DNA of 64,000 nucleotides from Nitrosopumilaceae archaeon (GCA_965203465.1 CBDBCR010000003.1:544001-608000), one strand, 5' to 3'. Positions 1 to 64,000 are shown, counted from the first letter of the stretch. Translations and numbers: made by a program. The notes: generated by a model from the letters alone, not told the origin.

Positions 1-1
1 A

Positions 2-139
2 AAGGTGGCCAACTCGAGGAAGGTCGACATGGTCGTGATAGGCTCGCGCGGCAGGAGCCTGGTGAGGGAGATGTTCTTCGGCAGCACGGCAAACTACGTC
101 GTGCACGCCTCCAGGGTGCCCGTGCTGATCGTAAAGTAG
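2..139 (+). CDS. Universal stress protein (UspA family), 3' part; truncated by window start
   Basis: Manual translation KVANSRKVDMVVIGSRGRSLVREMFFGSTANYVVHASRVPVLIVK*; matches the USP G-x2-G-x9-G-S-T and terminal PVLIV motifs. Confidence 0.9.
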   Translation, partial: KVANSRKVDMVVIGSRGRSLVREMFFGSTANYVVHASRVPVLIVK

Positions 140-156
140 CCCCGGGCGGCGGGGCT

Positions 157-612
157 TTACCCCGACGCGGCCTTGCGTATGTACTGCTGGTGGTACTCTT
201 CTGCCTCGTAGAACGGGCCGGCCTCGGCTATTTCGGTGACCGCCGGCGCGCGCAGCCTGCCAGAGGCCGAGAGCGCGGCGGCCGACTTTGATGCAGAGCC
301 CATCTGATCCGGGCCGTGGCAGAAGACCGCCGAGCGGTACTGGCTGCCCACGTCCGGCCCCTGCCTGTCGCGCGTGGTCGGATCGTGGCACGACCAAAAC
401 ACATCCAGCAGGCGCTCGTACGAGACGCGCGCCGGATCGTACGTTACCTCGACTGCCTCGGCGTGGCCGGTGCGGCCGGTGCAGACCTGCTCGTAGGTCG
501 GGTTTTGCGCGCCGCCGCCCGTGTACCCCACCCTCGTCGAGACTACCCCCTCGGTCCTGCGGAACACCTCCTCAACGTGCCAAAAGCACCCGGCGGCGAA
601 CGTGGCCTTCAT
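157..612 (-). CDS. msrA: Peptide-methionine (S)-S-oxide reductase
   Basis: [14 protein letters not shown] (GCFW active site), [26 protein letters not shown]; true start ATG at 612 inside the longer ORF-track call. Confidence 0.95.
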
Positions 613-974
613 GCTATCTTTTTCACGCTCCAGTCCGGGCCCACCAAGAGCCCCTGCACGCTCACCGGCAGGCCCCACCCGCGCACGCGCTCGACGGCCG
701 CGCGCACGTGCTCCGCGTGCGCGGCCGCGTCCACCGGGTTGGCCGCGCAGTCGTGGTGGCCCGAGACGAATATGATCCGGGAGCCGTGCGCCCGGACCGA
801 TATCTCCGCCTTGGATCTCAGGTCGGGCCTGTCCTTTTCGTGCAGCGCGAGGTCGCAGCCCGGCTCCGTTATCGTGTCGACGTGATCGACGCCGAGCTCG
901 GAGCGTATCCATTCGCGCACGGGCGCCTGCACGCGCCCGTCGATGCACTGTATCGAGGTGGCGAACGAGGCCGT
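609..974 (-). CDS. Putative small beta-type carbonic anhydrase-like protein; start uncertain (ACG at 974?)
   Basis: [13 protein letters not shown] (C-x-D-x-R), DTITEPG and GHHDCAAN (H-x-x-C) zinc ligands; the CxDxR motif lies upstream of the GTG at 932. Confidence 0.7.
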
Positions 975-1346
975 CTAGCGCACCCCCGAAAAGACGTCGA
1001 CTACGAGCCTGGCCATGCTCTCTATGTCGACGGACGGCTCTGCCGATATGAGCAGTATGATCCCCGAGACGGGGAACGGGAAGCTGATGAGCACCGCCTT
1101 GTCGCGCCGGGCGGCCAGGTAGTTTATCGGGCCGAGGCTCGCGTCGTATTCCTTGCGGACGGTTATCTTTGAGACGAACTCCATGAACGAGCTCAGCTGC
1201 CTGTCGTTTTCTTCGAGGCGCGGCAGCCCCTCGCGCTGGCCGCCCGAGACGAGGCGGCCGTCGGCGTCTATTATCCCGGCGAAGCGCACGTCCTTTTCCT
1301 TGAGGAGCCGGGCGCACTTTGGGCCGTAGTCCGGGTACCGGGCCAT
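975..1346 (-). CDS. Thaumarchaeal DUF6659-like (roadblock/sensor-like) protein
   Basis: [21 protein letters not shown]...[13 protein letters not shown] pattern; TTTTTATG TATA-like box about 25 nt upstream of ATG 1346. Confidence 0.7.
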
Positions 1347-1410
1347 GTCCCGAAAAACGGGGATCGGCATAAAAACCTAGCCTGTCGATAAAAAGGGGGT
1401 TGGAGGGGCC

Positions 1411-1758
1411 CTACCTGAACGTGCCGACTTTGCGGATGACCTTGGTGTGGTCGAACCGCTTGGTGGTGGTCACGTACAGGAGGTACGAGCGCCCCGCCGG
1501 CATCGTTATGCGCTTGACCTCCTCGTATTCTGCCATCGCGTATTTGCACTTGCCCAGCTTCGTGGCCAGCTTTTTGCGCTTGGCCCACTGGCCGGCCGCC
1601 ATCTTTAGCGACGCGGTGCTTTCCTTGGCCGAGAGCTTGTTGCGCACAGAGGGGCTGCGGGCGTGGTATATCAGCTTGCCCTTCATGTCGCATATGCTGA
1701 CCATGCGGACGCCGTTTCCCAGCTTTAGCAGGCTCTTGGCTATGGCTGCTGTCTCCAT
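1411..1758 (-). CDS. Second DUF6659-like paralogue
   Basis: VRMVSICDMKGKLI...KLGKCKYAMAEYEEVKRITMP, the same fold pattern as the neighbouring gene; ATG at 1758. Confidence 0.65.
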   Translation of the reverse strand: METAAIAKSLLKLGNGVRMVSICDMKGKLIYHARSPSVRNKLSAKESTASLKMAAGQWAKRKKLATKLGKCKYAMAEYEEVKRITMPAGRSYLLYVTTTKRFDHTKVIRKVGTFR

Positions 1759-1957
1759 TGGCCCCGGGCGACGTACCCTAGATGATAAAGCTTTAGATCG
1801 GCCCGGCGCGCGCGGTTTGCCGGCCCGCGGCGGCCGCGCCGGGTCCGGGCGCCGCAAAGCGCGCCACGGGGCCCGATCCGGCGGGCCCGGCGCCGGCCCG
1901 TCTTTCGGCGCTTGCCGTGCACGTCCGCGTCCCCGTTCCGGCGCGCGCTTTGCCCGC

Positions 1958-3127
1958 TCACGCGGTGGCTCCTATTTCCTCGGCCACGAAGACTTTGGAT
2001 CTGTGCGGCGCGTCCGCACGCGCCAGTATTCCCGCCTGCACCAGCTCTTCCACCGCGCTCTTTGCCCCCGGATACGACGCGTCGAGGATGCCGCGCGCCG
2101 CCGGTATCGTCACGTACGGGTTCGCAAAGAGGCTCTCCATCAGGCGCACGGCGCGGCCCCCGGCGCCGCGCTTCTCGAGAGCGCCGGCGTACCCGTCGCG
2201 CACCGAGGCGAGCCTGCCGATTCCTTTGATCGCCGCGTCCGCCCGCTCTTCGAAGGCGCGCAGAAAGAACGCGATCCATTCGTTCCAAGAGCTAGTCTGG
2301 CTCACAGAAAGCAGTCCGTCGTAGTATTCTGCAAGATGCCCCTCAAAGTACGCGCTGAGGTGCAGCATGGGCGCGGCCCCTTTTTCGTGGAGCATCAGCG
2401 AAAGCAGCATCCTGCCTACCCGGCCGTTCCCGTCGAAGAACGGGTGTATCGCCTCGAACTGGTAGTGCGCCACGGCGCACCGCACCAGCACGGACGCGAC
2501 GGCGTCCGTCCGGACGAACCCGCACAAGTCGTCTAGCAGGCCGGGCACGAATCTGGCGTCGGGGGGCATGTAGATTATCCTGCCGCCCTTGCCTATCCAG
2601 TTCTGCCCGTCGCGCAGATCTCCGGGCGATTTGACCCAGCCGCGCACGCCGTACATCAGGATCCGGTGCGCCCCTCGGATCAGGTCCGGATCTATTCTGC
2701 GGCCGCCCTCCAGCTCGCCCAGCGCGCCCTCGAGCGCCGAGGCGCAGCTGATCACCTCGCCCAGCCGCGCGCCGCCGCCCCCCGCCCACGCGCCGCCGGT
2801 CGCCTCGCGCAAGTTCAGATCCGCCAGCGACGCAGACGTCCCCTCGATTCGGGAGCTCGAGACCGCCTCCCTCTTTAGGAACGAGCGGGCCAGGGCGCGC
2901 GCGTTGGGCGCGGCGCCCGCCTTGCCGCGCAGCTCCGCCACCCTGCTCTCGGCCCCGGACAGGAGCGCGGCCGTCTCGCGGTCGCAGTCCAGCGAGGGGG
3001 GAAGGCCCGCGGGCACGAACGTGCGCTGGTTGAGCATGTTTGGCACGAAAGCTCCGGCCGGGTTGGTGAAGCCGCTCCTGTCCCAGTCCAGGTCGCCGGG
3101 TTTGCTTTCCTGTAGCCTGGCCGCCAC
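1958..3127 (-). CDS. Fic family protein (class II-like, C-terminal wHTH)
   Basis: Intact HPFFDGNGRVGR Fic motif; N-terminal SSRIEG auto-inhibitory motif. Confidence 0.92.
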   Translation of the reverse strand: MAARLQESKPGDLDWDRSGFTNPAGAFVPNMLNQRTFVPAGLPPSLDCDRETAALLSGAESRVAELRGKAGAAPNARALARSFLKREAVSSSRIEGTSASLADLNLREATGGAWAGGGGARLGEVISCASALEGALGELEGGRRIDPDLIRGAHRILMYGVRGWVKSPGDLRDGQNWIGKGGRIIYMPPDARFVPGLLDDLCGFVRTDAVASVLVRCAVAHYQFEAIHPFFDGNGRVGRMLLSLMLHEKGAAPMLHLSAYFEGHLAEYYDGLLSVSQTSSWNEWIAFFLRAFEERADAAIKGIGRLASVRDGYAGALEKRGAGGRAVRLMESLFANPYVTIPAARGILDASYPGAKSAVEELVQAGILARADAPHRSKVFVAEEIGATA

Positions 3128-3130
3128 CGT

Positions 3131-3264
3131 CTGGATCCGCCGTCCTGCGTTATATTGTCAGCTCGTTGAGCGGATCCAGTTTCGCTTAATCGGATAGGGT
3201 CAAGTAGACCCAGAGCTTGACGGATTCCGGCCGGATTAAGCGAATCTGGGATCCGCTTAATCGG
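3131..3264. repeat. Nested imperfect inverted repeats upstream of the Fic gene
   Basis: AGCGGATCCAGTTTCGCTTAATCGG (3169-3193) pairs with CCGGATTAAGCGAATCTGGGATCCGCT (3231-3257); inner GTCAAG/CTTGAC pair; CTGGATCCGC (3131-3140) pairs with GCGGATCCAG (3170-3179). Confidence 0.75.
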
Positions 3265-3427
3265 GTTCCCCGAGCCGGCGGCAGAGCCGCGGGGCAGGCG
3301 CGAAGTGGCGGCCTCCGGATCAAGAACCGGCACGGCCGGAAAACGCAGAGTCGTGTACAGCGTCCGCTAGGGCCCGTAAAAAATGGACCGTCGCGCATAG
3401 TCTCTATGTGTGTGGCTGCACCAGTGT

Positions 3428-6408
<2,981 letters not shown>

Positions 6409-6565
6409 TACACTGGCAGTACAGCCACATATTACACGACTATGCGCGACGATCATCGCAAGGGGCCCTGCCGGGCCTCCCCGCTACATCCTTCATCCGC
6501 CACTTTCGTGGCGCATTGCACCGATGGTTCGCGGAAAGACATGCGCGCACCCGCTTGTGTTCCTA

Positions 6566-8036
<1,471 letters not shown>

Positions 8037-8237
8037 CGATGTCGTATGGTTTTGGTCGTACGTATTGGAATTTGACGGATGCGCACATGTCTTTCACGCA
8101 TCAGAACTGACCTCGCGATCAGAACCTCATCCATGTATCCGAAACTGGAGGCCCGCAGGTCACAGTGTGGCGTACCGCCACCCCTCGCTGCAAGCGCCGC
8201 TCTTGCGTTCCGTATGTGCACCCCCGTCCCGCTCGAA

Positions 8238-8248
8238 TACATATAAAC
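8238..8248. promoter_or_regulatory. TATA box between the divergent rRNA operon and hemL (possibly bidirectional)
   Basis: ACATATAAAC AT-rich island about 26-32 nt before the hemL GTG; reads TTTATATG on the minus strand towards the rRNA leader. Confidence 0.55.
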
Positions 8249-8272
8249 CATCGGGCCCCGACGGGCCCGCCG

Positions 8273-9559
8273 GTGGACGCCGAGGCCCTCTACAGGAGAA
8301 AGACGCCCCTGTCCGCCCGGCTCTTCGCCAGATCGGAGCGCCTGCACCCGGGCGGGGTCAGCCACAACATACGGTACTTCGAGCCGTACCCCTTCGTCTC
8401 CGTGTCCGCCTCGGGGAGCCGCATCGAAGACGCTGACGGCAACCGGTACACCGACTACTGGATGGGCCACTGGAGCCTCGTCCTGGGCCACTCGCCCCCC
8501 CGGGTGCGCTCGGCCCTGGCCGCCCAGCTCGGAAAGGGCTGGATGCACGGTACGTCCAACGAGCCGACCCTGAGGCTCTCGGAGCTGATACGGAGGGCGG
8601 TGCCGGCCGCCGAAAAGATACGGTACACGGCCTCGGGGACCGAGGCGGTCGCGTACTCTGTGCGGCTGGCGCGCGCGGCGACCGGGAAAAAGACGGCTGC
8701 CAAGATAGAGGGCGGGTGGCACGGGTACGGGCCCGGCCTGGTAAGGTCGGTCAACGCGCCGTTCGATGTACCGGAGGGCGCCGGCATGTCCGGCGAGGAA
8801 AATACCGTCTCGCTTCCGTACAACGACCTGGAGGGCTCCTTGGACGCGCTGCGCAAGACAAAGAGCCTCGCGTGCGTCGTGGCAGAGCCGCTGCTCGGCG
8901 GGGGCGGCGGGATACCGGCCGAGCCCGACTACCTGAAGGGCCTGCAGGAGTTTGCGCAAAAGCGCGGGGCTCTTTTGATACTCGACGAGATAGTCACCGG
9001 GTTCCGGCTGAGGTACGGGTGCGCGTACCAGCCCATGGGGCTGTCGCCCGACATCGTCGCGCTAGGCAAGATAGTCGGGGGCGGCATGCCGGTCGGCGCC
9101 ATCTGCGGGATCGACGAGGTGATGAAGCTTGCCGACGCGCGCTCGTGCCCCAGGAAAAAGAGGGCGTACGTCGGCGGCGGCACCTTCTCGGCCAACCCGG
9201 CGTCGATGGTCTGCGGGTACGAGACGCTCTCGGAGCTGAAGGGCAGGCACGCCGCTTTGAACAGGCTCGGCGTCGCGGCGAGGAAGAGACTGGCCTCGGC
9301 GTTCTCGGGCGAGGCGGCGGTGACCGGCGCGGGCTCGCTGTTCGCGGTCCATTTCGGCGAGGGGCCGGTAAAGAGCGCGGCCGACGCGGCGGCCTGCGAT
9401 CAAAACCTGCAGAAAAGATACCACTTTGAGATGATAGCAAAAGACGGCATATTCTGCCTGCCCGGCAAGATGGGATCCTTTTCGGCGGCCCACTCGGAGG
9501 CGGACGCAAAGCGGCTGGCTTCGGCGTCCGAGCGCTTTGCGCAGTCTTTCAGGAAATGA
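8273..9559 (+). CDS. hemL: Glutamate-1-semialdehyde 2,1-aminomutase (class III PLP aminotransferase)
   Basis: [44 protein letters not shown] motifs; GTG at 8273. Confidence 0.88.
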
Positions 9560-10004
9560 GGCCCGTGGCGAGGGATTCAAAGTCGGATTCGTACCACCAC
9601 GTCCTGTAGGGGGCCCCGGGCCTGCCCGAGACGTTCAGGGCGATGTGCGAAAAGTCCCCCTTGCCGGACGAGCCGTGCGCGTGGAGCGTGCCGGCCGGTA
9701 TGTGGACGATGTCGCCCTTTGAGAGTTTTTGGGCGCCGGTCTTCCGCATGGAAAACCCCCGGCCCCTCCTGGCCAGGCGCTCGTAGGTCTCCAGGCTGCC
9801 CCTGCCGCCGGTTCCTATGAGTATCTGGCTCCCGCCGTGGCGGTGCAGTTTCGTGCGCGAGCCACGGAACGTGACGTGGTATATGCCGTGGTCCGCGTAG
9901 CCCGCGGGCCCTCCCACGTCGCGCAGCACCGTCGGGCCGGTAAACCACTCTTTTTTCACGTCGCGGCGCACCCTGCCGCCCGTGATGCTGGACTTCACGG
10001 TCAC
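9549..10004 (-). CDS. Cupin domain protein
   Basis: [16 protein letters not shown] and [15 protein letters not shown] cupin motifs; likely GTG start at 10004. Confidence 0.8.
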
Positions 10005-10139
10005 GTTGCCGAAAATGCAGGTCTTATACCTTGGCAGGCGCGCTGGACGGCAGCTTTCAAGACGGACGTTTTGGCCTGATGCCGTGAAACCACTCGACCC
10101 GAATCGGGCCTGCGCGAGTAGGCGGCAAACGGTCACGAG

Positions 10140-13441
<3,302 letters not shown>

Positions 13442-13445
<4 letters not shown>

Positions 13446-16400
13446 GTCGCCCTACCTGATATCTCGTCATAGTACGCCGGGGCCATCTTTCTCACTTCGC
13501 CGTAAAATCCGCGCAAGACCTTCCGGTTTTTCCAATCTGCCGCATCTGCTGCCAATAAGGATCGATCTTCGTCAAACTTGAAAGAATCCAATATACGACG
13601 ATAATCTTGCTTTGATAGTCCATATTCTTTAGCGACGAGTGCATCAAGTTTTGCACACACTTGTATTCTATCTGGTGGAGCGAGTACGGCATTCTTAATC
13701 CGGAGTGATTCTGCAAATGCATCAAACTCAGGTGAACCTACAGACAATCTTGCTGCAAGATTTGCAATTTCAGTATTGTGTGTTTTCGGAATAGGGGTAT
13801 TCTTGATAATGGTGGGAACGTCTAGCCGTATTTTTGAGCGCATAATAAAATCAAACGTCATAGAATTTAATACACCTGACAAATATGCGATGTTTTGGTT
13901 ATATTTATCAGTTAGTTCTACTTTGCCGTTATGTGTAATTATAATCGACTGCAGAGTATCTGTATGAAATGTGCGGGGCGGTATTATAGCCGCAATAGTA
14001 GTTCGTGTCACAGTAGACGTAGAAACACGATGAAATGTCAATTGATATGCATTGAAAAAATCCCTATAGTGTTTTTTGTACACTCGTTTGGACGACAGTC
14101 TTGCCAGTCCGTCTGATTCAGATACGGTAAACTTGTGTGTAGCAAAGTTACTGTCAAACTGCGATGTGTGTTTACCTTCCAAGACTGGGCGGCCATTACC
14201 ATCAGTCTTTAACAGATCAGCATCTTTCACTCTATGTAATCCACTAGCCAACCCAACATCCCAACCGTCGACGCCTAAACCAAGAGCGTTGTGCTTTGAG
14301 AGTTTTTCTAACAAAAGAGCAGTCTCGTGATTTACCTCTGTAATTATAAGATCGGTTGGAGATGTGTTTCGTATGCGCTGTTTTGAGCGCATAGTAAATT
14401 TTTCTTTTTCAGTTGCTTTGTTTTCCAGTGTCGCTAATTGGTGAAGGTAGAAGCCAGAAGGGATTTGGTCAGAGCCTTTTGTGTTTCTTATAGTTAAAAG
14501 TACAAATCGGAATTCGCGATGTATGGGGAAGATTTTGTGTTTGTTTTCATATACATAGATTTGGCGAATATCCAGTTCTAGACATTTTTTACGTAAATTT
14601 ACTGTACCAACACTTGTTAGAATTTGAGATGGAATCAATATAGAAATTAAACCGTTTTCAGATACTAAATTCAACATACGCTCAAGCATAATTTTCCATA
14701 TATCTCGATCTCCCACACTCTGTAGTTTGTAGGTTTTATAAAATGTGTTTCTATCATTAAAGGATTTTATGTATGTTTGGTATTCTTCCTTTATTTCTTT
14801 ACGTTCTGCGTAAATTTCCACAACACGTTTTTCTTTTTCTTTATGGGTGCTGAGACTAGCAAACACGGGATCATGTTGAATGAAAAACTCATCCATATAT
14901 GGTTTGACTTTATCCCATGGAGGATTTCCGATTACTAGATCAAATCCTTTCTTTTTATCAGTAAAAGCATCCATCATTTCTAGATCCCAATGGAAGAATG
15001 AATATTTATTTCTAAGTTCGTTGATCGTGTTTCGGATCCGATTTGTTGGCACATCGGGTTTTGTAGAACCTTCTGAAATTTTTCCCAAAGCTCTTGCGAA
15101 CAATTTGGGCGTCCGTTTAGGGAGCAAGCTTTTATCGATTACAAATGCAGTTAGTGCATCAAGCTCAGTTCTATGCGGAGTCATTCTTTTTTCATATTCT
15201 GCATATGCATCTTCACTAGAACGCACAGCATCGACCGTAACATCCGCATTGCGACTAATGTCTCCTAGAATAGATCCTGCTTTCTCAGTTTTCATATATA
15301 CATCCAGATCTGTGTCATGTTTTGACCCCATGTCGGATCGCCACATGCCAATCGTGGAGTCGCCATGCTTGATGTGATGGTTAAGATAAGTCAACGGAAC
15401 CCCTATGGCAAACGAGTCCAACCACAACGACAGTTTGCACAAATCTACGGCTAGAGGATTCAAATCAACGCCAAATATACAACGCTTCATAACGCGTCGT
15501 TTTAGCAACACATCGTCTGACAACAGAGACGGATTTATTGTAACTCCTCGGTTCTGTTGCTCTTGAACCACCAACCTGCGATCGTCGTCGATCTCAGCCA
15601 AGAGTGGATGTCCAGCATGTTTCTTCAACATCCGAGTAGCCCACTCAGTTATTCTGCTGAGCGCCTCAACTAAGAAATGTCCACTCCCCATAGCCGGATC
15701 CAGTACTTGTACATCAAGTAGCCTATCTGTGCAAACGCACCGGTTAGTTTCGCTAGGATTCTTGTGGTATGCTTCTAGATCTTCTGCGATGAGAACTTCA
15801 CGCTCGGCGAGTATGGGCTCTAGGCCCTGTCGCACCAAAAACCTAACCATTTCATCTGGCGTGTAGTAGCTAGCGGTAGATTTGCGTAGTGCTATGCCTC
15901 CTTTGGAAGCCAAGTATAGATCGTTCTTTTTGTATGAGTATGCGCCTGATTGCTTAGTCTTTATCTCACGGACTTTTCCATTATCTTCTAACAACATAAT
16001 GTCTTTCTTAGCCTGTCGAACTCCATACTCCATAAGCGTCTCGTAGACGCTACCCAAATGCCGCACGTTTAAACTGGCATAATCGATAGCAGATCCATCC
16101 CTCTCCAATAATCCACGCAACGCTCGCACTATGTGTTCGTTCCTGACACAGCGGTTGTCGATCTGCGGCATGTTCCTAAATAGGTCGCCACCATACTGCG
16201 GCAGATTATGTTCCTTGCTACCACACCTGATCCCACGGAAAAGATTTAGAAGTTTATTCCAGCAATCCATATCATCCGGCCTAGACTCGGAATCGTCTAG
16301 ACTGTTTCGGATTGCCTGTAGAGATATTGGTCGGTACTTTTCATCTTTGGCAGGTAACAAATTCCTAGACTCGGCGTACAAAATAAACCAGATACGGTAC

Positions 16401-17443
16401 ATTATGGCGAGTGCTGCTCTTCGACCTGCCTCCAACTCTGCGGCCGAAAACGTCTTTTTCATGTCGTGATCCAATATGCCCTTTACGATATCCAGGAAAG
16501 TGCCGTTAGCACTCATTATTCGCGAAGCCATATTGTCTTCTAAATCTCTCGCGTATTCCCTACTGTTTGCGAAGAATGCTTCAATGTCGCGCCTTCCTTC
16601 TACCACTGCGTACGCGCTTGATCCAAATATTGCTGCAAGGTACTTTGCAGCAGATTTCCTGTTCGGATCCAAGAAAGCGGCAAAATAGTTGGTGGTAGAT
16701 GCAGACATCTTGGTGGAGTACAGGCGCCAGTCCGTGCCGTTGGTCAGTATCGACCACGTGCTATGTTTTAGCGCATCGACTGCCAAGTAGCTCGGTGCCA
16801 CCTCGGTGTCGCTCTTGCGCACGTTGAGATCGTCACGCGGAGTAACCGTTATGGATACCGTGTCGTCTATCTTTTGCGTACCGTGTTCGGGTTTTATATT
16901 CCAGCCCAGTTTCTTTAGTGCATCCCACACATTCCCAGCTGCCAAGACGCTTTCAGCGACCTTGTTTGCGTCCATCCTAGTATCATTCCATATGCGCTCT
17001 TTCAGGTAGTGGTTCTCGAAGAGACCTCGATTGTCAAAGTCCTTGGTAGCCGTCTGGAGTGCATGGATTGCTTCCTTCATGGCCACCAGCGCCCTAATCT
17101 TGGTAGTAGCGGTAGCAAAACCACAGGATGACAGAACAGCGGCGACGCGCTCGCGCTCGATGCTAGATCCGACTCTTGCGGTATCCGACAGTTTGGCTGC
17201 TTTTAACACGATTGTGTTATGAGGTGACACCAAGATGATGCACTCGGGAATGCCACGCACCGCTTTCTTGACTTCAGATATATTCTTTGGACCCTTTTCG
17301 ATCAGTATTACGGGAATGGGTGGTTTCTTGGAGCCGGCCCGCCTAAAGCCGTACGAGACCCACGTTTCGTGCAGATCGGTTTCGTGCCGATCGTCCGGGT
17401 TTACCCCCACGGCGGCCAGCAGTCCGGCCTCCGAGTGGGTCAA
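13442..17443 (-). CDS. Large Type IIG / Eco57I-like N6-adenine DNA methyltransferase with target recognition domain
   Basis: SYYTP, VLDPAMGSGHFL (motif I), FGVDLNP, GNPPW (motif IV), ILTNGTDWRLY; TTG start. Confidence 0.9.
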
Positions 17444-17483
17444 AGCCCAAGGGCCGGCTGGCCAAGATCAGTACCTGAGTAAT

Positions 17484-17537
17484 AGGTAGAACGAGGTAGA
17501 ACGAGGTAGAACGAGGTAGAACGAGGTAGAACGAGGT
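17484..17537. repeat. Perfect 10-bp tandem repeat (AGGTAGAACG) x5 plus AGGT
   Basis: Read directly; lies 41-94 nt upstream of the methyltransferase TTG. Confidence 0.97.
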
Positions 17538-17743
17538 TTCACTCGTCAGTAGGGAGCCTTGTTCAGAGGTGATTTTGTGGTTTGGGTGTAGGGCCATTGT
17601 TACTTGGGCCTGAATTCGGTCTTTTTTATAGATTGATGTGTGCCCTATCGAAATCCGGCCAATGGCGCCAAGCCGTCAACGAGTTCATGTCACGGTACTG
17701 TAGCACTGCCGTGCAAGGATCCGCCCCCCACCCCCGGGCCAAA

Positions 17744-17786
17744 GTTAGCCCAGGCTAACAAATTTAGCCCATGCTAACTTTTAATA
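17744..17786 (+). promoter_or_regulatory. Tandem palindromic operators (DtxR/MntR-like) abutting the TATA box of the multicopper oxidase-ZIP operon
   Basis: GTTAGCCCAGGCTAAC (17744-17759) and TTTAGCCCATGCTAAC (17763-17778), followed by TTTTAATA about 23-30 nt before GTG 17809. Confidence 0.7.
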
Positions 17787-17808
17787 CGGCGCCGCGGGGC
17801 CAAAATCC

Positions 17809-18819
17809 GTGAGGTCGAAGGTAGGGCTGGCGGTGCTGGCCCTCTCGTGCGCCCTGGCGCTGTACGTGGCGATACCCGAGGCTATCGACGCGCAGCGCGA
17901 AAAGACGACGTTCGTGACTCACTCGGGCAGGGTGGTTTCCACGTCCGGCGATATACTCGATCCGCTCTACTCTGCGCAGACAGTCGAGTTCGACCCCATG
18001 GAGTACCTGCGCGAGTTCGACTACGGCGAGGTCTCGCAGCTGCCCGACGGGCGCACCCTGCGCGAGTACCGCATAACGGCAGAGGACGACCGGATCATGG
18101 AGATCTCGCCGGGCGTCTATTACAACGTCTGGACGTACAACGGGGCGGTGCCGGGCCCGACCATACGCGCCACCGAGGGCGACGTGGTGCGGGTGCACTT
18201 TGTCAACGAGGGATCGAAAGAGCACACCATCCACTTCCACGGCACGCACCCGGCCGCCATGGACGGCGTCTTCGAGGTCGTCGGCGGCGGAGGGGGCCGC
18301 TTCACCTACGAGTTCGAGGCAGGGCCGGTCGGCGTGCACCCGTACCACTGCCACGTCATGCCCCTCGAGGAGCACATCATACACGGCCTGTACGGCATGT
18401 TCATCGTGGACCCCAAGGAGGGCAGGGCGCCGGCAGACGAGATGGTCATGGTACTGAACGGCTTCGACACCGACTTTGACGCAGAGAACAACCTGTACGC
18501 GGCCAACACCGTCCCGTTCTACTACCAGCACCACCCCATCGAGATAGAAAAGGATCGGCTGATCAGGATATACGTGGCCAACATGGTAGAGTTCGATCCC
18601 ATAAACAACTTCCACCTGCACGGCAACCTGTACCACTATTACCCGACCGGCACCGACACCGTCCCGTCCGAGTTCACCGACATGATAACCCTTTCGCAGA
18701 CCGAGCGCGGCATAATGGAGTTTTCGTACGAGCACCCCGGCAGATACCTCTTCCACGCCCACAAGGTGGAGTTTTCGGAAAAAGGGTGGGTGGGCCTGTT
18801 CCTGGTAAGGGAGACATGA
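17809..18819 (+). CDS. Secreted two-domain multicopper oxidase
   Basis: Signal peptide; HTIHFHG, YHCHVMPLEEHI..G.YG, NNFHLHG and FHAH copper motifs. Confidence 0.92.
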   Translation: MRSKVGLAVLALSCALALYVAIPEAIDAQREKTTFVTHSGRVVSTSGDILDPLYSAQTVEFDPMEYLREFDYGEVSQLPDGRTLREYRITAEDDRIMEISPGVYYNVWTYNGAVPGPTIRATEGDVVRVHFVNEGSKEHTIHFHGTHPAAMDGVFEVVGGGGGRFTYEFEAGPVGVHPYHCHVMPLEEHIIHGLYGMFIVDPKEGRAPADEMVMVLNGFDTDFDAENNLYAANTVPFYYQHHPIEIEKDRLIRIYVANMVEFDPINNFHLHGNLYHYYPTGTDTVPSEFTDMITLSQTERGIMEFSYEHPGRYLFHAHKVEFSEKGWVGLFLVRET

Positions 18820-19949
18820 GGGCGCGCACCGCGGCGGCCGGCGCGGCCCCGCTGGCGCTGGTGGTGCTGCTGATGGCCTACGTGCTCGGGCCCGGCGCGC
18901 AGGTGCTCCAGTCGGGCGTGCCGCTGCCCGAGCTTTCCATAGAGAGGGTGGAGTTTTCCGGCACGGAGGTGCTCGCCACGGTCCGCAACACCGGGCCCGA
19001 GCCGGTCCGGATAGTCATGGCCGACGTCAACGACCGCATCCAGCCGGCCGCCGTGGAGCCGGACGGAGATTTGGGCAGGCTCGAGGCGGCCCTGGTCAGG
19101 ATACCGTTCGAGTGGAACGAGGGCGAGCCCTACCAGATCGGCATAACGGTCTCGGACGGCACGCGCTTTTCCAGGGACATCGGCTCGGCTGCCCCCTCGC
19201 CGGGCCCCGGCCTCGCCGGCCTACTGGCTCTGGTCGGCGCGTACGTGGGCATCGTCCCCGTGATGATAGGGCTGCTCTGGCTGCCGTTCATGCGCAGGAC
19301 CTCGCAGGCGTGGCAGGTCTTTTTCCTCTCGCTGACCGCCGGCCTGCTGCTCTTTCTGGGGCTCGATTCTATAGAAGAATCCCTCGGCATATCCGCAGAG
19401 TGGCTGGCGCCCGCGTTCAACGGGGTGATGCTGGTGGCAGTCTCGGTGTCGGTCTCGTTCGCCGCCCTCCACTACGCGGGCGCGCGCGCGTCGGCCGGCG
19501 GCAGGGGCCCGGCCGCGGCAGCCCTCATGCTGGCGGGCAGCATAGGCCTGCACAACATGGGCGAGGGCCTCGCCATAGGCGGGGCCCTGGGCATGGGCGC
19601 CGTCGCGTTCGGGGCCTTTTTGGTGGCAGGCTTTGCCCTCCACAACGTCACCGAGGGCGTGGCCATCGCGGCCGCGTCCCTGCGCGCGCGGACCGGAACA
19701 ATTCGGCTGGTGCTGCTCGGCCTGCTCGCCGGCGTGCCTGCCATACCGGGGGCCTGGGCCGGCGGGTTCGCCTACTGGCCGCTGGCCTCGGTGGTGTTTT
19801 TGTCGGTCGGGGCCGGCGCTGCCCTGCAGGTGGCAGTCATCGTGGCAAGGCAGCTCCGCTCGCAGGGGTCGCTCTCGTCGGCGCCGGCCGCGGCGGGTTT
19901 CGCCTCTGGCATGGTCGTAATGTACGCCACGGGCCTGCTGGCAGGCTAG
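18816..19949 (+). CDS. ZIP family divalent metal transporter with N-terminal extracellular domain
   Basis: GLHNMGEGLAIG and ALHNVTEGVAI ZIP motifs; ATGA overlap with the oxidase gene. Confidence 0.9.
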   Translation: MRARTAAAGAAPLALVVLLMAYVLGPGAQVLQSGVPLPELSIERVEFSGTEVLATVRNTGPEPVRIVMADVNDRIQPAAVEPDGDLGRLEAALVRIPFEWNEGEPYQIGITVSDGTRFSRDIGSAAPSPGPGLAGLLALVGAYVGIVPVMIGLLWLPFMRRTSQAWQVFFLSLTAGLLLFLGLDSIEESLGISAEWLAPAFNGVMLVAVSVSVSFAALHYAGARASAGGRGPAAAALMLAGSIGLHNMGEGLAIGGALGMGAVAFGAFLVAGFALHNVTEGVAIAAASLRARTGTIRLVLLGLLAGVPAIPGAWAGGFAYWPLASVVFLSVGAGAALQVAVIVARQLRSQGSLSSAPAAAGFASGMVVMYATGLLAG

Positions 19950-21286
19950 CCCGGCTCCGGGTGTATCGTCACCACCGAGCCGGGGAACATCGAGCGCAGC
20001 CTGCCCTCCAGATCTGACATGGCGTCGTGGACCTCGGACAGCGGCATCGATCCCCGGAACGAGCACGTCATGTCCACCTTTAGCGCCCCGCCCATCCGCA
20101 GGCAGACCACGCGCCCCACGCCGAGCACCGCCGGGTGGCCCCCGGCGGCCCTGCGTATCTGCGGCTCCGAATCCGAGGCCTCGGCCATGCCCTCCGGTAT
20201 CCGCACGTACGGCTCCAGGTGGACGGTTATCCGGTCGATGCCGCCCACGCTCCCCAATACCCGACGCTCGACCGCGTCTGATATCCGGTGCGCCGCCTCC
20301 AGGTCCTTGGAGCCGTCCACCATGACGTGCAGGTTGGCAAGCACCGCCGGCCCGGCCCTGTACACCGAGGCGTTGTGCACGCCGAGCACCCCGTCGACTC
20401 CGAGCGCGGCGCGCTCGAGCAGCTCGCCTGCCGGCACGCCCTCCCAGGCCGGCTCGAAATGCACGGTGACCGAGGCGCCCGGCACGCGCGAGGCTATCGA
20501 TTCTGCGACCGCGTCGCCGATCTCGTGCGCTTTTTCGAAACTCTCGCTGCCGCGCACCGAGACGGTCGCGTCGACGAAGACGGCCTCGCCGGAGCGGCGC
20601 ATCAGTATCCGGCCGGCCCCCGATACGCCCGGCGTCGAGAGCGCCGCCGCGCGCGCCCGGGCCACCAGCTCCGGCGGTATCGCGTCGGTCAGTTCCAGGG
20701 CCGCCCTCCGCACGAGCGAGACGCTCAGGGCGGCCAGCAGGCCCGAGAGCACCAGCGCGGCCGCAGAGTCGGCGCCGGCCACGCCCGACGATGCAAGCGC
20801 CACGCCGGCCACGGCAAGGCCCGTCGAGCCCAGATCCGCCGCCGCGTGGTAAAAGTCGGCCCGCACGGCGGGGCTGCCCGCGTGCCGGCGCAGCAAGACC
20901 ATGCGGAAGACGTCCACGCACATGGCGTACCCGCCGCCTGCAAGGCCCAGCAGGCCGACCGGCGCGGGCGGTCCGCGCAGGCCCGAAAGGGCCCCGTAGG
21001 CGAAGAACGCGGCGGCTGCCAGCAGCGCCAGCCCCCCGAACAGGGAGCCGAGCGACTCCATCTTGCCGTGCCCGTAGGTGTGCTCGGCGTCGGGCGGCCG
21101 GGCGGCCAGCTTCACGGCCAGCAGCAGCATGAGCGTGACGAACGCGTCGAGCAGGGCGTGGGCGCTGTCGGTTATCAGGGCCAGGCTGCCCGAAAGGAGG
21201 CCGAATACGAGCTCTACGGCAAATGCCGAGATTATGGCCAGAAACGAGATCTTTAGCACCTTGGAGCGGCCGGAGAGCGCGGGCAA
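19946..21286 (-). CDS. Cation diffusion facilitator with repeated C-terminal dimerisation domains
   Basis: DSAHALLD, HTYGHGKME, HAAAD; three tandem modules ending in H-x-E-P. Confidence 0.9.
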   Translation of the reverse strand: MPALSGRSKVLKISFLAIISAFAVELVFGLLSGSLALITDSAHALLDAFVTLMLLLAVKLAARPPDAEHTYGHGKMESLGSLFGGLALLAAAAFFAYGALSGLRGPPAPVGLLGLAGGGYAMCVDVFRMVLLRRHAGSPAVRADFYHAAADLGSTGLAVAGVALASSGVAGADSAAALVLSGLLAALSVSLVRRAALELTDAIPPELVARARAAALSTPGVSGAGRILMRRSGEAVFVDATVSVRGSESFEKAHEIGDAVAESIASRVPGASVTVHFEPAWEGVPAGELLERAALGVDGVLGVHNASVYRAGPAVLANLHVMVDGSKDLEAAHRISDAVERRVLGSVGGIDRITVHLEPYVRIPEGMAEASDSEPQIRRAAGGHPAVLGVGRVVCLRMGGALKVDMTCSFRGSMPLSEVHDAMSDLEGRLRSMFPGSVVTIHPEPG

Positions 21287-21348
21287 CCCGCGCCCGGGGG
21301 CGCGGCTGATATTTAAGACATAAATACTCGCATGGGGAGGCCGGCCTG

Positions 21349-22842
21349 ATGAAGGCTCTGGCGGTCGCGGCGTTTGCGGCGGCCCTCGTGCTCGCCGCCG
21401 GGCTCGCCCAGGAATCCCACGCCCAGAACTGCCGGGCCGGCGAGGTCATGTCAGGCGGGCAGTGCGTGCCGGCCGTCAGGGAAAGCGCCAACACGATGAA
21501 CCTCTCCGTCGAAAAGACCGTAAAGGACGCCGACGCGTGCGCGTCCGGCGACGAGGGCGCAAAGTGCCGCCAGTCTGCAGCAGAGACGGACAGGATATTC
21601 GACGACGGCGACGTCATTGTGCTGAAAGGGACCGTCAGCTCGTTCACCGAAAAGAGCGCGGTGACTGTCATAATACGCGACCCAGCCGGCAACATCGCCC
21701 ACTTTGCCCAGGCAAACCCCGTAAAGTCCACCACCGCCAACATCGGCACCGACACCAATCCGCGGTCGATACCCGGCGCGTTCGAGATCACCGTAAAGCC
21801 CATAGGTCCCAAATGGAAGGCCGAGGGAGACTACAAGGTCAGCGCCTCGTACGGCACCGACAAGTCCGAGATCACGTTTGCGTTCACCGGCAGCGACGTA
21901 GGCGGCGCCTCCAACTTGGGCGAGGTTGTTCCCCCCGCTGACGGCGGCGAAAACGGCGACGACGGCACCGATCCCCCGCCCCCGGCCGTGGAGGAAAAGC
22001 TCGTCGTAAAGGAGGTTCTAGCCGACGGCATGTACGTCATATCCGAAGAGCAGCTGGACTTGGTTCCGGCCACCTCGATACGCGGCCTTGCCGATAACGG
22101 CACCGACTACAAGGTGGATCCGAAGGCGCTCGGCCTTGCCGACGACAGGATAGAGGTTCCGCCGCCAAAGCCGGTCCTCGAAAAGCTCGCCGTAAAGGAG
22201 GTCTTGGACGACGGCTCTTACGTGGTCTCCGCCGATCAGCTGGGCCTCATCGATCCCACCTCCATACTCGGCCCGGCGGCCGACGGCGCCGATTTCAAGG
22301 TGGATCCGGCAAAGACGGGCCTGTCGGCCGACAGGGTGACGCTTCCCCCGCCAAAGCCAGTTGTTACTACGCCCCCCGAGCCCGAAAAGCCGGAGATGCC
22401 CGAAAAGCCGGTGTGCGGAGAGGGCACGGTGGCCGACGCGGACGGCGTCTGCCAGCTGATACAGCAGGACAACAGGTCCGGCTGCCTCGTGGCCACGGCG
22501 GCCTACGGCAGCGAATTCGCCCCGCAGGTGCAGGCCCTGCGCGAGGTGCGCGACGGCACGCTGTACTCGACCGAGGCGGGCGCCTCGTTCATGTCCGGCT
22601 TTAACGAGATATACTATGCGTTCTCGCCGGCCGTGGCCGACCTAGAGAGGGAGCACCCGCTCTTCAAGGAGGCCGTGCGCCTGGCGCTCTCCCCGATGCT
22701 CGCCTCGCTGGGCATAATGTCGCTAGCGGAGCCCGGCTCGGAGCAGCAGGTCCTCGGGTACGGCCTCGCCGTCATAGCCCTCAACCTGGGCATGTACGTC
22801 GGGGTTCCTGCCGGCGCCGTGGCGGCCGCGCGCAGGCGCTGA
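21349..22842 (+). CDS. Secreted CFI-box-CTERM domain protein with an internal 62-aa duplication
   Basis: Signal peptide; GCLVATAAYGSEFAPQVQALREVRD C-terminal domain plus TM helix; repeat period 186 bp (21994 and 22180). Confidence 0.85.
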   Translation: MKALAVAAFAAALVLAAGLAQESHAQNCRAGEVMSGGQCVPAVRESANTMNLSVEKTVKDADACASGDEGAKCRQSAAETDRIFDDGDVIVLKGTVSSFTEKSAVTVIIRDPAGNIAHFAQANPVKSTTANIGTDTNPRSIPGAFEITVKPIGPKWKAEGDYKVSASYGTDKSEITFAFTGSDVGGASNLGEVVPPADGGENGDDGTDPPPPAVEEKLVVKEVLADGMYVISEEQLDLVPATSIRGLADNGTDYKVDPKALGLADDRIEVPPPKPVLEKLAVKEVLDDGSYVVSADQLGLIDPTSILGPAADGADFKVDPAKTGLSADRVTLPPPKPVVTTPPEPEKPEMPEKPVCGEGTVADADGVCQLIQQDNRSGCLVATAAYGSEFAPQVQALREVRDGTLYSTEAGASFMSGFNEIYYAFSPAVADLEREHPLFKEAVRLALSPMLASLGIMSLAEPGSEQQVLGYGLAVIALNLGMYVGVPAGAVAAARRR

Positions 22843-23200
22843 GCGGTTTTAGCGGGCCCGCATTTGCAGTTTGCGATTCTCCGGCCGGGTCGATGTACAG
22901 GGGCAGCGAATGGCGCGCAAGAAGCGAGTCACCGGACGGCTCGGATCTGCCAGGGCGCTGTAAAGAACGCCCGGGCCGGCGCGCGGCCGTTCGGCCGGAG
23001 CCCGCGGGAATACGCCCCCGGCGGGCCCTAGCCTGCCGCTGGGGCCCGCGCCCGCGGCTTTGTTCGGCAATTCGTATTTTCGTGCCTGCGCAGTAGCCGG
23101 ATCGGCCAAAAAACGGCTCCGTTCAGGCACGGATCGCGGAATTACCGAACAAAGCCGCGCCCGCGCCATGTTATTATACGGGGGGCCCCGCAGAAAGGCC

Positions 23201-23521
23201 GTGAAGGTAGAGTACGAAGAGTTTGAGAACGTGCAGGACTTGTTCGCGTACCTTGCCGCCGTGGCGCCCCCCATGAAGAACACGTTCCCGGTCAACGCGT
23301 ACAAGGGCCACGTCTCGTCCATCGTGCCGCTCGGCTCGAGCGCCGAGGTGTACCTGATGTTCTTCGCAAAGGGCTCGCTGGAGCCGGGCGTCTACGAGTT
23401 CGACATCAGTAGCATGGAGTACAGAAAGGTCGATGCCGTGGAGCGCGCAGACAAGACCTACTTTGTGTGCGTGGCCCCAAAGCGCAACACCATTGCCGAC
23501 GAGGCCATGGCAAAGATCTAG
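23201..23521 (+). CDS. Conserved hypothetical protein
   Basis: GTG start about 25-30 nt after TTATTATA; host-like codon usage (VKVEYEEFENVQDLFAYL...). Confidence 0.7.
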   Translation: MKVEYEEFENVQDLFAYLAAVAPPMKNTFPVNAYKGHVSSIVPLGSSAEVYLMFFAKGSLEPGVYEFDISSMEYRKVDAVERADKTYFVCVAPKRNTIADEAMAKI

Positions 23522-25095
23522 AGCTTTTTGGTGGCTATGCTCGGCGCCGAGACCGAGCGGCTCCTCGCGTACTTTTCGACGATCTCGTCGGGCAGCCTGC
23601 CGTTGAACAGGTCCTTGCAGAGCCCGCGCAGGTACCTCATTATGGCCCAGCTGCCCGCCTTTATGATCCCGTACATGAACACCTTCATCGGCGGGCCGTA
23701 CGTCTTGTTGCGCAGTATGATGGGTATGATGTCGTTTATGACGCGCAGGTTGTTCTCCCAGCACTTCCAAAAGAGCGTGAACTGCGCCTCGTTGAGGTTG
23801 CCAAAGTGCATCGAGTTCTTTTCGCCAAAGTCCTGGTAGAGCAGCGGGGCCACCAGCCCCCTAAAGTCCATCGCCCTAAAGTCGGCCATCATGTCTATGG
23901 TGTCCTGCACGTCCTCGGGCGTCTCGTCGGGCCACCCGATGATGATGGTGGCCGCGGGGAACCAGTGGTTTTGGTTCAGTATGCGGGCGCCCTCGCGCAC
24001 CACGCTGCCCCACTCCTCGGGGGCGAACGGCTTTGTCTTTACGCCCAGGTGCTTTTTGACCATCTTTGGCGCCACCGTCTCTATCCCGAGGTTGGTGGCG
24101 AGCCACCTGCCCGTCTCGTGCTGCCTGTTTATCGTAGATATCTGGCGCATCAGTTCCGGATCGGAGGCGACCGCCGAGAATGTCATGTGCGTCGTGCCGA
24201 CGAAGTTGGCCCCGAGGCCCTTCAGCCCCGACCACAGGTCGGTGATGGCGTCCCTGTTTGGTATAAAGTCGCGGTTGTCGCACCCGTACAGCAGCATCTC
24301 GTCGGAGTGCAGCCATATGGAGTCGAAGCCGTAGTCTAGGTTTATCTTGGCCTCGCGCTGCAGGCGGTCGACGGGGAGATCCTTTTTCGACCTCTTGTTT
24401 ACGTCGCAAAAGTCGCACCCGCGCCCGCACCCGCGCATGGCCTCGATGAGCGAGTTGACCGTCGGGCCGCGTATCTCCGGTATGTTCTGTATGTTCTTCA
24501 CGAAGCAGTGCATGATCTCGGGCGCGTCCCCCTTTTCCAGGTCGTGGAACAGGTCAAGGGCCAGCTCGTCGGCCTCGCCGACCACCACGGTGTCTATGCC
24601 GTGTATCTTCATGCGGTCGTGCTTTGCGAGCTCCCACGCCCCGTTGCCGCCCACCACGACGTGAAAGTCGTACTTTTTCTTCAGCTGGATTATCTTTGCG
24701 CACATGCGTTTGAACTTCATGGCCACGTACGAGAGCTTTTCGGGCGACATGGTGGTCGTCACCGGCGCCATGCCGAGCGGATCCATCACGTTGATGCCGA
24801 CCACGCGCGTGTCCGGGCCGACCGACTTTTCGAGCATGTCCGGATTCGCCATGAATATCTCGTCGCTCGAGTACCCCTGGCGCAGCGCGCCCTCGACCCG
24901 GCGCAGGCCCACCTGCGCGACCTTTACCTCGCCGGTGGCCTTGTCGGTCTCGACCGCCGGGCAGAAGACCTTGTCGAAGACCCACTCTGGCAGCACCTCG
25001 TAGGGGCCGCAGGCGATGAACCCGTACAGGAAGTTGCCGCGGTAGTTGGTCATCAGGCTCCTGTCCGCGGTGAGCACTATCCTCTTTCCTGACAA
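23518..25095 (-). CDS. B12-binding radical SAM protein, GDGT ring synthase (GrsA/GrsB)-like
   Basis: RGCGRGCDFC (CxxxCxxC); IVLTADRSLMTNY N-terminus, MDPLGMAP and VVGGNGAWE resemble the Grs family from memory. Confidence 0.75.
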   Translation of the reverse strand: MSGKRIVLTADRSLMTNYRGNFLYGFIACGPYEVLPEWVFDKVFCPAVETDKATGEVKVAQVGLRRVEGALRQGYSSDEIFMANPDMLEKSVGPDTRVVGINVMDPLGMAPVTTTMSPEKLSYVAMKFKRMCAKIIQLKKKYDFHVVVGGNGAWELAKHDRMKIHGIDTVVVGEADELALDLFHDLEKGDAPEIMHCFVKNIQNIPEIRGPTVNSLIEAMRGCGRGCDFCDVNKRSKKDLPVDRLQREAKINLDYGFDSIWLHSDEMLLYGCDNRDFIPNRDAITDLWSGLKGLGANFVGTTHMTFSAVASDPELMRQISTINRQHETGRWLATNLGIETVAPKMVKKHLGVKTKPFAPEEWGSVVREGARILNQNHWFPAATIIIGWPDETPEDVQDTIDMMADFRAMDFRGLVAPLLYQDFGEKNSMHFGNLNEAQFTLFWKCWENNLRVINDIIPIILRNKTYGPPMKVFMYGIIKAGSWAIMRYLRGLCKDLFNGRLPDEIVEKYARSRSVSAPSIATKKL

Positions 25096-25338
25096 CTCTC
25101 TTGGCGTGCCCGGCCGATGTTATATATCGCTTCCTAGCCGGCCTTGGCGGTCGGGCCCGCCCAAGCTCGGACAGGTCTGGAAAACGGGCTGTTCAGGCAG
25201 ACGGAGAACCTCCAGACGCACGGCAACCTGCAAGGCAGGGCATCGGTTCCGTGCAGGCATCGATCGGCTGTCCGAAGCCAAACCCGCTGTGAAACTAGAA
25301 ATATACCCGAACGGATGACGGGTTGAATGTTGCAGGTT

Positions 25339-25369
25339 AGCTCTGTACAGCTCTGTACAGCTCTGTACA
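25339..25369. repeat. Perfect 10-bp tandem repeat (AGCTCTGTAC) x3 plus A
   Basis: Read directly; lies 53-83 nt upstream of the Type ISP ATG. Confidence 0.95.
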
Positions 25370-25421
25370 TGAAGACCACCCTGTAGGGAATCGAGCGCAT
25401 GAGCGGCCGGAGGGGGCATGA

Positions 25422-28400
25422 ATGCCTCGGCCCAGCACGTTCGACGAAGTTTTACGCGATATCAGGGCGAAGTCAAAGACGACGCGTGAACTGGGCGACA
25501 GGTTCGAACGCATCATCCTCGATGTTTTGAAAAACGATCCGTTGTACACAAACAGATTCGACGGCGTGTGGATGTGGTCTGAATGGGCCGCGAATAACGG
25601 CATCTCTGAAAAGCACGGCACCGGACATGATTTGGGAATAGACATCGTCGCAAGAGAGAGGGCCGGGGGCGAATTGTGCGCCATCCAGTGCAAATGCTAT
25701 TCTGACGACACGATACTCGAGATGGGGCCGGTGAACAGCTTCATCTCGGCCGGAACGTCGTACGGAATGAAAAACTACATCTTGGCGTGCACGGGGCCCG
25801 TAAATTCCAACGCGCGGGCAAAGCTGCTCGGCGTAAAGTGCCAGATGATGACCAAGGACGATCTGCGCTACAGGCTGGACTGGAAACAATACCCGCGCAA
25901 GATAGTGAGGCCGCCCCCCAAGGAACTCCGAGACTATCAACGCGCCGCGTTCGATGATGTCGTCAAGGGCTTCCGCAAAAGCGATAGGGGCAAGATGATA
26001 ATGGCGTGCGGCACCGGCAAGACGCTGGTTTCGCTGCGCGTGGCCGAAAAGCAGGCAGGCAAGGGCGGACTCGCGTTGTACCTCGTCCCTTCAATTTCTT
26101 TGATCATGCAGAGCATGCGGGAGTGGTCAGAGAATGCGCGCATGCCACACTACTACATGGCCGTCTGTTCTGACAAGACGGTGCGCAACTCGGAGCAGGG
26201 AACCCTGACCGAGCTGGAAGCACCCGCGTCCACGGATCCGCCAACGCTGAGGGAACGAATCTCCAAGATCAGCAAGGACTCTCTCAACGTGATATTTTCC
26301 ACATATCATTCCGTGGAGGTGGTCCAAAAGGCTCTGGATGGCCGGGAGATAGACGTAGTGTTTTGCGACGAGGCGCATCGCACGGCCGGCGTCGACGAGC
26401 CAGGCTTTGAGTCGTACTATACTCGGATCCACTACGACCGAAACATCAGGGCCGCCAAGAGGCTCTACGTTACCGCCACGCCCCGCATATACACAGAAAG
26501 GATAAAGGGCAAGGCAGAGCAGTTGGAGAAGATCACGATATCGATGGACGACGAGTCCATATACGGCCCCGAGTTCCACAACCTTTCGTTCTACGACGCG
26601 GTGCACAAGTACAAGGCGCTGTGCGACTTCAAGGTGAGGGTGGCCGTCATGGACGGCAACACAATGGACAGGCTGGTACAGAAGGCACAGGCCGGCGACG
26701 AGGCCATCATGCCGCTCGACGAAAAGACCCTGATGGCCTCGGTCTGGCACGCCATACGGCATCCGGGCGCTGACGACAGCAAGGGTATGCTCCAGCGGGT
26801 CATCATGTTCTGCGACATGATAAACTCGTCGAAGATCGTCGCCGGCGAGCAGATAAACTACAGGAAAGACATACGCGAAGATCCCGAGCAGTTTGAAAAG
26901 ACGCGCGAGATAGACAAGCAGAGATCGTTTGAGAACGTGGTAAAGCACGTGCAAAAGGTAATGGGCAACAAAGACGGCACCAAGCCCGAAACAAAACACG
27001 TCGACGGAGGAGACAGTGCTCAGGCGAGGCGGGGGCGGCTCGAATGGCTAAAGACCAGCGAAGACGATCCGCACGTATGCAGGATACTGTCCAATGCGCG
27101 CTGCCTTTCGGAAGGGGTAGACGTGCCGGCGCTTGACGGGGTCGTGTTCATGAATCCCAGGCGCTCCGTGGTCGACGTGGTTCAAGCGGTGGGCCGAGTC
27201 ATGCGCCAGTCAGACGGCAAGGAATACGGTTACGTCATATTGCCGGTCGCAATACCTGCAGGAGTCGACATAGGGCAAGCGCTAGACGACAGCAAACACT
27301 TCAAAGTAGTGTGGCAGGTGCTCAATGCACTACGTTCGCATGATCCGAATCTTGCCAGCGAAATAAACAAGCTTGTGTTGACAGAGTCGCACACAGATAG
27401 CGAAGTAACCAACCGCATCATCATACGGCACGCGTACAGCCACGGCTTGCGCTCTGCTGAGATGCCAGAACCCAAGATGATCAACGGGATCACGTCCAAG
27501 ATTATTCAAAAGGTGGGAGACATCAACTATTACGACAAGTATGGGGAAAAGCTAGGCACAGCTGCTAACACTATCGAAGCACGCATCCAAAATCGGATAA
27601 AAACCAACACACGAGCCAAGATAGAGGTAGAAAAGATTCATGCCGACCTGAAAGAAATGGTTGGAGATGCTGTCACATTTAATGCTACCGTGCAGATCAT
27701 AGCCCAGCACATCGTACTCTCACGCGTCTTTGATCAGCTTTTCTCTGGACAGTTTACTGCGCACAATCCTATAGCCAAAGTTCTAGATGTGGTAACCAAA
27801 AAGATCGGCATGCAGGAAGAGCTGCGCGATCTGGCTGGATTCTACGAAGATGTACACTACGAGCTGGACAGGATAGAGACCAGAGAAGAGCGGCAAAACT
27901 TTATCAAAAAGATATATGGTAATTTCTTCGAGAGCGCCGACAAAAAGGGTGCCGAGCGACACGGTATAGTCTACACTCCCATCGAAGTGATCGATTTCAT
28001 CATAAACAGCGTTGACGTACTGCTCAGGAAGCACTTTGGCGTGCGCTTTAACGACAGGGCCGTCAAAGTGCTCGATCCGTTCGCAGGAACCGGTACGTTT
28101 CTGACTAGATTGCTGGAATCTGGTCTGATAGATGACAACCTCTACGAGAAATACGAAAAAGACCTGTTCGCAGACGAGCTGATCCTGCTGGCCTACTACA
28201 TAGCCACGGTGAACATAGAAACCACGTATTCGAGCCTACGCAGGGGTGGCAGGTACGTTCCGTTCAAAGGGATCAGCTACACGGACACGCTGCGGATCAA
28301 CCCGCAGTACCGCGAAAAAGCACGGCACAGACATGAGCAATCCATGATAGACAGCCAGTTCAGAGCGGCGCACGAAAGGATCAGGCAGCAACGAGGATCC

Positions 28401-30149
28401 CATGTGCACGTGATAATGGGGAACCCGCCCTACTCGGCTGGCCAGAGCAACTACAACGACGAGAATCAAAACATTGATTACCCGGAGTCGAACACCAGAA
28501 TAAAGGACACATACATGAAAAGGAGCAATACGGCCAACAAAGTGTCGCTCTACGATTCCTACATACGAGCTCTCCGCTGGGCCAGTGACAGGATCGGAGA
28601 CTCCGGAATTATCGCGATAATCACCAACTCACGTTTTTTGAGATCTGATGCTGGGTCAGGAATACGCGCCTCTTTAGCTGAAGAGTTCAATGAGATCTGG
28701 TGCTTTGATCTGCGCGGCGACCAGAGAACACATGGAGAAACATCCAGGCAGGAAGGAGGAAAGATATTCGGTTCCGGTTCTCGAGCCGCCGTGGCTATTA
28801 CTTTTCTTGTAAAGAACCCGAAAAAGAAAAGTTGTGTCATACGATACAAGGACATTGGTGATTGCTTGAGCCGCGAACAAAAGCTGGAGATCGTAAACGA
28901 TGCAAGAGCGATAAACGGTGTAGAGAGGTGGACGATCATAAAGCCCGACAAATATCACGACTGGTTGGAACAGCGTGGAGATAGTTTTACAAAATATACG
29001 CCTATTGGAACCAAAGCCGCGAAGTTGGGCAAGGACAATCGCGTTATTTTTAGAATGTATTCTGCAGGGATTAAAACACATCGTGATGAATGGGCGTACA
29101 ACTCGTCAACGAAAGAATTAACAAAAAACATGAAACGGCACATAAACTACTGCAATTCACAGAATTTAGACAAGCCGATCATTGATCACAAGCGAGCGAA
29201 GTGGACCGGCACGCTTTCAGAAAGACTGCGACGCTCAAAACCATCCTTTGCCGAAGACAAGATTCGCATTGCGTTACGCAAGCCATTTTTTAAACAACAT
29301 CTATATTTTGACCGCGTTTATAACGAGTCGCAATATCAGATACCAAGATTTTTTCCCAACAACAACACAAAAAACCCCACCATATGCGTGCCTTACAAGT
29401 TTAGGGGAGAATTGTCAGTTTTCATAACCAATAACACGCCAGATCTGCACATAATTGCAGCTAACCAATGTTTTCCACTATACATCTACGACAACGGCAC
29501 CAAGAAAGAAAACATTACAGATCAAATTCTCTTCGAGTACAGGAAACACTACAACGATATCAGAATAACCAAAAATGACATATTTTATTATGTTTATGCA
29601 TTTCTGCATCATCCAAATTATAAGGAAAAATTCGCAAACAACCTGACACGTGAGCTACCCCGCATCCCAATGGCACCAGACTTTGCAACGTTCCGTAATG
29701 TTGGTAAGGCTCTTTCAGATCTACACCTCAACTTTGAGACTTGTGAGCGGCACAATCTTGGCAAACCAAAATTGAACCCCGCAGAGTTTACAAGACTGTC
29801 CTTTGGAAGAAAGAGATCTAAAGAAAATCATACCATCATTCGTGTAAATGGTGCTGTACTATTTGACAAAATACCAGAAACTACATATCGCGTCGACGGC
29901 CGCACCCCACTCGAATGGATCAAAGACAGATACAAGAAAGAAATACACGATGAAAAGGAGATCGTCAACGATCCGTGCACAGGCACGGACATCGTGGCCG
30001 TCATAGAGCGGGCCGTCCACGTAGGCCTAGAGTCCGAGCGCATAATCAACACGCTGCCCAAAGAGTTCGAGCCCAGCCCCGAATGGGAGCCGAGCAGCGA
30101 CGGCCTCGACAAATACACGAAAGGCGATCCCTACCAGTCAAAGATCTGA
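25422..30149 (+). CDS. Type ISP restriction-modification enzyme (LlaGI/LlaBIII-like)
   Basis: Mrr-like DLGIDIV...AIQCK; MACGTGKT, DEAH, TATP, QAVGR; DPFAGTG and GNPPY; C-terminal TRD. Confidence 0.95.
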   Translation: MPRPSTFDEVLRDIRAKSKTTRELGDRFERIILDVLKNDPLYTNRFDGVWMWSEWAANNGISEKHGTGHDLGIDIVARERAGGELCAIQCKCYSDDTILEMGPVNSFISAGTSYGMKNYILACTGPVNSNARAKLLGVKCQMMTKDDLRYRLDWKQYPRKIVRPPPKELRDYQRAAFDDVVKGFRKSDRGKMIMACGTGKTLVSLRVAEKQAGKGGLALYLVPSISLIMQSMREWSENARMPHYYMAVCSDKTVRNSEQGTLTELEAPASTDPPTLRERISKISKDSLNVIFSTYHSVEVVQKALDGREIDVVFCDEAHRTAGVDEPGFESYYTRIHYDRNIRAAKRLYVTATPRIYTERIKGKAEQLEKITISMDDESIYGPEFHNLSFYDAVHKYKALCDFKVRVAVMDGNTMDRLVQKAQAGDEAIMPLDEKTLMASVWHAIRHPGADDSKGMLQRVIMFCDMINSSKIVAGEQINYRKDIREDPEQFEKTREIDKQRSFENVVKHVQKVMGNKDGTKPETKHVDGGDSAQARRGRLEWLKTSEDDPHVCRILSNARCLSEGVDVPALDGVVFMNPRRSVVDVVQAVGRVMRQSDGKEYGYVILPVAIPAGVDIGQALDDSKHFKVVWQVLNALRSHDPNLASEINKLVLTESHTDSEVTNRIIIRHAYSHGLRSAEMPEPKMINGITSKIIQKVGDINYYDKYGEKLGTAANTIEARIQNRIKTNTRAKIEVEKIHADLKEMVGDAVTFNATVQIIAQHIVLSRVFDQLFSGQFTAHNPIAKVLDVVTKKIGMQEELRDLAGFYEDVHYELDRIETREERQNFIKKIYGNFFESADKKGAERHGIVYTPIEVIDFIINSVDVLLRKHFGVRFNDRAVKVLDPFAGTGTFLTRLLESGLIDDNLYEKYEKDLFADELILLAYYIATVNIETTYSSLRRGGRYVPFKGISYTDTLRINPQYREKARHRHEQSMIDSQFRAAHERIRQQRGSHVHVIMGNPPYSAGQSNYNDENQNIDYPESNTRIKDTYMKRSNTANKVSLYDSYIRALRWASDRIGDSGIIAIITNSRFLRSDAGSGIRASLAEEFNEIWCFDLRGDQRTHGETSRQEGGKIFGSGSRAAVAITFLVKNPKKKSCVIRYKDIGDCLSREQKLEIVNDARAINGVERWTIIKPDKYHDWLEQRGDSFTKYTPIGTKAAKLGKDNRVIFRMYSAGIKTHRDEWAYNSSTKELTKNMKRHINYCNSQNLDKPIIDHKRAKWTGTLSERLRRSKPSFAEDKIRIALRKPFFKQHLYFDRVYNESQYQIPRFFPNNNTKNPTICVPYKFRGELSVFITNNTPDLHIIAANQCFPLYIYDNGTKKENITDQILFEYRKHYNDIRITKNDIFYYVYAFLHHPNYKEKFANNLTRELPRIPMAPDFATFRNVGKALSDLHLNFETCERHNLGKPKLNPAEFTRLSFGRKRSKENHTIIRVNGAVLFDKIPETTYRVDGRTPLEWIKDRYKKEIHDEKEIVNDPCTGTDIVAVIERAVHVGLESERIINTLPKEFEPSPEWEPSSDGLDKYTKGDPYQSKI

Positions 30150-30221
30150 CGCGGTAGCTAAAACCGTCCACTCTGGAATGCCGCGAGCCGCCAAGAGCCG
30201 GGACGTGCCAGCCGCGCCGCC

Positions 30222-33200
30222 CTACCCGGTGTCGCCGAACAGCAGCCGCGCAAGCTCGGCGGCCCTCTGCTGCTCGGAGAGCAGCGCCTCCTGCAGGGCC
30301 GCGTCGTCGGCGCGCGAGCCGTGGTGCTCCTCGAAGAACTGCACGGCCGCGGCCGCCCCGAACTCGGGGTTGGAGATCGAGCCGCCCGTTATCCGGTCGG
30401 CGATGGCCTGCGCGGCGAGCGCCTGCGCCTCGACCGCGTCGCGGAAGGCGTCCTCGCGCCTGTCCTCGTGGCCCTCGTGCGCCCTCCACGAGTCGTCTAT
30501 CTCCCGGTACAGCGAGGACGAGTTGGTCAGCGGCATGTACGCGCCGTCCGGCGAGAGCTTGTACAGGAACCCCGCGCGGTCCGACAGCACGTCGGTGCCG
30601 GCACCGATCCTGTACAGCACCAGGGCGCCGCCGTTGACCGATATCCCGTCGGGGTCGCCCGGATCCCCCTCGACGTGCACGGCGTGGTTGTAAAAGTTCT
30701 GCCACTCGTTGCCGGCCCAGTCCCACGCGTCGGTCCCCACCATGTCGAACTCTGGCGAGGACTGGAACGAGTGGAGTATCTCCAGCCGCAGGCAAGTGTC
30801 CGACGAGCCCGGCGAGCAGGGCACCTCCGAGGCGTCGGCGCCCACCGAGTCGGGATCCAGCACGCCGGCCGGATCGAAGAGCGTGGTCTGCGCCCTGCCC
30901 GTCCTGTCCCTGTCCCACGATATCTCCACCAGGCTCTCGGATATGGACTGCCCCTCGCGCAGCCCGAACGCCAGGCCCACGTGCTCTATGGCGTCGGGCC
31001 CCGAGTCGTCGTATATCTTGAGCACCGCCGTGTTGGTGTGGCCCACCTCGGCCGTCGAGGCCGGCGACGGCGTGAAGAACAGATCCACGTCCGTCGCGTG
31101 CCCGTTGTACGCAAAGCCGTCCGAGACTATCCTGGTGCCCGAAGCGCTCACCCCGAACGTCGGCGGGGTGCAGTCGCCGTCGCAGTCGGGGGCGGCCGCG
31201 GCCGGCACCGCGGCGCCGAAAGACACCAGGCTCAGGGCCCACACGGCGCCGGCCTCCTTGTCCACGCAGGCGCCGGCCTCCACCTTGCCGGAGCCGAGCG
31301 GCCTCACGTCCGAGGCGATGTAGCCTGCCGCCGTGTCCGGGTTCACCGAGGCCGAGCAGCCGAGCAGCTCGCGCGTGTGCCCGTCGGCGTCTATGGAAAA
31401 GACCACCGACTCTTCTTCTATCAGATCCTTGAACTCTATGAACGCCGGCAGGCTCAGCTCGATGTCCTCGCCGGGGCCGCCGAACTCGAGCACCACGGCC
31501 GCCTCGGGCTTGATTCCGGGGTTGGCCAGGATAAACTCTTCGTCCGGCTCGGCGCCCGAGCCCCGGGCCACGATCACGGGGTCGCCCGAAAAGCCGCCGG
31601 CCTGCACGCCGGGCGGGAACGTCACGCGGCTCTTGTCCGTGTCTATGACCAGGGGCCTAGGCGGGAACTGCACGGCCGAGCCCCCGGCCGCGTCCACCGC
31701 CGGGTCGGCCAGCGCCGGCGGGCCAAAGTCGGCCACGTCCACGGCCGCGCCGCCCGGCGCCGAGACCGTCTCTACGAACGTGTCGTGCGCCAGCGCCACC
31801 CGCCCGTCCCCCGAGACCCGGAGCAGCGCTAGCGCCCCGGCGCTCGACGGGGGCGTCATGGACTGCTCGCCGGGGTTGGACAGCAGGTTGCCCGCAAGGT
31901 CAGAGACGCTGTCGTCTATCTCGAACGATACGTCCGGCGAGTTGGGCCCCGCCCGCTCGCCCTCCCACTCCACCAGTATGTCCGGGGTGCCCGAGCCTGC
32001 CACGTACACGGCCGGCCCCGCGCCCCCGTCGCCCACCGCGATGCCCGTGTACTGGGTCTCCTCGGTCCTGACCGGCTCCGAATAGTGCACGTACAGCGAG
32101 TTGCTGCCCGCCAGCGAGGCGGAGACGTATTCTGGCGCGGCGTTGTCTATGGAGACCGAGCCGGAGGCGTCCGAGGGGCCGAACGAGGAGGCCCCTCCCC
32201 GCTCGCCGGCGGAGTGTATGGTCACTGAGACGTCGGCCGGCCCGTCCTCGTCGGAGCTCGACACCGTGTACTTTGCGACCAGGCTGCGCGAGCCCGACTC
32301 CACCCGGGCCTCGTTGGAGTTGACCGTGACCGATGCCGAATCTATGGCCGCGTCGGTCTTCATCTTTACCGTTATCGTGTCGCCCGATCTCGCGTACTCT
32401 GGGGACAGCGCGTTGTCCGACTCGATGGTGAACGATTCGGCGCCGGCGAACAAAAGGTCGTTTGGCGCGTCGACGTACGGCGGCTCGCCGCTGGTGCGAG
32501 CCAGGTTGCCGTTCTCGTCTGCCACGTTGCCGACCAGCTCCACGCGCAGCGACTTGCCGTCCGACGAGCGTATGCGCTCCTGCACTGTCAGCGTCACGGT
32601 CCCGCCGTCCTCGGACGCGCCGGCCACGCCGCTGCCGCCCACCTCAAAGTCCGAGGCCGACACGGACGGATCGTGCAGGTCCTCGCTGAACTGCACCGAT
32701 ATCCGGTCGGGGCCCGATATGGACGCGGACGCCATGTACGGGGGCACCCTGTCGCGCAGCCGCTCGACCTGCGCCGTGCCGGCGGGCGACGCGTTGCCCG
32801 AGGTGTCCTCCGCCGCGCCTGCGTCTGCGCGCAGCGACAGCTCGTGCCAGTCCGAGATGGCGCTGCGCTGCTTTAGTGTCAGCTGGACGGGCGACGAGGC
32901 GCCGTCGGCGGGGAGCGCCTGCGCGCCCGAAAGGTTTTGTTCAGAACCGGAGGGCCCGAGCAGCGCCAGCCCCGACGCGTCCAGCTCCTCCACCCGCTCG
33001 GTGAACTCGATGGTGAGCAGCCCGCTGCCCAGATCCAGCGAGGCCGATTCGAGCGACGGGCCGAGCACGTCGGCCGCGTCGGTCTCGACGCCCAGCACGT
33101 GCTGGCCCCCCACGGGGTTTGCCGAGGCGTCGCGCGCCGAGCCCGGATCCAGTTTCAGCCAGAGCGGCGCCCCGTGCGATATCACCCACTGCCGCTGACG

Positions 33201-35129
33201 CTCGTCCAGCCTTATCGACACGTCGTGGCCGTTTATGGCAGAGACCGACGCGCTGACGCTAGGCGTCTTTAGCGGTATGGCCGCCCCGCCCGACCGCAGC
33301 GAGAGCGCCTCCAGGTCCACGCTGCCCGGCGAGGGATCCATCGGCTCGTCGAACGATATCGCCAAAAGGCCGGTCCCCGCGTCGAGCGAGGCCGAGCTCG
33401 GCTCGGGCGGCCGGCTGTCGCCCGAGACCGAGGCCCGCACCGAGCCGCGCTCGCTGGCGTTGCCGGCAAGGTCGCGCGCGGCGCCGGCCGACATCTCCAG
33501 CACGGCCGCGGTCCGGAACGACGAGACGTCCAGTTTCTGCGGCTGCGTGAGCGTTATCCGGGCGGAGTTGCCCTCGATCTCGTAGGGGGCCGAGGCGTAC
33601 ATCCGCACGCGGTGGGACGAGTGGCCCTCCTCGAGCAGCGAAAGGTAGGCGGGGGCCAGCCGGCCGACCGGCTCGTCGAACTCGGCGGTCAGCACGCCGC
33701 TCGCCGCGTTGATGTACGCGTGTACCAGGCGCGGGGGCTGCGCGTCCGGGCGCGCCTCGACTTGGAGGGACTGTGCGGGCAGCGGGTTGCCCGACAGGTC
33801 CGAGACGGCGCCTTCCCCGATGCCCAGCTCGAAGCCCGAGCCCGGCGCCGAGAGGCGCGCCTCTCCCACAAAGACGACCAAGTCGTAGCCGTCCGAGCCG
33901 GGGATCTCCGCCGAAAGGTCCGCGCCCCACTCGCCCGAGCTCAGGCGCATGCCGCCGACGTCGGCGCCGTACGCGTCGATGTGCTCGTCGAACTTTATCC
34001 TCAGGCTGCCGTCGCCAAGATCCAGCACCGGCGCCCCGAGCACGCCGGGGGGCGCCGCGTCGGGCACGACCCGCACCTTGCCGCCCTGCGCGCCGCCGGC
34101 GATGCCGAGGCCCGCCGCGTCGCGCGCGCCCGAATCGATGCGGACCGTGTCCAGTACTTGGCCCGCCGAGGGGCGCTCGAACGCAGAGACGGGCCGCAGG
34201 CGCGCCTCGCCAAAGTCTGGATCGGTGGCCGCCGCCTTTTGCGGCCCGGTAAGCTCCAGCACGACGCGGTTCGCGTACCCGTCCGCGTCCACCGAGGCCC
34301 CCTCCAGGCTCACCTTCCGGGCGCCCTCTTCGTCTCCGACGGACACGGCCGCCGGATCGATTGAAGAGGCGTCTATGTATTCGCTGAATACCAGCGTCAG
34401 CGTGCCGGCCCCCAGATCCAGCGCCGATTCGGACCAGGCCGCCTCCGGGGGAGTGCGGTCCGGCGTCACGCCAGCGCCCAGCTGCGCGCGGGCCGACGCG
34501 TTGCCCGCCGCGTCTTGGAACGCGCCCGCCTCTGCGGCGATCGAGATCTCGCGCAGCGCGGACAGTTTCGAGCGCGCCTGCTCCCCGAGATCCAGGCGCG
34601 CCTCGCCGCCGTCCAGGGCCGGCCGGCCCGACAGCGCGATCCCGGCCGCCTTTACGAGCGGCGCGTCCAGCCTTCCGACCGCCTCGTCGAACTTTAGCAG
34701 CGCGGTCCCCGCGTCCAAGTCCAGGTGCGCCGACAGCAGCGAGGGCGGCTGCCCGTCGCCGGCCGACGCGGACGCGTCCTGCATGCGGTGCTCGTGCCCG
34801 CCGCCGGTCCAGGCCGCCTCGTACACGTGGAACCGCGCCTCGGCGTCGACTGCCGCGGCCGGGCCGTCGAACGAGACGGTGTGGGAGTTTCCGCTTTCGG
34901 AGACTGACACGACGCTCCTCGCGCCGCCCGGAAAGAGCACCAGATCCGAATAGGACGCCCCGGCGCAGTCAGAGCAGCCCTGGTCGGCCCCGAACAGCCC
35001 CGAGTACGTCACGGTGATCTCGTTGGGCCCGCTGACCGAGGCCCCCGACACGTGGACGCTGCCCGTGTGGGCCCACGCCGGGGACGCGGCCGCCATCGCG
35101 CACAGGGCCGCGCACGCCAAGAGCTTCAC
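30222..35129 (-). CDS. Large secreted surface protein with Ig-like repeats (about 1635 aa)
   Basis: GTG start with a signal peptide ending AWA; repeated P..L..A.LD...G.L...F.E...D..GN modules; C-terminal CDGDCTPPTFG domain. Confidence 0.8.
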   Translation of the reverse strand: MKLLACAALCAMAAASPAWAHTGSVHVSGASVSGPNEITVTYSGLFGADQGCSDCAGASYSDLVLFPGGARSVVSVSESGNSHTVSFDGPAAAVDAEARFHVYEAAWTGGGHEHRMQDASASAGDGQPPSLLSAHLDLDAGTALLKFDEAVGRLDAPLVKAAGIALSGRPALDGGEARLDLGEQARSKLSALREISIAAEAGAFQDAAGNASARAQLGAGVTPDRTPPEAAWSESALDLGAGTLTLVFSEYIDASSIDPAAVSVGDEEGARKVSLEGASVDADGYANRVVLELTGPQKAAATDPDFGEARLRPVSAFERPSAGQVLDTVRIDSGARDAAGLGIAGGAQGGKVRVVPDAAPPGVLGAPVLDLGDGSLRIKFDEHIDAYGADVGGMRLSSGEWGADLSAEIPGSDGYDLVVFVGEARLSAPGSGFELGIGEGAVSDLSGNPLPAQSLQVEARPDAQPPRLVHAYINAASGVLTAEFDEPVGRLAPAYLSLLEEGHSSHRVRMYASAPYEIEGNSARITLTQPQKLDVSSFRTAAVLEMSAGAARDLAGNASERGSVRASVSGDSRPPEPSSASLDAGTGLLAISFDEPMDPSPGSVDLEALSLRSGGAAIPLKTPSVSASVSAINGHDVSIRLDERQRQWVISHGAPLWLKLDPGSARDASANPVGGQHVLGVETDAADVLGPSLESASLDLGSGLLTIEFTERVEELDASGLALLGPSGSEQNLSGAQALPADGASSPVQLTLKQRSAISDWHELSLRADAGAAEDTSGNASPAGTAQVERLRDRVPPYMASASISGPDRISVQFSEDLHDPSVSASDFEVGGSGVAGASEDGGTVTLTVQERIRSSDGKSLRVELVGNVADENGNLARTSGEPPYVDAPNDLLFAGAESFTIESDNALSPEYARSGDTITVKMKTDAAIDSASVTVNSNEARVESGSRSLVAKYTVSSSDEDGPADVSVTIHSAGERGGASSFGPSDASGSVSIDNAAPEYVSASLAGSNSLYVHYSEPVRTEETQYTGIAVGDGGAGPAVYVAGSGTPDILVEWEGERAGPNSPDVSFEIDDSVSDLAGNLLSNPGEQSMTPPSSAGALALLRVSGDGRVALAHDTFVETVSAPGGAAVDVADFGPPALADPAVDAAGGSAVQFPPRPLVIDTDKSRVTFPPGVQAGGFSGDPVIVARGSGAEPDEEFILANPGIKPEAAVVLEFGGPGEDIELSLPAFIEFKDLIEEESVVFSIDADGHTRELLGCSASVNPDTAAGYIASDVRPLGSGKVEAGACVDKEAGAVWALSLVSFGAAVPAAAAPDCDGDCTPPTFGVSASGTRIVSDGFAYNGHATDVDLFFTPSPASTAEVGHTNTAVLKIYDDSGPDAIEHVGLAFGLREGQSISESLVEISWDRDRTGRAQTTLFDPAGVLDPDSVGADASEVPCSPGSSDTCLRLEILHSFQSSPEFDMVGTDAWDWAGNEWQNFYNHAVHVEGDPGDPDGISVNGGALVLYRIGAGTDVLSDRAGFLYKLSPDGAYMPLTNSSSLYREIDDSWRAHEGHEDRREDAFRDAVEAQALAAQAIADRITGGSISNPEFGAAAAVQFFEEHHGSRADDAALQEALLSEQQRAAELARLLFGDTG

Positions 35130-35167
35130 GGAGCGCCCCCCTCGCGCACTCGTAAAAAAACGTGCCG

Positions 35168-35944
35168 TCACGCCGCCGACCTCGCGATGGAGGCCGCGAC
35201 GGCGCCGGCCGCTATCCCGTTGTCTATGTTGACCACGGCCAGGCCCAGCGAGCAGCTCTGCAGCATGGACGAAAGGGCCCCCTCGCCGCCGCCGCCGTGC
35301 CCGTAGCCCACCGAGACGGGCAGGCCTATGACCGGCACGTCCACCAGGGAGGCCGTCACGGTCGCCAGGGCCCCCTCCATGCCTGCCGCCGCCACGACGG
35401 CCGAGGCGCCGCCCTCGACGAACTTTTTGAGCTCGGGCAGCAGGCGGTGCAGGCCGGCCACGCCCACGTCGTACGAGGTCAGGCAGGCGCACCCCATGGC
35501 GCCGGCCATCAGGCGCGCCTCCTCTGCCACCCCCACGTCCGAGGTGCCCGCCGCCAGTATCCCGACGGTGCCGCGCGGGCTCGGCGGCTCGCCCGAGCGC
35601 ACGTGTATGGTCGAGCAGCGCAGGCCCGTCTCGACGCGGCCCAGCGTGCGCGCGTGCGAGACCGCCTCGTCCATGTGCTCGGGCCGTATCCGGGAGACGA
35701 CCGCCGAGCCGCAGGCCTCCACGACGCGCGACATTATCGACAGCGTGTCGGGCAGCTCCTTCGACTCTGCGTACACCACCTCGGGCGCGCCGCTGCGGTT
35801 CTGCCTGCCCGTGTCAAGCTTTGCCATCTCCTGTATCCGGTCTATCGAATGCAGGTTTATGCGCTTTTTGGCCTCGTCCACGCCGATGCTGCCCGACGAG
35901 AGCTCGCGCAGTATCTCGTCGAGCGGCCCGCCCCGGCTAGCCAA
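35168..35944 (-). CDS. larB: Nickel-pincer cofactor biosynthesis carboxylase/hydrolase
   Basis: [52 protein letters not shown]. Confidence 0.92.
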
Positions 35945-36848
35945 GGCCCGATACTGCTTCCCTGACGCTGGCCGCGGCCTTGTCGAAGGCCTCCTTTTCG
36001 GGGCCGTCCAGATCCAGTTCTATTATCTTGCGCACGCCGCCCCTGCCCACGACCGCCGGCACGCCGACTGTCACGCCGGAGTGGCCGTACTCGCCGTCCA
36101 GGAGCGTCGAGACGGGCATGACGCTCTTTTCGTCGCGCTTTACGGCCGCTATCATCGACGATATCGCGTTGCCCGGCGCGTGCACCGTGGCCCCCTTGCG
36201 CTCTATGACCTTGGCTGCCGCCTGCTTTGTGTCGCGCACCAGCCCGTCGAGGCTCTCGGGCGGCAGCAGCGAGACGAGAGGTATGCCCGAGACCGACGAA
36301 AAGCGCGGCAGCGGCACCATGTGCTCGCCGTGCTCGCCTATCACCATCGCCCTTATCGAGCCGCGCGAGTGCCCGGTGGCCTCGTGTATGAACTGCACGA
36401 ACCGCGACAGGTCCAGCATGCCGCCCATCCCGAGCACGCGCGACCTCTCAAAGCCGGAGACCTTCTGCGCGACGTGCGTCATGGGGTCTAGCGGGTTGGT
36501 GACAGGGATCAGCACGGCGTCGGGCGCGTGCCTCTTGACCTGCTCGGCGACCGACTTTACCACGCCCGAGTTGGTCTTTAGCAGGTCCATGCGGGTCATG
36601 CCCGGCTTGCGCCCCGAGCCGGCCACGACGACCACTATGTCGGAGCCGCGCATCTGCCCGTAGTCGTTGGAGCCGCGCACCTCCACGTCGATGCCGAGCT
36701 CGGAGAGCGCGTGGCCGATGTCCATGGCCTCGCCCTGCGGGAGCCCCTCGGCTATGTCGAGCAGCAGCACCTGATCGTCGAGGCGCTTGAGCGCCGTAAA
36801 GAGCGCCGCGTCCCCGCCCACCTTGCCGGAGCCGACTATGGTTATCAA
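35937..36848 (-). CDS. mdh: Malate dehydrogenase (LDH-like)
   Basis: [16 protein letters not shown] (Arg specificity residue), TNPLD, IGEHG. Confidence 0.93.
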
Positions 36849-36899
36849 CTGGGCGCCCCGCGGCCGTTTGTTAATTAAACCTAGATCGGGCGGCGGCCG

Positions 36900-37375
36900 C
36901 TAGGAGCGCCGCGATCCTGGACGTGTTCTTTCCGTTCTTCGAGGCGCCCCCGACGTCCGGCGGGGGTGCCGGGCGCGCGAGGCGCGGCGAAGCGGCGCGG
37001 GCCGGCACGGCGCTGCGCGGCCGGTCCGCGGGGCTTCCCCGCAGGGCCGAACGCGCGCCGCCCGGCGCGGATCTGGCGCGCCGGATGGAGGACGAGGCGA
37101 TCGCGTCAGGATGCGGCTCGCCTGGGGAGGGCAAGCCGGACACGGGGCCGGAAAACGCGGCGCCGTGCCTCTACGTGCGCATCCGGAACTGCGCCCTACG
37201 AGCGAGGCCGAAAGGACGCTCCGCCCCATCGCGATCCAGCGCCTGATCGGGAAGCGCCACGTGGCCGAGGGGACGGGCGCGTTCAGCGCGATCATGGCCT
37301 GCGCGCCGACCCGGCGCAAGCGGGGCCTGAACGTCCACGGCGAGTTCTGCCGGCGCCTATCGACGGCCCGGCCGC
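36900..37375 (+). mobile_element. Degenerate IS66-family transposase remnant
   Basis: Frameshifted ENAAPCLY / HPELRPTSEAERTLRPIAIQRLIG...G...AIMA...TRRKRGLN resembles the IS66 NNxAERxLR...RK...G.N C-terminus; left boundary approximate. Confidence 0.65.
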
Positions 37376-37427
37376 TTACCCGCGTGCTTCCAGAAGGCTA
37401 TTTAATGCAGAATGCGAGGCGGCGCCG

Positions 37428-37646
37428 TTGGCAACAATACACGTGTCCGAAGAATCTATGGGGAGGTGGGAGTCCAACAGGCGTCCGGGGGAAACGGTGG
37501 AGCAGATGATCAACAGGGTGCTCGACGACGCCGAGGACGAGAGATCGGCAGAGCAGTATATTCTGGATGCGAAAGAGGCGAGAAAAGATCTAGCGGAAGG
37601 CCGGTGCGTCTCGCACGAGGAAGTCAAGCGAATGTACGGATCATAA
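37428..37646 (+). CDS. Archaeal RelB-like antitoxin
   Basis: TTG start after TATTTAAT; MATIHVSEE...GETVEQMINRVLD...DLAEGRCVSHEEVKR pattern. Confidence 0.75.
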   Translation: MATIHVSEESMGRWESNRRPGETVEQMINRVLDDAEDERSAEQYILDAKEARKDLAEGRCVSHEEVKRMYGS

Positions 37647-37890
37647 CTTGGAATGTACGGTGGACTAAAAAGCACTCAAAGAGATTGGCCAGATTGCGAG
37701 CCGCGACGTTGACCGCATTCTGCAAAGCACCGAATACGTCTTGGAAGAGCCTGCCAAAAATTTGGAAAAACTGACAAACTCCCCGTACAAGTACAGGGTG
37801 GGAGATTGCCGCGTCGTCGCAGATGTTATCCACGACCAGCAACTTCTGCCAGTGACAAGGGTCAGAAAATGCGCCAGGGCGTACGGATGA
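37643..37890 (+). pseudogene. RelE-family toxin pseudogene
   Basis: ATA where an overlapping ATG is expected; frameshift near 37697; joined frames give TWNVRWTKKHSKRLARL/SRDVDRIL...LEKLTNSPYKYRVGDCRVV (RVGDYR-like). Confidence 0.75.
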
Positions 37891-38236
37891 TCCCTCGAAA
37901 AAGAAAAGCGGGCGGGGCGGCCGGGCCGGCGCCCAAGACGGGTGGGGACGCTGCGGCAGCCCGAACCGGGCGGCGGCGCTGGCCCCGGCCGGGGGCTGCG
38001 CGCAGGACGGGGCCGGCCGCCTGGCGAGCGAGGCCGTTGCGCCCAGCCCGGCAGCGTTTGCGATCGGGAACCGTCCGCCCGTAGGCCGAATTTTTGGGCC
38101 AAACGGACGCGTGCGCTCGCCCCTTCCAGACCGGCCGCGCCTAGCGATCGGATCTCGTGCGCGGCAAAACGGGATTCGGCTAGCCAAGCTCGCACCCTCC
38201 GGCGCAACTTATATCCATTTCAGGGCGCGCCTCCGC

Positions 38237-39433
38237 GTGGTGATCGTCATAGACCCGTCGGTGGCAGGCGTCTCGGGGGACATGCTGCTCTGCGCCCTTG
38301 TGGACGCGGGCGCCGGCGCGGGCGCCGTCTCCGAGGCGTGCTCGCAGGCGGCCCTCTGCCTGCCCGGCACCCGCTCGGCGGAGGTGGGGTTCGTAAAGTC
38401 CTCGAGGCGCGGCGTGGCGTGCACCTGCATTGAACTGAAGATAGACGAGGACGGCGTAGCGCGCCCGGCCTCCGAGGTGGTCGCGGCGGTGCGCCAAGCT
38501 TCGGAAAAGATCCTGACCGAAAGGCCCGCCGCGTACGCGGTCTCGTGCGCCGAGAGGCTCGCGCGCGCCGAGGCCGGCGTGCACGGGGGCCAGAGCGCCC
38601 ACCTGCACGAGGCCGCCGGCGCCGACACGCTCGTCGACATAGTGGGGTGCGCCTTTGCGCTCGAACAGCTGGGCGCGTTCGAAGACGAGATAGCGTGCAT
38701 GCCCGTGGCGCTCGGCTCCGGCACGGTCGAGTTTTCCCACGGCACCTCGCCGTGCCCCGCCTACGCGGTGCTCGAGATACTGAAAGGCACCGGCATAGAG
38801 TCGCACGGGACGCCGGCGCGCGCCGAGCTTGCCACGCCGACCGGCGCGGCGCTGCTCGCGGGGCTGGTGGAATCCAGCTCCAGGTTCTACCCGCCCGTGT
38901 CCGCAGAGGCGGTCGGGTACGGCGGCGGCGCGCGCGACTTTGTGGAGTTTGCGAACGTGCTGCGCGTGGTGCGCGGCCGGCCGTCGTGGCGGGGAGGATC
39001 GGTGACGGTGCTCGAGACCAGCATAGACGACGCCACCGGCGAGCAGGTCGGCGCCATGATAGAAAAGCTGCAGGGCACGGTGCTCGACGTCTCGGTGGTC
39101 CCGGCCGTCTCCAAAAAGAACCGCCCGTCGTACTGCGTCTGGATAGTCTGCGAGCACCAAGACGCTCAGCGCGCGGCCGGCGTTCTGCACGCGTCCACGG
39201 GGACGCTGGGCGTCAGGGCGCGCAGGACCGAGCGCATGGAATACGCGCGCTCTGAAAAGTCCGAAAGGGTGCGCGTGCGCGGAAAAGAGTTCGACGTGCG
39301 GTTCAAGTCCGGCGCGGGCGGGGAGATAGTAAAGCCCGAGTTCGAGGACGTGCGGCGCGTCTCCGAAGAGTGCGGCCTGACGCTGCGCGAGGCGGACGCG
39401 GCGGTGCGCGCTGCGCTGGGGGGCCGGGCTTGA
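38237..39433 (+). CDS. larC: Nickel-pincer cofactor nickel insertase
   Basis: AGVSGDMLL, AEAGVHG, HLHEAAGADTLVDIVG, ELATPTGAA, LETSIDD, KKNRP, KPEFED. Confidence 0.92.
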   Translation: MVIVIDPSVAGVSGDMLLCALVDAGAGAGAVSEACSQAALCLPGTRSAEVGFVKSSRRGVACTCIELKIDEDGVARPASEVVAAVRQASEKILTERPAAYAVSCAERLARAEAGVHGGQSAHLHEAAGADTLVDIVGCAFALEQLGAFEDEIACMPVALGSGTVEFSHGTSPCPAYAVLEILKGTGIESHGTPARAELATPTGAALLAGLVESSSRFYPPVSAEAVGYGGGARDFVEFANVLRVVRGRPSWRGGSVTVLETSIDDATGEQVGAMIEKLQGTVLDVSVVPAVSKKNRPSYCVWIVCEHQDAQRAAGVLHASTGTLGVRARRTERMEYARSEKSERVRVRGKEFDVRFKSGAGGEIVKPEFEDVRRVSEECGLTLREADAAVRAALGGRA

Positions 39434-40203
39434 GCCTCCGGTCGTGGTTCGAGGGGAGGGGGCGGGTCTTGGTGGCCCTTTCGGGCGGCGTGGACAGCGC
39501 CCTCGTCGCGCACGCGGCGCGCTCTGCGCTAGGCGGCGGGGCACTGGCCGTCACGGCCGACTACCAGACGCTGGCCTCCGAGGAGCTGGCCTCGGCCCGG
39601 CAGGTGGCAGGGCAGATAGGCATAGAGCACCAGGTCGTCCGGTACAGCGAGCTGGAAGACGAGGTGTTTGCGCGCAACGGCAAGGACAGGTGCTTCCACT
39701 GCAGGACGGCCCTCGGCGGGCGGCTGCTGGAGATGGCCGCGGGCCGCGGCATCGGTACCGTGGTGGACGGCACGCACGCGGGCGACGAGGGCGAGTACCG
39801 GCCCGGCATCGAGGCGATGCGCGGCGCCGGCGTGCGCAGCCCGCTCGCCGAGCTCGGCATCGCAAAGCCGCAGGTGCGCAGGATGGCGAGGGAGGCTGGC
39901 CTCGAGGTGCACGACCGCCCGTCCAACTCTTGCCTGGCCTCCCGGATACCCTGGGGGCGGCGCGTGACCGCAGAGCGCCTGCTGCGCGTGGAGCTCGGCG
40001 AGCGGATGGTGCGCGAAAAGTTCGGCCTGCGGCAGGTGCGCGTGCGGGACGCGGGCGGGCGGGCGCGCATAGAGGTGATGCCCCCCGACGTGGAGCGCGT
40101 GAGCGCCGGGCGCAGCGCGCTGGAAAACGGGTTCGCCGCGCTGGGTTTTTCGTCGCTCGAAGTCGACCCGCGCGGGTACTCGCCGGGGGGCGCCAACGCT
40201 TGA
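39430..40203 (+). CDS. larE: ATP-dependent sulfur transferase
   Basis: SGGVDS PP-loop, RCFHC, YRPG, SPL, CLASRIP, QVRVR; TTG start overlapping the larC stop. Confidence 0.92.
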   Translation: MSLRSWFEGRGRVLVALSGGVDSALVAHAARSALGGGALAVTADYQTLASEELASARQVAGQIGIEHQVVRYSELEDEVFARNGKDRCFHCRTALGGRLLEMAAGRGIGTVVDGTHAGDEGEYRPGIEAMRGAGVRSPLAELGIAKPQVRRMAREAGLEVHDRPSNSCLASRIPWGRRVTAERLLRVELGERMVREKFGLRQVRVRDAGGRARIEVMPPDVERVSAGRSALENGFAALGFSSLEVDPRGYSPGGANA

Positions 40204-41339
40204 TCTACATGGACAGCGCGGCCTCCACGCCGGTGGATCCGCGCGTGCTCGAAGAGATGGCGCCGTACATGTCCGGGCAGTTCGGCAACCCCTCGTCGGT
40301 CCACCGCATGGGCCGCCAGGCCGCAAGGGCCGTCGGCGCGGCGCGCAGGGAGGTGGCAGAACTGATAAACGCCGATCCCTCCGAGATAGTGTTCACGTCC
40401 GGCGGCACCGAATCGGACAACACCGCCCTGCGCTCGGCGCGCGGCAAAATAGTCACCTCCCAGATAGAGCACGAGGCGGTCTTGGCCGCCTGCAGGCGCC
40501 TCGAGTCCGAGGGCGCAAAAGTCTCGTACCTGCCCGTCGACGGCGCCGGAATGGTGGACATGGGGGCGCTGCGCCGCGAGGCGCCCGGCGCCGCGCTTGT
40601 CAGCATAATGCTGGCGAACAACGAGGTCGGCACGGTCCAGCCCATGGCCCAGATATCGCGCGTCTGCAAGGAGGCCGGCGCCCTCTTGCACACCGACGCG
40701 GTGCAGGCCGTCGGCAGGATGCCCGTCGACGTGCGGGAGCTCGGAGTCGACATGCTCTCGCTTTCGGGCCACAAGCTCAACGGGCCCAAGGGGTGCGGCG
40801 CCCTCTACGTGAGGAGGGGCGCCCGGGCCGCGCCGCTGCTCGAAGGCGGCGGCCAGGAGGGAGGGCTGCGCTCCGGCACGGAGAACGTGCCGGCCATAGT
40901 CGGCCTGGGGGCCGCGTGCAGGATCTGCCGCCAGGAGATGGACGCGAGGGTCGCGGGGTGCGATCGGGTGCGGGCCCGCATGTCCGGGCGCATACTCTCC
41001 GAGGTGCCCCTCTCTGTGCTCAACGGCGACGCCGGGCGGCGCGTGCCCGGGAACATGCACTTTTCCTTCCCGGGCGTCGAGGGCGAGGACTTGGTGGTAA
41101 AGCTGGACGAGTACGGCGTGGCCGCCTCGACCGGCTCGGCGTGCGCCGTCAACCGGCAGTCCGAATCCCACGTGCTGCTGGCCATGGGGCTGGGCCGCGA
41201 GATGGTCGCCGGATCGCTGCGGCTCACGCCGGGCGCGCAGACGAGCGACGCCGAGGCCGACGAGGCGGTCGAGGCGGTCAAGCGCGCCGTATCAGAGCTG
41301 CGGCGCGTCTCGCCGCTGCGCGCAAAGTACGGGTTCTGA
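40200..41339 (+). CDS. iscS: Cysteine desulfurase (IscS/NifS group)
   Basis: IYMDSAASTP, GNPSSVH, TSGGTES, HTDAVQ, SGHK, STGSAC; TTG start overlapping the larE stop. Confidence 0.9.
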   Translation: MIYMDSAASTPVDPRVLEEMAPYMSGQFGNPSSVHRMGRQAARAVGAARREVAELINADPSEIVFTSGGTESDNTALRSARGKIVTSQIEHEAVLAACRRLESEGAKVSYLPVDGAGMVDMGALRREAPGAALVSIMLANNEVGTVQPMAQISRVCKEAGALLHTDAVQAVGRMPVDVRELGVDMLSLSGHKLNGPKGCGALYVRRGARAAPLLEGGGQEGGLRSGTENVPAIVGLGAACRICRQEMDARVAGCDRVRARMSGRILSEVPLSVLNGDAGRRVPGNMHFSFPGVEGEDLVVKLDEYGVAASTGSACAVNRQSESHVLLAMGLGREMVAGSLRLTPGAQTSDAEADEAVEAVKRAVSELRRVSPLRAKYGF

Positions 41340-42150
41340 GGCGCGCGGCGGCCGCCGGCAGCGCCGAGGCCGCGAGGATCGCCCCGGCCGCGCCGAACTC
41401 GGGCACCACGCAGGTTCCTATCACCTCTACTTCCTGGGCGCCGCGCTCAAAGTCGGCCTCGACGGTGCGGTGCGTCGGCGTGGATTCCAGCTGCCGGTGC
41501 TGCACCTGCTCGCCGTCCACGCGCACGATGTAGGTGTCGTCGGGCCCGTCGCACCCGCCCGTCCCCGATTCGCTGCCGCTGATGCGCGCGTCTATCGACC
41601 GCCTCGGCAGCTCGAGGCGGAGCGTGCCGTCGGAGGGCGACGAGATGCCCACCTTCAGCGAGAGGCCCTGCTCGTCTACGGACATCGAGTCCACCGCGCC
41701 GCCGGCCACCGTGTAGCCGACGCCGAACGAGGAGAGCGGATCGGGCATGATCACCTCGTATATGTCCGTCACCGGCACGACGTCGGCGTCGGGCTTGAAG
41801 CCGAACTGCCTCTCGGTGGAGCTGACCCCCCCGTAGGAGACCTTTACGGTGTAGGTGCCCTCTTTTTGCCACAGCGGCCCGCTCGCCAGCAGCGTGTAAA
41901 GGTACGTGCCGTCCTCGGCGGGCAGCTCTTGGTGCACCTCGCGCAGGTCGTCGGCGCCGTGGAATATCTGGATTATCACGGGCGTGTCGTCCAAGCGCAC
42001 GCCCACCTTGCCCGATATGACCACCACCTCGCCGGCGGTGTACTCTTCCTGCGAGAGGCTCAGCGTGACGCCCTGCTGCGAGGCGGCGTACGGGGCCGCG
42101 CCGAGCGCGGCCACGGCGAGCGCGGCCAGTATCGCAGCTGCTGCATTCAC
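41278..42150 (-). CDS. PEFG-CTERM surface protein 1
   Basis: Signal peptide; VVPEFG + TM segment + basic tail. Confidence 0.85.
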   Translation of the reverse strand: MNAAAAILAALAVAALGAAPYAASQQGVTLSLSQEEYTAGEVVVISGKVGVRLDDTPVIIQIFHGADDLREVHQELPAEDGTYLYTLLASGPLWQKEGTYTVKVSYGGVSSTERQFGFKPDADVVPVTDIYEVIMPDPLSSFGVGYTVAGGAVDSMSVDEQGLSLKVGISSPSDGTLRLELPRRSIDARISGSESGTGGCDGPDDTYIVRVDGEQVQHRQLESTPTHRTVEADFERGAQEVEVIGTCVVPEFGAAGAILAASALPAAAARLRTRTLRAAARRAAALIRRA

Positions 42151-42284
42151 GCGGTTGCGGGCGGAGCATTCTATATCTCTTTTACTGTGGATTCGTGCGC
42201 GCCGGAGGCGGCCCCGGCTCCCGGCAAGGCCGCGGCTTTCCGGCGGCGCGCGGCCGATCCGAAAGCGCGCGGATCGCGCGCGGG

Positions 42285-42308
42285 CAAAAAATGAAAAAAA
42301 GAGAAGGC
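42285..42308 (-). terminator. U-rich archaeal terminator
   Basis: CCTTCTCTTTTTTTCATTTTTT directly after the stop at 42309. Confidence 0.6.
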
Positions 42309-43142
42309 CTAGTACCTTGGAACCGGCGAGAGCCGGGATCTCGTGGTCGCGACTATGGCCACTACGGCCACTGCCAGAACCACCAAGGCGACTGCGCCAA
42401 ACTCTGGTATTACGAACCCTCCGTAAAACTCGATCTTTTCGGTGCCCGCGGGGAACGAGACTGTAATGTCGTTGCCCGACACGTCCACGTCGTCCCACAT
42501 CTCGCCGTCCACCAGCGCCGACGTGAAGTCCCTAAAGACTTCGGGCGTCGGGCTCAGCGTCAGCGTGCCCGCTCTGAACGGATCGACCATCACGATCAGG
42601 GCCTTGCCCTCATCCAGCATCGTGCCGGTCACGGCAGAGCCGGTGATGGTGTATGGCACGCAGTACTCGCCGAACGAGAGCTCGTCTGCCGAGCACTCTG
42701 CGGTTTCGGCCGGCGTCCTTCCGATCATGGTCGGCACGCCTCCGGTCAGCTCCACGAGCGTCTTGTTGTTGACGCTCTGGGCGCCGTACTGGACGCGTAT
42801 GGTGTACGTGCCGTCGTACTTCCAGAACTCGCCCGCCGTGCTGAGCTCGGTGCCGTACGTTCCTTCCTCGGACACCTTGAGCTGCGCGAACGAGACGATG
42901 TTGCCTGTCGGGCTGATGACCTGCAACGTCACATCTGTGCCGCGGCTGGCGTTTGCCACAGTACCGCTCACCATGATGGACGAGTCGTGGTCGTACGAGC
43001 CCTTGTCGGTGGTGATCGTGATCGGTACGCTTGCCGTCAGAAGCCTGTCTGCCTCGCTGGGAGAGTGGTCGTCCCCGAACGCCGGGGATGCGGCCGCCGC
43101 GCCCGCCAAGGCCAGGACAGCTACCAGTATGTGACTCTTCAT
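42309..43142 (-). CDS. PEFG-CTERM surface protein 2
   Basis: Signal peptide; VIPEFG + TM + SRLSPVPRY. Confidence 0.9.
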   Translation of the reverse strand: MKSHILVAVLALAGAAAASPAFGDDHSPSEADRLLTASVPITITTDKGSYDHDSSIMVSGTVANASRGTDVTLQVISPTGNIVSFAQLKVSEEGTYGTELSTAGEFWKYDGTYTIRVQYGAQSVNNKTLVELTGGVPTMIGRTPAETAECSADELSFGEYCVPYTITGSAVTGTMLDEGKALIVMVDPFRAGTLTLSPTPEVFRDFTSALVDGEMWDDVDVSGNDITVSFPAGTEKIEFYGGFVIPEFGAVALVVLAVAVVAIVATTRSRLSPVPRY

Positions 43143-43242
43143 CTTGCCGGCACGCCTTCCAAGTCTCTATTTATATAATGCGGTGGGATCCGCGCCGAGG
43201 GCCCCTCCCGGCCGGGCCCGGTTTCGGCGCCGGGCGGGGCCG

Positions 43243-43998
43243 TTACGCGCGGCCCAGGCGCCTCCCGGCGGCCACCGCCGCGGCAAAGCCGGCGGCCGCG
43301 AGCGCGGCGGCCGAGCCGAACTCGGGCACCACCACCCCGCCGGATATCTCGATCTGCGCGCTGGCCTCGCGCGGGCCCTGGCTGGCATGCACCGTGTAGA
43401 GCCCGTCGCGCTCCCACAGCCGGCCCCCCGTCTGGAGCGGGGCCGAGAACGAGCCGTCGGCCAGCGGCTCGAGCGCGGCGACGGCTACGACTTGGCCGCC
43501 GGGCCCCCGCACCTCCACGCGCACAGGCAGATCCAGCGTGGCCGCCGTCCCCGACACCTCGACCAGGTCGGATCCGGGCTCGCCGTCGGCGCGCAGCTCC
43601 AAAACGCCGCCCGGCTCGGCCGGCTCTGCGATCTTTTCGAACGTAGACTGCGCCTCCTCGGTCTGGTGCGCCCTGCCGTCCGAGACGCGCACGCCGGCCG
43701 AGGCCGAGTACAGCGGCGCGCCCTGGTTTGCCCGCACAGAGTACACGCCGTCCTCGCGCCACAGCTCCGATATACGGAACTCTTTTTCGAACCCGCCGCC
43801 GGGGCCCGGCGTCGCCTGGTAGGCGTCGACGAGCGCGCCGGACGGCGATACCACCACGACGGTCACGTCGTGCTGCCTCGAGGTCGTGCCGTACACGTGC
43901 ACGGAGCGCGAGCCCTCGCCGGCCCACACGGTCAGCGTCATGCCGGCCTCGGCGGCCGGCGCCGAGGCGGCCAGGGCGGCGACGAGCAGTACCAGCAC
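43243..43998 (-). CDS. PEFG-CTERM surface protein 3 (two Ig-like modules)
   Basis: Signal peptide; two LW..DG.Y.V.A.QG modules; VVPEFG + TM. Confidence 0.85.
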   Translation of the reverse strand: MLVLLVAALAASAPAAEAGMTLTVWAGEGSRSVHVYGTTSRQHDVTVVVVSPSGALVDAYQATPGPGGGFEKEFRISELWREDGVYSVRANQGAPLYSASAGVRVSDGRAHQTEEAQSTFEKIAEPAEPGGVLELRADGEPGSDLVEVSGTAATLDLPVRVEVRGPGGQVVAVAALEPLADGSFSAPLQTGGRLWERDGLYTVHASQGPREASAQIEISGGVVVPEFGSAAALAAAGFAAAVAAGRRLGRA

Positions 43999-44053
43999 GC
44001 CGAAGCGCGGCGGCGCGCGTATTTATGCGCGCCGGCGGGCGCCGGCCGCGTGG

Positions 44054-44073
44054 CAAAAAAAGTAGAAAGAGGT
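44054..44073 (-). terminator. U-rich archaeal terminator
   Basis: CCTCTTTCTACTTTTTTT just after the stop at 44074. Confidence 0.6.
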
Positions 44074-44925
44074 CTAGTACCTTGGCGCGAGGCTGAGCCT
44101 TGACCTTGCAGTGACCGCGACTATTGCGATCACGGCGGCCGCGAGCACCACCACCGCCACGGCCCCGAACTCGGGAACCGCGCAAGTTCCAATGATCTCG
44201 ATCTCTTCAGAGTCTGCAAAGAACCCGATGGTCAGCGTGCGCGAGTCCGAGCTTACGGCCTCGCGGAACTCTTGCTCTTCGCGGTCGACTATCACGATGA
44301 ACTGGTCGTCGTCCCCTTCGCACCCGCTCATCTTGGCGTCTATGACGTCGCGCGGCAGCGTCAGCGACAGCTCCCCGTCGTCGGTCGGCGCGATGTTGAC
44401 TGTCAGCGAGCTGTACTCGCCGCTTATCGACATGCCCGTCACGCTGCCGCCGGTTATCGAATAGCCGATGTCGAACGCCCCGGCTTCGCCAGCCTGCAGC
44501 GTGAACATCGTGGTACCCGCGTCGGTCGGCGGCCTGGTCATTCCAGGCTCCGATCCGCCGAAGGCGAACGTAGTCTCCGCTACCCGGTTGGCGCCGTACT
44601 GGACGCGCACGGTGTAGTCGCCGGCCGCGGTCCAGAGGATGCCGCCGGCGGTCAGCTCGTTAAAGCTGAACGTCCGGTCGTCGTCGACGGTGGTCTGGCC
44701 CGCGCCCACGACGTTGTTGCCGTTGGGCGAGATGATCTGGTACGTGACCGACATCCCGCTGATGCGGTTTGCCACCTCTCCGGTTATCATGACGGCGTCG
44801 CCGTCCGAGTACGAGCTCTTGTCGGTGGAGACAGAGATGGGCTCTGCTATCTGCGCAAAGGCCTGCGTTGCAGCGCCCGCGACGATCGCCGCGGACAGCA
44901 GCATTACGTACAGGTGAATCCTCAT
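44074..44925 (-). CDS. PEFG-CTERM surface protein 4
   Basis: ATG at 44925; signal peptide; AVPEFG + TM + SRLSLAPRY. Confidence 0.9.
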   Translation of the reverse strand: MRIHLYVMLLSAAIVAGAATQAFAQIAEPISVSTDKSSYSDGDAVMITGEVANRISGMSVTYQIISPNGNNVVGAGQTTVDDDRTFSFNELTAGGILWTAAGDYTVRVQYGANRVAETTFAFGGSEPGMTRPPTDAGTTMFTLQAGEAGAFDIGYSITGGSVTGMSISGEYSSLTVNIAPTDDGELSLTLPRDVIDAKMSGCEGDDDQFIVIVDREEQEFREAVSSDSRTLTIGFFADSEEIEIIGTCAVPEFGAVAVVVLAAAVIAIVAVTARSRLSLAPRY

Positions 44926-45092
44926 TGCCCGCGGTCTTGGCGTGAGGCTATTTAAGTTTGCCAAACAAAATTATTTAGCGGCGCGGTGTAATTTCCGTCC
45001 ACGATCCCCGAGTAGATATATATTAACGCCTCTGAGGGGCGGCACGCTTGGGTTCTGTCGCTCTAGGTCGCCATATCCGGGGGTGCCCCTGA

Positions 45093-45344
45093 GTGGCCGC
45101 CAAGAAAAAGGCCATACTGGTGCCCGACCACGACCTGGTTCCAAAGCACGAGATCATGACCCGCCAGGAGGCGCAGGAGGTGCTAGACAGGTTCCACTGC
45201 CAGCCCACCGACCTGCCCCTCATATTCGCCACCGATCCGGCCATAGTCGGCCTCGGCATAAAGCCGGGCGACATGATACGGATAACCCGCCAGAGCGCGA
45301 CGGCCGGCGAATCCGAATACTACAGGTACGTGGTGGAGGCATAG
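45093..45344 (+). CDS. rpoH: RNA polymerase subunit Rpo5 (H)
   Basis: HDLVPKHEI, LPLI...DP, GDMIRITRQS.TAG...YYRYV. Confidence 0.95.
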   Translation: MAAKKKAILVPDHDLVPKHEIMTRQEAQEVLDRFHCQPTDLPLIFATDPAIVGLGIKPGDMIRITRQSATAGESEYYRYVVEA

Positions 45345-48300
45345 TGGCGGATCCTTCCATCAAGCGCTGGCCCGTCGTTCAGGATATACTGCGGCGCGAA
45401 GGGATCGCCAGGCAGCACCTCAACTCGTTCGACGAGTTCCTCAAGCACGGCCTGCAGAGCATCATAGACGAGGCCGGCCAGATAGAGATAGACAACGCAG
45501 AGTACCCCTACAGGATACAGCTGGGCAAGATAAAGCTGCAGCGCCCGCGCATGATGGAGCTGGACGGCTCCATAACCCACGTGACTCCGGCCGAGGCGCG
45601 CCTGCGCAACGTCTCGTACGCGGCCCCCGTCATGATGGAGGCGAGCGTGATAGAGGACGGCAAAGTGCTCGAATCAAAGTTCGTCCACATCGGCGACGTG
45701 CCGGTGATGACGAAATCCACCGCGTGCATACTGAACAACTACTCTTCGCAAAAGCTCGTAGAGCACGGCGAGGATCCCAACGATCCGGGCGGCTACTTCA
45801 TCATACACGGATCCGAGCGCGTCGTGGTGGGGCTCGAGGACCTGTCGTACAACAAGATAATAGTGGACAGGGAGACCGTCGCGGGCAACCCCGTGTACAA
45901 GGCCAAGGTGTACTCTTCCATAGTGGGGTACCGCGCAAAGCTGGAGCTCATAATGAAGAACGACGGGCTCATGGTGGCGCGCATACCCGGATCGCCCGTG
46001 GACATACCGGTGGTCACGCTGATGCGCGCGCTCGGCGTGGAATCGGACAAGGACATAGCCGGCCTGGTCTCGCTGGTCGAGCAGGTGCAGGACGAGCTGG
46101 AGGGCTCTTTCGAAAAGTCCGGCGACGTGCAGACTTCAAAGGACGCCATAGTGTACATCAGCAAGAGGATAGCGCCGGGCATGCTCGAAGAGTTCCAGAT
46201 AAAGAGGGCCGAGACGCTGCTCGACTGGAGCCTGCTGCCGCACCTGGGCAAGCACCCCGAGAACCGCCGCGAAAAGACGCAGTTCCTCGGCGAGGCCGCC
46301 TGCAAGCTGCTCGAGCTAAAGATGGGCTGGATAGACGCCGACGACAAGGACCACTACGGCAACAAGGTGGTGAAGTTCGCCGGCCAGATGCTGGCAGACC
46401 TGTTCCGCACCGCCTTCCGCAACCTGATAAGGGACATGAAGTACCAGCTGGAGCGCTCGGGGCAGAAGCGCGGCATCAACGCGGTCGCGGCGGCCATACG
46501 CCCGGGCATAATCACCGACAAGCTCAACAACGCCATCGCCACGGGCAACTGGGGCAGGGGCCGCGTGGGCGTCACGCAGCTGCTAGACCGCACCAACTAC
46601 CTTTCGACCATCAGCCACCTGCGCAGGGTCCAGTCCCCGCTGAGCCGCACGCAGCCCAACTTCGAGGCGCGCGACCTGCACGCCACCCACTTCGGCCGCA
46701 TCTGCCCCAGCGAGACGCCCGAGGGGTCCAACTGCGGCCTGGTCAAGAACCTGGCGCTTTCGGCCATAATATCGGTCAACGTGCCCTCCGAGGAGATCGT
46801 CGAAAAGATGTACGACCTCGGCGCCGTCCCGGCCGGCGAGGCCGACGAGCGCGCAAAGGGCGAGGGCGCGCGCATCTTCGTCGACGGCCGCTTCGTCGGC
46901 TACTACGCGGGCGGCGACCAGCTGGTCGAAAAGCTGCGCCAGCTGCGCCGCAGCTACAAGATACACGCGCACATCGGCGTCTCGTACCACGCGCCGGCCC
47001 GCGAGGGCGCCACGCACCGCATATACGTAAGCTGCAACGCCGGCAGGGTGCTGCGCCCGCTCATCGTGGTGCGCGACGGCAGGTCGCTCCTGACCGCCGA
47101 GCTGCTCGAAAAGGTCGGCAAAAAGCTGCTCTCTTGGCAGGATCTGCTCCGCATGGGGGTCATAGAGCTGGTCGACGCCAACGAGGAAGAAAACTGCTAC
47201 GTGGCCCTCGACGAGCGCAGCGCCAAAAAGCACACGCACATGGAGATATTCCCGTCGGCGATACTGGGCGCGGGCGCCTCGATAATCCCGTACCCCGAGC
47301 ACAACCAGTCGCCGCGCAACACGTACGAATCGGCCATGGCCAAGCAGAGCCTTGGGTTCTCGACGCCCATGATGAACACCAGCACGTACGTGCGCCAGCA
47401 CTTCATGCTGTACCCGCAGACGCCCATCGTCAACACCAAGGCCATGAGCCTGCTAGGCCTCGAGGACAGGCCGGCGGGGCAGAACTGCGTGGTGGCCGTG
47501 CTACCCTTCGACGGCTACAACATAGAGGACGCCATAGTGGTCAGCAAGTCGTCGGTGGACAGGGGCCTCGGCAGGACGTTCTTTTACCGCATATACGACG
47601 CCGAATCAAAGCAGTACCCCGGCGGCGCGCGCGACCAGTTCGAGATACCCGACCCCGACTCCAACATACGCGCCTACAAGGGCGACAAGGCCTACAGGCT
47701 GCTAGACGACGACGGGGTCATATCGACCGAGGCCGCCGTCGAGGGCGGCGATGTGCTGATAGGCAAGACCAGCCCGCCCCGGTTCATGGAGGAGTTCCGC
47801 GAGTTCGACGCCTCGGGGCCGTACAGGCGCGACACGTCCATCGGCGTGAGGCCCTCGGAGAACGGCGTGGTGGACACCATAGTGATGACGCAGTCGAGCG
47901 AGGGCGGCAAGATGTACAAGATACGCGTGCGCGACGCGCGCATACCCGAGATAGGCGACAAGTTCGCCTCGCGCCACGGCCAAAAGGGCGTGCTCGGGAT
48001 ACTGGCCAACAACGAGGACCTGCCGTACACGGCCGACGGGGTCACGCCCGACGTGCTCATAAACCCGCACGCGTTCCCCTCGAGGATGACGGTCGGCATG
48101 TTCATGGAATCGATATGCGGCAAGTCCGCGGCGCTCCGCGGGAGCAAGTTCGACGGCTCGGCGTTCGTGGGCGAAAAGATGGACGAAGTCAGGCAGGCCA
48201 TGGAGGCCCGCGGCTTCCAGTACTCGGGCAAGGAGGAGATGTACGACGGGCGCACCGGCAAAAAGTTCCCCGCCGAGGTCTTCATCGGCGTGGTGTACTA

Positions 48301-48691
48301 CCAAAAGCTCCACCACATGGTAGCCGACAAGATACACGCGCGCGCCCGCGGGCAGGTGCAGATGCTCACGAAGCAGCCCACCGAGGGCAGGGCGCGCGGG
48401 GGCGGCCTGCGCTTCGGCGAGATGGAGCGCGACTGCCTGATAGCCTACGGCGCCTCGATGATACTCAAGGACAGGCTGCTCGACGAATCGGACAAGTCCG
48501 ACATTCTGGTCTGCGAGAGGTGCGGCCTGGTAGCGTACAAGGACGCAAAGCAGCGCAAGTACGTCTGCAGGGTCTGCGGCGACAAGGCCAAGATATCCGA
48601 GGTCTCGGTGGCCTACGCCTTCAAGCTGCTGCTGCAGGAGATGCAGAGCCTCAACGTGGCCCCGCGCCTGCTCATAAAGGAGAGGATCTGA
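45344..48691 (+). CDS. rpoB: RNA polymerase subunit Rpo2 (B), unsplit
   Basis: GTG at 45344; ETPEGSNCGLVKN, GYNIED, GDKFASRHGQKG, GGLRFGEMERD. Confidence 0.98.
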   Translation: MADPSIKRWPVVQDILRREGIARQHLNSFDEFLKHGLQSIIDEAGQIEIDNAEYPYRIQLGKIKLQRPRMMELDGSITHVTPAEARLRNVSYAAPVMMEASVIEDGKVLESKFVHIGDVPVMTKSTACILNNYSSQKLVEHGEDPNDPGGYFIIHGSERVVVGLEDLSYNKIIVDRETVAGNPVYKAKVYSSIVGYRAKLELIMKNDGLMVARIPGSPVDIPVVTLMRALGVESDKDIAGLVSLVEQVQDELEGSFEKSGDVQTSKDAIVYISKRIAPGMLEEFQIKRAETLLDWSLLPHLGKHPENRREKTQFLGEAACKLLELKMGWIDADDKDHYGNKVVKFAGQMLADLFRTAFRNLIRDMKYQLERSGQKRGINAVAAAIRPGIITDKLNNAIATGNWGRGRVGVTQLLDRTNYLSTISHLRRVQSPLSRTQPNFEARDLHATHFGRICPSETPEGSNCGLVKNLALSAIISVNVPSEEIVEKMYDLGAVPAGEADERAKGEGARIFVDGRFVGYYAGGDQLVEKLRQLRRSYKIHAHIGVSYHAPAREGATHRIYVSCNAGRVLRPLIVVRDGRSLLTAELLEKVGKKLLSWQDLLRMGVIELVDANEEENCYVALDERSAKKHTHMEIFPSAILGAGASIIPYPEHNQSPRNTYESAMAKQSLGFSTPMMNTSTYVRQHFMLYPQTPIVNTKAMSLLGLEDRPAGQNCVVAVLPFDGYNIEDAIVVSKSSVDRGLGRTFFYRIYDAESKQYPGGARDQFEIPDPDSNIRAYKGDKAYRLLDDDGVISTEAAVEGGDVLIGKTSPPRFMEEFREFDASGPYRRDTSIGVRPSENGVVDTIVMTQSSEGGKMYKIRVRDARIPEIGDKFASRHGQKGVLGILANNEDLPYTADGVTPDVLINPHAFPSRMTVGMFMESICGKSAALRGSKFDGSAFVGEKMDEVRQAMEARGFQYSGKEEMYDGRTGKKFPAEVFIGVVYYQKLHHMVADKIHARARGQVQMLTKQPTEGRARGGGLRFGEMERDCLIAYGASMILKDRLLDESDKSDILVCERCGLVAYKDAKQRKYVCRVCGDKAKISEVSVAYAFKLLLQEMQSLNVAPRLLIKERI

Positions 48692-48693
48692 GA

Positions 48694-51600
48694 ATGTCGG
48701 TGCAGACCGTAAAGGCCATAGACGGCATACGGTTCTCCATATGGTCGCCAAGCGAGATCCGCAGGTACTCGGTCGCCGAGATCACCGCCCCCGAGACCTA
48801 CGACGAGGACGGCCTGGCCGTGCAGGGGGGCCTGATGGACGGCAGGCTGGGCACGCTCGAGCCGGGCCAAAAGTGCCTGACGTGCGGCAACACCGCGGCG
48901 CGCTGCCCCGGGCATTTCGGCCACATGGAGCTGGCAGAGCCGGTGCTACACATCGCGTTCATCGACAACATACACAAGCTGCTCCTCTCGACGTGCCGCT
49001 CGTGCTCGCGCCTCAAGGTGCCGCAGGAGGACCTCGAGGAGTTCGCCCGCGTGAAAAAGCGCGAGGCCGCCTACACCATCATATCGCAGAAGCGCATACC
49101 CGAGCAGATACTCGAAAAGGCGCGCAAGGCAAAGACGTGCCCCCACTGCGGCAAGGAGCAGTACGAGCTCATATTCACAAAGCCGACCATATTCGTCGAA
49201 AAGACCGAGGTCGGCGAGCACCGCCTGCTGCCCATCACCATACGCGAGCGGTTCGCGCAGATACTCGACGAGGACCTGGATCTGCTGTCCTACGACTACA
49301 ACACGGCCAGGCCCGAGTGGTTCGTGCTGCAGGCGCTGCCCGTCCCGCCGGTCACCGTGCGCCCCTCCATAATACTCGAGACGGGCATAAGGTCAGAGGA
49401 CGACCTGACCCACAAGATGGTCGATATAATACGCGTCAACCAGCGCCTGAAGGAGAGCAAGGAGGCCGGCACCCCGCCCCTCATCGTGCAGGACCTGGTG
49501 GACCTGCTCCAGTACCACACCACCACATACTTCGACAACGAGGTCTCGGGGATACCCCAGGCGCACCACCGCTCCGGGAGGCCGCTCAAGACCCTCACGC
49601 AGAGGCTCAAGGGCAAGGAGGGCCGCTTCCGCGGCTCGCTGTCGGGCAAGCGCGTGGACTTTTCGAGCCGCACGGTCATATCCCCCGACCCCAACCTAGA
49701 TCTTTCCGAGGTGGGCGTGCCCGAGACCGTCGCCACCAAACTCACGATACCCGAGATAGTCACCGCCTGGAACGTCGAGCGCATGCGCAAGCTGGTCCTC
49801 AACGGGCCCTCGACGTACCCCGGCGTCAACTACATCATGAGGCCCGACGGCGTGAAGATACGCCTGGACTTCGTAGAGGACCGCTCCACCATAGCCGAGA
49901 CCCTCGAGACCGGCTACCTGGTCGAGAGGCACCTGTCCGACGGGGACATCGTCATGTTCAACCGCCAGCCCTCGCTCCACCAGATGTCGATAATGGCCCA
50001 CTACGTCAAGGTGCTGCCCGGCAAGACGTTCCGGCTGCACCCGTCGGTCTGCCCCCCCTACAACGCCGACTTTGACGGCGACGAGATGAACCTGCACGTG
50101 CCGCAGAGCGAGGAGGCGCGCGCCGAGGCCATACTGCTCATGCGCGTGCAGGATCAGATGATATCGCCGCGCTACGGCGGCCCCATAATCGGCGGCCTGC
50201 GCGACTTTATCACCGGCTCGTACCTGCTCACAAAGGACGACACGCGCCTGACCCCGCAGGAGTTCGCCAACCTGGCGATGCTCGGCGGCCACGATGGGGC
50301 CATGCCCGAGCCGGGCGCCAAGGACATGTACACCGGCAAGCAGATGTTCTCGCTGTTCCTCCCGGACGACTTCAACTACGTCATCACCTCAAAGTGGGCC
50401 AAGGGGACCTCGGGCAAGCGCAACGATGTGGTCATAAAGAACGGCGAGCTCATCAGCGGCGTCATCGACAAGTCCGCCATAGGCGCAGAAGAGCCCGAGA
50501 GCGTGCTGCACCGCGTGGCGAAGGACTACGGCAACGCGCGCGCCAAAAAGTTCCTAAACTCTGTCCTGGTGGTCGCAAAGCAGTTCATCACCCACTACGG
50601 GTTCAGCTACGGCTACGGGGACCTGGATCTTCCGGAGAACAAAAAGCAGGCCATACTGGCGGGCCTGCGCGAGAGCTACGACAGGGTCGACGAGCTGGTC
50701 TCGCAGTCCAAAAAGGGCACGCTGAAACTGACGCGCGGGCTCTCGCCCGAAGAGGCCCTCGAGGCTTACATCGTAAACGAGCTCTCAAAGGCGCGCGACC
50801 GCGCCGGCAACGAGGCAGACCAGTCGCTCGACGAGTCCAACTCGGCGCGCATCATGGCCACGACCGGCGCGCGCGGCTCGGCGCTCAACATAGGCCAGAT
50901 GGCCGGCGCCCTCGGCCAGCAGTCCAGGCGCGGGGCGCGCCTGCTGTCCGGCTACGCCAACCGCGCCCTGCCGCACTACCGCGAGCACGACAACGATCCT
51001 GACGCGCACGGCTTCGTAAAGACAAACTACCGCGAGGGGCTGACCGCGCTGGAGTTCTTTTTCCACGCCATGGGCGGCAGGGAGGGCCTGGTGGACACGG
51101 CCGTGCGCACGCAGCAGAGCGGGTACATGCAGCGCCGCCTGATCAACGCCCTCGAGCACATACGGCTGGAATACGACGGGACCGTGCGCGATCCGCACGG
51201 GCACATCATACAGTTCCTGTACGGCGAGGACGGCATAGACGTGGCAAAGAGCGACCACGGCGAGGCGTTCAACGTGGACCGCCTCATCGAATCCGAGCGC
51301 ATAGTGGATTCGGGGGCGCGCGCGACAAAGGAGGAGATAGCAAAGATAGCCGAAAAGTACGCCGGCACTTTCAACCCGCGCCTGCGCCGCACCGTCACCG
51401 AGGCCCTCCAAAAGTCGCGCCTGAGCAAGGCCGGCATCGAAAAGGTCGGCCGCAGGGGCCTGACGCTGTACGACAACGCGAAAGCAGAGCCGGGCCAGGC
51501 CGTCGGCATAGTGACCGCGCAGTCCATAGGCGAGCCGGGCACGCAGATGACGCTGCGCACCTTCCACTTTGCAGGCATCATGGAGCGCGACGTCACCCTC

Positions 51601-52482
51601 GGCCTGCCGCGCCTCATAGAGCTGGTCGACGCGCGCAAAAAGCCGGCCACCCCGACCATGGACATATACCTGGATCGCGAGCACGCCGAATCGCGCGACA
51701 AGGCCATCGAGGTGGCCCGCAACGTGCTCGAGACGAAGGTCTCGGCCCTCATAGCCAGCACCGAGACAGACTACAGCACGCAGATCACGCTGCACATGAG
51801 CGAGGCCGCGCTGCGCGACCGCGGCTGCACCATGGAGGACGTCGACGCCGCGCTGCTCCCGAACAAAAAGTTCGAGGCCGAGATACTCGGCAAGACCGCG
51901 GTCCTAAAGCTGGCAGAAGAGGGCGACGCGCAGTCGGTCATCGCCATACGCAACAAGGTGCTCAACACGACCGTAAAGGGCGTGCCCGACGTCAAGCGCG
52001 TGACCCTCGTGCAAAAGGACGACCAGTGGGTGGTGCAGACTACCGGCTCGAACCTGCCGCGCGTGCTAGGCGTCGCCGGCATCGACCGCAAAAAGGTGGG
52101 CACCAACAACGTCTCGGAGATCGCGGCCACCCTCGGCATAGAGGCCGCGCGCAACGCCCTCATACGGGAGCTGCGCGCCACGCTCGAAGACCAGGGCCTC
52201 GAAGTCGACCTGCGCTACATCATGCTCGTATCCGACCTCATGTGCTCGCGCGGCTACATGCAGCAGATAGGCAGGCACGGCATCGCCGGCACCAAGAACA
52301 GCGTGCTTGCACGGGCCGCTTTCGAGATAACGGTGCCCACCATAGCCCACGCGGCGCTCGGCGGCGAGATAGAGCGCCTGAAAGGCATAACGGAGAACGT
52401 CATCGTGGGCAGCAACATACCCATAGGCAGCGGGACAGTCGACCTGTACATGCAGGCCTCCAAAAAGCCGTCAAAGTCGTAG
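48694..52482 (+). CDS. rpoA: RNA polymerase subunit Rpo1 (A'+A'' fused)
   Basis: ATG at 48694; YNADFDGDEMN catalytic motif and QSIGEPGTQMTL in one ORF. Confidence 0.98.
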   Translation: MSVQTVKAIDGIRFSIWSPSEIRRYSVAEITAPETYDEDGLAVQGGLMDGRLGTLEPGQKCLTCGNTAARCPGHFGHMELAEPVLHIAFIDNIHKLLLSTCRSCSRLKVPQEDLEEFARVKKREAAYTIISQKRIPEQILEKARKAKTCPHCGKEQYELIFTKPTIFVEKTEVGEHRLLPITIRERFAQILDEDLDLLSYDYNTARPEWFVLQALPVPPVTVRPSIILETGIRSEDDLTHKMVDIIRVNQRLKESKEAGTPPLIVQDLVDLLQYHTTTYFDNEVSGIPQAHHRSGRPLKTLTQRLKGKEGRFRGSLSGKRVDFSSRTVISPDPNLDLSEVGVPETVATKLTIPEIVTAWNVERMRKLVLNGPSTYPGVNYIMRPDGVKIRLDFVEDRSTIAETLETGYLVERHLSDGDIVMFNRQPSLHQMSIMAHYVKVLPGKTFRLHPSVCPPYNADFDGDEMNLHVPQSEEARAEAILLMRVQDQMISPRYGGPIIGGLRDFITGSYLLTKDDTRLTPQEFANLAMLGGHDGAMPEPGAKDMYTGKQMFSLFLPDDFNYVITSKWAKGTSGKRNDVVIKNGELISGVIDKSAIGAEEPESVLHRVAKDYGNARAKKFLNSVLVVAKQFITHYGFSYGYGDLDLPENKKQAILAGLRESYDRVDELVSQSKKGTLKLTRGLSPEEALEAYIVNELSKARDRAGNEADQSLDESNSARIMATTGARGSALNIGQMAGALGQQSRRGARLLSGYANRALPHYREHDNDPDAHGFVKTNYREGLTALEFFFHAMGGREGLVDTAVRTQQSGYMQRRLINALEHIRLEYDGTVRDPHGHIIQFLYGEDGIDVAKSDHGEAFNVDRLIESERIVDSGARATKEEIAKIAEKYAGTFNPRLRRTVTEALQKSRLSKAGIEKVGRRGLTLYDNAKAEPGQAVGIVTAQSIGEPGTQMTLRTFHFAGIMERDVTLGLPRLIELVDARKKPATPTMDIYLDREHAESRDKAIEVARNVLETKVSALIASTETDYSTQITLHMSEAALRDRGCTMEDVDAALLPNKKFEAEILGKTAVLKLAEEGDAQSVIAIRNKVLNTTVKGVPDVKRVTLVQKDDQWVVQTTGSNLPRVLGVAGIDRKKVGTNNVSEIAATLGIEAARNALIRELRATLEDQGLEVDLRYIMLVSDLMCSRGYMQQIGRHGIAGTKNSVLARAAFEITVPTIAHAALGGEIERLKGITENVIVGSNIPIGSGTVDLYMQASKKPSKS

Positions 52483-52564
52483 CGCGCTCAGCCTTTCCGC
52501 GTCCGTGGTACTGAAAGCGACCAAAGGCCTCCAAAAAGCCGTCAAAGTCGTAGCGCGCTCAGCC
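52454..52564. repeat. Perfect 40-bp direct repeat of the rpoA 3' end separated by 31 bp
   Basis: AGGCCTCCAAAAAGCCGTCAAAGTCGTAGCGCGCTCAGCC at 52454-52493 and 52525-52564. Confidence 0.95.
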
Positions 52565-53653
52565 CTAACGCAGGCTTGCCGGGGCTTGCGGCCGCGCCGT
52601 TTTGCGGCACGGGAACGCGTTCATCCGGGGGTAGCCAAAGCCGGCGGCGCTCCGGTAGTGCCAGTTGAGGTTCTTTCTGATGGATTCGACGGCGTCCTGC
52701 GAGATCTTGTCTTCCTCGAGGTAGCCGCGGTGGAGGCGCGCGACAGAATCGCGCAGGTCCTTGATCTTTGGATAGTACTCGCGGTTCTGCTCTATCAGGG
52801 CGTCTACGAATCTTTTGGGCGGCAGCCTGTCCAGCTTTGCGCAGTTGCACTGCTGGCACGCCAGCACGGCGTTCCAAAGCTCCGTCTCGCCCACGTAGTC
52901 GTACGGTATGACGTGATCGACGTGCGTTGTCCCGTCGAACTTTAGATCTTCGCCGCAGTAAAAGCACGCCTTTGATAGAGGCTCGAGCATCTTGACGAAC
53001 TTGCGCTGGTCGCGCGGGCCCCTGACCCGGGCCTCGACCTTCTTTGCGAGGTTGGGCGCACCGAAGTTTATGGACTCTAGGAACTTTACCCATTCCAGGA
53101 TGACGCTGTTGTACAGCGGGGCGAAGTTCCTCCTGAAAAAATCGACCGCCTTTGGGTTGAGCTGCATCGGCCTGTCAAGGTACAGTTTTTCGTTGCGGGC
53201 CGAGTCGTGGTATTCCTTGGACCAGTACCTGTAAAAGACGCACCGGTTGCGCCCGTCGACCCACTGGAAGCGCGGCACCACGTCCTTGAAGCACTTTTTG
53301 GTGATCCTGTCTGTGCAGTTTTTCACCTTGTCCGGCTCCGTCTCTTCGAGGTCGGAGAAATCCATAGGATAGACGTCCTTGTCGAACTCGCTCCGTATTA
53401 TGCTCACCACCAGCGGAACCTGGTTTTCCGGGCCCTGACGCAGCTTTGACTTGCACACGTGCGACCAATAGTACCTCAGGAAAGACCTGGCGATCTCTTC
53501 GTACGGGACTTCGCAGTGGTCGGGGTCGGACCTGCTGTGCTCGAGCAAAAACAGGGCCAGCGCGAACTTGTACGTGTTGTTCTTGCCGGCTTTTTTGATG
53601 ATGTTCATGAACATCTCGTGGAACTCGTAGTTGGTCTTTTTCGGGAACTGCAC
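52565..53653 (-). CDS. HNH endonuclease with a large N-terminal domain (putative modification-dependent restriction)
   Basis: CFYC...HVDHVIP...NAVLACQQCN.AK; N-terminal NTYKFALA. Confidence 0.85.
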   Translation of the reverse strand: MQFPKKTNYEFHEMFMNIIKKAGKNNTYKFALALFLLEHSRSDPDHCEVPYEEIARSFLRYYWSHVCKSKLRQGPENQVPLVVSIIRSEFDKDVYPMDFSDLEETEPDKVKNCTDRITKKCFKDVVPRFQWVDGRNRCVFYRYWSKEYHDSARNEKLYLDRPMQLNPKAVDFFRRNFAPLYNSVILEWVKFLESINFGAPNLAKKVEARVRGPRDQRKFVKMLEPLSKACFYCGEDLKFDGTTHVDHVIPYDYVGETELWNAVLACQQCNCAKLDRLPPKRFVDALIEQNREYYPKIKDLRDSVARLHRGYLEEDKISQDAVESIRKNLNWHYRSAAGFGYPRMNAFPCRKTARPQAPASLR

Positions 53654-53756
53654 GGCCCGGGCCGGGCGGTCGGGTTATAAGCATTCCAAGAACGGGCGCC
53701 CCGGATGCGCGGCCCCAAAACATAGACCTATAAGGGAACCGGGGGGCCGCGCCTGC

Positions 53757-54137
53757 GTGCCCGCAAAAGTGCTCGAGAAGGCCCTAAAGGACGGTGCCAA
53801 GGAGTCGCGCTGCGTCTTTGGCGCAAAAGAGGTCTCTTCCGGGATAAAGGACGCAAAGTTGATCGTGCTCTCAAAGGGCCCGGCCTCCGACGCCGCCGAG
53901 GCGGCCGCAGAGGCGGCCGGCGTGACGGCCGTGCGCTTCGAGGGCAACTCGGTGGCGCTCGGCAAGGCGTGCGGGCGGCAGTTCCGCGTCTCGGCCGTCT
54001 CGTTCAAGGAGATCCCCGACGCCGGCGTATCGTCGATCGTGGCAGAATCGGGCGCCGTGAACAAGCCGGATCAGAATGCCTCTAACGGTTTAAATGAGGC
54101 GGGCCAGCCCCCGCCGGAAGGTACACCCGCCCCATGA
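53757..54137 (+). CDS. rpl30e: Ribosomal protein eL30 (L30e)
   Basis: FGAKEV, FEGNSVALGKACGRQFRVSAVS; position before nusA; GTG at 53757. Confidence 0.88.
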   Translation: MPAKVLEKALKDGAKESRCVFGAKEVSSGIKDAKLIVLSKGPASDAAEAAAEAAGVTAVRFEGNSVALGKACGRQFRVSAVSFKEIPDAGVSSIVAESGAVNKPDQNASNGLNEAGQPPPEGTPAP

Positions 54138-54592
54138 CGCCGTCCATAAAGATAACCGCCGACCAGCTGCGCCTGTTATCCCTCTTTGAAAGGATCGCAA
54201 AGACCAGCGCGCGCGACTGCATCGATTCGGACGAGGGCGTCATATTCGTCGTGGAGCCGGGCAAGATGGGCCTGGCCATAGGCAAGGGCGGCATGCACGT
54301 AAAGGCGCTGCGCGAAAAGATCAAAAAGCAGGTGGATCTTGTAGAGTACAACGAGGATCCGGCCAAGTTCCTGCGCTCCACGCTCAACGACAAGATGATC
54401 CGCGACGTCTCGGTCGAAAAGGGCGAGGACGGCGTAAAGCGCGCCGTCGTGGTGGTCGTACCGGGCAAAAAGGGCCTGGTGGTCGGGCGCGAGGGGCGCA
54501 ACGCCGAGAGGGCGCGCCTGCTGGCCAAGAGGTACTTTGACATAGCCCACGTGTCGATAAACAACCCGGAGAGGGCGACGCTGGAGATATGA
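54134..54592 (+). CDS. nusA: Archaeal NusA
   Basis: Two KH GxxG motifs (AIGKGG, VGREG); synteny. Confidence 0.93.
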
Positions 54593-55026
54593 CAAAGTCC
54601 CCGATGGGCCTCTTTGCGGGCCGCGTCCTAAAGTCGAAGCGCAAGCAGCAGCGCTGGTCCATATCCACCTACAAGCGGCGCGAGCTGGGCATCGACAAAA
54701 AGGCCGACCCGCTCGGCGGCGCCCCGCAGGCGCGCGGCATCGTGCTAGAAAAGGTCGGCATAGCCGCAAAGCAGCCCAACTCGGCCGTGCGCAAGTGCGT
54801 GCGCGTGCAGCTCATAAAGAACGGCAAGTCCATCACCGCCTTCCTGCCGCGCGACGGCGCGATGAACTTTATCGACGAGCACGACGAGGTGCACGTGGAG
54901 GGCATGGGCGCCACGCAGGGCGGCGCCATGGGGGATCTTCCCGGCGTGCGATTCAAGGTCTTCAAGGTAAACGGCACGTCGCTGCACGAGCTGGTCGTGG
55001 GCAAAAAGGAAAAGTCGAGGAGATGA
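54589..55026 (+). CDS. rps12: Ribosomal protein uS12
   Basis: [25 protein letters not shown]. Confidence 0.97.
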
Positions 55027-55619
55027 CCGCGCAAAAGCTTCTGCTGTTCGGCAAGTGGGATCTCGAGCCGATCGAGGTCTCCGACATGGGCCTGAAGACG
55101 GCCATATCGCTGCGCCCCATGACGGTTCCGCTCACGTTCGGGCGCTCGGCGCTGAAGCGCTTCAACAAGGCCGACGTCAACATAGTCGAGAGGCTGGCCA
55201 ACAAGATGATGCACTTTGGCAAGCGCTACGCAAAGAACACCGGGCGCATGACCGGCAAGAAGATGAGCGTGTACAACACCGTAAAGTCGGCCTTTGAGAT
55301 AATACACCTAAAGACGGGGCGCAACCCCGTCGAGATGCTGGTGCGCGCCGTGGAAAACTCGGCGCCCAACGAGGACACCACGCGCATAGTCTACGGCGGG
55401 ACGGTGTACCACGTCTCGGTGGACGTGGCCCCCATACGGCGCGTGGACCTTGCCCTGCGCTTCATCGCCGACGGCGTGAAAGAGGCCACGTTCTCGAGCA
55501 CTCGCACCATAGAGGAGCACCTGGCGGACCACATCATCGTGGCGGCCAACAACGACCCCAACTCCCCGTCGGTCAAGAAAAAGAACGAGCTGGAGCGCAT
55601 AGCGCAGGCGTCTAGATAG
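55023..55619 (+). CDS. rps7: Ribosomal protein uS7
   Basis: [33 protein letters not shown]; ATG at 55023. Confidence 0.96.
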
Positions 55620-55704
55620 CCCGAGGCAGATTCGAACTGCCGCCTCTGCCTATCCACTCTTGTGATCCAGAGGGCAGAATCCTTAACCGCTAGACTATCG
55701 GGCT
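55617..55704 (-). tRNA. tRNA-Gln(CUG) with a 15-nt intron at 37/38
   Basis: AGCCCGA/TCGGGCT-A acceptor stem; CTGCC-CTCTGG^A-GGCAG anticodon arm with intron ATCACAAGAGTGGAT; GGCAG-TTCGAAT-CTGCC T arm; TTATAT box about 28 nt upstream. Confidence 0.92.
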
Positions 55705-55758
55705 TCGCCACCGCGCGCCGGCGCTGGAAATATAATCATTTGCCGCCCGCCCGGCTGG

Positions 55759-56091
55759 TCAGCCGCCCTTTGAGCGCACGCGCACCTCGGAGACTGCCGT
55801 GGCGTACCCGCACTCGGCGCCCAGCCTCATGTACGGTATCAGCCGGTAGTGTATGGAATACAGCCGGCCCTCCCTGCGGACGAGGTCGCGCTTCTGCAGG
55901 GACGCGAGGCCCCTAGAGGCCGAGTGCACGCTGACCCCCGAGCCGGCGCACGCCTCGTCGCGGGCCCGCTGGTACTGCTCGAGCGTGAACGCGGCGCTTC
56001 GGGTCCGGAGCACCAAGGGCCAGACTATGCGGGCCCAGACGAACCGCCTCTGCGCGGTCGCGGCCGCGTGCTTGCCCATGCCCGCCAACAT
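55759..56091 (-). CDS. Small hypothetical protein, possibly wHTH; start uncertain
   Basis: ASRGLASLQKRDLVRREGRLYSIHYRL helix-wing-like pattern. Confidence 0.55.
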   Translation of the reverse strand: MLAGMGKHAAATAQRRFVWARIVWPLVLRTRSAAFTLEQYQRARDEACAGSGVSVHSASRGLASLQKRDLVRREGRLYSIHYRLIPYMRLGAECGYATAVSEVRVRSKGG

Positions 56092-56124
56092 AAATAACGA
56101 GCGCGGCCGCGCCTTATCTGAACC

Positions 56125-56823
56125 TTGTCAGAGCAGCTGCGCGATTCCATGGACATGCTAGAGCGCGACTGGGAGGTCGACCCGCGCCTGCGCGAGTTCG
56201 TCCTCGGCGGCTCGGGCGCCACGGACGAGCAGATCAGGGTGGGCCCCACCACCTTCCACATACCGCGCATCTCGGATTCTGGCCTGTACGTGCTGTGGAA
56301 GTGCTACTGGCCCGACTGCCACAACTGCTGCGAGAGGCAGGGCAGGCTCCCGCTGACCTCGGCCGACCTGATACAGATAGGCGGGGCCATGGGGTACGCG
56401 CGCGCCTCGGACTTTGTCAAAGAGCAGACCAACGTGGCCGCCCACGCCGAGCCGTCCCCGTCGGGCGGCACGACGGTCATGACCACGATAAACCTAAAGA
56501 GATCCGAGGCCGAGACCGAGGCGCAGGACGGCACCCGCATACCGTGCAGGTTCCTAGACGGCTGCGGCTCGTGCACGCTGCACCCCGCGCGCCCGGGCGC
56601 CTGCGCCGCGTACCCGTTCTCGCCGTGGCTGGTCCTGGAGGGGGGCATGGCCCGCGCCCACGCGGCCTACCAGTTCACCGGCGACTGCCCCGGGTTCTAC
56701 CTCGCAGAATCGGTCGAGCCCATGCGCGAGGTGCTGGCCGAATACTCCCAAGTGCTGTACGGGTACGCGCTGGCCTCGGCGCGCACGGAGCGCGAAAAAT
56801 CCAGCTGCGTCTCGGTGCTCTAG
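56125..56823 (+). CDS. YkgJ/FliB-like cysteine-cluster (Zn or Fe-S) protein
   Basis: C...CHNCC and CRFL....CTLHPARPGAC..YPF motifs. Confidence 0.85.
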   Translation: MSEQLRDSMDMLERDWEVDPRLREFVLGGSGATDEQIRVGPTTFHIPRISDSGLYVLWKCYWPDCHNCCERQGRLPLTSADLIQIGGAMGYARASDFVKEQTNVAAHAEPSPSGGTTVMTTINLKRSEAETEAQDGTRIPCRFLDGCGSCTLHPARPGACAAYPFSPWLVLEGGMARAHAAYQFTGDCPGFYLAESVEPMREVLAEYSQVLYGYALASARTEREKSSCVSVL

Positions 56824-57833
56824 CTGCGCGCCACCCGTATCAGGTCGGCGATGCGCACGTCCATGCCGAACCTGTCCTGGTTGGACCTCATGTACCTGAA
56901 TATGGCCAGAAAGTCCGGCAGCGAGCGGACCAGCGAAAAGTCGCGCCGTATCTTGGAGCGCACAAAGTTGAACACCCGGCCGTACACGCGGTAGTGCCGC
57001 TCGACGGCCCTCTCGTAGGCGTCCAGATCCGAGATGTTGCGAACGAACAGGTCGGCGCACTGCATGCTCGGTATGATGCCCTCGCCGAGCAGCGCGTACA
57101 CGGTGCCGATCGATTCCCCCACGCCGACGACCTTGCCGCGCCTGTACGGCTTGCACCTGTCCGGCGTGGCCAGCCGTATGGGGCGCCCCTTTGTCTTTAC
57201 GATGCGCCCCCCGTGCTTTCTTACGAACTCGTCGGTGGCGCGCACGTGGTTCTTGTTGTAGTCGCCGGCCCCCACGTGCGCCCACTTTTCGCCGAGCGGA
57301 AAGTACCAAAAGTACCCCGACATGCCCGGGAACGGCTCTATGTAAAAGTCGTCGTAGGGCACCCCGCCGTCGTACTCTACCTTGTACTCGTAGGTCGGCA
57401 GGAAAAAGTCCTCTTTCAGTTTCGGCAGGTAGCACCTGTGGAAGCCGGTGCAGTCCACCACCATGTCGTACTCGGATTCCAGGTCGGCGAGGGGCGGCGA
57501 TGCTCCGTACCTCACGTCCGAGCCCGATATGAAGTCCCTGATCAGCCCTATCTTGTCGTACGTGCACAGGCCGTGCAGGCCGATGTCGAACCGCCCGCCC
57601 TTTGGCATGCGCACGTACATCTTTTTGCCGTCGTGTATGACGTACTTTGAAAAGTCCACGCCCGCCTGCGAGCACAGGCCGTCGAGCACCGTGCGGATGG
57701 TGCCCCACGCGCATATCGAGTCGTGCCTTTCGCGCTCCATGCGCTCGTAGCCGACGGCCTCGTGCCCAGAGCCGCGCAGGCGCGCCATCACGTAAGAGCC
57801 TGCCACGCCCATGCCCATGACTGCTATCTTCAA
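56820..57833 (-). CDS. FAD-dependent oxidoreductase, geranylgeranyl reductase-like
   Basis: KIAVMGMGVAG, GYFWYFP (YxWxFP), GEGI; likely TTG start at 57833. Confidence 0.8.
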   Translation of the reverse strand: MKIAVMGMGVAGSYVMARLRGSGHEAVGYERMERERHDSICAWGTIRTVLDGLCSQAGVDFSKYVIHDGKKMYVRMPKGGRFDIGLHGLCTYDKIGLIRDFISGSDVRYGASPPLADLESEYDMVVDCTGFHRCYLPKLKEDFFLPTYEYKVEYDGGVPYDDFYIEPFPGMSGYFWYFPLGEKWAHVGAGDYNKNHVRATDEFVRKHGGRIVKTKGRPIRLATPDRCKPYRRGKVVGVGESIGTVYALLGEGIIPSMQCADLFVRNISDLDAYERAVERHYRVYGRVFNFVRSKIRRDFSLVRSLPDFLAIFRYMRSNQDRFGMDVRIADLIRVARS

Positions 57834-58175
57834 CGGCGCCCGCGGGGGCTCTTGGACTAATAAACTCATCACGCAGAGTGCCGTGCGTCCCCGGCTGCCC
57901 CGGCCCGCGCGGCCGCCCGCGTCTGTGCCGGCGATCGCGGGCTTTGGCAGTATGCCGGCCTCGCCCGCATGGGCTGCCGCGGCATGTCGGGCGCCGTCGT
58001 AAGCGCGCCGCCGTCCGGATCCGGCGCCCCGATCTTCGGGGCCCGCCTAGCGCTGCCCGTTGATGCCCCGGTACCCGGACAGCTGTTCGAAGAGCAACGC
58101 GGCCCTGTGCCGCTCTGCCAGTGCCGCCTCGCGCAGGAGCGCGCCGTCCGGCGCGGTCTCCGGCACGCCGTCCGG

Positions 58176-61100
58176 CTACGGCGTCATCGCCTCGAGCGCC
58201 TCTTGGGCGGCGAGCACCTGCGCGTGCAGGTAGTCGCGGAACTGCGGATCGGAGCGGTCGTAGCCCTGCTTCGGTACCCCGTCGTACACGTACATCGATT
58301 CGTCTATTTCGTGGTAGAGACGCGACTGGTTGGAGAGCGGCACATAGTCCCCGTCGGGCGACATTTTGAACAGGTGGCCCTGTTCGTCCATCATGACGTC
58401 GGTGCTCGCAGAGCCCGCCGAAATGGGATACAGCACCATCCCGTTCACCCGTATTCCGGGCTGCGGGTCGAGCGGCTCGCCCGATACGCGTATGCCGTGG
58501 TTGTAGTAGTTCTGCCAAGAGTTGCGCTCCCTGTCCCACACGTCGGTGCCCACGATGTCGAATTCGAGCGGCGCGCGGAACGTGTGGTTTATCGTAACCG
58601 AGAGGCACTCCAGCTCCGAGCCCGCCGAGCACTGCACCGTCTCGTGCCCGGCCGACAGCGCATCCAAGTCGATGGCGCCGTCCGGATCTATTACCGATAC
58701 CGAGCCGGTCCCGTCGAAGGCAATGTCGTAGTTTATGACCGCCTTGCTTTCGGATATCACCTCGCCGGAGCGCAGGCCGAAGGCCACGGACACGTGCTCT
58801 ACGTTGCCGGGCCCCTCGTTTTCGTATATCTTCAGGGACACCGTGTTTTGCCTCGCCACCTCGGATTCTATCAGGGGGTACGGGGTGAAAAAGTACTCTA
58901 CGTCAGAGGACAGGCCGTTGTAGGAGAACCCTTCGTCGACCAGCCTCGCCCCGTACGAATCCAGCCCGAGCGTGGGCGGCGTGCAGTCGTCGCATTCCGA
59001 GCCGCCCGACTGCGGGTACGAGACGCCGAAGACCGAAAAGTGCAGCGTCCAGACCGAATTTTCAGAGACGCACGCGAGCGGATCGTACGTCTCGGCCGGC
59101 CAGCTCTCCGGCGCGTCCTGCTCGAGCGGCAGCTCTCCTCCGTATCCCTCGGCGCACGCAGGTATCGGCAGCACGGCGCCCGCCGCGTCGACCGAAAAGA
59201 CCAGCCCCGAGAGCGGTATGTCGAACTCCATGCGGACCGGCTTGCTGAACGCAATGTCGGCTACCGGGCTCCCTATCAGGACCGCCGTGGCCGGGTTGCG
59301 CAGGGCGGGGTACGCCTCGAGCGCCGGCGAGCCGGCGGGCACCTCGTATTCGGAGGGGGCCACGATGAGCGCGGCCTCTAGGCTCACGTCGGCAACAGTG
59401 AGCCCCGCCAGGCCGCCCACCTGCGTGTCTTCCTGGAAGAACACGTCTGGCAGGCCCGGCTCTTGCGTGATTATGCTCAGCGGGTTTGCGAACGCCGCGG
59501 TCCGGCCGCCGGCGAACGAGACGCGCGGATCCGTGATGCTCGCAGAGGACAGCTCGAGGGCCGGCTCGATGCCGGCCGGCACCGAGACTGTGCGCAGGGT
59601 GGTCCCCTTTGCGACGGGCAGCACGCCGGTCGGGCCCGGCGAGGCGGAATCCAAAGATGGGCCCACCCCCACCTGGCCGCCGGCTGCCGCGTTGCCGGCC
59701 AGATCCCGCACGGCCAGGCCGCGCAGCACAGCCGAGGCGGGCACCGTCCCGTCCCCGTCCCAAGATATCAGTATCGTCTCGCTGCCCGAAGCCGCCACCG
59801 ATGCCGAATACGTGCCAGAGCTGGTCGCCACCGATGCGCCGGAGACGTCGGCCGCCACCCGCTCAGAGTACCTTATCGTGGTCGAATCCTCCCCGCTTGC
59901 CGACGCCGAGACGACCGACGGGGGCGTGTTGTCCACCGATACGTTGGCGCCGGTCAGCTCGGCGGGGCCGGCGGTAAAGGGGATCCCGAACTCGTCTGTC
60001 ACGCGTATGGCAAACTGCAGCGGCCCGTCGGCCGCGCCGGCCGGGACTGCCAGGGACGCGGACAGCCCAAGGCCGCCGGCGTCCACCGAGGCGGACTCGG
60101 ACGCGCTCGATATCTGGACCGACGCCTGCGCGATGCGCGCGCCCGACGGGGCGGCCTCGAGGCGCAGCGTGACCGTGTCGCCGGCGCGTACCAGGCCGCG
60201 CTCCGTATCGTCCGAATTGAACGCGTTGCGCGCCGCGTTGTTGCTAGAGACCGTCAGTTCCCGCACGGCCACGCGGACGACCTCGTACTCTGCGGTCAGA
60301 GTCGTGGGCTCGAGCGCGTTGCCGAACCTGTCCTCTATGCCGGAGCCGGCCGAGACCTGCACGCGGCTCCCCTCGGCGAATGTCCCCGTTATGGTGATGC
60401 TGACCGTGGTGCCGTCGGCGGCCAGCGAGACCGAGCTTATCTGGTATCCAGACACCTCAAAGTCCGAAGCCTGCGGGGCCGCGAGTATGTCGTCAAAGAC
60501 GGCCCGCACTACCGAATCTGATATGACGGTGGCAGAGACGAACGCCGGCGCGGTGTCGTCGGTCACGCTCAGGGCCACCGTGGAGGCGCGGGCCGCGATG
60601 CCCGACGTGTCCGATATGCCCGAATTGTTCCCGATGCTGACGCGCACGCCGGCGCCCCCCGCGATTCGGATCTCTGAAAGGCTCAGATCGTACGACACGC
60701 GGGTGCGATCCCCGAGGAGCTGCGGCGTCGTATCCGCAAGGGCCGTCTCGGTTCCTCCCGAGACGAGGCTGACAGAGCCGGACGCGGCGGCCCGCACGTG
60801 CTCGTCGAATTCCAGTATCAGCACGCGCTGCGTCGCGTTGGCAAACGCCATGGTCAGCTCGGGGGGCACCAGATCCGAAGAGTCGTCGATCTCGGCGCCG
60901 GCCGTCTGCGCGACCGGCCTGTCCGACAGATCCCTCACGGCGCCCGCGTCGAGTGCCACGTGCGGCCTCGCGTATCCGATGGCCGCCTGCCGGAGGGCCT
61001 CGGTCAGCCTTACCGTGACTTGCGCGTCCGTATCGGTCGACGAGGCCACCGACGAGCCGGTCAGCGGCTCGCCGCCGGTCCCCGAGCCGTCGCGTATGCG

Positions 61101-64000
61101 GATCTTTGCCAGGTCTACGCCGGCGCCGTCCCGTACCGATTCGTTGAACGTGAGCGTCAATATGCCGGTGCCCTCGTCGAGATCGGGCCCGTCCGCGCCG
61201 CTCGCCACGAGGGCCGGGGCCGTCGTGTCCAGCGTCTGGCCGATGTCGGTGCCTGCCGCGTTTGCCGCGATTCCGTTCAGGGCGAGATCTTCGATCGCGC
61301 CGGCCGCGATGTACAGGTGCGGATCGTTCAGCAGTATGGCGCCGCGCCTGCTGGCCTCGGACAGCTCGAATACGAACGTCGTGCCGTCGGACTGGCCCGC
61401 CCGCATCTCGCCGTCGGACAGCGTGACCTCGCCCGAGGAACCGTCTTGAGAGTTTGCGCCCTCGCGCAGCTCAAAGCCGGTGCCGCTGCCCGCTCTCGAT
61501 ACGTCGATAGTCTCGTCGAACGTTATGGTCAGCACGCCGGTCTCTTCGTCGAGGGCCGCCGACGAGACCGCGGGCGGCGTGGTGTCGGTGACCTTTCTTA
61601 TCTCCGTGCTCGTCGTGGACGCAGCGATGTCCTGGTCGGACAGGTCCTTTACGGCGCCGGCGGCAAAGAGCAGGTGGGGCGCGGCATATCCGACGACTGC
61701 CTGGCTGAGCGTCGAGTGCAACGTTATGGTTATTTCGGCGTCGGTATCTGCCGTGGACGTCACCGTGGAGGTGGCCGTAGAGACGGACAGCGCGGTGCCG
61801 TCTGCCGTGGCGGTGAACGAGCCGTCGGCCACGAAGATCTTTTCCAGGTCGACGTTGGCCGGGCCGTCCTTTACCGATTCGCTGAACACGACGGTCAGCA
61901 CGCCGGTCGGCACGTGGAAGACCGGCTGCGTGGACGCGCTGATCGCCGGCGCCGTAGTGTCGGCCGTGTCGGTTATCTCGGTGCTGGCACTGAACGCCAC
62001 GATGGCCACGTCCGACAGGTCCGTCACGGCGCCCGAATCTAGCAGCAGGTGCGGCGTCGTATATCCGATGGCGGTCTTGCGCAGCGCCTCGGTGAGCTTT
62101 ACGGTGACTTGTGCGTCCGTATCGGCGGTGGACGTCACGGCAGATCCGGTCAGGGGGGTGCCGCCGGTCCCCGAGCCGTCGCGTATGCGGATCTTGGACG
62201 CGTCGGCAGAGCCGTCCTTTACGGATTCGTCAAAGTTGAGAGTCAATACGCCGGTCGCCTCGTCGAGGGCCGGCGCGGGCGCGGCCAGCGCCGGGGCGAC
62301 GGTGTCGGCCGCGTCGTTTATCTCTGTGCTGACGGCCGACGCCGCGATGTCCTGATCCGACAGGTCCTTGACGGCTCCCGAGTCGAGGCGCAGGTGCGGC
62401 GTGGCGTATCCGATGATTTCCTTGCGCAGCGCCTCGGTGAGCCGCACGGTTACGACCGCGTCCGTATCGACCGAGGAGGTCACCGAAGAGCCGGTCAGCG
62501 CGGTGCCGCCCGTGTTGAACGGGTCGTTGTCGACAAAGATCTTGGCCAAGTCTGCTTGGCCGTCCTTTACCGATTCGTCGAACGTCATGGTCAGTACGCC
62601 CGTCTCCTCGTCCAGCGAGGGCCTGTTGGGCCCGGTCGCCACGAGCGCGGGGGCCGTCGTGTCGGCCGTGTCGTCGATCTCGGCAGCTGCGGTCGATGCC
62701 GCGGCGTTCTGGTCGGACAGGTCCTTGACGGCGCCCGAGGTAAAGTACACGTACGGCGTCGCGTGTCCGATGGCCGCCTTCCTGGCCGCCTCGCGCAGTT
62801 TTATCGTTATTTCAGAGTCGGTATCGGCCGTGGATGTTACCTCGGAGGCGTCCCCCGAGACGCTCAAAGCCGTTCCGCCGCTGGCGGTCGCGCTGCCCGT
62901 AATGAAGATCTTTTCCAGGTCGACGTCCGATCCCTCCTTTACGGACTCGCTGAACGTCAGGGTCAGTATTCCGGTGCCCTCGTCGAGCGCGGGCTCGCTG
63001 CCCGCGGCGGTCACCAGTGTCGGAGCCGTCGTGTCGGCCGTGACGGTGAACACGTGCGATACCGCCGAGATGTTCCCGCCGGCGCCGCCCGTCACGAGGC
63101 CGGCCGGAACGCGCGCCCACAGCGTCCCCATGGCTATTGCCTTTTTGCGGTCCGGCTCCGAGAGGGTGAACGTCAGCTCGTTCCCCGACACGGTCGCATC
63201 CGAGACTGCCACCCGCACGTGCACGGTCGGATCGTATGTGGCCGAATTGGTCTGCGTGATGTCCATGCTGCCGGTCCCCGCAGAGACGGCGTACGAGAAC
63301 GTTATGGTGACGGCCCCGGTGCCGATGTCGACGGCCGCCGACGATACGACCGGCGCCGTGATCGAAAGGCTCACGTCGTGGGCCGCGTTCGTAAGCCCCG
63401 AGACGGTCGCGGCGTTGGCCTCGGCGTACAGCCTCGGGCTGGTCATGGCCAGCACCCTGGCAAGCTCGGTAGCCGTGATCGTGGCGGTGTGGGTGGCCGC
63501 GGCGGTGCCCGACAGCGTCAGCCGCACGTCTGTCCCCGAGGTGAACCCGTCGGCATCGCCCGCGGAGGCCACGTACACGTTGCCGGGGCTGGTCGCGGGC
63601 GCCGTGACCGATTCGCTGAACGTGGCGCTCAGCATCCTAGTCGCCGGCACCAGCGAGGAAGAGGTGATCCTTGGCGAGAGCACCGCGTCCTGCCCGGCGG
63701 TCAGCGCGTCGTTGGCCGTGCCCCCGGCAGTGACCACCGAGGAGGCAAGGTACACGTGCGGGCTGGCCATCGCGTTGACCTTTGCCAGATCCGCCGAAGA
63801 GAGCGTGAACGTGACCGCCGAGCCGGACGCGGATACCGAATTGGCGCTTGCGGCCACCCGCACGTCCCTCGACGAGCTGTGGGTGGCCGAGCTGCCCTCG
63901 CGTATGTCGATGTTGCCGGTGCTCTTTGTGACGGAATTGTCGAAGGTGAGCGTGACGACACCCGAGCTCCGGTCTATGGTGGAGCTGCTCAGCTCCGGCG
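58176..64000 (-). CDS. Giant repetitive surface protein (over 1940 aa; 5' part outside the window)
   Basis: Frame stays open to the window edge; about 120-aa DTTAP..LDE.TG.LT.TF.ESV repeats; C-terminal CDDCTPPTLG domain. Confidence 0.85.
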   Translation of the reverse strand, partial: PELSSSTIDRSSGVVTLTFDNSVTKSTGNIDIREGSSATHSSSRDVRVAASANSVSASGSAVTFTLSSADLAKVNAMASPHVYLASSVVTAGGTANDALTAGQDAVLSPRITSSSLVPATRMLSATFSESVTAPATSPGNVYVASAGDADGFTSGTDVRLTLSGTAAATHTATITATELARVLAMTSPRLYAEANAATVSGLTNAAHDVSLSITAPVVSSAAVDIGTGAVTITFSYAVSAGTGSMDITQTNSATYDPTVHVRVAVSDATVSGNELTFTLSEPDRKKAIAMGTLWARVPAGLVTGGAGGNISAVSHVFTVTADTTAPTLVTAAGSEPALDEGTGILTLTFSESVKEGSDVDLEKIFITGSATASGGTALSVSGDASEVTSTADTDSEITIKLREAARKAAIGHATPYVYFTSGAVKDLSDQNAAASTAAAEIDDTADTTAPALVATGPNRPSLDEETGVLTMTFDESVKDGQADLAKIFVDNDPFNTGGTALTGSSVTSSVDTDAVVTVRLTEALRKEIIGYATPHLRLDSGAVKDLSDQDIAASAVSTEINDAADTVAPALAAPAPALDEATGVLTLNFDESVKDGSADASKIRIRDGSGTGGTPLTGSAVTSTADTDAQVTVKLTEALRKTAIGYTTPHLLLDSGAVTDLSDVAIVAFSASTEITDTADTTAPAISASTQPVFHVPTGVLTVVFSESVKDGPANVDLEKIFVADGSFTATADGTALSVSTATSTVTSTADTDAEITITLHSTLSQAVVGYAAPHLLFAAGAVKDLSDQDIAASTTSTEIRKVTDTTPPAVSSAALDEETGVLTITFDETIDVSRAGSGTGFELREGANSQDGSSGEVTLSDGEMRAGQSDGTTFVFELSEASRRGAILLNDPHLYIAAGAIEDLALNGIAANAAGTDIGQTLDTTAPALVASGADGPDLDEGTGILTLTFNESVRDGAGVDLAKIRIRDGSGTGGEPLTGSSVASSTDTDAQVTVRLTEALRQAAIGYARPHVALDAGAVRDLSDRPVAQTAGAEIDDSSDLVPPELTMAFANATQRVLILEFDEHVRAAASGSVSLVSGGTETALADTTPQLLGDRTRVSYDLSLSEIRIAGGAGVRVSIGNNSGISDTSGIAARASTVALSVTDDTAPAFVSATVISDSVVRAVFDDILAAPQASDFEVSGYQISSVSLAADGTTVSITITGTFAEGSRVQVSAGSGIEDRFGNALEPTTLTAEYEVVRVAVRELTVSSNNAARNAFNSDDTERGLVRAGDTVTLRLEAAPSGARIAQASVQISSASESASVDAGGLGLSASLAVPAGAADGPLQFAIRVTDEFGIPFTAGPAELTGANVSVDNTPPSVVSASASGEDSTTIRYSERVAADVSGASVATSSGTYSASVAASGSETILISWDGDGTVPASAVLRGLAVRDLAGNAAAGGQVGVGPSLDSASPGPTGVLPVAKGTTLRTVSVPAGIEPALELSSASITDPRVSFAGGRTAAFANPLSIITQEPGLPDVFFQEDTQVGGLAGLTVADVSLEAALIVAPSEYEVPAGSPALEAYPALRNPATAVLIGSPVADIAFSKPVRMEFDIPLSGLVFSVDAAGAVLPIPACAEGYGGELPLEQDAPESWPAETYDPLACVSENSVWTLHFSVFGVSYPQSGGSECDDCTPPTLGLDSYGARLVDEGFSYNGLSSDVEYFFTPYPLIESEVARQNTVSLKIYENEGPGNVEHVSVAFGLRSGEVISESKAVINYDIAFDGTGSVSVIDPDGAIDLDALSAGHETVQCSAGSELECLSVTINHTFRAPLEFDIVGTDVWDRERNSWQNYYNHGIRVSGEPLDPQPGIRVNGMVLYPISAGSASTDVMMDEQGHLFKMSPDGDYVPLSNQSRLYHEIDESMYVYDGVPKQGYDRSDPQFRDYLHAQVLAAQEALEAMTP

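Follow-up and report, generated by a model that had tools for sequence, protein, structure and literature searches.

Non-triplet tandem arrays at the 5′ ends of DNA-methyltransferase genes in a Nitrosopumilaceae archaeon: candidate repeat-driven restriction-modification loci

Tandem arrays with a unit length that is not a multiple of three (non-3n) are strongly associated with DNA-methyltransferase genes in the genome of a Nitrosopumilaceae archaeon. It is highly probable that they are repeat-driven contingency loci for restriction-modification (R-M) genes, whatever the exact read-out, and the chances are about even that, as the sequence suggests, switching would operate by phase-dependent translational coupling between a short leader ORF and the R-M gene. 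Two of the arrays, A1 and A2, lie in the window, by which is meant the whole 64,000-nucleotide stretch of DNA that was analysed. They had been put forward in a first-pass annotation as a candidate new system, and are better described as a variant of SSR phase variation than as a wholly new kind of system.

Arrays at methyltransferase genes in the genome and in relatives

The 2.26 Mb genome was scanned for perfect arrays with a unit of 4 to 60 bp and at least 2.8 copies, and the 22 arrays obtained, 8 with a non-3n and 14 with a 3n unit, were set against 28 methyltransferase-bearing ORFs inventoried independently by Pfam searches. Seven of the 8 non-3n arrays (units of 10, 10, 10, 13, 14, 16 and 17 bp) are found around the 5′ end of a DNA-methyltransferase gene, in a range that extends from 381 nt inside the ORF to 378 nt before its first start. 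In the whole genome none of the 14 3n arrays is placed at a methyltransferase 5′ end, the nearest being more than 5 kb away. The stretches of ±400 nt around the 28 starts make up about 1% of the genome, which by our own arithmetic gives P of approximately 1e-13 for seven out of eight. A4, a 13-bp array outside the window, lies in frame within the 5′ portion of the coding sequence for an N6/N4 methyltransferase, without a restart codon, and is, judged by its sequence context, the classical frameshift version of the same repeat-switch idea.

In different genera of the same archaeal family, homologous genes have non-3n arrays at the corresponding position with respect to the start, and the units of these arrays, 7 to 19 bp long, are unrelated in sequence. 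When Type ISP loci were counted only if they had an N-terminus, and arrays only if the unit was at least 7 bp, 8 of 22 had a perfect array no more than 250 nt upstream (units of 10, 10, 7, 7, 11, 8, 19 and 19 bp). Upstream arrays were present in 4 of 14 members of the family of gene 1, the methyltransferase gene beside A1 (units of 10, 10, 11 and 16 bp). No 3n unit occurred among the 15 independent upstream arrays of this genome and its relatives, the finder having accepted 9-, 15- and 42-bp units elsewhere. The enrichment of arrays at R-M genes, suggested at first from two loci, holds genome-wide and in related genomes. The 10-bp unit that had been taken as their shared property is not one, the common trait being that none of the units, 7 to 19 bp long, is a multiple of 3.

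A distribution of this kind might also result if the arrays were functionless slippage products hitch-hiking on horizontally acquired low-GC R-M islands. The R-M genes do lie in stretches of low GC (0.41–0.54 versus about 0.65–0.70), and transposase genes are located near the array cluster outside the window. We nevertheless find this improbable, given arrays of unrelated unit sequence in the same slot of homologues from different genera, units that never have a 3n length and in most cases lack stops on the coding strand, and islands that are otherwise without such arrays while the 14 3n arrays elsewhere avoid R-M genes.

The two loci of the window

A search of the 64-kb window with TRF (53 rows) returned two 10-bp arrays, both with 100% matches. 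The statement in the first-pass annotation that these are the only perfect short arrays in 64 kb is nearly exact, the single other perfect array with at least 3 copies being a 15-nt run of GCGG (3.8 copies) at 40051–40065. Rfam over the window gave rRNAs and one tRNA, and nothing else. Three further observations made at the outset were borne out at both loci: the array lies closely upstream of a large methyltransferase-bearing R-M gene, it is stop-free within an ATG-initiated ORF, and one additional unit moves the stop of that ORF onto the main start.

Array A1 (17484..17537, minus strand, TRF) consists of 5.4 perfect copies of the 10-bp unit ACCTCGTTCT, read on the gene strand, and had no stop in any gene-strand frame in the stop-free test. 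A gap of 40 nt separates it from the TTG start of gene 1 (13442..17443, minus strand), which encodes a Type IIG/DrmMI-like N6-adenine DNA methyltransferase of 1333 aa with Eco57I and MmeI_Mtase domains. The TTG at 17443 is favoured as the start since homologues align from residues 4–8, though a conserved in-frame GTG/ATG 11 codons downstream might serve instead. A partner gene (10140..13445, minus strand; 1101 aa), coding for a DrmD-like PLD(HKD) nuclease and SNF2 helicase, overlaps the stop of gene 1 by 4 nt. When these two genes were searched, their DISARM matches were DrmMI-like and DrmD-like/HKD+Snf2 only, and on this sequence-based prediction the pair is classed as a Type IIG/DrmMI-like methyltransferase accompanied by a PLD-SNF2 protein, and not as DISARM, which has the DrmA helicase, DrmB (DUF1998) and DrmC as its core beside the methyltransferase.

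Leader ORF 1 (17343..17597, minus strand) starts with ATG at 17597 and in the assembled state has 84 aa and reaches 98 nt into gene 1, out of frame. According to the frame model, one unit more or two units fewer makes its TGA overlap the TTG start of gene 1 in a TTGA junction (17440..17443, minus strand), and with one unit fewer or two more it ends 24 nt before the gene 1 start. The TTGA, or an abutting TGA/TTG, recurs in homologues of G124 and G061. Taken alone the TTGA of gene 1 is weak evidence because chance alone places an NTGA overlap at 14.8% of ORF starts. Evidence for more than chance comes from a third 10-bp array before a Type ISP gene and from seven of eight non-3n arrays at methyltransferase 5′ ends. 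An A/T-rich TATA-like block (17620..17634, minus strand) begins 37 nt upstream of the leader ATG and is the only one of its kind over some 130 nt; from its position a leaderless or near-leaderless transcript beginning at leader ORF 1 is predicted.

Array A2 (25339..25369, plus strand, TRF) has 3.1 perfect copies of the 10-bp unit AGCTCTGTAC and ends 52 nt before the ATG of gene 2 (25422..30149, plus strand). Gene 2 encodes a full Type ISP restriction-modification enzyme by Pfam and PADLOC, in which a single polypeptide of 1575 aa combines an Mrr nuclease (Mrr_cat_2, 5e-24), an SF2 helicase (ResIII, 1.7e-20), a coupler (ISP_coupler, 1.1e-16), an N6 methyltransferase (N6_Mtase, 3.5e-07) and the Type ISP C-terminal specificity domain (Type_ISP_C, 7e-78). 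Here the A/T-rich TATA-like block (25296..25306, plus strand) begins 31 nt upstream of ATG 25327, where leader ORF 2 starts (25327..25386, plus strand); in the assembled 3-unit state this ORF ends with TAG at 25384–25386. In the frame model its stop becomes the TGA at 25419–25421 with one unit more or two fewer, and a TGA immediately after the array with one unit fewer or two more. The stop-start junction (25409..25424, plus strand) comprises the Shine-Dalgarno-like purine-rich GGAGGGGGC, the TGA at 25419–25421, which is in frame with gene 2, and the abutting ATG at 25422–25424, and it is kept in the paralogous locus on contig 2. The third 10-bp array, A3, lies outside the window and precedes the only other full-length Type ISP gene of the genome. 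The paralogous leaders of A2 and A3 can be aligned, and their units differ at 2 of 10 positions with each array perfect internally. Leader ORFs as the true N-termini of genes 1 and 2 were also considered, and this N-terminal-extension reading was rejected since no phase gives an in-frame fusion with the main ORF.

Length variation, anticipated in the first-pass annotation, was found between orthologous arrays in the related genomes G012 and G037 (17.9 versus 8.9 units) and, in a comparison across samples from Logan contigs, at A2, where a 2-unit allele with 10 nt missing at 25339, against 3 units assembled, occurs in one low-depth contig of run X3 (depth 3.2). Contigs break inside A1 at 17513 in run X1 and at 17508 in X3, and run X8 has no contig cover over 17000–17300 and 25428–26000. 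Metagenome pattern scans for A1 and A2 with variable gaps gave 0 matches each.

Leader anatomy and the candidate read-out

In the coupling model, transcription would start approximately 27–30 nt after the A/T-rich TATA-like block, at or beside the leader ATG (leaderless-type initiation), and ribosomes would translate through the mostly stop-free array. With no unit length divisible by 3, one unit gained or lost by replication slippage would rotate the leader ORF through three phases beyond the array. In one phase the leader stop would abut or overlap the R-M start (TGA/ATG in Type ISP genes, TTGA in gene 1) and ribosomes would re-initiate, while in the other two the leader ORF would stop 24–55 nt upstream or cross the start out of frame. 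The outcome would be a heritable and reversible switch, probably with three levels of R-M expression. We infer the transcription start, the translation of the leader ORF, re-initiation, the 'on' phase and switching within the population from the arrangement of these elements.

At each of the 14 modelled loci an ATG-initiated ORF extends without a stop into the array. The coupled phase, in which the leader stop abuts or overlaps the main start, exists as one phase in three in 10 of them, so that the coupling frame first noted at two loci extends to further examples; it is absent at G014 (11-bp unit), at G144 and G124:C2 (19-bp arrays containing TAG) and at A6. Of the 10 loci that fit, 3 are assembled in the coupled phase, the number to be expected if phase were random. 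On the gene strand 11 of 12 array units are stop-free versus 7.6 expected (P = 0.012), and on the other strand 6 of the same 12 contain stops; with three arrays added later the figure is 12 of 15 overall, the 14-bp unit of A5 containing TAG. An in-frame stop abutting the first start is present in 9 of 22 Type ISP loci, versus 62 of 1908 (3.2%) in a background of ORFs of at least 300 aa in this genome.

These frame-related features bear on another explanation, that of frame-independent contingency loci in which copy number acts on how long the 5′ leader is or how it is structured, or on how far away an upstream element lies, and thereby tunes expression in a graded manner. A length or structure effect needs neither the absence of 3n units (0 of 15 upstream arrays; (2/3)^15, about 0.002 by our arithmetic), nor stop-freeness confined to the gene strand, nor a stop-start abutment some 13-fold above background, and all three count against graded tuning. 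Some loci do fit it. A7 is a 595-bp array of 35 copies of a 17-bp unit, and its TATA-like block adjoins the main start, which probably places the array before the promoter. Stops in the 19-bp arrays and in A5 would prevent read-through at 3 or more copies. In G012 and G037 the 7-bp unit holds the complement of the Shine-Dalgarno-like GGAG that precedes the start; the leader ATG, which is poorly conserved, lies 171–198 nt upstream, and with a nearer TATA-like block in use no start codon would precede the array. The Type ISP genes also have a strong Shine-Dalgarno-like site of their own, and it is possible that they initiate independently of the leader ORF. On balance graded tuning is judged unlikely, and phase-dependent coupling is retained as the working model.

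Predicted RNA structure was uninformative in this respect. Accessibility of the start region was ordinary (percentiles 78, 46 and 20 among 1042 ORFs), the z-scores of the whole-leader folds were −0.29, −1.73 and +0.19, and an 8-bp hairpin predicted in the contig-2 paralogue joins the Shine-Dalgarno-like site to codons 2–4 and carries the stop-start in its loop. As modelled, the structure and accessibility results separate none of the hypotheses.

The position of the arrays relative to the predicted promoters is uniform in the five GC-rich loci (A1, A2, A3, A6 and G061), in each of which the TATA-like block starts 31–37 nt before the leader ATG and the array begins 5–160 nt after it. By sequence prediction the arrays at these five loci are thus within the transcript and not between promoter elements, A7 being a possible exception, and this disfavours the alternative raised in the first-pass annotation that 10 bp, as about one helical turn, tunes promoter spacing. 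A significance of 10 bp as one helical turn was rejected in any case with unit lengths of 7–19 bp. A related suggestion, that the repeats are iterated operator sites for a C-protein or AbrB-like regulator with a 10-bp spacing on one helix face, draws on the same closeness of the unit to one helical turn, on a small ORF, AbrB-like by eye, whose 3′ end holds the A6 array, and on a common core in the 19-bp units of three g18-genus Type ISP loci. It is very improbable, with units ranging from 7 to 19 bp and unrelated in sequence between homologous loci, no regulator gene adjoining A1, A2 or A3, and arrays downstream of the TATA-like block.

Implications and comparison with known systems

If the arrays switch as proposed, about half of the methyltransferase genes of the symbiont would be switchable, counting 7 arrays and 6 long G/C tracts against the 28 methyltransferase-bearing ORFs. 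The genome is present in runs labelled sponge metagenome, and such switching would help to explain how a sponge-associated ammonia oxidiser faces heavy viral exposure while limiting self-restriction. In its widest form the proposal is that the ammonia oxidisers of this archaeal family have a modular three-state translational switch, which combines a non-3n minisatellite with a leaderless leader ORF and a stop-restart junction and was installed repeatedly at the 5′ ends of unrelated R-M genes, in a short-repeat form at their internal domain junctions, and at many other loci, marked by long G/C tracts. The population would then be a shifting mosaic of restriction specificities and methylomes, and Archaea would have their first phasevarion-like system. 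This widest form we offer tentatively, and would lean slightly against.

Bet-hedging against phages and the epigenetic phasevarions of bacterial pathogens have their basis in phase variation of R-M systems, and the loci described here resemble on/off switches worked by slippage, a type reported until now from bacteria alone. The phase-variable Type IIG enzyme of Campylobacter jejuni is likewise a single-polypeptide restriction-methyltransferase with a repeat-tract switch, but it is bacterial and depends on frameshifts in an intragenic homopolymer, whereas here a long-unit array is placed in a leader ORF. In Haemophilus influenzae the upstream 7-bp repeats of the hmw adhesin genes act in a graded, frame-independent way, and the repeats of lic1 are in its own 5′ coding part, where the level of expression follows from their frame with respect to alternative start codons. 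In both, expression depends on tandem repeats of the 5′ region, but neither is an R-M gene or archaeal, and lic1 is not known to have a stop-restart junction like that of the loci here.

Translational control by a length-variable leader repeat is also known from Helicobacter pylori tlpB, where it affects downstream co-transcribed genes; there the sRNA RepG pairs with a homopolymeric G-repeat, and the portion of that account available describes no leader ORF phase (PMC8295292). An upstream ORF ending at a restriction gene start has been proposed to deliver ribosomes in Type II C gene-restriction gene coupling, but as set out in the available part of the source that ORF is a real regulator gene, without a repeat and not phase-variable (PMC12707154). 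A 2025 review, in the part available, names the archaeal distribution of phase-variable loci as future work (PMC11868660), and our literature search gave no report of repeat-switched R-M genes in archaea, although the supplements of the REBASE surveys of phase-variable R-M genes might list archaeal entries. As its available text describes it, one of these surveys sought tracts inside ORFs with units of 1–9 nt (PMC7383803).

Closest to the present loci are the phasevarions of bacterial pathogens with Type III mod and Type I hsd genes, which equally have hypermutable non-3n repeats at methyltransferase or R-M genes with copy-number change expected to switch expression. Compared with these, as far as the available parts of the two sources describe them, the units here are longer (7–19 nt, and 10 nt at both loci of the window), the array belongs to a separate leader ORF that precedes the R-M ORF, the host is archaeal and the enzymes are Type ISP and Type IIG/DrmMI-like (PMC5909438, PMC7383803). 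The regulatory logic that would be added is a repeat phase read through leader-ORF termination and re-initiation, and surveys in the style of REBASE, with units of up to 9 nt inside ORFs, would miss the whole class of such switches.

Tandem arrays upstream of methyltransferase genes

TRF returned 53 rows for the window, of which three are perfect with at least three copies: array A1 (17484-17537; 10-bp unit, 5.4 copies), array A2 (25339-25369; 10-bp unit, 3.1 copies) and a 15-nt GCGG run at 40051-40065. The first-pass annotation had noticed no perfect short arrays in the window besides A1 and A2; both are real, and the GCGG run is the one addition. Gene 1 (13442-17443, minus strand) starts with TTG at 17443, and A1 precedes this start by 40 nt; the gene is a 1333-aa ORF with Eco57I/MmeI-type N6-adenine methyltransferase domains, its protein was called Type IIG/DrmMI-like by PADLOC, and it is followed downstream by a PLD(HKD)+SNF2 helicase partner at 10140-13445. 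Gene 2 (25422-30149, plus strand) encodes a 1575-aa Type ISP enzyme with five of five expected domains present, and A2 precedes its ATG (25422) by 52 nt. GC is low around both restriction-modification (R-M) genes, 0.41-0.54 versus approximately 0.65-0.70 in the flanks. The organism is an archaeon: archaeal 23S and 16S rRNA genes are present in the window and the genome encodes AmoA of archaeal type. Several of the sequencing runs in which the window occurs have the label sponge metagenome.

Some 2 kb separate the gene-1 R-M pair from the rRNA operon (3417-8036, minus strand; 23S and 16S). A 19-bp repeat of 2.1 copies (TRF, 17740-17778), partly palindromic by eye, lies in the intergenic region that parts the gene-1 leader from a divergently oriented multicopper oxidase ORF (17809-18819, plus strand). 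The A2 unit (25339-25369) harbours the palindromes AGCT and GTAC; according to a table in an archaeal R-M survey, AGCT is recognised by methyltransferases of a group that is conserved in Nitrosopumilales and also in Nitrososphaerales, and GTAC by those of a group in Nitrososphaerales (PMC10609329).

Across the whole assembly (2.26 Mb, 4 contigs) TRF found 16 perfect arrays of at least three copies, and exactly three have a 10-bp unit: A1, A2 and A3, the last on contig 2 and 58 nt upstream of a 1539-aa Type ISP gene, the only other full-length one in the genome. A separate whole-genome scan, which accepted perfect arrays of 2.8 or more copies spanning 24 bp or more with units of 4-60 bp, gave 22, with a unit divisible by three in 14 and not divisible by three in eight. 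When compared with 28 methyltransferase-bearing ORFs, fixed beforehand by three Pfam searches, seven of these eight lie at the 5′ side of such an ORF (units of 10, 10, 10, 13, 14, 16 and 17 bp), the eighth being an 8-bp run of 3.6 copies 45 kb from the nearest methyltransferase gene, and for each of the 14 arrays with units divisible by three, the nearest methyltransferase start is more than 5 kb away. An association of arrays with R-M genes, for which the first-pass annotation had proposed a genome-wide check, is thus found here for units not divisible by three, far beyond chance. The 13-bp array lies in frame within the 5′ coding part of an N6/N4 methyltransferase, the 14-bp array belongs to a methyltransferase of 713-842 aa, the 16-bp array (A6) to a 924-aa, weakly Eco57I-like protein, and the 17-bp array of 35 copies (A7) to an MmeI-family Type IIG enzyme.

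These last four of the seven arrays fall within a single 25-kb stretch outside the window (C3:748694-773003, loci L002-L004), where no two of them share the same methyltransferase or Type IIG gene. A DDE transposase gene and a weak match to a pPIWI-associated nuclease are also found there, and the stretch resembles a defence island with many repeat switches.

Related genomes, likewise proposed for checking, carry comparable arrays. A Type ISP protein search of 151 same-family genomes gave matches in 26, the source genome included; in eight of the 22 loci containing the N-terminus, A2 and A3 among them, the 250 nt upstream include a perfect array of 2.5 or more copies with a unit of 7 bp or longer, the units being 10, 10, 7, 7, 11, 8, 19 and 19 bp. 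Two orthologous Type ISP loci of one genus (G012 and G037) have a common 7-bp unit in 17.9 and 8.9 copies, respectively. The gene 1 protein was matched in 18 of the 151 genomes, again including the source genome, and upstream arrays were found in 4 of 14 loci with the N-terminus: A1 and, in three other genomes, 10-bp x3.9, 11-bp x4.7 and 16-bp x3.4, with units unrelated in sequence from one homologous locus to another. No unit divisible by three occurs among the 15 independent upstream arrays of this genome and its relatives. The Type ISP proteins behind A2 and A3 are 63% identical and their leaders alignable; 2 of 10 unit positions differ between the two arrays, both of which are perfect within themselves, and this implies re-expansion from a single unit after divergence. 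At one gene-1 homologue (L034, G033:C6) a run of G23, 10 N and C36 stands 61-95 nt upstream; it may have arisen from misassembly of a hypervariable tract, and it was left out of the array counts.

Evidence on length was taken from assembled contigs only, and direct support for array length variation is thin. In run X3, which stems from another sample and study, one contig of depth 3.2 is shorter than the window by exactly 10 nt at 25339 and shows 19 letter differences from it over about 1 kb. A2 has three units in the contigs of runs X1 and X7. The X1 and X3 contigs both break inside A1, as expected for a repeat that exceeds the word size of the assembler. Neither A1 nor A2 was matched in two pattern scans of metagenomes.

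Leader frames and promoter position

On the gene strand, an ATG-initiated leader ORF is open into A1 and into A2, and neither array contains a stop in any gene-strand frame. With the assembled number of units, the A1 leader ORF (ATG 17597) is out of frame and extends 98 nt into gene 1; with +1 or -2 units its TGA overlaps the TTG start (TTGA), and with -1 or +2 units it stops 24 nt upstream of the start. The A2 leader ORF (ATG 25327) stops 35 nt upstream of the main ATG as assembled, at a TGA directly abutting this ATG with +1 or -2 units, and immediately past the array with -1 or +2 units. The earlier description of stop-free arrays inside an ATG ORF, the stop of which is moved onto the main start by one added unit, is accordingly borne out at both loci in the frame model. 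No in-frame fusion of leader and main ORF arises in any of the three phases at A1 or A2. A conserved GTG/ATG 11 codons downstream is a possible alternative start for gene 1; TTG is favoured, since residues upstream of the GTG/ATG are kept among homologues.

Gene-strand stop-free units numbered 11 of 12, versus 7.6 expected from letter shuffles (P=0.012), and 6 of the 12 units have stops on the opposite strand. Three arrays found later added one stop-free unit and two with TAG, giving 12/15 overall; TAG is found in the 14-bp array as well as in those of 19 bp. Of 14 modelled loci, 10 have a phase that brings the leader stop directly against or over the main start, so that the coupling frame recurs in further examples, and the assembled state is the coupled phase in 3 of these 10, matching random phase. 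In 9 of 22 ISP loci, three of them array-free, the first start codon is immediately preceded by an in-frame stop; the background in the source genome is 62 of 1908 ORFs of at least 300 aa (3.2%). NTGA overlaps occur by chance at 14.8% of its ORF starts, and the TTGA of gene 1 is for that reason weak evidence alone; the same stop-start arrangement with a TTG start is found in two gene-1 homologues. The 11-bp locus of genome G014 showed no coupling phase in the frame model, the leader start position is ambiguous in G012 and G037, and the A6 leader is a small ORF, AbrB-like by eye, with its stop 38-75 nt before an uncertain main start. RNA fold and start-accessibility tests gave no sign of unusual sequestration of the R-M start region.

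The arrays might instead tune promoter spacing, the alternative offered in the first-pass annotation, and at A7 a TATA-like block does adjoin the main start. The five GC-rich loci examined (A1, A2, A3, A6 and the homologue in genome G061) differ from A7: in each, an A/T-rich block begins 31-37 nt upstream of the leader ATG, and such blocks are scarce there, 2-5 per 400 nt searched. The archaeal TATA box is centred about 26-27 nt before the transcription start site, and the block position therefore predicts a transcript start at the leader ATG. If so, the transcript would include the array, with the leader ORF leaderless, and this predicted placement argues against promoter spacing at the five loci. 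Judged from sequence, the arrays are best explained as part of a translational switch that is driven by slippage, depends on phase and acts via coupling, in which our confidence is about even; that the arrays are contingency loci of some kind is probable.

Other repeats in the genome and its relatives

The source genome contains 45 G/C homopolymer tracts of 11-18 nt (e.g. C1:261739-261756 and C3:92725-92742) versus 13 of 9-10 nt, and the length distribution is thus bimodal. Six are at methyltransferase genes (e.g. C1:966321-966334 and C3:314273-314284), and one is exactly at the split point of an N6/N4 methyltransferase gene. Others adjoin beta-helix/PKD and FG-GAP surface-type proteins, an AIPR abortive-infection protein, ParB_N or an IS66 transposase, and some adjoin housekeeping genes; the tracts may constitute a wider 'phasome'.

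At one internal position, approximately aa 1355, four related Type ISP genes (L025 5473-5548 in G099, L029 1068-1133 in G124, L030 in G018 and L031 in G039) each have a short repeat of their own: two different 7-bp arrays (x10.9 and x9.4), one GA run and one CA run. Past these repeats is a duplicated segment with an ATGA stop-start overlap where the specificity domain begins, and the frame model gives three states, namely full-length fusion, termination at a stop that overlaps the ATG of the specificity domain, and early stop. G/C homopolymers or a TC run are located exactly where gene-1 and Type ISP homologues split into two ORFs: in the source genome (C1:361748-361756 and C1:61487-61502), in gene-1 homologues at approximately aa 1220-1235 (L037, L038 and L041), in L015 (G052) at approximately aa 210 and in the ISP homologues L058 and L060 at approximately aa 306. 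From their position these tracts look like classical intragenic frameshift sites.

Long perfect 15-bp arrays, related in sequence and of up to 33 copies, occur at C1:677922-678418, C3:339177-339476, C3:978423-978570 and C3:921576-921635. Paralogous ATPases of 1033-1067 aa with weak TrwB/TraG-type matches are encoded about 0.9-1.8 kb from three of the arrays, and the fourth is near a UvrD/PD-(D/E)XK helicase-nuclease; the arrays may be repeated conjugative-element-like modules. A perfect 170-bp array of 3.7 copies (C1:213110-213736) is flanked by ORFs that, where tested, had no Pfam match.

Comparison with known phase-variable systems

In the literature, supplements aside, no report was found of repeat-switched archaeal R-M genes or of a leader-ORF repeat coupled to an R-M start. 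The word 'archaea' does not occur in the accessible portions of two REBASE surveys (PMC5909438, PMC7383803), and the archaeal R-M survey, as far as its text was available, mentions phase variation for bacteria only (PMC10609329). Sections of two reviews treat slipped-strand R-M switching as bacterial (PMC12707154, PMC11868660), one leaving archaeal distributions to future work (PMC11868660). Homopolymeric tracts across prokaryotes were the subject of a 2010 paper (PMC2831843), and the extract of one preprint states, with no detail given, that contingency loci have been studied in archaea. For phase-variable Type I and III systems, the part of the REBASE surveys at hand describes tracts sought inside ORFs with units of at most 8-9 nt (PMC7383803), whereas the arrays found here lie in upstream leaders and have units of 7-19 bp. 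The candidate switches would depart from known phase-variable R-M systems in host domain, unit length, placement and read-out.
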